Source: an uncultured archaeon (GTDB lineage Archaea > Asgardarchaeota > Thorarchaeia > Thorarchaeales > Thorarchaeaceae). Taken from it: DNA of 29,858 nt. Below the pieces are notes generated by a model that was not told the origin of the DNA, ran no database searches, and worked only from the letters and a program-made list of their open reading frames with translations. The stretch spans positions 1 through 29,858 of the forward strand of contig CAYYQL010000034.1 of the NCBI GenBank assembly GCA_964473825.1, in the 5' to 3' direction. How positions within the stretch are numbered: the stretch's first letter is position 1; each line of letters begins with the position of its first letter. Below are positions 1 to 29,858 of this stretch, in pieces. Position numbers and translations under genes: made by a program.

Positions 1-56
1 CCTGCCTGCAAAACCCTTTTCTCTGCTAACCTCAATCTCGGAACGGTGTTAACTCG

Positions 57-572
57 ATGGCCAAGAAAGTAGTAAAGTCAATGATCACTGACTTCAAGAA
101 ATTCAGATCTGCATGGGAGAAAGATGCAGGAAACCCCCATGAGAGCATAATGTACTATCTCATAGCTGCTCTAAACGTTGAGAAGGACCCCAAGCTTGCT
201 GATGCCATGATGACTTTGGTGGTTTCGAAGAATGATACAGTGAAGGACTCTGCTTCTCCATCTGGAATGAAGCTCGGTCGAAGTGCCAAGTATTACGTCG
301 GTCAGTTCAAGAAGAATCCGAACATTCCGAAGTCATATGTTGGGGGCACGTCTGAGAATAACTACAAGATATCTAAGGGTACTCTGAGGATGAACGTCGT
401 AAGAGAGCAACCTCTGGACGACCGACTCAAGATATTCATCGATTGCGGTGGCGCCGACTCAGCGCGACCGGTGCAAGTAGCGAAGAACAAGCACGGCCAA
501 TGGAAACTTGTAGAATACAGTTCGCTATGTGTGGGTATCAAGAAGCCTGCATCGGAGAAGGGTGACTTCTAG
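57..572 (+). CDS. Conserved hypothetical protein, DUF6935-like
   Basis: 171-aa ATG ORF with motifs 'SYVGGTSENNY', 'KIFIDCGGADSARP' and 'WKLVEYSSLCVGIKKP', which match my recollection of the DUF6935 family; function unknown. Confidence 0.6.
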   Translation: MAKKVVKSMITDFKKFRSAWEKDAGNPHESIMYYLIAALNVEKDPKLADAMMTLVVSKNDTVKDSASPSGMKLGRSAKYYVGQFKKNPNIPKSYVGGTSENNYKISKGTLRMNVVREQPLDDRLKIFIDCGGADSARPVQVAKNKHGQWKLVEYSSLCVGIKKPASEKGDF

Positions 573-758
573 TTCTCTTCGAAAACTCTGGACGAGCAGT
601 TCAAGGAACGAGATATGCAAGTACAGAAGACACTTGAGCCCTGTTTCAACCGCGGATGCCAGAACATGGCGGTATCTCTGATTAGAAACCCCCCCTGCTC
701 TTGGGTACATAGTAATGGCCTTTAGTGACCCGATATCTTTTCTGTCTGGTGTCCACGC

Positions 759-1994
759 TTGCATGTCGAACGCCTAGACATTGATGTTGAACTACGCCCC
801 GCGGATTCCTTCATTCAGGTTGAAGGAGACATCATACTCAGGAATCTGAGAGATAACTTCACTTTCCTGCTGAATCCATGCCTAGAGATAGAGTCAGTTG
901 AAGTCTATTACGATGGTTCGAAGCATCCTTTGAAACCGGTTGAACAAAGGCCTCCTAGAGATATCTTCATTCCGAGTAGCTGCTACAAGATTGAACTCTC
1001 TGAAGAAATCCAGAATCGCAATGAGCTCAGATTCAGGTTCAAATACAAGGGGACAATCTTCCGATATTCCTTTGACACAAGCAGGATTCAGTCAGACTAT
1101 GTGGAGCTGGCAATCTATGCACTATGGTATCCCCGTGTCAGTTTCCGTGACAGACCTTCATTCAGTGTGCGACTCAGCGCTCCGTCTGACTGGATATGGA
1201 TCATGAATGCCGGGCAAGTTGATGGTGGACCATTGACATGGAACGCCGATGACAATCGGACAGATCTGACTCTTCACGGAAGACCAGACACTAATGCCAT
1301 TCATCCGGAGGACAGCAAGCTCTTCTGGGGATCACCACGCAATCTTGAGCTCTACAAGCCGCTGGAAACCGAATTCTCCAAGATTCAGAATCAGCTCATC
1401 TCTTGGCTTGGTGAACCTGATTCCAGGAGTCTTCGAATCATCTTAGTCCCTCGGGACTTCGGTGGTGGCTATGCCCGACATGGACTCATTGTTATTCAGG
1501 ACGATACAGTTAGGGAGGTAGACAACGATGTGTCAATCATGCAGTACTGGGGCCATGAATTCTCTCACTCTTGGTTCAAGCGAACAAATGTTGAAGAGTA
1601 TCACAATTGGGTTGATGAGGCCCTAGCTACCTATGCTTCACTGCTCGCAATAGAGGAGATCTATGGGGTTGAAGAGTTCAATGAGCGCATTGAGAAGTTC
1701 CGAACACGACTCGATAAACAGAAGGAACTCCCCTCCATCAAGTCCATCGAGAGGAAGCATCCTCATGCTCAAACGGTCTACTATGTCTATGGTACTCTTG
1801 TCATTCATGAAATTCGTGAGGAAATTGGTAGAGATATGATGATTGATGTACTTCGCCACTTCGCACAGAAGTGCGTGAAACAACCCAGGATTATCACTCA
1901 GGACTTTCTTGACTCTATGAACAGGATCACCGGGCGAGACTGGACGAATCATCTGGAAGAACGTCTCTCGGAGCCGCCACGCTCTCTCTCGTAG
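759..1994 (+). CDS. M1/gluzincin-family zinc metallopeptidase
   Basis: HEFSH (HExxH) followed by WVDEALATY (third Zn ligand Glu) and a downstream 'VYYVYG' Tyr motif; TTG start; no signal peptide. Confidence 0.85.
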   Translation: MHVERLDIDVELRPADSFIQVEGDIILRNLRDNFTFLLNPCLEIESVEVYYDGSKHPLKPVEQRPPRDIFIPSSCYKIELSEEIQNRNELRFRFKYKGTIFRYSFDTSRIQSDYVELAIYALWYPRVSFRDRPSFSVRLSAPSDWIWIMNAGQVDGGPLTWNADDNRTDLTLHGRPDTNAIHPEDSKLFWGSPRNLELYKPLETEFSKIQNQLISWLGEPDSRSLRIILVPRDFGGGYARHGLIVIQDDTVREVDNDVSIMQYWGHEFSHSWFKRTNVEEYHNWVDEALATYASLLAIEEIYGVEEFNERIEKFRTRLDKQKELPSIKSIERKHPHAQTVYYVYGTLVIHEIREEIGRDMMIDVLRHFAQKCVKQPRIITQDFLDSMNRITGRDWTNHLEERLSEPPRSLS

Positions 1995-2078
1995 TCAAAC
2001 CAGATAGGTTCCCTTGCCATTAGCTTTGTCTTTCCGCTTAGGCACAGTTTGACAAGCCATATAGCATAGTTCAGCCTG

Positions 2079-3308
2079 GTGAAGACTATGACTGTTCGTG
2101 TTGTTTCGTTCTTCTCACCCATCACTTCAGAGTCAGTTGTTGAGCAGATGACCGCTGCCATCCGCGATACGGGAGTCAAAGTAGCAAGCCCGAAAGCGGC
2201 TAAGCAAGGCTCGGAGGGAGGGAAACACCCCTCTCAAACGTACCTGTTCATCGGGACTGGTGGAACCGAGCAGCTTGTTGCGGAATATGTCGAAAAGATT
2301 CACATCGCCCCTCCCATTAATCTACTTGCTCATGAGAGTAACAATTCCTTGCCCGCAGCAATGGAAATCCGTGCATATCTTGAGTCTCAGAACATGAATT
2401 CAGTCATAATACACGATAGGTTCGAGTCATTGTGCAAAAGGATGGTCGAGTGGGTAGAGTTCGACGGTATTCTCCAGAAGTTGAGGAATTCACGAATTGG
2501 AGTAATAGGGAGTGTTTCACAATGGCTGATTGCATCGAACATCGATGACAGTGACGTGAAACGAAACTGGGGCATTGCGATTGAGGCGATCCCCTTTGAA
2601 GATCTGACGGAACAAATGGACGAACAGAGTGTTTCCACTCTTGCTCGTGAGTTTGCGGATGCTGCAGACCTAGTCACAGTACCGCACAGCGAAGTTCAGA
2701 GAGCGGCACAGGTTGCAGCCAAGATGCAGCAAATCGTGACGGACCGCGAACTTGATGCTGTCACGTTGGAGTGCTTCAGGCTTGTGGGGACTACTGAGGT
2801 GACCGGTTGTTATTCGTTGGCCCTTCTCAATGCCAGAGGTTTGGTTGCAGGGTGTGAGGGCGATCTTCCTACCACTTTCACCATGTACCTGTCAAGGCTA
2901 CTGACAGGCAGTTCTTCGTTCATGGCAAACGTGATTTCTGTGGATCAGGACCAGGGAACTGTAGATCTCGCCCATTGCACGGTACCTCTCGACTTGGTTC
3001 TGTCCTATGACATAATGAGCCACTATGAGACTGACAAGAGCGTGGGTATCAGAGGGAGGATGGAAGACGGACCTGTTACATTGGTGAAGGTACATGGTCC
3101 GGGGCTAGAGCTATACTGGGTATCTTCTGGGCGCTTGATTACGAATCTGTCCGAAGACAGTGCCTGCAGGACCCAGGTTCGTGTGAAACTCAACGGCAAT
3201 GTTGACTATTTCTTGAATGCATCTCTGGCTAATCATCATGTCATTATTCCCGGAGATCATGAGCAAAGATTCAAACGATTCTTTGGGTTCAGCGCTGGGA
3301 CAACGTGA
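2079..3308 (+). CDS. L-fucose/L-arabinose isomerase-like protein
   Basis: Motifs 'GCEGDLP', 'AHCTVP', 'CRTQ' and 'LANHHVIIPGDH' are typical of fucose-isomerase-related proteins; start may be ATG 2088. Confidence 0.75.
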   Translation: MKTMTVRVVSFFSPITSESVVEQMTAAIRDTGVKVASPKAAKQGSEGGKHPSQTYLFIGTGGTEQLVAEYVEKIHIAPPINLLAHESNNSLPAAMEIRAYLESQNMNSVIIHDRFESLCKRMVEWVEFDGILQKLRNSRIGVIGSVSQWLIASNIDDSDVKRNWGIAIEAIPFEDLTEQMDEQSVSTLAREFADAADLVTVPHSEVQRAAQVAAKMQQIVTDRELDAVTLECFRLVGTTEVTGCYSLALLNARGLVAGCEGDLPTTFTMYLSRLLTGSSSFMANVISVDQDQGTVDLAHCTVPLDLVLSYDIMSHYETDKSVGIRGRMEDGPVTLVKVHGPGLELYWVSSGRLITNLSEDSACRTQVRVKLNGNVDYFLNASLANHHVIIPGDHEQRFKRFFGFSAGTT

Positions 3309-3584
3309 TTTGCCGCCAACATGTAAAACGCGCGTAATACTGTCGATTTTTCGAAAGCCTGATACGGCTAACGCGACTTGTCAACGCCTCTAAACTCTCA
3401 TAGTGGCAGATTCCTCTGCCCATAACTCTGCAAATAGCCTATTCAGTGCCGTGGTTCTTCCCTCACTGGTTTGAAGTCATTAGAAATGAGTACATGTTTG
3501 GTCTTGACACTCGAGATACACACTCAGACAGTATATTAGGGAAATCTACTGAGATATTTGTACTAGGCCGACCCTGTCGATCTG

Positions 3585-4037
3585 GTGGTTGTCCGCCGGG
3601 AGGACATTTGCTTGCAACGTGACCATAGCGATTTCACCCTTGAAGCAGCTAATCTCAGTCCTATGACGCAATCCACGACCGTCCTTGAAAGAGACCTCTG
3701 CACCAGGCTTCGTGCATTCCCAAACGATGCCCAATCATGGTATCTTCTCTCTTGTGTCCTAGAGTCAAATGCGAAGCACACTGAGGCAGAGAGTGCCCTC
3801 AGAAGGGCAATCGAGTTGAACCCGCGTCCGCCTCATTTTCACAAGAAACTCGCTAGCGTGCTGGAGGCACAAGGAAGCAGCAAGGAATCCCTGACTGTCT
3901 TGAGAGATGCAGGACTCCTCTCTGAAAGTGAGTCGAAGCGGTGTCACGTTCAGGACCTGGAAGCAACTGCACATGATAACATGCTCTTCACACCGAGTTC
4001 GTCGGATAATCTCGGTGAGAATCTAAGACGCAAGTGA
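3585..4037 (+). CDS. Small TPR-containing protein (start uncertain; ATG 3663 plausible)
   Basis: 'PNDAQSWYLLSCVL...EAESALRRAIELNP...FHKKLASVLEAQG' follows the TPR consensus. Confidence 0.6.
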   Translation: MVVRREDICLQRDHSDFTLEAANLSPMTQSTTVLERDLCTRLRAFPNDAQSWYLLSCVLESNAKHTEAESALRRAIELNPRPPHFHKKLASVLEAQGSSKESLTVLRDAGLLSESESKRCHVQDLEATAHDNMLFTPSSSDNLGENLRRK

Positions 4038-4166
4038 CTTCATGTGTGCCAAGGTTGCTGACAGGTCCACTTCTTGGGCCATTCGATTTGTTCTATGTCA
4101 GTGCGCTAGTGCTATCATGGTGTCACGTTTCAGACTGAACTACTCGTGAGTATCCTATTCCTTGTG

Positions 4167-4559
4167 TTATTCGATTTTCTCTCCCTTGAAGTCTAGGGCC
4201 GCTGAGTTGATGCAGTACCGTTGCCCCGTTGGTTTGGGGCCATCGTCAAAGACATGCCCGAGATGGCCGCCGCATTCCTTGCATAGAACCTCAGTCCGAA
4301 CCATTCCATGAGTTCGATCCGTACGTGTTGCAACGCTCTCTGAGTTCATGACGTCATAGAAGCTTGGCCATCCGCCACCGGATTCGAATTTCGTTTCAGA
4401 AGAGAACAACTCGTTACCGCATGCTGCACACACGTACGTCCCATCTTTCTTATGCTTCACATATTTCCCGCTGAAGGGTTGTTCGGTGCCCCTCTCTCTC
4501 AGGACTCGATACTGCTTGGGGGTCAGAATCTGCTTCCATTCCTTGTCTGTCTTTTTCAT
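4167..4559 (-). CDS. msrB: Peptide-methionine (R)-S-oxide reductase MsrB
   Basis: 'GTEQPF', two CxxC Zn motifs (CAAC, CKEC), 'GWPSF', '[10 protein letters not shown]', catalytic 'RYCINS'; start set at ATG 4559, which has an AGGTGG SD upstream. Confidence 0.97.
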
Positions 4560-4658
4560 TTCATCCACCTGATAACGATTGTGAATCAATACTAAAGACC
4601 TCTTTGTTATGGGAACTTAAGGTCTATAATCCCCCCTGTCTATGTGTCTCTGTACTAG

Positions 4659-5312
4659 GTGACCCTATTGATTGAATATGAAGACCGAACTGAAGCAGGT
4701 ATGCATCTACTCAAGGAACTAGAATCGATGGAATTCGAATCCAAGCCACTAGTCATTGCAATTCCAAATGGTGGTCTCCCTGTTGCCGCAGAGATAGCCC
4801 GGGGTCTAGGAGCTGATCTTGATGTTATCATTGTCAGGAAGCTTCAGATTCCAGGAAACCCTGAGGCTGGGTTCGGTGCACTCACATCCTTTGGTTCTGT
4901 GATTCTTAATGATATCCTTGTCAGGCAGATGGCACTTGATGACAGTGACATCCAGGCAGCAGTTGACAAGACCGAGGCTCAGATTGAACGTAGGAGACAA
5001 GCGTTTGGGGGCCTTGTGGGCAAACATAATCCTAAGAACCGTGAAGTGATTCTTGTGGATGACGGGCTTGCGTCTGGTTATACCATGCTTGCAGCCATTG
5101 AATCGGTCAATCGCGAGAATCCGAGGAGAGTCATCGTTGCAGTTCCGACATCACCTGGTAGTGCGGCAAGCAGAGTAGAACGGGCATCTGATGCAATGAT
5201 CTGTCCAAGAGTGGAAACGAGGCGCGTCTTCGCAGTCGCCAATGCCTATGAGAAATGGTACGATGTGCCCGACGAAGAGGCTAAGGAGATTCTGCAGCAG
5301 TTCAGAAGCTGA
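4659..5312 (+). CDS. Phosphoribosyltransferase-family protein (COG1926-like)
   Basis: PRPP-binding 'VILVDDGLASGYT', plus 'IPNGGLPVA' and 'IVRKLQIPGNPE'. Confidence 0.88.
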   Translation: MTLLIEYEDRTEAGMHLLKELESMEFESKPLVIAIPNGGLPVAAEIARGLGADLDVIIVRKLQIPGNPEAGFGALTSFGSVILNDILVRQMALDDSDIQAAVDKTEAQIERRRQAFGGLVGKHNPKNREVILVDDGLASGYTMLAAIESVNRENPRRVIVAVPTSPGSAASRVERASDAMICPRVETRRVFAVANAYEKWYDVPDEEAKEILQQFRS

Positions 5313-5317
5313 CTACT

Positions 5318-5962
5318 CTACTCATCGAATTGTGATTCCCACATCCTTCTCTCTGCTTCCTGTGCCTCTTTCGGCAAGATGTGAAGATCTCCCATGGTCG
5401 AACCAATGATGTATATTTTGCAGGCTCGTTCAATGAGGACTGCATTATGGAAAGCTGTTTCTAAAGATGGGCCTATTGCGAGAGAACCATGATTAGCAAG
5501 AAGAACCCCACTTCTATCTTCCAGCGCATGCAGCACATTCTCTGCCAACTTGCCTGTACCTGGTATGCCGTATTCTGCCACTCGTATATGCCCTCCCAAG
5601 CTAGGAATGATCTCATCGATGACAGGTGGTAGTTGCTTTCTGAGGGCCGCAAGAGCTGATGCATAAACGCTGTGTGAGTGAACAATTGCTCTGCATTCGG
5701 GATGGTGTCTGTAGATGTTGAGATGTGTTGGGGTCTCCATGCTGGGTTTGTGGACGCCTTCTACAGTATTGCCCTCCAAATCAACCACTACTGCATCATT
5801 GGCTCGCATTTTAGAGTACGGAATCCCGCTTGGTGTGATGATGACATGGTCTCCCACTCTGGTACTAACATTACCCGAGGAGCCAATGACCATCTCAAGT
5901 TCTCGCATCTTCTGGCAAGTCCGCAGAAGTTCGATCTTATGATCATCATACATCTTGTACAC
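5318..5962 (-). CDS. Class II aldolase/adducin-family protein (FucA/MtnB-like)
   Basis: 'SSGNVS', 'ITPSG', 'PSME', metal ligands 'VHSHS' and 'LANHG'; start GTG 5962 or ATG 5953. Confidence 0.9.
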   Translation of the reverse strand: MYKMYDDHKIELLRTCQKMRELEMVIGSSGNVSTRVGDHVIITPSGIPYSKMRANDAVVVDLEGNTVEGVHKPSMETPTHLNIYRHHPECRAIVHSHSVYASALAALRKQLPPVIDEIIPSLGGHIRVAEYGIPGTGKLAENVLHALEDRSGVLLANHGSLAIGPSLETAFHNAVLIERACKIYIIGSTMGDLHILPKEAQEAERRMWESQFDE

Positions 5963-6359
5963 TACCGATTCTTCTGAACTAGATGGCTAAATCATACTCT
6001 TTGTAGCTAACGGTTGAGGATAGACATCCATGGGTTGGCAGTAGAGATGGCTCTACCACACCCGGGAATCCGAGGTGATTCGTGAGTCTACCCGTGCAAC
6101 TATCGGTCCATTGACACACGCGAGCCAATTCCTGCTGATATGGTTTCACCCCAGACACCGACCATACATTGCAGCATCTAACTCGATTCTTCAAGAGTCT
6201 TACCGACGGAACTATAATATGTGCGAAGGCATTCCTGAGAGCCTTGTGGTCTGGTCCGATGACTAGGTATCAGGAGTGGTTCCTGTTATCTTGCCGCGGC
6301 ACAGTGCGAACAGAGGTTTCCTGCGGCATCTCCCGGCCGATGACAAACAGGTGAAATGA

Positions 6360-7424
6360 ATGATTGACGTGATAGAGAAGGTACTGCCCTACATTGGCGG
6401 GCTGTGGACATTGCCCTGGATCGTGGTCGGTTTCTTGATGACTATCGCTCTGTCCAAGTGGCTAGGGCAGGAACGAGTCAATGCGGGGATGAAGAAGGTC
6501 GGGCTGCTATTGCTGTTTGTGTTCATACCGCTTCTGTTGTTCAGAATATTCCTGAATATAGGCTTTGGACCCGAGGAGTTGATTTTCACCCTGATCACCT
6601 TCGTAGTGCTCACCTTCATGTATCTCGTATCGTATCTCTTCGGCTATCTGGAGGCTGGACAGATGGCCCTCGCTGAGACCGAGCGTCGAACCTTCATGAA
6701 GACTGTTCTTACCAACCAGGGGCGCAGTGCTGCGTTCGTGGGCGGGATGATGCTTGCCATCGAGGAGTGGAAGGTGCCGGCAGCCATATACATCAGCATT
6801 GTTGGCATAGGGCTCTTTGCCGTAATTCCTTTCATGCTCTCGATTATGCACAACCGAGAAAACCAGGGCCAAGAGAAGGTCGCAACATTACCTTGGTTTC
6901 TCCGATTGTACCCATGGTATCTACTCTCTTTCGTCGTGGCTGCAGTCATTATCCATAGGAGCACCGGCGTGACTGTGACCGATTTGGGGGATGCAGGGGT
7001 GGTGCTTCACTTCGTAACTGCTCTCACCATACCAGCCGGTCTTTACTATGTTGGAGCCGGGATACATCCGGGAGATCTGAAGGTTGCTGAGATGAAGAAG
7101 CTCTTCTCCCTGAGGCGCGGGGCATCCACTGGTAGGGAGTTCCACTGGACAGTGGCCAGAAATGCCTTCTTCTCCACTCTTATCCTGACTCCGATTGCCA
7201 TCATCTTGGTATTCGGGTTACTTATGTATGGGGGGGTCATTCCCAAGGAATGGTTTGCCGTCATAGCCCTGAACTCCATAATGCCCATAACCAGTACCAA
7301 CATGTTCTTGATACCCTACGGCATAGACCGCAAGGGAACAGCTCTGGCCATAACTTGGACCACCATCATTGCTGTTCCAGCCCTTATGGTACTCATACCT
7401 GTGTTCATGAGTCTATTCACATAG
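6360..7424 (+). CDS. AEC (auxin efflux carrier)/malate permease-like membrane transporter
   Basis: About 10 hydrophobic segments; 'FIPLLLF', 'IPAGLYYVG', 'MPITST' and C-terminal 'WTTIIAVP' resemble the AEC family; AGGTGA SD at 6349-6354. Confidence 0.65.
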   Translation: MIDVIEKVLPYIGGLWTLPWIVVGFLMTIALSKWLGQERVNAGMKKVGLLLLFVFIPLLLFRIFLNIGFGPEELIFTLITFVVLTFMYLVSYLFGYLEAGQMALAETERRTFMKTVLTNQGRSAAFVGGMMLAIEEWKVPAAIYISIVGIGLFAVIPFMLSIMHNRENQGQEKVATLPWFLRLYPWYLLSFVVAAVIIHRSTGVTVTDLGDAGVVLHFVTALTIPAGLYYVGAGIHPGDLKVAEMKKLFSLRRGASTGREFHWTVARNAFFSTLILTPIAIILVFGLLMYGGVIPKEWFAVIALNSIMPITSTNMFLIPYGIDRKGTALAITWTTIIAVPALMVLIPVFMSLFT

Positions 7425-7676
7425 CACTGATGAAATCGTCCGTTGTGAGTCCGGCCAGTTTGGACATCAAGGCCCCCTTTGAAGATGGAGTCCTGGTAGC
7501 CTCTCCCGATAGATGTGCGTATCGAACCATCTCGGCTCCTCCGAGAGAACGCTACATATCCCACTTACTTTCGTTCACCTCTCTGTGCTGCCGCTGTCCC
7601 CTCAGAGATATCGCCATTCATGGCAAGATGGATGAACCACCGTTTCCGAGACCTGCCAACGCGTGGCACATACCAT

Positions 7677-7692
7677 AAGCTATACTTAGCTT
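7677..7692. promoter_or_regulatory. Palindrome AAGCTA-N4-TAGCTT overlapping a TATA-like element upstream of uvrB
   Basis: Perfect 6-4-6 inverted repeat ending about 35 nt before the uvrB ATG and containing TATACTTA. Confidence 0.35.
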
Positions 7693-7726
7693 CCCTCCGA
7701 GCAAACGTTATCCGAGGCATGAGGCC

Positions 7727-9706
7727 ATGGCAGAGTTCAGACTTGAGGCTCCATTCGAACCAACGGGCGATCAGCCCCAGGCTATCGATAAGCTAGTGGA
7801 GGGTCTCGAGGCCGATCTCAGAAACCAGACCCTGCTGGGGGTCACGGGAAGCGGTAAGACCTTCACCATGGCTAACGTCATGGAGCAGTATCAACGCCCC
7901 ACACTCGTCATCAGCCACAACAAGACCCTTGCGGCACAGCTGGCCAGCGAGTACCGCCACTTCTTCCCGGATAACGCCGTAGAGTACTTCGTTTCATACT
8001 ACGACTACTACCAGCCGGAGGCCTACGTCCCTTCGAAAGACATGTACATCGAGAAGGAGACGGACATTAACGCAGAAATCGAACGCCTGCGCCAGAGCAC
8101 CACCCGCTCTCTCAAGTCACGCAACGATGTCATCGTTGTCGCCTCGGTGTCTTGCATCTATGGTCTCGGAGACCCGAAGGAGTACGACGAACTCTCCATG
8201 GTGGTCGAGGTGGGTCAGGAAGTCGAGCGGCGGGAGCTGCTAGAGAAGCTCGTAGCCATGCAGTACGACCGGAACGACATGGAGATTGAGCCCGGCGTCT
8301 TCAGAGTTCGAGGTGATGTCATAGATGTATATCCTGGTTACTCGCGGGATGCCTTGCGGATTGAGCTCGATGGACCGAAGGTCTCACGGATATCACACCT
8401 TCAGGGGCTGTCGATGAAGCGCCTCTATGATGAGGATTTTGCGGTCTTGTGGCCGGCTCGTCATCATGTGGCACGCCATGAACGGATACTTGACGCCCTT
8501 GATGAGATTGAGCAGGAGATGCAGGAGCGAGTAGAGTGGTTCAGGAATCAGGGTAAGCTGGTTGAGGCAGACCGACTCAGACGTAGGACGCTCTATGATA
8601 TAGAGATGATGCGCGAGACTGGCCTCTGTCAGGGCATCGAGAACTACTCTCGTTTTATCGATGGTAGAGCGCCGGGTGAGCCTCCGTATACGCTGCTGGA
8701 CTACTTCCCTGACGAGTTCCTGATGATCATCGACGAGTCACATATGACAATTCCACAGGTTCGCGGCATGTACCATGGAGACCTCTCTCGGAAGAAGAAT
8801 CTGGTTGAGTATGGGTTCAGAGTTCCCTCGGCAGTCGACAATCGGCCCCTCACGTTCGAAGAGTTCGAGGGGTATATGCAGCATGTCATCTTCACCAGCG
8901 CCACGCCCGGACCGTATGAGCGGCGAGTCAGCGGCCAGATAGTGGAGCAGCTCATCCGCCCGACTGGTCTTCTTGACCCGAAGGTTGACGTTCGTCCTGT
9001 AGAGAGCCAGATCGATGATCTCCTGGGCGAGATTCGGAAGACGGTTGAGCGAAAGGAGCGTGTTCTGGTGACGACTCTCACGAAGAAGACTGCAGAGATG
9101 CTTGCGGAGTATCTTGTGGAGAACGGTGTCAAGGCCAGATATCTTCACTCAGATATCGGTACGGTGGAACGTATCGAGATCATCCGTGAATTGCGACTGG
9201 GCAAGTTCGACGTACTCGTGGGAATCAACCTCTTGCGCGAGGGTCTGGATCTTCCAGAGGTCTCTCTGGTGGCAATCTTGGATGCTGACAAGGAAGGCTT
9301 CCTGCGGAGCGAATGGGCTCTGATTCAGACTATGGGGAGAGCAGCACGGAATGTGAACGGTCAAGTGGTATTGTATGGCGACCATGTTTCAAACGCCATG
9401 CGCACCGCTATCGATGAAACAAACCGTCGGAGAGAGCACCAGCTGAGGTACAATGAGGAGCATGGCGTCACGCCTGAGACCATCAAGAAGGCAGTCCAGG
9501 ACATCGCGCAGGGTTTCCAGACGAGAACGAAAGACGCGCAAACACAGCTATCCGATTTCGACAGGTTGGAGATGCAGGAGATTCGAGATATCATTGTGAG
9601 TCTAGAAGAGGACATGAGACAGGCAGCTCGCGATTTAGAATTCGAACGGGCTGCACAGCTGAGGGACGAGATAGCTGAACTAAAGGCAAGGGTTGAGGGC
9701 AGATAG
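7727..9706 (+). CDS. uvrB: Excinuclease ABC subunit B
   Basis: 'PTGDQPQAI', Walker A 'GVTGSGKT', beta-hairpin '[15 protein letters not shown]', 'IDESH', 'GRAARN', C-terminal UVR '[13 protein letters not shown]'. Confidence 0.99.
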
Positions 9707-9710
9707 ATAG

Positions 9711-12608
9711 ATGACGGCAAGATACGAGACCGCAGTGGAGCCCGACGACGAGTTCGACGGTCCAAAGTCAATTGTCGTTCAGGGTGGCTCTGAGCACAAT
9801 CTCAAGGGCATTGATGTTGTGATTCCCCGTAACAAGTTCACAGTGGTCACAGGCGTCAGCGGTTCTGGTAAGAGCAGTCTAGTCTTTGACACGATTTTTG
9901 CCGAGGGGCAAAGGCGCTTCGTTGAGTCACTGTCTCCTTACGCACGGCAGTTTCTTGGCATGACTGAGAAACCCAATGTGGACTACATGTCGGGACTCTC
10001 ACCATCCATCTCGATTGATCAGAAGAGCGTGAGTCGGAATCCACGAAGTACGGTGGGCACAATAACTGAGATTTACGACTTCCTCAGATTGCTCTATGCC
10101 CGAGTTGGGGAACCGCACTGTCCTGACTGCGGCAAGAAGATAGAGCCGCAGACGGCCCAACAGATCGTTGACCGTGTTCTGATGATACCTGAAGACACCC
10201 GTGTCATGATTCTTGCTCCTATCGTAAGGGGCCGTAAAGGTGAGTACAGGAAGGAGTTCCGCGAACTGGTCCAAAAGGGGTTTGTAAGAGCACGTGTGGA
10301 TGGAGAGGCGATCGATATCGAGGAAGGCCTGTCGCTTGACAGGTACTTCGAGCATACGATAGAGGTCATCATAGACCGCGTTCGAATATCTCCTTCAGAA
10401 CGGTCTCGAATCTCAGAGGCTGTTGAAACCGCTCTTAAGATGGCTGAAGGAGTTGTGACCATCGTCACAGATGGCAGAGAACTGACTCTATCAGAACAGT
10501 TTGCCTGCGTTGACTGTGGTATCAGTCTTCCCGAGATGGAACCGCGCATCTTCTCGTGGAATACTCCACAGGGGGCATGTCCGAATTGTACTGGGATTGG
10601 CGTGATTCGTGAGTTTGACCCTGAGCTGTTCATAGAGGACCCCGAACTTCCTCTGAAGAACGGTGCCATCAAGACAGACAAGTGGCTTCTGAAGCGGAGT
10701 ATCACGAAGAAGCTCGCTGAACGATACGGATTCTCACTTGATACGAAATGGGAGGATCTCACCAAAGAACAGAAACATGTACTCATGTACGGAAGTGGCG
10801 ATGAAACCTTCAAACTGACATGGACAAACAAGAATCCTGATAGCGAGGTCCAGTGGGAGGGACGATTTGAGCGCGCATTTGAGGGCTTCGTATCACGAGC
10901 CAAACGGGTCTACAAGAAGACAAAGTCGAGTAGCCGTCGGAGGGACTTAGAACAACTCATGTCGTCTCATCCCTGTCCCGTCTGTAACCGGGGTCGGCTT
11001 CGGCCGGTTTCACAGGCTGTCACTTTCAATGGATGCTCTATCGTGGAATTGGACAGGATGTCCATCAAGCATCTACGAGAATTCTTTGACAATGTTGACA
11101 TTGATGCAAGGCATGAACCCGTTGCCCGTCCCATATTGAGCGAAATCATGGGTCGCATTGGTTTCTTGGAGGAGGTCGGTCTCGAGTACCTGACCCTTGA
11201 TCGCCTTGCACCATCGCTGGCTGGCGGAGAGGCCCAGCGAATCCGTTTGGCGAGTCAGATTGGGTCTGATCTCGTGGGTGTCACGTATGTATGTGATGAG
11301 CCATCTATTGGTCTGCATGCTCGAGACAACAAGCGTCTTCTCAATTCCCTGATGAAACTGCGAGACCTTGGGAATACAGTCATTGTTGTGGAACACGATG
11401 AGGAAACCATCCGGTCGGCTGACCATATCGTTGACCTTGGACCTGGAGCAGGGTCTGAGGGTGGTGAAGTTGTGGTTTCAGGCACTCTGGATGACGTTCT
11501 CGAGTCTGAGACCTCGATAACAGGTCGGTTCCTGAGAGGTGATGATGGTATCCCCATACCGGTTCAGAGAAGGACACCGAACGGAAGGTTCCTTGAGATT
11601 AGAGGTGCTAGACATCACAATCTGAAGTCAATCGACGTCAAGATTCCCTTGGGACTCTTCATAGCTGTGGCTGGTGTAAGCGGAAGCGGTAAGAGTAGTC
11701 TGATTGTTGAGACCTTGCAGCGTGAGCTTGCGCGGCGGTTCCACAATTCTCAGGAGAAGCCGGGTCCCCATGATGAGATTATGGGGGCAGACCTACTCGA
11801 CAAGGTCATTGTAATCGACCAGAGTCCGATTGGAAGGACCCCTCGAAGTAATCCTGCCACATACACTGGCCTATGGACTCCCCTGCGAGATCTCTTTGCA
11901 AGCCTGCCCGAATCGAAGATACGCGGCTACAAGAAGGGGCGATTTAGCTTCAACACCAAGAGCGGCCGCTGTCACAAGTGCAAGGGTGCCGGGGTTGAAA
12001 CCATCGAGATGCAGTTCCTACCCCCTGTTGAGGTTACCTGTACAGAGTGCAAGGGTAGGCGGTACGACCGTGAGACCCTACAAGTGCGATACAAGGGGAA
12101 GAATATAGCGGATGTCCTCGACATGCGGATTGATGAGGCACTCAGGTTCTTCGAAGGTCTTGGTCCAGTTGAGAGGCGCCTCCAGACACTGCATGATGTG
12201 GGTATGGGTTATGTGAAACTTGGGCAGCCTGCTACGACCCTTAGCGGAGGAGAGGCTCAGAGAATCAAGCTTAGCAAGTTTCTGTCTCGGCCCGCTACAG
12301 GACAGACGCTGATTATGCTTGACGAGCCCACTACGGGACTACACTTTTCGGATATCAAGAAGCTTCTCGAGGTACTGCACAGGCTTGTAGACTTGGGGAA
12401 TACTATACTGGTCATAGAGCATCAGCTTGATGTTGTCAAGACGGCAGACTGGGTTATCGACCTTGGGCCAGAGGGTGGAGAGGAAGGTGGATACCTGGTC
12501 GCCGAGGGATCACCAGAAGATATTGCATCGAATGAGAAGTCCTACACAGGCAGGTATCTTCGACCACTTCTCGGGTTTGATGATGAATCTGGAGGGACGG
12601 ACAAATGA
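9711..12608 (+). CDS. uvrA: Excinuclease ABC subunit A, paralogue 1
   Basis: Two ABC ATPase modules (GVSGSGKSS twice), 'AEGQRRFVESLS', Zn-binding CxxC pairs, UvrB-binding domain 'GFVRARVDG', 'DQSPIGRTPRSNPATY'. Confidence 0.98.
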   Translation: MTARYETAVEPDDEFDGPKSIVVQGGSEHNLKGIDVVIPRNKFTVVTGVSGSGKSSLVFDTIFAEGQRRFVESLSPYARQFLGMTEKPNVDYMSGLSPSISIDQKSVSRNPRSTVGTITEIYDFLRLLYARVGEPHCPDCGKKIEPQTAQQIVDRVLMIPEDTRVMILAPIVRGRKGEYRKEFRELVQKGFVRARVDGEAIDIEEGLSLDRYFEHTIEVIIDRVRISPSERSRISEAVETALKMAEGVVTIVTDGRELTLSEQFACVDCGISLPEMEPRIFSWNTPQGACPNCTGIGVIREFDPELFIEDPELPLKNGAIKTDKWLLKRSITKKLAERYGFSLDTKWEDLTKEQKHVLMYGSGDETFKLTWTNKNPDSEVQWEGRFERAFEGFVSRAKRVYKKTKSSSRRRDLEQLMSSHPCPVCNRGRLRPVSQAVTFNGCSIVELDRMSIKHLREFFDNVDIDARHEPVARPILSEIMGRIGFLEEVGLEYLTLDRLAPSLAGGEAQRIRLASQIGSDLVGVTYVCDEPSIGLHARDNKRLLNSLMKLRDLGNTVIVVEHDEETIRSADHIVDLGPGAGSEGGEVVVSGTLDDVLESETSITGRFLRGDDGIPIPVQRRTPNGRFLEIRGARHHNLKSIDVKIPLGLFIAVAGVSGSGKSSLIVETLQRELARRFHNSQEKPGPHDEIMGADLLDKVIVIDQSPIGRTPRSNPATYTGLWTPLRDLFASLPESKIRGYKKGRFSFNTKSGRCHKCKGAGVETIEMQFLPPVEVTCTECKGRRYDRETLQVRYKGKNIADVLDMRIDEALRFFEGLGPVERRLQTLHDVGMGYVKLGQPATTLSGGEAQRIKLSKFLSRPATGQTLIMLDEPTTGLHFSDIKKLLEVLHRLVDLGNTILVIEHQLDVVKTADWVIDLGPEGGEEGGYLVAEGSPEDIASNEKSYTGRYLRPLLGFDDESGGTDK

Positions 12609-15460
12609 CTGGTCACATCAGAGTGCGAAAAGGAGAGGAGCACAATCTGAAGACGATTGATGTTGATATTCCTCGAGATCGCCTTGTTGTCGTGACTGGT
12701 CCGTCAGGTAGTGGGAAATCTACACTGGTCTTTGACACCATATTTGCGGAAGGTCAACGACGCTACGTGGAGTCATTGAGCTCCTACGCTCGCCGTTTCC
12801 TTGGTCGACTGGATAAGCCGAAGGTTGAGAGGATCACGGGTCTTCCACCGGCGATCTCGATTGAACAAAAGGGTCGCACGAAGAATCCACGGAGCACTGT
12901 AGCCACAAGCACGGAGATTCAGGACTATCTTCGACTCCTCTATGCAAACATTGGCATCCCCCATTGCATGGAATGCGGTGAAGAGATGGAGCAGCTCACT
13001 GCTGACTCTGCAGCCAGATTGCTGCTCGACGAGAATGGTGGCCAGCGAGTGCTTATCATGGCTCCGGTGGTTCGTGACGAAATAGGGAGACATGAGGAAA
13101 CATTCCAGAAGCTGCGCGAGAAAGGATTTGTGCGAGTCCGAGTTGATGGCGAGATTCTTGACATCGAAGGTGTTGATATAGACGGGCGAATGAAACATAA
13201 CATTGACGTTGTTGTAGATCGGCTTGAGGTACGCCACAAGCGCCGTGAGCGGGTTGTTGGCTCCCTGGAGACCGCTCTCGAGGTGGGGGACGGTACTGCT
13301 CTGGTTGTTCGTGAAGGGTCAGATGATCTGGTGTTTGCTGAACAGCTGATGTGCCCCCACTGCGGCGTGCAGTATGACAATCTGACTCCCAAGTCTTTCT
13401 CCTACAACCGACCTGACGGTGCCTGTCCCGAGTGCAACGGTCTCGGTGTGACGATGGATATCCATCCTGATCTGGTCGTTCCTGATGAGGCTGAGCCGAC
13501 AGTCGGCATCTTCAAACGAGCTTTCCGAAACAGGAAGTGGTTGATGCGGAGAGCAAAGGCTCTAGCTGACCAACTTGACTTCTCACTGGACTCTCCTTGG
13601 AACGAACTACCCCGTTCGACTCGTGATATCCTCCTTCTAGGAAAACCTGAGATAGAACTCCATTATCAGACTGAGAGCGATACATCCGAATGGGAAGTCA
13701 AGCGAAAATGGAGGGGTCTGGTCGCCTGGCTCAGAGGAGTCTTTGAGAAGGGTCGAGGCAGTGAGAAGCAATGGTACCAGCGTCTCTCGCAGTACATAGC
13801 CGGGGAATTTGCCAAGAAAGTGACCTGTGCTTCATGCGGCGGCAGGAAGCTGAAACCAGTTTCTCTCAGTGTGACTGTAGGTGGCAAAGCGATAGATGAA
13901 GTCACATCTATGACGATTGAGCAGGCTCTTGAGTTCTTTGAGAGACTCAAGCTGACAGACCGGGACAGAAAGATTGCTGAACTCGTTCTCAAAGAGATTA
14001 TATCCCGACTACGGTTCATGGTTTCAGTGGGGCTTGAGTATCTCAACTTGGACCGACTATCCATGACTCTGTCCGGTGGAGAGAGTCAGAGAATACGGCT
14101 CGCCACCCAAATCGGTTCAGCATTGACAGGCGTACTCTATTGCTTGGACGAACCTTCTATCGGGCTTCATCCGCGAGACATCAATCGGTTGATAGACACA
14201 TTCTACAGGCTTCGAAGCCTGGGAAATACAGTGCTAGTAATTGAACACGACCGAGATACTATCGAAGCTGCTGACCATATCATAGACCTCGGGCCGTTAG
14301 CCGGAGTCCATGGGGGTGAGATTATTGCACAGGGGCCTCCGAAACAGGTTCTGTCAGATCCGAAATCCCTCACAGCTCAGTATCTCGCAGGCGAAAAGAA
14401 GATCCCAATTCCGAAGAAGCGTCGAAAGGGAAATGGTAAAACGATTCTTCTACGCGGCGTGAATACGAACAATCTGCAAGATATAGATGTCATGTTTCCA
14501 CTGGGCAAGTTCGTTGTTGTTTCGGGCGTGAGTGGCAGCGGCAAGAGCAGCATGGTTGACCAGACTCTCTACCGAGCTCTGGCGAAAGAAATCAATGGCT
14601 CGAACGTGGCACCAGGCCCTTATGATTCAATTGAGGGCGTTGAGAACATCGACAGACTCGTACTTGTCGACCAGAGCCCCATCGGCCGGACTCCTCGATC
14701 CAATCCCGCCACCTACACGAAGGTCTTTGATTCTATCCGTGACCTTTTCTCTGAGATGCCTGAAGCAAAGAAACGAGGATATGCACCGGGTCGATTCAGC
14801 TTCAACACCCGAGCTGGCCGATGTGCGAAATGCAAAGGAAGTGGAACGATTCGAGTTGAGATGCACTTCATGAGCGATGTCTACATGACATGCGACGTCT
14901 GCGAAGGGAAGCGTTTCGAGCGCGAAACCTTGGAGGTCAGGTACAAAGGCAAGAATATTACCGATGTACTGAATCTGACAATCGACGAGGCTTTCGAGTT
15001 CTTCTCTGACATTCCGAAGATCGCAGACAAGCTCCAGACCCTGAGAGACGTGGGACTCGGATATCTTCAATTAGGGCAGCCAGCCACTACTCTGAGCGGG
15101 GGGGAGGCTCAGCGCATGAAACTAGCCTCAGAGTTGTCGCGCAGAAGTACGGGAAACACGCTTTACATCCTCGACGAGCCCACAACTGGTCTGGCAGCAT
15201 CAGATGTCCATGTGTTGTTGAAGGTCATTGATAGGCTGGTGTCCATGGGCAACACGGTCATCACAATCGAACACAATTTGGAAGTGATCAAGACTGCAGA
15301 CTGGGTGATTGACCTGGGTCCGGAAGGCGGTTCTGCTGGTGGGCAGCTCGTAGCTGCTGGTACCCCAGAGGACATATGTGATGTATGGAATTCTTACACC
15401 GGCAACCATCTAAGATCCGTGCTGTATGCACATGATGCAATCTACGGTTCGATCTCCTAG
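12605..15460 (+). CDS. uvrA: Excinuclease ABC subunit A, paralogue 2
   Basis: Same full domain set as paralogue 1 (GPSGSGKST and GVSGSGKSS, LSGGESQ and LSGGEAQ, 'GFVRVRVDG'); ATGA overlap with paralogue 1; GGAGG SD at 12591-12595. Confidence 0.98.
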   Translation: MTGHIRVRKGEEHNLKTIDVDIPRDRLVVVTGPSGSGKSTLVFDTIFAEGQRRYVESLSSYARRFLGRLDKPKVERITGLPPAISIEQKGRTKNPRSTVATSTEIQDYLRLLYANIGIPHCMECGEEMEQLTADSAARLLLDENGGQRVLIMAPVVRDEIGRHEETFQKLREKGFVRVRVDGEILDIEGVDIDGRMKHNIDVVVDRLEVRHKRRERVVGSLETALEVGDGTALVVREGSDDLVFAEQLMCPHCGVQYDNLTPKSFSYNRPDGACPECNGLGVTMDIHPDLVVPDEAEPTVGIFKRAFRNRKWLMRRAKALADQLDFSLDSPWNELPRSTRDILLLGKPEIELHYQTESDTSEWEVKRKWRGLVAWLRGVFEKGRGSEKQWYQRLSQYIAGEFAKKVTCASCGGRKLKPVSLSVTVGGKAIDEVTSMTIEQALEFFERLKLTDRDRKIAELVLKEIISRLRFMVSVGLEYLNLDRLSMTLSGGESQRIRLATQIGSALTGVLYCLDEPSIGLHPRDINRLIDTFYRLRSLGNTVLVIEHDRDTIEAADHIIDLGPLAGVHGGEIIAQGPPKQVLSDPKSLTAQYLAGEKKIPIPKKRRKGNGKTILLRGVNTNNLQDIDVMFPLGKFVVVSGVSGSGKSSMVDQTLYRALAKEINGSNVAPGPYDSIEGVENIDRLVLVDQSPIGRTPRSNPATYTKVFDSIRDLFSEMPEAKKRGYAPGRFSFNTRAGRCAKCKGSGTIRVEMHFMSDVYMTCDVCEGKRFERETLEVRYKGKNITDVLNLTIDEAFEFFSDIPKIADKLQTLRDVGLGYLQLGQPATTLSGGEAQRMKLASELSRRSTGNTLYILDEPTTGLAASDVHVLLKVIDRLVSMGNTVITIEHNLEVIKTADWVIDLGPEGGSAGGQLVAAGTPEDICDVWNSYTGNHLRSVLYAHDAIYGSIS

Positions 15461-15505
15461 ACTCATACATCGAAGCCCTCAAGTTCTGGAGCGCTTTTCG
15501 CAGGA

Positions 15506-17326
15506 GTGAGAGATTTGTCAGAAATCGAGAAACTTGTCAACGATCTTCCCGCCTCACCGGGTATCTACATCTGGAAGGATAGTGAGGGCAATATTCTCTA
15601 CATCGGCAAGTCGAAAGAGCTTCGAAAACGCGTCCAGTCTTATCTCCGTCTTAGTGGTCTTGACAGAAGACGATGGGAGATGATGCAGAGCGCAAGTGAC
15701 CTTGAAACCATCCTGACAAACACGGAGAAAGAGGCTCTGCTTCTAGAGGCCACTCTCATTCAGAAGCATAGACCAAAGTACAATATATCGCTCAAGGATG
15801 ACAGAAGACACGCGTGGATTAGAGTGGACCTGAACGCCGAGATTCCCACGTTCAGTGTGACACGAGAAGTGGAGAAGGATGGTGCTTCATACTACGGTCC
15901 CTACGGGAGCACAAAGCGTGTGGAGCGATTTCTGGATACCCTGAGAAAGTACATTCCTATCGCAATGTGCACAGGTCCTGAAAGTGTCAGACGAGAGTGC
16001 ATGGACTTTCATCTCGGGCGATGTGTTGGTCCTTGCAAGGAACGTGAACCTCCTGAGGAATACAGGTCCCTTGTTGAGCAGATGTGTCTGTATCTTGAGG
16101 GCGAACAAGAGAAGCTTGTTGCTCTCTTGGACCAGAAGATGACCCGAGCGGCAAAGAATCTGGAGTATGAGACGGCTGCGGAGCTCCGTGACAGGATTCG
16201 AGACATCGAGATTCTCATGAGCCGACAACGAGTTGTCGAGGCCAATGGCATAAGCCGCGATGCACTCGGTATGTCAAGAACCGAACAAGCTTCGCTCATC
16301 GAGGTGTTGGTCGTCCGGGGCGGCCGATTGATTGGTCATGATTCGTTTTACTTTGAGATTGACATGGAGACCTCCGACACAGAGCTTCTCACTACGTTCA
16401 TCGAGCAGTTCTACTTCACACTTCCACAGCTCCCTGAAGAGATTCTTCTTCCCATAGACATCCCTGAAAGAGAACAGCTTGCTGAGTGGATGGGTGAGAA
16501 TGTGGACACGCCTGTGAGAATCCTGGTTCCACAGCAGGGTCAAGAAATGGATCTCATAGAGATGGCGAACAGAAATGCTTACCGGGCCCTGAGAAAGATC
16601 CTTATTCTCGGAGACAGTGAAGAAGAGATAGTCCATGATGGTGTTAAGGAGCTCAAGATGGCTCTTGACCTTCGACATGCCCCGATGCACATCGAAGGGT
16701 TTGACGTCGCAAATATCCAAGGAACTGATCCGACTGGCTCCTGTGTTGTATTCATGAACGGTGAACCGGAAAACAGTCAATATCGCATGTTCCGCATTCG
16801 CGTGAAAGACACCCCCGACGATTATGCCATGATGCAGGAAGTTGTCTATCGGAGATACCGTGGTGTCCTTGAGCGCGGGAAGAAACTGCCTGACCTGATT
16901 CTAGTAGACGGTGGCAAGGGGCAGTTGAATGTCACACTGCGAGCTCTCCAAGAGCTGGGGCTGGACTATGTGCCATTGGCCTCCATCGCGAAGCAGGACG
17001 AAATCCTTTTCACCAAAGAACACGAGGAGGGCATAGCTCTCGATTTTGATTCGGAAGCTCTTCACTTGGTTCAGCAAGTTCGAGATGAGGCACATCGTTT
17101 CGCACAGAGATACCATCACAAGCTTCGAGAGAAGAGATTCACGGGGTCCATTCTGGAGGAGGCACCCGGGATCGGTCCCAAGAGGCGTGCTGCTCTACTC
17201 AGATTCTTCGGCAGTTATGACAGGGTAAGGCAGGCCTCTATGGATGAGCTGGCCGCGGCAGATGGGATGACTGAAACGACTGCGAGAAACCTCAGAGAAT
17301 GGTTGGACGCCAAGGATCCCCTTTAG
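15506..17326 (+). CDS. uvrC: Excinuclease ABC subunit C
   Basis: GIY-YIG ('PGIY...LYIGKSK'), Cys cluster 'C...CMDFHLGRCVGPC', UVR domain, RNase H-like 'IEGFD...DDY...DGGKGQ...RDEAHRFA', HhH 'PGIGPKRR'; TTG 15515 is an alternative start with better SD spacing. Confidence 0.98.
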   Translation: MRDLSEIEKLVNDLPASPGIYIWKDSEGNILYIGKSKELRKRVQSYLRLSGLDRRRWEMMQSASDLETILTNTEKEALLLEATLIQKHRPKYNISLKDDRRHAWIRVDLNAEIPTFSVTREVEKDGASYYGPYGSTKRVERFLDTLRKYIPIAMCTGPESVRRECMDFHLGRCVGPCKEREPPEEYRSLVEQMCLYLEGEQEKLVALLDQKMTRAAKNLEYETAAELRDRIRDIEILMSRQRVVEANGISRDALGMSRTEQASLIEVLVVRGGRLIGHDSFYFEIDMETSDTELLTTFIEQFYFTLPQLPEEILLPIDIPEREQLAEWMGENVDTPVRILVPQQGQEMDLIEMANRNAYRALRKILILGDSEEEIVHDGVKELKMALDLRHAPMHIEGFDVANIQGTDPTGSCVVFMNGEPENSQYRMFRIRVKDTPDDYAMMQEVVYRRYRGVLERGKKLPDLILVDGGKGQLNVTLRALQELGLDYVPLASIAKQDEILFTKEHEEGIALDFDSEALHLVQQVRDEAHRFAQRYHHKLREKRFTGSILEEAPGIGPKRRAALLRFFGSYDRVRQASMDELAAADGMTETTARNLREWLDAKDPL

Positions 17327-17469
17327 CTAGGAGGAAGATCATCTTCCAAGAATTCGCGCCGGAGAGATGAGCCAAGTCATGAACACGCGCTCTTGGGCCC
17401 AGAGCAGTGAGATGATTTGACATAAGAATTGCTGCGAGCTCAGGACTCTGCAATCCAATGACAAAAGCC

Positions 17470-18903
17470 TCATTGCTTCTCTTTCGCAAGTTGATTGAGT
17501 TTTTCCACCCTAATCCGTTGTCTTCTGCTTCTCTTTCTTCCGTACAGTATGTATAGTAAGAGTCCAACAACTGCCAGCAATCCACCGGAGAATAACGATT
17601 CCATGTTCAGAAAGGGAACCAGAATCAGACAAGTAACCACTCCCACTATCGGGAACAAGGGATAGAACCTCGCCTTGAAAGTTCCCGGAACGCTTAGATT
17701 CTTGGTCCTTAGCAAAATGACCGAGGCGTTCACAAATGTGAGACCGATTAGGTAGCCGAAATTTGATAGTCCAACCACGTAGATGACGTTTCCCGAAGCA
17801 GCAAAGATGCTGACCAGAATTAGCGTCAGCACCAAGGCAGGAAGTGGCGTCTTGAATCTGGGACTAACCCTATCAAGAACGGTTGGGAAGCATCGATCAC
17901 GTCCCAATGAGTAGGCCACTCTTGTCGCAGCTAAGAACGTGGCATTCAACGCAGCGTAATTGGAGGCCGCCATGCCAGCCAGTCCCAGTGCAAAAGCACC
18001 GGGCCCCAACATCACTCCATAGACATAAGCGATGGGAGTATAGGTGTCCTGGACGTCGGTATAAGGAACGACACCGACTATCACGAGTGATGCAACCATG
18101 TAGATTGCTGTTGCTATGAGTAATGTCAGAAGAATCGCTCGAGGAATATTCTTTGCTGGATTCTTGACCTCTTCGCCCACAGTAGTGATGAGTTCTATTC
18201 CTACGAAGCTGATGTATAGAAAGCTCACTGCCTCCATGAAGATGATCGGTGTGGTTCCTGGTTTGAAGAAGGGTTCAATATTGGCAGGTTGAATGAAGAC
18301 AAAACCAAAGAATATGAATGAGAAGAGGACTACCACCTGTAGGACATTCAGAAGTCCCAGAGTACGACTAACTCCCCCGATACTGACGACGTTTGTTATG
18401 AAAGTGATAGCGATGACGACTATGGCAATCAGACCAATCGTCGCCTCTGTGCTTTCAGGAATGAAGACTGCGAGGGTGTGAGCAACTCCGATTGCGTATA
18501 CGCCGCAGCCAACAAGACTGCCTATGAATAAGAACCAACCAGTTAGGAACCCTGGAAAACCGCCGCAAGTATCATTCACATAGGTGTAACCTCCTCCCTG
18601 TTTGGGAATAGAAGCGGCAAGTTCTGAGTAATTGACTGCTGAGAATAGGGTCATCAATCCCGTGATGAAGTAGGCGAGGATAATTGAAGGTCCTATCATC
18701 CCTGCGGCAGCTCCTGAAACCACATATATCCCGCCGCCGAGTATGGCTCCGAGTCCGATATTCGTCGCCCCTGCTAGACCCAGACGTCTGTCGAACACTT
18801 CGGTTTTTTCGTTTGGCTCTTTGTGCAATTCAGGTCGCCGCCAGTATGATCCATGGGTACTGCTCTGTCCGAGTTTCGGATATGCTATTCTCCGAGCGGC
18901 CAA
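17470..18903 (-). CDS. APC-family amino acid permease
   Basis: 'IGLGAILGGGIYV', 'YSELAASIPKQGGGY', 'GEEVKNPAKNIPRAI', about 12 TM segments; start uncertain. Confidence 0.93.
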   Translation of the reverse strand: MAARRIAYPKLGQSSTHGSYWRRPELHKEPNEKTEVFDRRLGLAGATNIGLGAILGGGIYVVSGAAAGMIGPSIILAYFITGLMTLFSAVNYSELAASIPKQGGGYTYVNDTCGGFPGFLTGWFLFIGSLVGCGVYAIGVAHTLAVFIPESTEATIGLIAIVVIAITFITNVVSIGGVSRTLGLLNVLQVVVLFSFIFFGFVFIQPANIEPFFKPGTTPIIFMEAVSFLYISFVGIELITTVGEEVKNPAKNIPRAILLTLLIATAIYMVASLVIVGVVPYTDVQDTYTPIAYVYGVMLGPGAFALGLAGMAASNYAALNATFLAATRVAYSLGRDRCFPTVLDRVSPRFKTPLPALVLTLILVSIFAASGNVIYVVGLSNFGYLIGLTFVNASVILLRTKNLSVPGTFKARFYPLFPIVGVVTCLILVPFLNMESLFSGGLLAVVGLLLYILYGRKRSRRQRIRVEKLNQLAKEKQ

Positions 18904-19026
18904 AGTGGTGCTTTTTGAAGTTTTTGCATTGAATGTGTGTGATTCAGCAACAGGCTGTGGGAGGAAGTCATCCGGGAGAGTGAGGATATGCCGAATTAAC
19001 CCGTACCCTGAAGTTTAAATGCAAGA

Positions 19027-19071
19027 CATCAGGGCATCTGCATAGATGGACCTCAATAAGAGGTCTTGATG
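19027..19071 (+). promoter_or_regulatory. Nested inverted repeats upstream of ferredoxin (operator pair or three-way-junction RNA)
   Basis: CATCT-GCAT-AGATG (19035-19048) and GACCTC-AATAA-GAGGTC (19049-19065) enclosed by CATCAG/TTGATG; TTTAAAT TATA-like box at 19014-19020. Confidence 0.4.
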
Positions 19072-19087
19072 GTAGAGTGACAAAACA

Positions 19088-19270
19088 ATGATTTGGAAAG
19101 TAACTGATGCTTGCACGGCCTGTGGGACTTGCGCTGATGTCTGCCCTGTCGATCCGACTCTGTATGTGATTGAAGATGTGGCAGTCTACCTGGTTGATCG
19201 CGAAGACGAATGCACAGAGTGTTATGCGTGCGTGGACAGCTGCCCAGAGGGTGCAATCGAAGAAGCATAG
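19088..19270 (+). CDS. 2[4Fe-4S] ferredoxin
   Basis: Two CxxCxxCxxxCP motifs (CTACGTCADVCP; CTECYACVDSCP), 60 aa, acidic. Confidence 0.95.
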   Translation: MIWKVTDACTACGTCADVCPVDPTLYVIEDVAVYLVDREDECTECYACVDSCPEGAIEEA

Positions 19271-19317
19271 GCTCATTGGGTTTCCTGCGCCTCAGCAGGA
19301 CCGAGAATCATTGCAGG

Positions 19318-19362
19318 AGCGGACGGGGGTGTCTCCGATATTGTTAGATACTCCTGTCTGCT
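19318..19362 (+). terminator. 17-bp RNA hairpin in ferredoxin 3' region (terminator or stability element)
   Basis: AGCGGACGGGGGTGTCT (19318-19334) pairs without interruption with AGATACTCCTGTCTGCT (19346-19362) using four G-U wobbles; lies between convergent genes. Confidence 0.6.
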
Positions 19363-19400
19363 AATACCGTTCTGTTATCCTAGAGCGTAAGGATGCGAAT

Positions 19401-19658
19401 CTACTTCACCCTGTACGGTTCCCCAAACACTGAATCAAAGAACTCTCGAAGGGATTCATCCACCAATACAACCCTGATACTGGCATCATCGTCTGTGTGG
19501 GGATTGTAGATCCCGCTCACAAGCTCAATCTTTGTCTCATCTTCTGTGAGAAGCATGGTCTTCTCTTCGTCTACCTCTTCATGCATATCGAAATGCTCCT
19601 TCACCCGGTCCATCATTTCTCTGTATTCTGTTGGGTCCACCTTGTAGAACAGCTTCAT
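19401..19658 (-). CDS. Small acidic hypothetical protein
   Basis: 85-aa ATG ORF with a GGAGG SD; fills the gap between ferredoxin and PLD; no recognised motif. Confidence 0.75.
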   Translation of the reverse strand: MKLFYKVDPTEYREMMDRVKEHFDMHEEVDEEKTMLLTEDETKIELVSGIYNPHTDDDASIRVVLVDESLREFFDSVFGEPYRVK

Positions 19659-19759
19659 TGTTTTTGGCCTCCGATTTCTTTCTACGGTTAGAGGCTATCA
19701 GAAGGTATAAGTGATTCGTGGCTTCTCTGACTCACCACAAAGTAGAGGATTGAGCAAAA

Positions 19760-21412
19760 ATGCTGAACCGCCACAAGATAATGGGTCTATTCGTAGTTCT
19801 CCTTACGGTCTCTTGGTTGTTTCCCCTGCTGGGTTCCACCTTCATCAAGGAGTTACCAACAGAGAAGGGTTTCACGCCCAGCCAGTTTGAATGGACCACG
19901 TACAATCGTGACATGAACGTTACAACTTTCGTATCACCAGACGGAAGCCGCGATGCGCTATGGGAGCTCCTTCAGAGCGCAGATGAGAGCATCTATGTTG
20001 AGATATACGGAATAAACAACCCCTACATCCTAGATCTGATTCATGAGATACATGACGATAAACCCGCGCTTGAGATGAAGTTTCTCATCGGATGGAATAG
20101 CTTGGGATACTACAGTCCAAATAAGTATGTAGCGAACAATCTCACAGAGCTTGGATACGAGGTGAGGTGGACGAACGCCTCCGACTTCACATTTGCCCAT
20201 CAGAAGTTCTTCGTTATTGACAATGAAACGGCGGTTGTTCATTCCGGAAACTGGGCCAAGACGAGCTTTCCTGAAGAGGGTAAGAAGGCGAATCGAGAAT
20301 GGAGCATTGCTATGACGGATGTACAAGTAGCGGGCTACTATCTAGATGTTTTCGACTATGATTGGTCTCGAGGGACGGAGTACGATGCAGGAACCCATGG
20401 TACGGGCGATCCCCTCTCCTACTCTCAGGTCGGGACCACATATATGCGGCCATTTACTACTCCTGGCAAGTTCTCTGGACAGATGAACGTGACGCCAATC
20501 TTCAGCCCAGATACCAGCTTGGAGGGAATTCTATACTGCATAAACAGCGCACAGGCCACGCTTGATATCCAGATACCCTATTTCACCAGTGTCGGTGATG
20601 AGGGTGCTGTTGACGAGATACTCGACGCTATCATTGCAGCCAAGAATCGAGGGGTCACTGTAAGAGTGATCTCCGAGGAAGAGAAGGACTGGATTGAAGT
20701 TGCCGAGATTCTGATAGAGCATGAGATTCCAATTGTGTGGCAGATGACAAGATGGTTCTCTGCAAACCACAACAAAGCTATAATCGTTGATGGACGCATC
20801 GTTCTGATCAGTAGCATAAACTACAGTGACGGCAGCATCACTCAGAATCGCGAGGCTGGAGTCATCATCGAGAATGACGAAGTGGCTCAGTGGTACCTCG
20901 ATGTCTATGACTTTGACTGGTCAGTTGCAAGCTGGGAAGAGCTTGATGAAGTGAATCTGTATTGGGATCCCAATATCCCAAATCATGAGGCTGATATCAC
21001 TGTCACTGTCTATGCCCATATGCTAAATGCAACACCTGTTGATGAGGTTTGGTTGGACTACAGAGTGGGTGCCAGTGCTTGGAACAATATCTCAATCATA
21101 GATAATCTGGCCAACTCGGAAGAGGGTAACCCAGAGAACTACTTCTATGTGATTCCTGCTCAGCCTGATGGAACCGACATCACCGTCGTTGGAAGGATAC
21201 GAGTTGGGTCTACATGGCACGTTGGCCTTCCTATGGTCATCCGTGTGCGGGACTCGATCGGTTCTGCGACCACGACTACAACCACAACGACGACTACAAC
21301 AACGGCTGATTCAATCCATGAATTTCTGGTCGAATTCGGAGTGTATATCGTCTTGATTGTCATTGCTGTGATATGTGGTGGTGGCTACAAGACCTACAGC
21401 AAACGACGCTAG
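19760..21412 (+). CDS. Secreted, membrane-anchored phospholipase D-superfamily enzyme
   Basis: Two HxKxxxxD motifs (HQKFFVID; HNKAIIVD), N-terminal signal/TM segment, poly-Thr linker, C-terminal TM helix with basic tail (SKRR). Confidence 0.9.
   Translation: MLNRHKIMGLFVVLLTVSWLFPLLGSTFIKELPTEKGFTPSQFEWTTYNRDMNVTTFVSPDGSRDALWELLQSADESIYVEIYGINNPYILDLIHEIHDDKPALEMKFLIGWNSLGYYSPNKYVANNLTELGYEVRWTNASDFTFAHQKFFVIDNETAVVHSGNWAKTSFPEEGKKANREWSIAMTDVQVAGYYLDVFDYDWSRGTEYDAGTHGTGDPLSYSQVGTTYMRPFTTPGKFSGQMNVTPIFSPDTSLEGILYCINSAQATLDIQIPYFTSVGDEGAVDEILDAIIAAKNRGVTVRVISEEEKDWIEVAEILIEHEIPIVWQMTRWFSANHNKAIIVDGRIVLISSINYSDGSITQNREAGVIIENDEVAQWYLDVYDFDWSVASWEELDEVNLYWDPNIPNHEADITVTVYAHMLNATPVDEVWLDYRVGASAWNNISIIDNLANSEEGNPENYFYVIPAQPDGTDITVVGRIRVGSTWHVGLPMVIRVRDSIGSATTTTTTTTTTTTADSIHEFLVEFGVYIVLIVIAVICGGGYKTYSKRR
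21269..21304 (+). repeat. Poly-Thr (12x ACN) linker in the PLD gene
   Basis: Twelve consecutive Thr codons using all four synonymous codons. Confidence 0.9.
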
Positions 21413-21450
21413 AAACAGAGGTACTCTGTCTACCATACTATCTCAGAGTG

Positions 21451-21487
21451 GCAGAGATGTGGGCACTTCAATTGCCCCATCTCTTGC
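21451..21487. terminator. Bulged hairpin between the convergent PLD and TPR genes
   Basis: GCAGAGATG-T-GGGCA / TGCCC-CATCTC-T-TGC with a 7-nt loop. Confidence 0.45.
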
Positions 21488-21560
21488 TCATTTAAGAGGC
21501 ATCCCATCTTCCATCACAATCCGAACACCCGTTCTTTTCCATGGGCTTGAGGCGTCGGTT

Positions 21561-22157
21561 TCAGTCTGATGTCCTCTCAGCCAAATCTGCAAACTTACGG
21601 CAGCTCTGTGCGTCCTGTGTCTCGCCCCTTCGCATATGGAGGTCTGCCGCAATCCGATACGCCCGAGCCACCTCATCCCATCTCTGCTGTGCATCCATGC
21701 AGAGTGCAAGAGCTTTCCAAGTGTCGGGATTGGATGAATCTCCCTCTAGCGCCTTATGGTATGCTTCTACTGCCTCATCGATTCTAAACAGACTCTCTAG
21801 AGACCGTGCTTTCATGACCCACAGCCGTGGGTTCTCAGATTGCATAGAGAGGCCCGATTCTGCGGCCTGAAGTGCCTCTTCAAAACTGCCGGTGCCCAGA
21901 TATGCTTCCGCCTTGTTAGCATATGCTCTTGGGTCTGTCCTATCGGCACTGATTGCCCTATCGAAGGCTTGAATCGCTTCTTTCTGTTCACCGATGTGAA
22001 TGTGCACGAGTCCCTTTTCGTTCAATGCATCCAACGATTCAGGATTCGCCTGCAAGGCCTTCCCATATGCCTCGATTGCTTTCTTGTTCTCACCCTTTGA
22101 TCGCTCAATTCGGGCATGTCCCATCCATTCTTCGTAGGTGCGGCCATCGGAAGACAT
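21561..22157 (-). CDS. TPR repeat protein
   Basis: About 5 TPR units ('AIEAYGKALQANP', 'AIQAFDRAISAD', 'AVEAYHKALEGD'). Confidence 0.9.
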   Translation of the reverse strand: MSSDGRTYEEWMGHARIERSKGENKKAIEAYGKALQANPESLDALNEKGLVHIHIGEQKEAIQAFDRAISADRTDPRAYANKAEAYLGTGSFEEALQAAESGLSMQSENPRLWVMKARSLESLFRIDEAVEAYHKALEGDSSNPDTWKALALCMDAQQRWDEVARAYRIAADLHMRRGETQDAQSCRKFADLAERTSD

Positions 22158-22303
22158 ACGCTTAGTCCCAACTGCTGCCGTTTTAATGGTTCTCTAGGGG
22201 GACTTCTATTTGAATCTGGTCAATGACATTAAGCCAGCTAAACAATAAGGGTTTTAACGTGGTCCCTACGAATCCACTGTAATGGGATTCTGAGGAAGGC
22301 TCT

Positions 22304-22804
22304 ATGAGTGAAGATGAAGTCCGCGATGAAATGGAGAACGAATATGACGAGGCAGAAACAACCGAGGAAATACTCCCCCCGCCTAGCGGTGGCAGATTGA
22401 GAAGGTTCCTGGACGACCCCTGGCCCACATCGACCTTCATCCTCATGATGCTAGGGTTTGTGATAGTTCTATTCACGCCCTATGAGGTATGGTCGCAGTG
22501 GAGCTGGATGCTTGTCGGTGCCTACTTCATGTGGATCTTGGTGATTGTTGGCTTCGTCTTTTCAACACAGGTTTGGCGTAAGTCTTCTGGATCAAAGATG
22601 AGATTCGCGGCAATTGCGATTTTCATGGTTATCTTTGCGGTAGGGATACTCGGCACAATTGATCTCGGCTTATGGATGCTGATATCGACTCCTCTCCTAC
22701 CGGGCCTTGAGGCACCATTACTTTATGGAACCAACGCGATTGTAGTGTTTTGTCTCTACAGTCTCTGGCTGCTGCAGAGAGCAACAAGCCCCGATCGTTC
22801 GTAA
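22304..22804 (+). CDS. Hypothetical membrane protein (about 4 TM) with acidic N-terminus
   Basis: 166-aa ATG ORF with four hydrophobic segments; only 3 nt from the next gene. Confidence 0.75.
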   Translation: MSEDEVRDEMENEYDEAETTEEILPPPSGGRLRRFLDDPWPTSTFILMMLGFVIVLFTPYEVWSQWSWMLVGAYFMWILVIVGFVFSTQVWRKSSGSKMRFAAIAIFMVIFAVGILGTIDLGLWMLISTPLLPGLEAPLLYGTNAIVVFCLYSLWLLQRATSPDRS

Positions 22805-22807
22805 TGG

Positions 22808-23179
22808 GTGAATGGCTTGTCTAACGGTGGCCGCACTCTTGAAGATGTCATGGTGATTATCAGGGATTTCGTCGAGGAACGCGATTGGACTAGATTTCAG
22901 AAACCGCGTGCGCTGGCAATCTCGGCTGCCATAGAGATGGGGGAGCTTCTCGAACTCTTTCAGTGGAGAACTGATGATGAGATATCCGAGCTTCTCAAGG
23001 ATGACAAGTACCGTGCAAGCCTCGCTGCTGAAATTGCTGATGTCATGATATACCTAATAAGAATCGCTGACACGGCCGGAATATCCCCAAGCGAGGCAAT
23101 CCTGACCAAGATGACCTCAAATCGTGAGAAGTATCCTGCGAAAGACTGCAGGGGAAAGATTCCTGAGAAACTCAAATAG
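22808..23179 (+). CDS. MazG-like nucleotide pyrophosphohydrolase (DCTPP1/RS21-C6 type)
   Basis: 'FVEERDWTRFQKPRALA...EMGELLELFQW...EIADVMIYL...KM..NREKYP'. Confidence 0.92.
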   Translation: MNGLSNGGRTLEDVMVIIRDFVEERDWTRFQKPRALAISAAIEMGELLELFQWRTDDEISELLKDDKYRASLAAEIADVMIYLIRIADTAGISPSEAILTKMTSNREKYPAKDCRGKIPEKLK

Positions 23180-23972
23180 ACTCTGTCAATCTGCGGTAGA
23201 TTTCGGGTCTTCGATCCTTCAACACATGGTTTGTTTCTGTGATATTCTTCTCATCAGCAGCTCGTGGGTCGATGTCAACCACAAGGAGATCAGTAGTTGT
23301 GCGAGACCCCCGTACTAGGACTGTGCCCTGAGGATCGGTGATCTGGGACATTCCTGAGAATTCAAGACCTCTCTCCTTGCCGATGCGGTTTGCTGTTGCT
23401 GTGAACACTCTGTTCTCTATCGACCTTGTCTTCATTGCATCTTGACAATAAGGTAGAACGAGGTTCGCTGGATGTAGTATGACCTGAGCACCTTTCAAAG
23501 CAAGGATACGAGCCATTTCAGGAAAAGCCCAATCAAAACAGACCATTATTCCGTATCTGTGACCTCTGAATCGGAAGACTGGCGGTTCAGCAGTACCCAC
23601 CGAAAACCACTGTTTCTCCTGACCGAAGAGGTGGACTTTTCTGTAGGTAGTGATGTGTTCCCCTGCTCCAAAGGCGACCGCTGAATTGTAGAATGTTTCC
23701 TCCGCCCTCTCACAGATTCCTGAAACAATCAGCCGCCCATTGCTGGACCACTCTCTGAGTAGAGCAGATAGCGCCCCTTCCCCCACAGTCTCTGCTGTTG
23801 CTGTCAGTTCATCCTTGGACCGAAATGCATACCCCGAGTTTGCTAGCTCAGGAAGAATCAGGACTTCGGTGTCCTGAACTGAAGCCTGTTGCAGAGCATT
23901 CTTGATGGCCTCCATATTTTCCGCCACTGAGGCGACATGCGGTTTTATCTGGGCCAATCCTATTGTGACCAT
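23172..23972 (-). CDS. Carbon-nitrogen hydrolase (nitrilase/amidase superfamily)
   Basis: Glu-Lys-Cys triad motifs 'LPEL', 'YRKVHLF', 'VCFDWAFPE'. Confidence 0.93.
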   Translation of the reverse strand: MVTIGLAQIKPHVASVAENMEAIKNALQQASVQDTEVLILPELANSGYAFRSKDELTATAETVGEGALSALLREWSSNGRLIVSGICERAEETFYNSAVAFGAGEHITTYRKVHLFGQEKQWFSVGTAEPPVFRFRGHRYGIMVCFDWAFPEMARILALKGAQVILHPANLVLPYCQDAMKTRSIENRVFTATANRIGKERGLEFSGMSQITDPQGTVLVRGSRTTTDLLVVDIDPRAADEKNITETNHVLKDRRPEIYRRLTESI

Positions 23973-24085
23973 GAGTATCTTACCAAGCTTTGCTCCGGGA
24001 TTCTACCTTCAAAGGTTTTTGTGGGGGAGGCTCCAGCAAAAAGCATTTCACAGGCCTTCATCAATTAGTCTGTGAGGACCAACAG

Positions 24086-24205
24086 ATGAAGAAAGAAGAC
24101 TCTGACCCCTCAGACGCAGAGTGGGCCGATACCGTTGAGTGGCCAGAAGAAGACTGGGGCGACGACTACTGGGACGAAACCGGTTCCGAGAACGGGTACT
24201 TCTGA
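24086..24205 (+). CDS. Acidic Trp-rich micro-protein (39 aa)
   Basis: MKKEDSDPSDAEWADTVEWPEEDWGDDYWDETGSENGYF; GTGAGG SD-like site at 24072-24077; strongly biased composition. Confidence 0.6.
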   Translation: MKKEDSDPSDAEWADTVEWPEEDWGDDYWDETGSENGYF

Positions 24206-24225
24206 CTGGATTTGTGCAGGACAGA

Positions 24226-25062
24226 CTACCGACTGCTCCCTTCTTGTTCCGTCCGGTCTTGTATTGCTTTTCGGCAACGGAGCAGTCGGTTATACGACTT
24301 CCTCAACTGCTTCGAATCATCCCGTTTCCATATCTCTCTTATCAGGTACAGGACTTCTCGTGCCTCTTTCACTCTCGCCATGAGCTCAGAGTAACGGCTC
24401 TTGAGTTTCTTCAGAGGCACTGTATTGTCTTTAATCGTTTCCTGCAAGTCGAGAATCCTACTCTCAAGAGAATTCAGCTGTCCATTGATTGTTGCATCGA
24501 GAGCCATTTCGATCTCTCTATCACTCTTTGGCCCAACCGCTCTGACCCTCGACCATCGGGAAACCTTGGCGTCAATATCCTTCATGGACTCTGCAAACTC
24601 CTTCGGAGTCAGTACTTTTCTTACACTTTCCTTCTGATAGAATCGAGCGATGTCTTTGGACCTGAGGTGGGGGAACAAGACTGCCCCTTTTCTGATACGA
24701 ATATAGGCGGAACGGTTGAGCAGGCGCTGAGTCTTTTTCTTCTGTTGGGCTGTGGGTTCAACAAAGGAATAAGAAATAAGCACGTAGGTCCGACGTCGGT
24801 ATAGTTCAGGGTCAGTCTCTTTAACTCGGGGAATCTCTCGTGCTCTCTTGAGTGTGAGATACCGGAACCTCTGCACATATTCTCGCACTTTCTTGTTCTG
24901 TACTGGAACCCTGTACACTCCTCTAGCCAGTCTTCGGATTGACTTGATCTTGCGTGCACCTCTTCTGAACTCCTTGTCGTCTCCTATAACGACAACGAGG
25001 AATGAAGTACCTGATAGTCTGTCCTCAGTTCGTGATTCCTCAGAAACGTTTCTGTCGTTCAA
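24226..25062 (-). CDS. Highly basic hypothetical protein, possible Cas2/PaaX/ChrB-N-like fold with a helical C-terminus
   Basis: 278-aa ORF, about 25% Lys+Arg by manual count; 'YVLISYSF...KKKTQRLL...YIRIRKGAVLFP'; TTG start with GAGGGG SD. Confidence 0.75.
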   Translation of the reverse strand: MNDRNVSEESRTEDRLSGTSFLVVVIGDDKEFRRGARKIKSIRRLARGVYRVPVQNKKVREYVQRFRYLTLKRAREIPRVKETDPELYRRRTYVLISYSFVEPTAQQKKKTQRLLNRSAYIRIRKGAVLFPHLRSKDIARFYQKESVRKVLTPKEFAESMKDIDAKVSRWSRVRAVGPKSDREIEMALDATINGQLNSLESRILDLQETIKDNTVPLKKLKSRYSELMARVKEAREVLYLIREIWKRDDSKQLRKSYNRLLRCRKAIQDRTEQEGSSR

Positions 25063-25352
25063 TTCATCCCCTCATAGAAGACCGTAAGAATCGTCTGCCA
25101 CTCGTAGGCCGAGTTTCGCTGACTCTTGAAAACCCCATAGGTGACACAAGTGAAGGCCCCTCATTGACTATAATATTATCTTTTCGCTAGAAGTAACTGT
25201 TTCTGGTGGGTTTGAGCGGTTGATTATCTCTTTTCATCAATAAGGGTGCAGTATAGGTCTGGAATTGACCATATGGGGTCTATGAGCAATCTTTCTTCCG
25301 TAGAGCAATCTTAGATTCAAACATGACAGGAGGCCCTGTGGAGGTGAAATAA

Positions 25353-25445
25353 ATGGTCTTTGACGAGGATTTCGACGATGAAGATTCGGATGACGACGAT
25401 TGGGACGACGACGATGAAGATTGGGACGACGACGAGGATTGGTAA
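25353..25445 (+). CDS. Ultra-acidic Trp-repeat micro-protein (30 aa), absent from the ORF track
   Basis: MVFDEDFDDEDSDDDDWDDDDEDWDDDEDW*; perfect GGAGGTGA SD at 25340-25347, 5 nt before the ATG; downstream hairpin and T-rich tract. Confidence 0.75.
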   Translation: MVFDEDFDDEDSDDDDWDDDDEDWDDDEDW

Positions 25446-25475
25446 TTTCTGGTCGCAGTGTCAATCCCAATGGAC

Positions 25476-25519
25476 GGTACGAAGGCCCACAGCTGGGCCT
25501 TCTACCTTTGTTATGTTTT
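25476..25519 (+). terminator. Hairpin plus T-rich tract after the 30-aa ORF (may be shared with convergent MTAP)
   Basis: GAAGGCCCA-CAGC-TGGGCCTTC (25481-25502), extended by GGTA/TACC and followed by TTTGTTATGTTTT. Confidence 0.6.
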
Positions 25520-26378
25520 AGAACAATCCGCCTTTCATGGCGGTCTGACAGGAACATGATGCTCTTTCTGGAATGCTATCAATCATCTCGAATGTCAGCT
25601 TTTTGACCCGCTCAACGTTTTTCGACATGGTCTTCAAGACCATCTCATGAGTAACGTGCTCCTCAGCATGAACGTCATAGTCAGTTGGCATTGAAACATT
25701 TACAAAGCAGATCCCCGCCTCCCGTGCAAGGGCGGCTTCAGGGTAGGCTGTCATACCGATCACTTCCCATCCCTGATTGTGGAAGAACATGGACTCGGCG
25801 GCTGTAGAGAATCTCGGACCGTTGATGCAGACGTATGTCCCCTTTCCATGGACCTTGTAGTCGAGCTCAGCTGCAGTATCGAGGGCCACTTGCCTGAGCT
25901 CAGGACAGAATGGCTCACCAAACGGGAGATGAGCGATTGGTCCTCCTTCAAAGAAGGTGTCCTTGCGTTGCCCGAATGTTCTATCGAATAACTGATCCGC
26001 GATGACAAACTCGCCCAACTTCACGGTGTCAGGTTGGAGGCTGCCACATGCTGCAGGACTTATGATTCTCTTCACCCCCAGTGCCTTCATGCCCCAGATG
26101 TTTGCACGGTAGTTGATTGCGTGGGGCGGAATGGTATGTCCCTTCCCATGCCTGGCCAGAAATGCGAAGCTTCGGCCTCTGGCCTTTCCCACTATGAAGT
26201 TGTCGGAGGCCGCACCATAGGGTGTGAACACCTTGATTTCTATCGGGTCCTCTATCACCGTAGGATCATAGTTTCCACTTCCGCCGAACATACCAATTTC
26301 AATAGGGAGTATTTCGTCAACATCGTCCTGTTTGTTTCTGTCAATGGGTACAAACTCAAGTCTTGGTTCGAATGCCAT
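25518..26378 (-). CDS. mtnP: S-methyl-5'-thioadenosine phosphorylase
   Basis: 'IGMFGGSG', 'TPYG', 'FLARHGKGH', 'INYRANIW', 'GPRFSTAAES', 'IGMT', 'TDYD' (6-aminopurine-type); start set at ATG 26378 with AGGTGA SD. Confidence 0.92.
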   Translation of the reverse strand: MAFEPRLEFVPIDRNKQDDVDEILPIEIGMFGGSGNYDPTVIEDPIEIKVFTPYGAASDNFIVGKARGRSFAFLARHGKGHTIPPHAINYRANIWGMKALGVKRIISPAACGSLQPDTVKLGEFVIADQLFDRTFGQRKDTFFEGGPIAHLPFGEPFCPELRQVALDTAAELDYKVHGKGTYVCINGPRFSTAAESMFFHNQGWEVIGMTAYPEAALAREAGICFVNVSMPTDYDVHAEEHVTHEMVLKTMSKNVERVKKLTFEMIDSIPERASCSCQTAMKGGLF

Positions 26379-26523
26379 AATCTCACCTGTTATCGCTTTG
26401 TGCACTGATAATTCTGCGATACTGTCATTTATAGATGATACGGCATTCCGAGTACCTTGTTCTGGGATAGCGGTGTCACATTTGGTGTGCCCCACTAACG
26501 AGTTGAATTGTTGTGGTGACTGA

Positions 26524-27189
26524 TTATTCCTTCAGTTTCCATGTTTTGTCCAACGGATAGACAATCTTGTCGAGATACCCCATGTGTGCTTTGATCTTCG
26601 AGAGCTTGTCGTCCGAGAGTACAATATTGTTGTATTCTCTCAGGTGTTTCTTCAGCTCGGGTGTACTCATCTCTTTGACCCCTTCGCCGTCGAATATCTT
26701 CATAATCAGAGCAGTCAAGTCCTCATAGAAGTTCCAGGGCCAAATCTCCCATGCCCAGCTTATCTCGACACCGTAGTAGTCTGGTTCGAATTTCGACCCT
26801 GCAATATGCATCAAGGTCGCAGTTCTCACTTCCTTCGGCCCACATGCTTTCACGTGTTCCACTGCCATTGTAAGACTCTCGCCGGTATCCGTAATATCGT
26901 CAACCACCAACACATCTTTACCTGAAACATCAGCAGTGAGGGGACATGTCAGCTTTGCTTTTCCATCTTTAGTTGCTGTGACGCCCCAGTGGTCGATTTT
27001 GACACTGTACAGCTCCTTGACAGCAAGAAGATCACACTGAATCCGTGCGTGTACCCAGCCACCTCGGGCGATACCAACAATTGCATCAGGTTTCCAGCCA
27101 GAGTCCCTAATTTTCAAGGCAGTCTGATAAGAGTAGTTGTAGATATCATCAAAATCTAAGACATAACAGAGCGCACCCTTCAAATCCAT
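26524..27189 (-). CDS. Purine phosphoribosyltransferase-family protein (HGPRT/XGPRT-like, COG2236)
   Basis: 'IVGIARGGW', PRPP loop 'VLVVDDITDTGESL', 'FEPDYY...WEIWPW'. Confidence 0.9.
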   Translation of the reverse strand: MDLKGALCYVLDFDDIYNYSYQTALKIRDSGWKPDAIVGIARGGWVHARIQCDLLAVKELYSVKIDHWGVTATKDGKAKLTCPLTADVSGKDVLVVDDITDTGESLTMAVEHVKACGPKEVRTATLMHIAGSKFEPDYYGVEISWAWEIWPWNFYEDLTALIMKIFDGEGVKEMSTPELKKHLREYNNIVLSDDKLSKIKAHMGYLDKIVYPLDKTWKLKE

Positions 27190-27242
27190 GATGTGTCACC
27201 AACACGATACCCCGCGACCAAAAGAACGTTAAAAAGGTGTTT

Positions 27243-28094
27243 CTATTGAGCACCCCTTTCGACATTCAGTCGAAGCGTGTCATACTCGCCCGGAGTGAAT
27301 CTAATGCGGGTTCTTATCGACTGCCCTTCTAGCAGAGGTATTGGACTCTCGATGGGCATGAGAATCTCCTTCCATCCGTCTTCCATATTCAATCTGATAT
27401 CATCGCTCAGGTCGGCCTCGAACATACCCAGGAACCCATGTAGAATCCCATTAGAACAGATGGTGAAATCCAGAAGCTCATCAACAGCCAGTGATTCGTC
27501 ATTTGAGTTGAACGTGAACTCCTTGACAAGGACAAGATTTGCAAGGTCTCTAGCGGCCCCTCTCTCCACCGTCTGAGGAACGGGCATGAACGCAATGGCT
27601 TCGCGTCTGAATCGTGACCACACAGTGTTACACTCGACTGGTACTGCATAGATGCGGATATGATTCGGAAGAATGATTCCGTCCGTTTTCAGGATGTGTT
27701 TCTTGGCGTGGATTGCAGCGGGAACCTGTTGTTCAATCAGCATGAATGACGAAAGCATCTCACAAATAACTACGTCAGCTTTCTCTTCGGCAACGAAGTC
27801 TCTGAAGTCACTGACAACGAACTCCATGTTCGCATCCAGTTTGTTTCGTCTTGCTACCGACCTTGAGTATTCAACCGATTTCTCATTGATATCAACACAG
27901 ACGACCTTTCTCGCACCGGCCTGAGCTGCAAGCATGCCCAGAATACCACTGCCACTCCCAATGTCAACTACTACGCTATCAGCGTCTACGTACTGCTCAA
28001 TTGCACTGTTGAATTTGCCAATTCTCGTCCTGTGACTGAGCAGACTTATCGCATGCAGGAATGGAAATGGAGAAATGTAGTTTCTATTCGTCAT
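27243..28094 (-). CDS. SAM-dependent methyltransferase with PRMT-like architecture
   Basis: Motif I 'VVDIGSGSGIL', post-I 'VVCVD', double-E loop 'CEMLSSFMLIE', 'LKTDGIILP', beta-rich C-terminus with 'HGF' and 'DGW'; start set at ATG 28094. Confidence 0.85.
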   Translation of the reverse strand: MTNRNYISPFPFLHAISLLSHRTRIGKFNSAIEQYVDADSVVVDIGSGSGILGMLAAQAGARKVVCVDINEKSVEYSRSVARRNKLDANMEFVVSDFRDFVAEEKADVVICEMLSSFMLIEQQVPAAIHAKKHILKTDGIILPNHIRIYAVPVECNTVWSRFRREAIAFMPVPQTVERGAARDLANLVLVKEFTFNSNDESLAVDELLDFTICSNGILHGFLGMFEADLSDDIRLNMEDGWKEILMPIESPIPLLEGQSIRTRIRFTPGEYDTLRLNVERGAQ

Positions 28095-28123
28095 TCTAAT
28101 GCCTGATTGCCATATCATCAGGC

Positions 28124-28131
28124 ATTTATAA
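28124..28131 (-). promoter_or_regulatory. TATA box for the methyltransferase gene
   Basis: TTATAAAT on the minus strand 30-37 nt upstream of ATG 28094. Confidence 0.45.
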
Positions 28132-28203
28132 CAAGAGTGAAGACGTCGAGCTATGTTTGGATGGGTCACAGTATCTCCCCATCCGCTCAAGAGGTAGTGC
28201 CGA

Positions 28204-29364
28204 TTGACAAAGGCTGCAATCAACCGTTCCAGAGAGGCAATCAGTGAGGGACGCTTTGCTGATGCTATCCAGATTCTGGAGCCTCTTGTTCTTGACGGTT
28301 GTGATGAGCCCGATGTCCTGCTCTATCTTGGGATGGCATATCTACAGACCGAACGTCCTCAGGATGCTGTGGAAGTGCTTGAGAAAGCAGCAGAGCAAGT
28401 TGAAGATCACTGCATTCTTGATATGTTACTTGGACGTGCCTACACTGCAACAGGCTGTCTTGATGATGCTGAGATGTACCTTGAAAGGGCCATTAGCAGA
28501 GAACCCGAACTGGTCGAGGCATGGGTAGATCTGTCAAAGGTTCTCTATTTCAATCATGAATATGGCAAAGCTGCACGTGTTCTAGAAGATGCAGTAGAAC
28601 GCTTCCCGGACAATCGTGCTCTCCTTTCAATACGGGCAATGAGTCTCTATAGATTGGGCGACTACACCGAGGCGACAAAGGAATGGGGTGAGTTATGCCG
28701 ACTTGACCCGCAGAATCCGAAATACGTGACCACGTATGCCTATTCACTCCTTATGCTGGGTCGGTTAGATGAAGCATCGCCGTACGTCGAGCAAGCCAGA
28801 TCAATGGAACCTGATAGTCACCGTACTCTGCTGCTTGATGCCGAACTGAGATTCCGCAGAGGTGAGCTGGATGAGGCCCGAGATTTCTTCTCTAGGGCGC
28901 TTGAGCGGTGTTCTGATAGCCTAGAGGCAATAGCCCGGCTAGCTGTGATCGAATCCCGTAGGGGTAGGGAAGCCAAATCAAAAGAGTACCTCAACATTGC
29001 TAACGAGTTAGTAGAGAAGGAGCCCTCGTCTTGGCAACGAATCTGCGATTCTTATCAGATGCTTGGCGAGAAAGACCGTCTTATTGATTGCTTGACTTCT
29101 GTTACTGAAAACGACCGGAGCTGTGCAGCTGCATGGATTCGATTGGCCCGCGAATACAAGGAGAGGGGCATGGAGGCGCGGGCGTACGCCGCATGGAGGG
29201 AGTCCTTTGATATCCGAGGATATGTGAAGTTGTACTGCAGCGACTGTGAGACCTACTTCAGAGTGCCTTATGAAGAGAGTTCTGATTTCGACCCCCTTCA
29301 ACATGCAGAATGCATATACTGCAACTCTATACTATCTATGCCTGAATCCTTAGCAGATATCTGA
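28204..29364 (+). CDS. Multi-TPR protein with C-terminal zinc ribbon
   Basis: About 9-10 TPR-like units followed by 'CSDC...CIYC'; TTG start with GAGGT SD. Confidence 0.88.
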   Translation: MTKAAINRSREAISEGRFADAIQILEPLVLDGCDEPDVLLYLGMAYLQTERPQDAVEVLEKAAEQVEDHCILDMLLGRAYTATGCLDDAEMYLERAISREPELVEAWVDLSKVLYFNHEYGKAARVLEDAVERFPDNRALLSIRAMSLYRLGDYTEATKEWGELCRLDPQNPKYVTTYAYSLLMLGRLDEASPYVEQARSMEPDSHRTLLLDAELRFRRGELDEARDFFSRALERCSDSLEAIARLAVIESRRGREAKSKEYLNIANELVEKEPSSWQRICDSYQMLGEKDRLIDCLTSVTENDRSCAAAWIRLAREYKERGMEARAYAAWRESFDIRGYVKLYCSDCETYFRVPYEESSDFDPLQHAECIYCNSILSMPESLADI

Positions 29365-29379
29365 TTCGGAGCCGAGCAT

Positions 29380-29858
29380 ATGAACACCAGACACTATCCT
29401 TGTCACCCAGTTCCCGGGGTCGGAGTGATAGTGGTTAGTCGGAAGGGTGTACTCCTAGTCCGTCGTGATAAGGATCCCGGGAAAGGCCTGTGGAGTATCC
29501 CTGGGGGTGGTGTTGAGCTTGGAGAGTCTCAAGAGCTAGCCGCGATACGCGAGGTAAGAGAAGAAACCGGTGTTGAGATAGAGCTGCTGGACCTTGTGAG
29601 CACAGCTGACCTCATCACAGTGGACTCAAGAGGCTGCATTGAGTATCACTACCTGCTGAATCATTATCTGGCTGAAGCAGAAACTGTATCCACAAGGCCC
29701 GAGTATCCTTGGGCAGAAGTCCGCTGGTTTGAACCCGACTGCCTCCCCATAGATGAGATGCCATCACGGATTCATTCTCTTATACGGGAGAAGATCGTCC
29801 GGATTCGAGAGCTCTATCGACGGGCGAGAGAAGAATCAGAGCTTCTTGCCTCTGATGG
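29380..29858 (+). CDS. Nudix hydrolase (ADP-ribose pyrophosphatase/MutT-like), runs off the window end
   Basis: Manual translation from ATG 29380: MNTRHYPCHPVPGVGV...WSIPGGGVELGESQELAAIREVREETG, a full Nudix box; no stop before 29858; not in the ORF track. Confidence 0.93.
   Translation, partial: MNTRHYPCHPVPGVGVIVVSRKGVLLVRRDKDPGKGLWSIPGGGVELGESQELAAIREVREETGVEIELLDLVSTADLITVDSRGCIEYHYLLNHYLAEAETVSTRPEYPWAEVRWFEPDCLPIDEMPSRIHSLIREKIVRIRELYRRAREESELLASD

Follow-up and report, generated by a model that had tools for sequence, protein, structure and literature searches.

A Thorarchaeota nucleotide-excision-repair operon with its UvrA damage sensor split over two genes

Canonical class I UvrA is a homodimer that recruits two UvrB molecules to form UvrA2UvrB2, and a mutation in the proximal or distal ATPase site, in the zinc hairpin or in the UvrB-binding domain of such a protein is not easily confined to one protomer. 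How the symmetric UvrA2UvrB2 gives way to a pre-incision complex that is asymmetric, with just one UvrB left on the damaged strand, is an open question in bacterial-type nucleotide excision repair (PMC11985968; PMC7835731). [quoted passage not shown] Class II UvrAs such as D. radiodurans UvrA2, DrrC and Ecm16 have neither a UvrB-binding domain nor the first zinc module; their genes mostly lie apart from uvrB and uvrC, and they act outside nucleotide excision repair (PMC9328131). Double-length fused UvrAs are thus known, but no paper was found that reports a pair split over two genes.

The window, a stretch of 29,858 nt, holds a nucleotide-excision-repair operon of a Thorarchaeota archaeon in which the damage sensor is split over two genes, uvrA1 and uvrA2, the products of which are called A1 and A2 in the following:

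uvrB, 7727..9706, + strand: 659 aa; NF003673 at 1028 bits (cut-off 743); Pfam UvrB_inter, Helicase_C, UvrB and UVR
uvrA1, 9711..12608, + strand: 965 aa; class I UvrA, the more canonical of the two copies
coupling junction, 12591..12608, + strand: GGAGGG at 12591-12596; the uvrA2 ATG at 12605-12607 overlaps the uvrA1 stop TGA at 12606-12608
uvrA2, 12605..15460, + strand: 951 aa; class I UvrA, the more diverged of the two copies
uvrC, 15506..17326, + strand: 606 aa, GTG start; TIGR00194 at 531 bits (cut-off 285)

Four nucleotides separate the TAG stop of uvrB from the ATG of uvrA1, the ATGA at 12605-12608 is common to the uvrA1 stop and the uvrA2 start with uvrA2 read in another frame, and uvrC encodes GIY-YIG, UVR, two RNase H-like and HhH domains. 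The genome is a metagenome-assembled genome (MAG) of 103 contigs, 95.7% complete and with 4.4% contamination. A1 and A2 are its only strong UvrA matches, and a search of it for SSU rRNA of archaeal or bacterial type gave no hit. A preliminary description of this DNA, made from the letters alone, had given the coordinates and the UvrA lengths of 965 and 951 aa, and open reading frames stand at exactly those positions; its archaeal host could be specified as Thorarchaeota from near-identical contigs.

Both A1 and A2 are complete class I UvrAs. They score 1379 and 1324 bits, respectively, with NF001503 (cut-off 1147) and 1314 and 1288 bits with TIGR00630 (cut-off 730). The UvrB-binding domain (PF17760) spans residues 147-252 of A1 (129 bits) and 134-235 of A2 (97 bits), and the insertion domain (PF17755) residues 303-415 of A1 (77 bits) and 288-381 of A2 (50 bits), all four matches being above cut-off. 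Each copy comprises two ABC modules, both with Walker A, signature, Walker B and H-loop motifs, as well as six CxxC pairs, corresponding to three zinc modules. The diagnostic losses of class II proteins, UvrB-binding domain and first zinc module, are not seen in A1 or A2, as PF17760 and the first CxxC pairs are present in both. The preliminary description was therefore correct in stating that both copies retain the UvrB-binding domain, the insertion domain and the zinc modules, and that neither belongs to class II. Within this architecture each copy carries changes of its own: in the proteins encoded here signature I of A1 reads LAGGE and not LSGGE, and in A2 GLA replaces GLH after Walker B-II. 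Substitutions fixed in the lineage comprise LAGGE (signature I), YVCDEP, LIMLDEP and IEHQ in A1 and GKST, GLPP, YARR and the change of GLH to GLS/GLA in NBD-II in A2; they affect 16 (A1) and 18 (A2) of 311 highly conserved columns and adjoin the ATPase motifs.

Could the second copy be an artefact, caused by assembly duplication, a chimeric bin or decay of an extra gene? Apart from the genome being a MAG in many contigs with some contamination, no support for an artefact was found, and we consider it negligible. An alignment of 954 residues gives 50% identity between A1 and A2, the genes are 54% identical at the DNA level with a longest identical run of 12 nt, and third-position identity at identical A1/A2 residues is 0.38. 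These values exclude an assembly duplicate as well as a recent copy, in line with the clear divergence already pointed out in the preliminary description, and there is no sign of gene conversion between A1 and A2. Moreover, dozens of independent MAGs and the complete chromosomes CP070761 and CP070658 have the same arrangement. Both uvrA genes are under strong purifying selection, with dN/dS values (A1, 0.035-0.057; A2, 0.040-0.067) close to those of uvrB and uvrC; relaxed selection on one copy, which the preliminary description had named as evidence against its own proposal, is seen in neither (dN/dS <0.07).

The pair is also inherited as a unit. The order uvrB-A1-A2 is found in every Thorarchaeota locus with enough flanking sequence, about 45 loci in which A1 and A2 were never seen apart, and again in a sister family belonging to the same order. 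The stop/start overlap is present in 45 of 47 distinct Thorarchaeota junctions and a G-rich Shine-Dalgarno-like motif lies upstream in all 47. Since the uvrA1 stop overlaps the uvrA2 start behind a Shine-Dalgarno motif, translation of the two genes should be coupled; the preliminary description had proposed this on the basis of the ATGA overlap and its Shine-Dalgarno sequence, seen here as GGAGGG, and the signal turned out to be kept family-wide. Among 71 MAGs of the family, 52 contain two strong UvrA matches, 10 contain one and 9 none, the 19 MAGs with one or no match being 80-99% complete and most single matches being partial. The pairwise distances of A1 track those of A2 more closely than those of UvrB or UvrC (partial r 0.67 versus -0.09 to 0.21), a weak hint that could stem simply from constraints common to paralogues.

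How does this pair relate to the double-length UvrAs? A double UvrA in a single open reading frame (~1,800-1,970 aa) is ruled out here, as TGA ends uvrA1 and ATG restarts uvrA2, and with NF001885 A1 and A2 reach only 690 and 729 bits as compared to a cut-off of 3054. Fused double UvrAs of 1917-1972 aa were found in three Asgard genomes, clusters holding such fusions come from Heimdallarchaeaceae, Chloroflexota, Planctomycetota and Chlamydiales, and among 1.8 billion cluster representatives the best 150 are mainly double-length forms. In the fused Heimdallarchaeaceae chain a linker of roughly 20-30 residues joins the two units. One other Asgard family, sampled by genome G139, has a single, unfused UvrA, and a further Asgard genome (G220) encodes two class I UvrAs at unlinked positions, demonstrating that two UvrAs need not be coupled. 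Class II-like genes also exist in some related genomes, both as separate genes and in double form. Searches for homologues of near-equal length returned almost only Thorarchaeota orthologues and were of no help toward outgroups. P0133 and P0151, which are of single length and related to A2 but come from outside Thorarchaeota, have no tandem partner and were rejected as further split pairs; the short open reading frame before P0151 is not a UvrA.

In trees, the single-copy bacterial UvrAs form a clade with most other Asgard UvrAs, and Thorarchaeota A1 and A2 are not part of it. FastTree with 219 rows places A1 as sister to the N-terminal halves of the fused proteins (support 93), a quick IQ-TREE run with 81 rows groups A1 with the N-halves (88) and A2 with the C-halves (97), and a thorough IQ-TREE run with 42 rows recovers both groups again (97.8/90 and 93.1/84, respectively). 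Profile scores lean the same way, and by these scores both Thorarchaeota units are more like canonical UvrA than the halves of the fused proteins. That A1 is the counterpart of the N-terminal unit and A2 that of the C-terminal unit is thus moderately supported by the sequence comparisons. The best tree suggests that the duplication predates Thorarchaeota and is common to the bacterial and Heimdallarchaeaceae fusions, while the AU test leaves room for a duplication in Thorarchaeota only.

Such a Thorarchaeota-only duplication would go together with a different mode of action, in which A1A1, A2A2 and A1A2 dimers form by free mixing without strong preference and the likeness to the fused proteins is convergent. 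Monophyly of A1 and A2 costs 23.9 lnL units and is not rejected by the AU test (p-AU 0.074 from a thorough constraint search, a fast constraint tree having given p = 0.038), and an A-to-V change after Walker A-I is common to both Thorarchaeota copies and absent from fused halves and canonical UvrAs. On the other hand, the best trees of all three analyses separate A1 from A2, bp-RELL and c-ELW both rule out a tree in which A1 and A2 are monophyletic, and coincident A1/A2 changes in conserved columns are not above chance (2 observed versus about 0.9 expected); we consider this scenario quite improbable. The preliminary description had itself suggested an old in-place duplication from unusual traits shared by the two copies. 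These traits do not hold at the family level: FSFNT..GRC.KCKG is present in only 2 of 16 Thorarchaeota A1 and 9 of 16 A2 sequences, and KWL in the insertion domain, counted as K/R-W-L/M, in 3 of 16 A1 and 4 of 16 A2 sequences, an aromatic residue at that position being common in ordinary UvrAs too. Its other proposal, that the pair is a split counterpart of the fused form, fared better, since the best tree joins A1 to the N-halves and A2 to the C-halves; this pairing is not the only one compatible with the AU test, which rejects neither A2 beside canonical UvrAs (p = 0.32-0.47) nor swapped pairings (p = 0.10-0.21, fast constrained searches), and group-consensus synapomorphies amount to 1-2 columns each way, too few to decide it.

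How might two coupled UvrAs act in damage recognition? As canonical UvrA is a dimer recruiting two UvrB molecules, a dimer can be expected here as well, and because the two copies are coupled in translation and inherited as a pair it is probably a heterodimer. We regard it as fairly probable that A1 and A2, produced by coupled translation, pair into a heterodimer able to load UvrB, and that they are the fused UvrA of ~1,900 aa in two-gene form. Coupled translation would provide A1 and A2 in 1:1 amounts, the two proteins would assemble into a pseudo-symmetric heterodimer serving as damage sensor, each protomer would be able to bind UvrB, and the lesion would be passed from A1-A2 to UvrB and UvrC as in bacteria.

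Alternatively, A1A1 and A2A2 could be independent homodimers that share one UvrB and UvrC and differ in the lesions or conditions to which they are tuned, the overlap serving co-expression only, in which case the locus would be an instance of ordinary paralogue specialisation. Each copy retains everything a homodimeric UvrA needs, including all ATPase motifs, the zinc modules and the UvrB-binding and insertion domains, the copy-specific fixed substitutions beside the ATPase motifs could tune specificity, and G220 manages with two unlinked class I UvrAs. However, independent homodimers are hard to reconcile with the same two types being fused in one chain elsewhere, and a pair that is never apart in about 45 loci and overlaps at 45 of 47 junctions argues against them as well, so that we consider them unlikely.

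The A1-A2 heterodimer could also be imagined in a more specialized form, that is, as an obligate asymmetric heterodimer whose protomers are unequal in damage discrimination or in the choice of the UvrB on the damaged strand, with the fused forms of Heimdallarchaeia and several bacterial phyla being the same machine in one chain. This idea, which we put forward tentatively and hold to be somewhat doubtful, is based on the different fixed changes around the distal ATPase site, LAGGE, LIMLDEP and IEHQ in A1 and GLH to GLS/GLA in A2.

A complex model of A2 residues 120-248 with UvrB reached an ipSAE of 0.68 (best control 0.00), a mark that 58 of 80 solved complexes attain and 2 of 110 mismatched pairs; the likeness to complexes already solved may be the sole cause of this score. 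At least 75% of contacts are common to the runs, with a partner pLDDT of at least 79, and the UvrB-binding domain of A2 is predicted to contact domain 2 of UvrB (residues 168-232).

A UvrA encoded by two genes would permit mutations in one protomer only by ordinary genetics and biochemistry, and would explain the purpose of the widespread, uncharacterised double-length UvrAs. Moreover, damage sensors differ among Asgard archaea, being single in the family sampled by G139, fused in Heimdallarchaeaceae and split in Thorarchaeota, which is useful for tracing transfers of bacterial nucleotide excision repair into archaea.

How does the Thorarchaeota pair compare with known systems? In heterodimeric ABC systems, for example ABC exporters, the nucleotide sites are unequal. 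The A1-A2 pair may be likened to these in that the genes of two paralogous partners are neighbours and each partner has changes of its own beside the ATPase motifs; in contrast to them no catalytic residue is lost in A1 or A2, and because they are conservative and lie next to the motifs, the changes do not demonstrate a degenerate ATPase site. As in organisms with class II proteins, an additional UvrA-family protein exists beside a class I UvrA, but A1 and A2 both retain the two parts missing from class II proteins. With canonical class I UvrA (E. coli; G. stearothermophilus, 2R6F/3UWX; T. maritima, 3PIH; M. tuberculosis) A1 and A2 have the full architecture in common, and they share an operon with uvrB and uvrC in canonical fashion, whereas the canonical protein is encoded by one gene and the Thorarchaeota proteins by two diverged (50% identity), coupled copies. 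Closest are the fused UvrAs: in both cases a locus contains two complete units, the A1-like first and the A2-like second according to the best tree, and the double form is the sole UvrA of the genome. Unlike in the fused proteins, the Thorarchaeota units are separate polypeptides, divided by a stop and an ATGA re-start, and whereas the second unit of some fused UvrAs is without the insertion domain, Thorarchaeota A2 retains it.

Four successive plus-strand frames of the window encode UvrB, two UvrAs and UvrC; all four are open and match Pfam and NCBIfam models above the curated equivalog cut-offs:

7727-9706, plus strand, uvrB
9711-12608, plus strand, uvrA1, encoding A1 (965 aa)
12605-15460, plus strand, uvrA2, encoding A2 (951 aa)
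15506-17326, plus strand, uvrC

The gap between the end of uvrB and uvrA1 is 4 nt, and that between uvrA2 and uvrC is 45 nt. The stop codon of uvrA1 overlaps the start codon of uvrA2 in an ATGA at 12605-12608, with a GGAGGG at 12591-12596 on the 5' side of this overlap. No third UvrA was found in the host MAG (3.27 Mb in 103 contigs, 95.7% complete, no assembled rRNA gene), leaving A1 and A2 as its sole UvrAs. The nearest A2 homologues on public contigs (64-97% identity) are mostly labelled Thorarchaeota and in a few cases Hermod-, Sif- or Promethearchaeota; the preliminary description was thus right in assigning the locus to an archaeon, specifically an Asgard archaeon.

Elsewhere in the window, 27243-28223 (minus strand) encodes a 326-aa methyltransferase with a PrmA match and weaker matches to PRMT5 and the PRMT5 oligomerisation domain, possibly a protein arginine methyltransferase-like protein in an Asgard genome. 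A 550-aa protein with two PLD-like (HKD) domains is encoded at 19760-21412 (plus strand), downstream of an amino-acid permease gene on the opposite strand. Five frames of 142-409 aa (2079-3308, 6360-7424, 7250-7678, 22304-22804 and 24139-24804) gave no Pfam match, and 7250-7678 may not be a real gene, since it overlaps the end of 6360-7424, immediately before uvrB.

Along their full length, A1 and A2 show 50% identity. Their genes share 54% DNA identity, match at 38% of third codon positions at identical residues and have no identical run longer than 12 nt. Such low DNA and third-position identity identifies A1 and A2 as old paralogues and rules out both an assembly repeat and an origin by gene conversion, bearing out the earlier view of two complete, clearly diverged UvrAs. 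Both contain the UvrB-binding domain (PF17760), the insertion domain (PF17755), the Walker A, signature, Walker B and H-loop motifs twice each, and six CxxC pairs, so that both fall outside class II, the UvrA type devoid of the UvrB-binding domain. In approximate per-domain comparisons no domain of either protein appeared decayed, A2 being somewhat further than A1 from the consensus of canonical UvrAs (ordinary single-copy class I UvrAs) in the UvrB-binding and insertion domains. The motifs initially described as unusual and shared are not traits of the thorarchaeotal A1 and A2 families; at the insertion-domain position concerned, aromatic residues are general.

The order uvrB-uvrA1-uvrA2 is found in every thorarchaeotal locus with enough flank (about 45 loci) and also in a genome from a sister family belonging to the same taxonomic order (G025), with uvrC in the thorarchaeotal loci directly after uvrA2 or within a few kb. 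The uvrA2-to-uvrC distance ranges from about 0 to 5 kb (L040-L046, L052, L058, L062, L072 and other loci), other genes being inserted there in some genomes while the uvrB-uvrA1-uvrA2 core is invariant. Among 71 MAGs of the same GTDB family, all 80-99% complete, 52 gave two strong UvrA matches, 10 one (most of these single matches being partial) and 9 none. The junction between the two genes is ATGA or GTGA in 40 of 47 distinct cases, TTGA in one, GTGA or TGATG in two and TAATG in two, an obvious overlap is missing in the remaining two, and all 47 are preceded by a G-rich Shine-Dalgarno-like motif. Orthologues are 67-78% (A1) and 64-74% (A2) identical to the copies of the window, and A1 and A2 are constantly 48-52% identical to each other across the thorarchaeotal loci. 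In five close genome pairs dN/dS was 0.035-0.057 for A1 and 0.040-0.067 for A2, as compared to 0.02-0.06 for uvrB and 0.04-0.07 for uvrC. Relaxed selection on one copy, which the preliminary description had named as speaking against its proposal, is therefore not observed.

An alignment of 97 ordinary single-copy UvrAs has 311 columns with at least 90% conservation; thorarchaeotal A1 carries a fixed differing residue in 16 of these and thorarchaeotal A2 in 18. A1 has LAGGE in signature I instead of the canonical LSGGE, YVCDEP before Walker B-I, LIMLDEP before Walker B-II, and IEHQ for IEHN; A2 has GKST after Walker A-I, GLPP for GLSP, YARR for YARQ, and GLS or GLA for GLH after Walker B-II. 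Of the two ATPase sites of UvrA, the proximal one contains Walker A-I (K37) and is tied to signature domain II, and the distal one contains Walker A-II (K646) (PMC7835731, review). With these assignments most A1 changes and the GLH change of A2 would sit around the distal site, implicated in damage discrimination. No catalytic residue is lost in A1 or A2, and neither protein therefore has a site shown to be degenerate.

How are the two paralogues related to the fused double UvrAs of about 1,900 aa? In a FastTree analysis (219 rows) single-copy bacterial and most Asgard UvrAs form one clade, a clade of first units (N-halves) of fused proteins is sister to thorarchaeotal A1 (support 93), and A2 and the second units (C-halves) of the same proteins together form a polytomy. 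A quick IQ-TREE run (81 rows) joined A1 with the N-halves (support 88) and A2 with the C-halves (97). A thorough search (LG+F+G4, 42 rows, 943 columns) separated A1 plus all N-halves from canonical UvrAs, A2 and all C-halves (97.8/90) and grouped A2 with all C-halves (93.1/84); profile scores lean toward the same pairing. Monophyly of A1 and A2 costs 23.9 lnL units (p-AU 0.074, thorough constrained search), swapped pairings give AU p = 0.10-0.21 (fast searches), and A2 placed next to canonical UvrAs gives 0.32-0.47. The deep nodes of the UvrA tree are insecure and, given these p-values, the pairing is not established; correspondence of A1 to the N-unit and A2 to the C-unit is the best-supported reading.

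Canonical UvrA works as a dimer, and each UvrB touches both protomers, one at its UvrB-binding domain and the second at signature domain II (PMC11985968). The simplest reading is an A1-A2 heterodimer, as the preliminary description had proposed, and one that loads UvrB: A1 and A2 are the only UvrAs of the genome, their coupling would provide equimolar synthesis, thorarchaeotal loci always show them together, both are under strong constraint, and the same two kinds of UvrA share one chain elsewhere. We consider such a heterodimer somewhat probable, the evidence being also compatible with two homodimers or a mixture. A complex model of A2 residues 120-248, the more diverged UvrB-binding domain, with UvrB scored 0.68 (best control 0.00), a level that 58 of 80 solved complexes attained, as did 2 of 110 mismatched pairs. 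The runs agreed in at least 75% of their contacts, partner pLDDT was at least 79, and on UvrB the contacted residues are within 168-232, domain 2. Since structures of a similar complex exist (3FPN, 3UWX), the model indicates likeness to them and is no proof of binding. Across 26 genomes the distances of A1 and A2 co-vary with each other (partial r 0.67) more strongly than with those of UvrB or UvrC, a weak argument for the heterodimer since paralogues have shared constraints.

No paper that we found describes tandem class I UvrAs from Asgard archaea, and a 2026 review states just that Asgards have UvrABC. The locus would be of greatest value as a natural system in which to carry out protomer-specific UvrA experiments.

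Other Asgards carry other arrangements. Two complete UvrAs form a single frame of 1917-1972 aa in two genomes of one family (G028 and G050), whose type clusters with proteins named Heimdallarchaeaceae, and in one genome of another (G211). G139 has uvrB-uvrA-uvrC with one class I UvrA, plus a class II copy, and G220 encodes two full-length class I UvrAs at unlinked loci (L119 3244-6141, L120 3458-6352), one canonical and the other long-branched with a placement that differs between trees. Frames of about 1,620-1,645 aa with two class II-like units, each without the N-terminal third, occur in several genomes of Thorarchaeota and other Asgards (G007, G011, G016, G024, G220, G211; for example G220:C1:3574257-3578453) and are many among the global representatives (P0056, P0072, P0087 and others). 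When 1.8 billion cluster representatives were searched with A2, double-length proteins were the majority of the best 150, comprising class I with class I, class I with a unit devoid of the insertion domain, and class II with class II. Named members of the double-length UvrAs belong to Chloroflexota, Planctomycetota, for which a UvrA fusion is on record (PMC8567305), and Chlamydiales, whose double UvrA is represented by an NCBIfam model of 1,809 positions.

Follow-up and report, generated by a model that had tools for sequence, protein, structure and literature searches.

The gene for a strongly basic protein (B) and that for a 30-residue acidic peptide (A2), which diverge from a shared spacer in a Thorarchaeia genome, are a real and conserved archaeal gene pair, because a micro-ORF rich in Asp/Glu and Trp adjoins B, within 900 nt, in 50 of the 55 distinct B loci. 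The two genes form a conserved unit, a charge-complementary partnership between their products is plausible, and the reading that we prefer, although we give it somewhat less than an even chance, is that the polyanionic peptide binds or masks the polycationic nucleic-acid-binding surface of B. We found no name, Pfam family or paper for either B or the peptide, even though conservation of the pair spans two archaeal phyla.

Layout of the locus and coding evidence for the micro-genes

The window, by which we mean the whole stretch of 29,858 nt that was analysed, belongs to a Thorarchaeia genome of 3.27 Mb (3.3 Mb when rounded). The ORF list places three genes side by side in it: an acidic micro-ORF of 39 aa (A1, 24086-24205, plus strand), the polybasic protein of 278 aa (B, 24226-25062, minus strand) and the poly-Asp/Glu micro-protein gene of 30 aa (A2, 25353-25445, plus strand). 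A1 and B lie tail-to-tail with a gap of 20 nt, B and A2 diverge from a spacer of 290 nt (25063-25352), and A2 converges with the next gene. The flanks, identified with Pfam, are a CN_hydrolase (nitrilase) gene on the side of A1 (23172-23972, minus strand) and a PNP_UDP_1/MTAP-type phosphorylase gene on the side of A2 (25518-26495, minus strand). The sequence-only reading had described three ORFs at these sites and on these strands, with net charges of -13, +32 and -22, a 290-nt divergent region and an insertion between nitrilase and MTAP, and all of this was confirmed. The layout of A1, B and A2 exceeds chance expectation: when all 3.27 Mb of the genome were scanned in six frames, 14 acidic/aromatic stretches passed the chosen threshold, a list that includes A1 and in which no micro-ORF is stronger than A2.

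A2 reads as a micro-gene, led by a Shine-Dalgarno (SD) sequence, for a chain of Asp and Glu. Its product begins with M-V-F and ends with Trp directly before the stop codon, contains 22 Asp/Glu among its 30 residues (73% from residue 4 onward) and carries Trp at positions 17, 24 and 30. The Asp codons are mixed (GAC:GAT 10:8), and the changes that separate A2 from its counterpart in relative L003 are mainly synonymous (12 synonymous to 3 non-synonymous). The same features recur in the A2-type ORFs of the 50 loci: an M-x-F start, a Trp-stop end, an SD of the GAGGTGA type 5-8 nt ahead of the start codon in nearly all of them, and an Asp/Glu chain of 25-35 residues interrupted every 4-7 positions by a bulky aromatic residue, mostly Trp. 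Upstream of A2 (25305-25347, plus strand), a conserved GCAATCTTAGATTCAAACATG, which holds an inverted repeat, AATCT-T-AGATT, conserved within the genus, is followed by the SD GGAGGTGA (25340-25347). A2 is followed, ahead of the 3' end of MTAP, by a terminator-like hairpin of 9 bp, 6 of them GC pairs, with a T-rich tail (25481-25512, plus strand), and hence A2 looks like a short transcription unit of its own.

On the opposite strand, a 106-aa ORF (25237-25557, minus strand) overlaps A2. We rejected it as a compositional artefact, because GAN repeats keep the strand opposite to them free of stops and because the SD, the start and the Trp-stop end are conserved on the plus strand only.

The spacer between B and A2 contains a block that is nearly invariant in alignments within the genus (25128-25192, minus strand), made up of an A/T-rich, TATA-like stretch (reverse strand GCGAAAAGATAATATTATAG) and then about 35 conserved nt; it is 95.6% identical to L004 over 68 nt and has no match beyond the genus. 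This block probably represents the promoter of B together with the start of a 5' UTR of roughly 95 nt. A deeply conserved cis-element or non-coding RNA in the spacer was also considered and was dropped, since the conserved blocks stop at the genus boundary; an Rfam search of 23900-25700 gave no match at E up to 1.

A1 is another micro-protein, broadly of the A2 type, and is found beside B only in some Thorarchaeia. It has 2 Lys/Arg, 15 Asp/Glu and 4 Trp, with the core motif WPEEDWGDDYW, and an SD-like GTGAGGA 7 nt upstream; relative to L003 its changes are 11 synonymous to 12 non-synonymous. It is conserved in the host genus and in genera g9, g11 and g15 (motif PEE[DFY]W) and missing from most B loci. 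With only a few genera to support it, the case for A1 is weaker than that for the pair of B and A2.

The prediction that gene callers would miss both peptides held in part: the NCBI record of relative L003 lacks them, but some public assemblies do call genes of 30, 31, 38 and 39 aa here. The acidic-Trp peptides appear to be a concrete example of functional genes lying under annotation cut-offs, called in some assemblies and not in others, and a compositional antisense ORF could at times be called in their place.

Linkage and charge of B and the acidic micro-ORFs

The sequence-only reading had proposed looking for D/E-W micro-ORFs beside homologues of B, and the adjacency held up, with an orientation that varies: in 39 cases the linked micro-ORF lies upstream of B and diverges from it, in 13 it follows B on the same strand and in 4 it converges on B. 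The linkage is seen in Thorarchaeia, in Bathyarchaeota and in six or more further Asgard families, and it persists although the other neighbours of B change completely; the background is 3-5 such micro-ORFs per 3.27 Mb. In two loci whose flanks are complete (G005, G007) no micro-ORF adjoins B, and in a third (G004) the acidic ORF lacks Trp, exceptions that count against masking of B by the peptide. The idea of a fixed three-gene module did not survive, as the convergent A1-type ORF is confined to a few genera and A1- or A2-like ORFs occur at the MTAP/nitrilase site with B absent or located elsewhere.

The peptides that adjoin B have net charges of -12 to -42. The charge of B and the summed charge of its peptides are correlated in the raw data (r = -0.59, n = 44), with a mean B charge of +37 at loci with two peptides versus +28, but this charge matching fades with phylogenetic correction (independent contrasts on the B tree, r = -0.25, P = 0.10; sign test 22/35, P = 0.18). 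Prediction of a complex of B with A2 scored 0.00 in two runs that had no controls, and therefore counts neither way.

If the two products do interact, the disordered polyanionic peptide would bind the polycationic surface of B with its Trp side chains as anchors, acting as a nucleic-acid mimic or as a charge chaperone. It may keep B soluble, or off RNA or DNA until needed, or it may compete with nucleic acid for B. Three features suggest that B would most likely bind a nucleic acid (RNA or DNA), with the ribosome or rRNA as a possible target: its charge, the RRM/ACT/Cas2-like character of its domains and, in other lineages, neighbours that act in information processing. The periodic bulky residues, in turn, may let the ribosome finish so acidic a chain.

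The basic protein and its predicted fold

B is a single-copy, strongly polycationic protein whose family has no annotation. With 69 Lys/Arg and 37 Asp/Glu (net +32, pI 10.5), it is the only one among the 983 ORFs of 200-350 aa in the host genome with a net charge of at least +32; it starts at a TTG codon preceded by an SD, GAGGGGA. Every homologue is basic (net +17 to +41, pI 9.9-11.4), compared with a proteome mean of -5.9. The family, represented by 43 sequences after clustering at 50%, is distributed over Asgard archaea (92 of 400 genomes) and Bathyarchaeota. B is vertically conserved (59 of 85 genomes of the taxonomic family), and its synteny with MTAP, nitrilase and MazG is stable across genera; in other lineages the neighbours differ completely and include information-processing genes. 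B matches no Pfam, NCBIfam or PADLOC family and nothing meaningful in PHROG, a profile of the family run against PDB sequences gave only coiled-coil noise (E 0.016 or worse), and B carries no recognised nucleic-acid-binding motif, which counts against the masking of a nucleic-acid-binding surface.

The structural model of B (pLDDT 90.9, pTM 0.85) predicts a disordered N-terminus, two ferredoxin-like beta-alpha-beta-beta-alpha-beta domains (residues about 20-73 and about 92-175) and a three-helix bundle (residues 177-277). Three-helix bundles (spectrin repeats and the like, Z about 11) dominated the VIA-align results for the whole model, and the alpha/beta part alone gave generic ferredoxin-like matches (best PDB Z 7.1), a result that again weighs against masking. 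By shape only, the model appears nearest to modules of the ChrB_N/PaaX_M type. In an ESM Atlas fold search, residues 80-278 aligned with ChrB_N/PaaX_M clusters at a TM of 0.58-0.63 by target and 0.43-0.45 by query (rmsd 4.3, 162-166 residues aligned). The PDB matches are weak (PaaX 8a39, E 0.015; Rv0674, E 0.021, Z 5.1; PaaX-family chains are among the weak Foldseek matches), the similarity to the Cas2 fold reaches Z 5.1-5.5 only, and a language-model feature search returned a Cas2/PaaX_M cluster at 0.75, which is a lead only.

This likeness bears on a different relationship between the two genes, in which B would be a PaaX/ChrB-like DNA-binding regulator of the divergent micro-gene and the peptide would act elsewhere, without binding B. 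The N-terminal module of PaaX/ChrB (PF20803, PF20229; PDB 8a39, 3kfw) consists of a Cas2-like ferredoxin domain followed by helices, an arrangement that B may share, 39 loci have the divergent layout with a shared spacer of 120-300 nt, the inverted repeat upstream of A2 would suit such a regulator, and peptides exist without B. We nevertheless think this quite unlikely. B lacks the winged helix-turn-helix of PaaX-type regulators, and in the confident model an extra ferredoxin-like domain at residues 20-73 takes its place. PF20803 and PF20229 did not match B in a Pfam hmmscan at E up to 0.1, and left the B locus untouched in a genome-wide search at E up to 10. The peptide gene follows B on its strand in 13 loci, the spacer motifs are unconserved outside the genus, and charges of +17 to +41 are far above those usual for one-site regulators or for PaaX/ChrB.

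The small acidic gene beside a larger basic one, and the Cas2-like ferredoxin fold, had also suggested a toxin-antitoxin or defence system, with B as a toxic nucleic-acid binder or a nuclease like Cas2, and one or two acidic peptides as its antitoxins. We give this hardly any credence, and the toxin proposed by the sequence-only reading finds no support in a single-copy gene in conserved housekeeping synteny between MTAP and nitrilase, without a PADLOC or PHROG match. The family alignment has no conserved Asp at the end of strand 1, where Cas2 and VapD bind metal; domain 2 reads Y-x-[LV]-[VI]-x-Y-x-F there, with Y-x-F at the position of the catalytic Asp. The genes are usually divergent and not co-transcribed (39 divergent versus 13 on the same strand), and the peptides persist in genomes without B. 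Of the hallmarks of type II toxin-antitoxin or defence loci (a known family, a co-transcribed pair, a patchy mobile distribution), B displays none.

Micro-proteins away from B and their nearest known parallels

The micro-proteins form a broad, largely unannotated archaeal family that, judged by sequence pattern, also exists away from B, and they are not exclusive to it as the proposed module had implied. A profile built from 26 A2 peptides and run on 86 genomes recovered nothing, A2 included, as low complexity defeats the method, and the peptide census was therefore made by IUPAC pattern scans. The pattern is present in 227 of 400 Asgard genomes, with a reversed-pattern control near zero, and similar micro-ORFs turned up, in a partial scan, in Thermoprotei, Desulfurococcales and Thermococcaceae. 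Five genomes of the Thorarchaeia genus g2 that lack B retain a peptide beside MTAP, and many Asgard families without B have versions of their own, including forms headed by "GPKKK"; both observations count against the masking of B. A homologous-protein search with a 45-aa Asgard relative of A2 gave no match, an Atlas look-up of A2 gave only unnamed clusters (0.81-0.85), and in literature on Asgard Sem1, archaeal acidic/tryptophan small proteins and an ABCE1 leader peptide we found no description of these genes. Acidic-Trp segments also occur on DNA-binding proteins in the host genome, as its TBP ends in an acidic Trp tail, EDWGDYEEEEWF.

The abundance of the pattern in Asgard archaea invites comparison with eukaryote-like acidic-Trp linear motifs, with A1 mimicking DSS1/Sem1 and A2 the acidic, Arp2/3-binding DDW motif of WASP/cortactin, so that the targets would be proteasome, OB-fold or actin-related partners and the adjacency to B secondary. 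DSS1/Sem1 (PF05160), too, is small and acidic, has conserved Trp among acidic residues, and is known as a DNA mimic and a partner of basic grooves. The likeness is at the level of motifs only: we take the DSS1 motif FPAEDW...WEDNWDD to resemble WPEEDW...YWDE of A1, and the DDW units of A2 presumably resemble the acidic regions of cortactin and WASP. However, A1 has 39 aa compared with about 70 aa and is confined to a few Thorarchaeia genera, and PF05160 had no match in A1, A2, two orthologues or the whole genome at E up to 10, a search in which HMMER composition filters may suppress low-complexity matches. The conserved neighbour is B and no eukaryote-like protein. The presence of the same peptides in Thermoprotei and Thermococcaceae disfavours an actin-specific role; these groups and Desulfurococcales are not known to possess such eukaryote-like partners. 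We regard mimicry of this kind as very improbable.

In eight loci of Thermoproteota/Bathyarchaeota the micro-ORF precedes ABCE1 on its strand, at a distance of 47-190 nt in seven of them and with an RPB9-like gene in between in L095; in Thermoproteota this placement counts against a tie to B. One Asgard copy lies upstream of SUI1. These positions would suit a device at the level of translation, in which the hard-to-translate micro-ORF, and not its product, reports ribosome stability, Mg2+ or recycling, and B and (in Thermoproteota) ABCE1 are linked translation-associated factors. N-terminal D/E-rich nascent chains cause Mg2+-dependent abortion of translation in bacteria and eukaryotes and are avoided by proteomes (PMC9718836; bioRxiv 10.1101/2021.02.02.429294), and in E. 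coli bulky residues offset the destabilisation of the ribosome by such chains (bioRxiv 10.1101/2021.02.02.429294). Like the acidic-nascent-chain leader ORFs of E. coli and yeast, the archaeal micro-ORF is short, D/E-rich and preceded by a strong ribosome-binding site. Yet a downstream gene on the same transcript, the mark of a leader ORF, is found in the Thermoproteota relatives with ABCE1 and not at A2; here and in most Asgard loci no same-strand gene follows, and the hairpin and the convergent MTAP come next, leaving A2 without a target in cis. The Trp periodicity, the conserved C-terminal Trp before the stop and purifying selection across phyla indicate a functional product, and archaea are not among the demonstrated cases of destabilisation by acidic chains. 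On balance we think such a device unlikely.

In three of the eight ABCE1 loci the order is B, micro-ORF, ABCE1, which joins the two contexts, ABCE1 being the ribosome-splitting factor. The acidic-Trp micro-ORFs may be one ancient translated family that annotation has missed, spread over several phyla and tied to the translation apparatus. Its members would either regulate ribosome-associated basic proteins as polyanions or serve as an internal probe of how stable the ribosome is on extremely acidic nascent chains, where periodic Trp would let translation finish; we consider this broader proposal rather improbable. Whatever its role, A2, three-quarters Asp/Glu from the fourth codon, challenges what bacteria and yeast have taught about ribosomes aborting on acidic chains, and provides a natural test sequence for archaeal ribosomes.

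For the binding of B by its peptide, which remains our preferred reading, there are precedents of two kinds. Ocr and ArdA are protein DNA mimics of phages and bacteria whose negative charge occupies the nucleic-acid-binding surfaces of basic proteins; they are folded, have 100 aa or more, imitate B-form DNA and usually reside on mobile elements, whereas the archaeal peptides are tiny, probably disordered and chromosomal. In eukaryotes, prothymosin-alpha is the polyanionic disordered partner of histone H1, a polycationic nucleic-acid-binding protein. The principle would be the same, a short disordered acidic chain with a very basic protein and possible competition with nucleic acid, but there is no homology, and the archaeal peptides, 25-35 aa long, carry Trp periodically and have genes adjacent to that of the putative partner. 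Should the peptides indeed mask B, the pair would be a prokaryotic equivalent of the high-affinity complexes that disordered polyanions and polycations form in eukaryotic chromatin, and it would occur in the lineage closest to eukaryotes.

The gene pair and its signals in the window

The polybasic protein gene, B (24226-25062, − strand; 278 aa, with 69 K/R versus 37 D/E), lies between two acidic Trp micro-ORFs on the + strand: A1 (24086-24205; 39 aa, with 15 D/E, 2 K and 4 Trp), which is convergent with B, and A2 (25353-25445; 30 aa, of which 22 are D/E, with Trp at positions 17, 24 and 30), which is divergent from it. Genes for a carbon-nitrogen hydrolase (nitrilase) and an MTAP-type phosphorylase (PNP_UDP_1) flank the three, and MazG-like and phosphoribosyltransferase genes follow farther out. 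A sequence-only reading had described this locus and its charges, and we recovered all of its ORFs, positions and charge counts. A2 is preceded by the ribosome-binding site GGAGGTGA, spaced 5 nt from its ATG, and its stop is followed by a 9-bp hairpin and a T-tract; GAGGGGA stands upstream of the TTG start of B, and GTGAGGA upstream of the ATG of A1. A 65-nt non-coding block 5' of B (25128-25192) contains a TATA-like element and, probably, the conserved start of a ~95-nt leader; within the genus it is more conserved than coding sequence (95.6% to the related locus L004), and beyond the genus we found no match to it. For MTAP (25518-26495, − strand) the longest ORF has 325 aa from a GTG, against 286 aa in the calls for its orthologues; translation probably begins at an internal ATG ~39 codons downstream. 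We rejected a 106-aa Arg/Pro-rich ORF antisense to A2 (25237-25557, − strand), which looks like an artefact of GAN-repeat composition; antisense ORFs of ~100 aa likewise overlie micro-ORFs at other loci and could be mis-called as genes.

Within this Asgard genome (3.27 Mb, 96% complete), B is alone among 983 ORFs of 200-350 aa in reaching a net charge of at least +32, the proteome mean being −5.9. A six-frame scan for acidic/aromatic stretches returned 14 at the threshold used, A1 among them; A2, with a score of 23, is by far the top-scoring micro-ORF and ranks second overall, behind only the C-terminal tail of a 277-aa ORF.

Linkage of the basic protein to an acidic peptide

B has no match in Pfam, NCBIfam or PADLOC and no meaningful one in PHROG. 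We searched 1.84 billion representatives exhaustively with HMMER and obtained 43 relatives, of which 21 fall below 1e-30. Nearly all the relatives have 235-295 aa; the closest named ones are "Candidatus Thorarchaeota archaeon" records, and remoter members carry a Bathyarchaeota annotation. All family members have net charges of +17 to +41, and they share the core Y-x-L-V-x-Y-x-F...QQKK..QRL..R.P.IRLRPGVLLFP.LR.K. A profile built from 40 relatives matches 92 of 400 Asgard genomes, including 59/85 in the window's family, 17/19 in family f14 and 3/3 in f4, with others in f28, f30 and further families.

We assembled 55 distinct B loci from 30 search hits, from a selection of 20 distant Asgard genomes, and from contigs (metagenomic or NCBI) that belong to a Bathyarchaeota-like branch. 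The flanks of the B homologues, where the sequence-only reading had proposed looking for D/E-W micro-ORFs, hold one within 900 nt of B in 50 of the 55, mostly at 166-465 nt; of the other five loci, two are truncated by contig ends and one has a Trp-free acidic ORF. The micro-ORF is divergent upstream of B in 39 cases, same-strand downstream in 13 and convergent in 4. The other genes around B change completely between lineages, and the retention of the micro-ORF beside B is therefore a classical signature of functional linkage. A zinc-ribbon gene of the RPB9/TFS type follows B directly in family f4 (L041:2879-3268, +) and, in a Thermoprotei genome, separates a micro-ORF from ABCE1 (L095:4507-4854, +), which makes it a second recurring information-processing neighbour.

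The micro-ORFs near B share a common grammar, not a common sequence. They start with ATG (GTG or TTG in ~10/56), mostly followed by a bulky residue and Phe, and continue with D/E runs that carry an aromatic residue, mostly Trp, at every 4-7 positions; 38 of 56 end in Trp-stop, and nearly all have a GAGGTGA-type SD at 5-8 nt from the start. Between the window and its relative L003, codon changes in A2 are 12 synonymous and 3 non-synonymous, and in A1 11 and 12. Both peptides are retained at three syntenic relatives (B 72-88% identical), and A1-type ORFs, convergent with B and bearing PEE[DFY]W, are confined to the genera g1 (that of the window), g9, g11 and g15. The proposed picture of three genes as one module thus needs revising: B and A2 form a deeply conserved pair, while A1 is a lineage-restricted extra.

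Acidic Trp peptides away from the basic protein

Scanned with a DNA pattern that encodes two acidic Trp units, 227 of 400 Asgard genomes give a match, against almost none for the reversed-pattern control. B is missing from all 5 genomes of genus g2, and both g2 loci fetched have an A1/A2-like micro-ORF convergent with MTAP; in g13 a micro-ORF lies between nitrilase and MTAP, and B with its own A2 is located elsewhere. Such A1-like ORFs, with the motif EEDWGDD and convergent with MTAP in genomes that lack B (g2) or have it elsewhere (g6, g13), occur at L061:3058-3216(−), L062:2876-3136(+), L066:2843-3052(+; between nitrilase and MTAP) and L067:2946-3074(+). It seems that the nitrilase/MTAP spacer has long housed an acidic-Trp micro-gene in Thorarchaeia. 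A1 belongs to a wider micro-protein family having other genomic partners. In g12 a second micro-ORF, at a distance of 2.6-8 kb from B, follows MarR and metallo-beta-lactamase/tRNase-Z-like genes in the same orientation (L064:3032-3121, L065:4976-5116, L068:3011-3106 and L069:4965-5123, all −), and occurs also in g12 genomes with no detected B. The B-less families f22, f11 and f13 have stand-alone micro-ORFs of 40-60 aa in which a basic head, M-K-x-G-P-K-K-K, leads into D/E-Trp repeats (L072-L085, e.g. L076:1965-2099(−) and L082:2027-2161(+)), the neighbours of which vary (DUF72 twice; SUI1 downstream of one copy, L075).

We extended the pattern scan to the genomes of 185,579 species. Among the matches listed, bacterial ones are mostly internal to long proteins, and stand-alone Trp-ended micro-ORFs come from Thermoprotei, Desulfurococcaceae, Ignisphaera, Bathyarchaeia, Thermococcaceae and Thorarchaeota. 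The scan also picked up short Prochlorococcus ORFs of tandem EECQEW repeats (L109, L115, L116, L125, L159, L163, L190), whose genomic context is unrelated to that of the archaeal peptides. The gene for ABCE1/RLI, whose product combines Fer4_RLI with two ABC domains, is preceded in the same orientation by a Glu/Asp-Trp micro-ORF of 25-40 aa at no fewer than six Thermoproteota loci (L172:2094-2198(−), L117:1835-2020(+), L158:265-414(+), L164:3820-3906(−), L178:1798-1875(−) and L095:4315-4431(+)) and at two distinct Bathyarchaeota B loci (L055:4047-4154(+), L056:4004-4084(+)). The gap is 47-190 nt, except at L095, where the RPB9-like gene intervenes. The Bathyarchaeota order (L055-L057, one locus being present on two contigs) is B, micro-ORF, ABCE1; the genome to which the window belongs carries ABCE1 on a different contig.

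The main rival to a peptide that works as a product is that the micro-ORF acts through its own translation, which we consider rather unlikely. Nascent chains with a D/E-rich N-terminus cause Mg2+-dependent translation abortion in bacteria and eukaryotes (PMC9718836), which bulky residues counteract (bioRxiv 10.1101/2021.02.02.429294). Such a role would account for the periodic Trp and the association with ABCE1, but there is no gene downstream of A2 in the window to control.

A proposed partnership and its known counterparts

We regard the linkage, the coding potential, the extreme opposite charges and the fold of B as established, and beyond these we infer. Our favoured, still tentative, explanation is a direct electrostatic partnership, in which the polyanion would mimic nucleic acid or serve as a charge chaperone. 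A disordered, Trp-anchored polyanionic peptide would cover the polycationic surface of B; B would then be a protein that binds RNA or DNA and may associate with the ribosome. Indirect support comes from the universal charge complementarity, from the raw correlation between the charge of B and that of its adjacent peptides added together (r = −0.59, n = 44; mean B charge +37 at two-peptide loci versus +28) and from the TATA-binding protein of the same genome (G000:C92:1058-1657; L089:59-658), whose C-terminal acidic Trp tail, EDWGDYEEEEWF, offers a parallel. Two further proteins of this genome outside any Pfam family have long acidic aromatic C-terminal tails (C4 ~136637-137467; C14 ~12572-13021). 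Two things count against the partnership: with independent contrasts the correlation is no longer significant (r = −0.25, p = 0.10), and peptides are present without B. Other relations fit more poorly: a regulator and its target is an unlikely one, a eukaryote-like linear motif very unlikely, and a toxin with its antitoxin highly improbable.

The AlphaFold2 model of B from the family alignment (pLDDT 90.9, pTM 0.85) predicts that a disordered N-terminus is followed by two beta-alpha-beta-beta-alpha-beta domains and then by a three-helix bundle. Nothing specific was found in the PDB: the best Foldseek match (E 0.002) is to designed ferredoxin folds, with weak ones at E 0.015-0.11 to PaaX (8a39), Rv0674 (3kfw) and BAD_0249 (3onq); spectrin-type bundles dominate when the whole model is compared by VIA-align, and folding the alpha/beta half by itself leads to nothing beyond generic ferredoxin-like matches (best Z 7.1; Cas2 5.1-5.5, Rv0674 5.1). 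A shape comparison with the ESM Atlas is more informative: outside B's own family, residues 80-278 resemble ChrB_N/PaaX_M clusters in shape (TM 0.58-0.63 by target), yet we do not assign B there, because the sequence profiles of those families give no match and B is missing the winged helix.

Family databases and literature searches yielded no family, name or paper for B or the acidic-Trp peptides. In its principle, the favoured explanation is a variation on polyanion-polycation partnerships that are already known; a link to the translation apparatus, if true, would place the pair farther from anything described.
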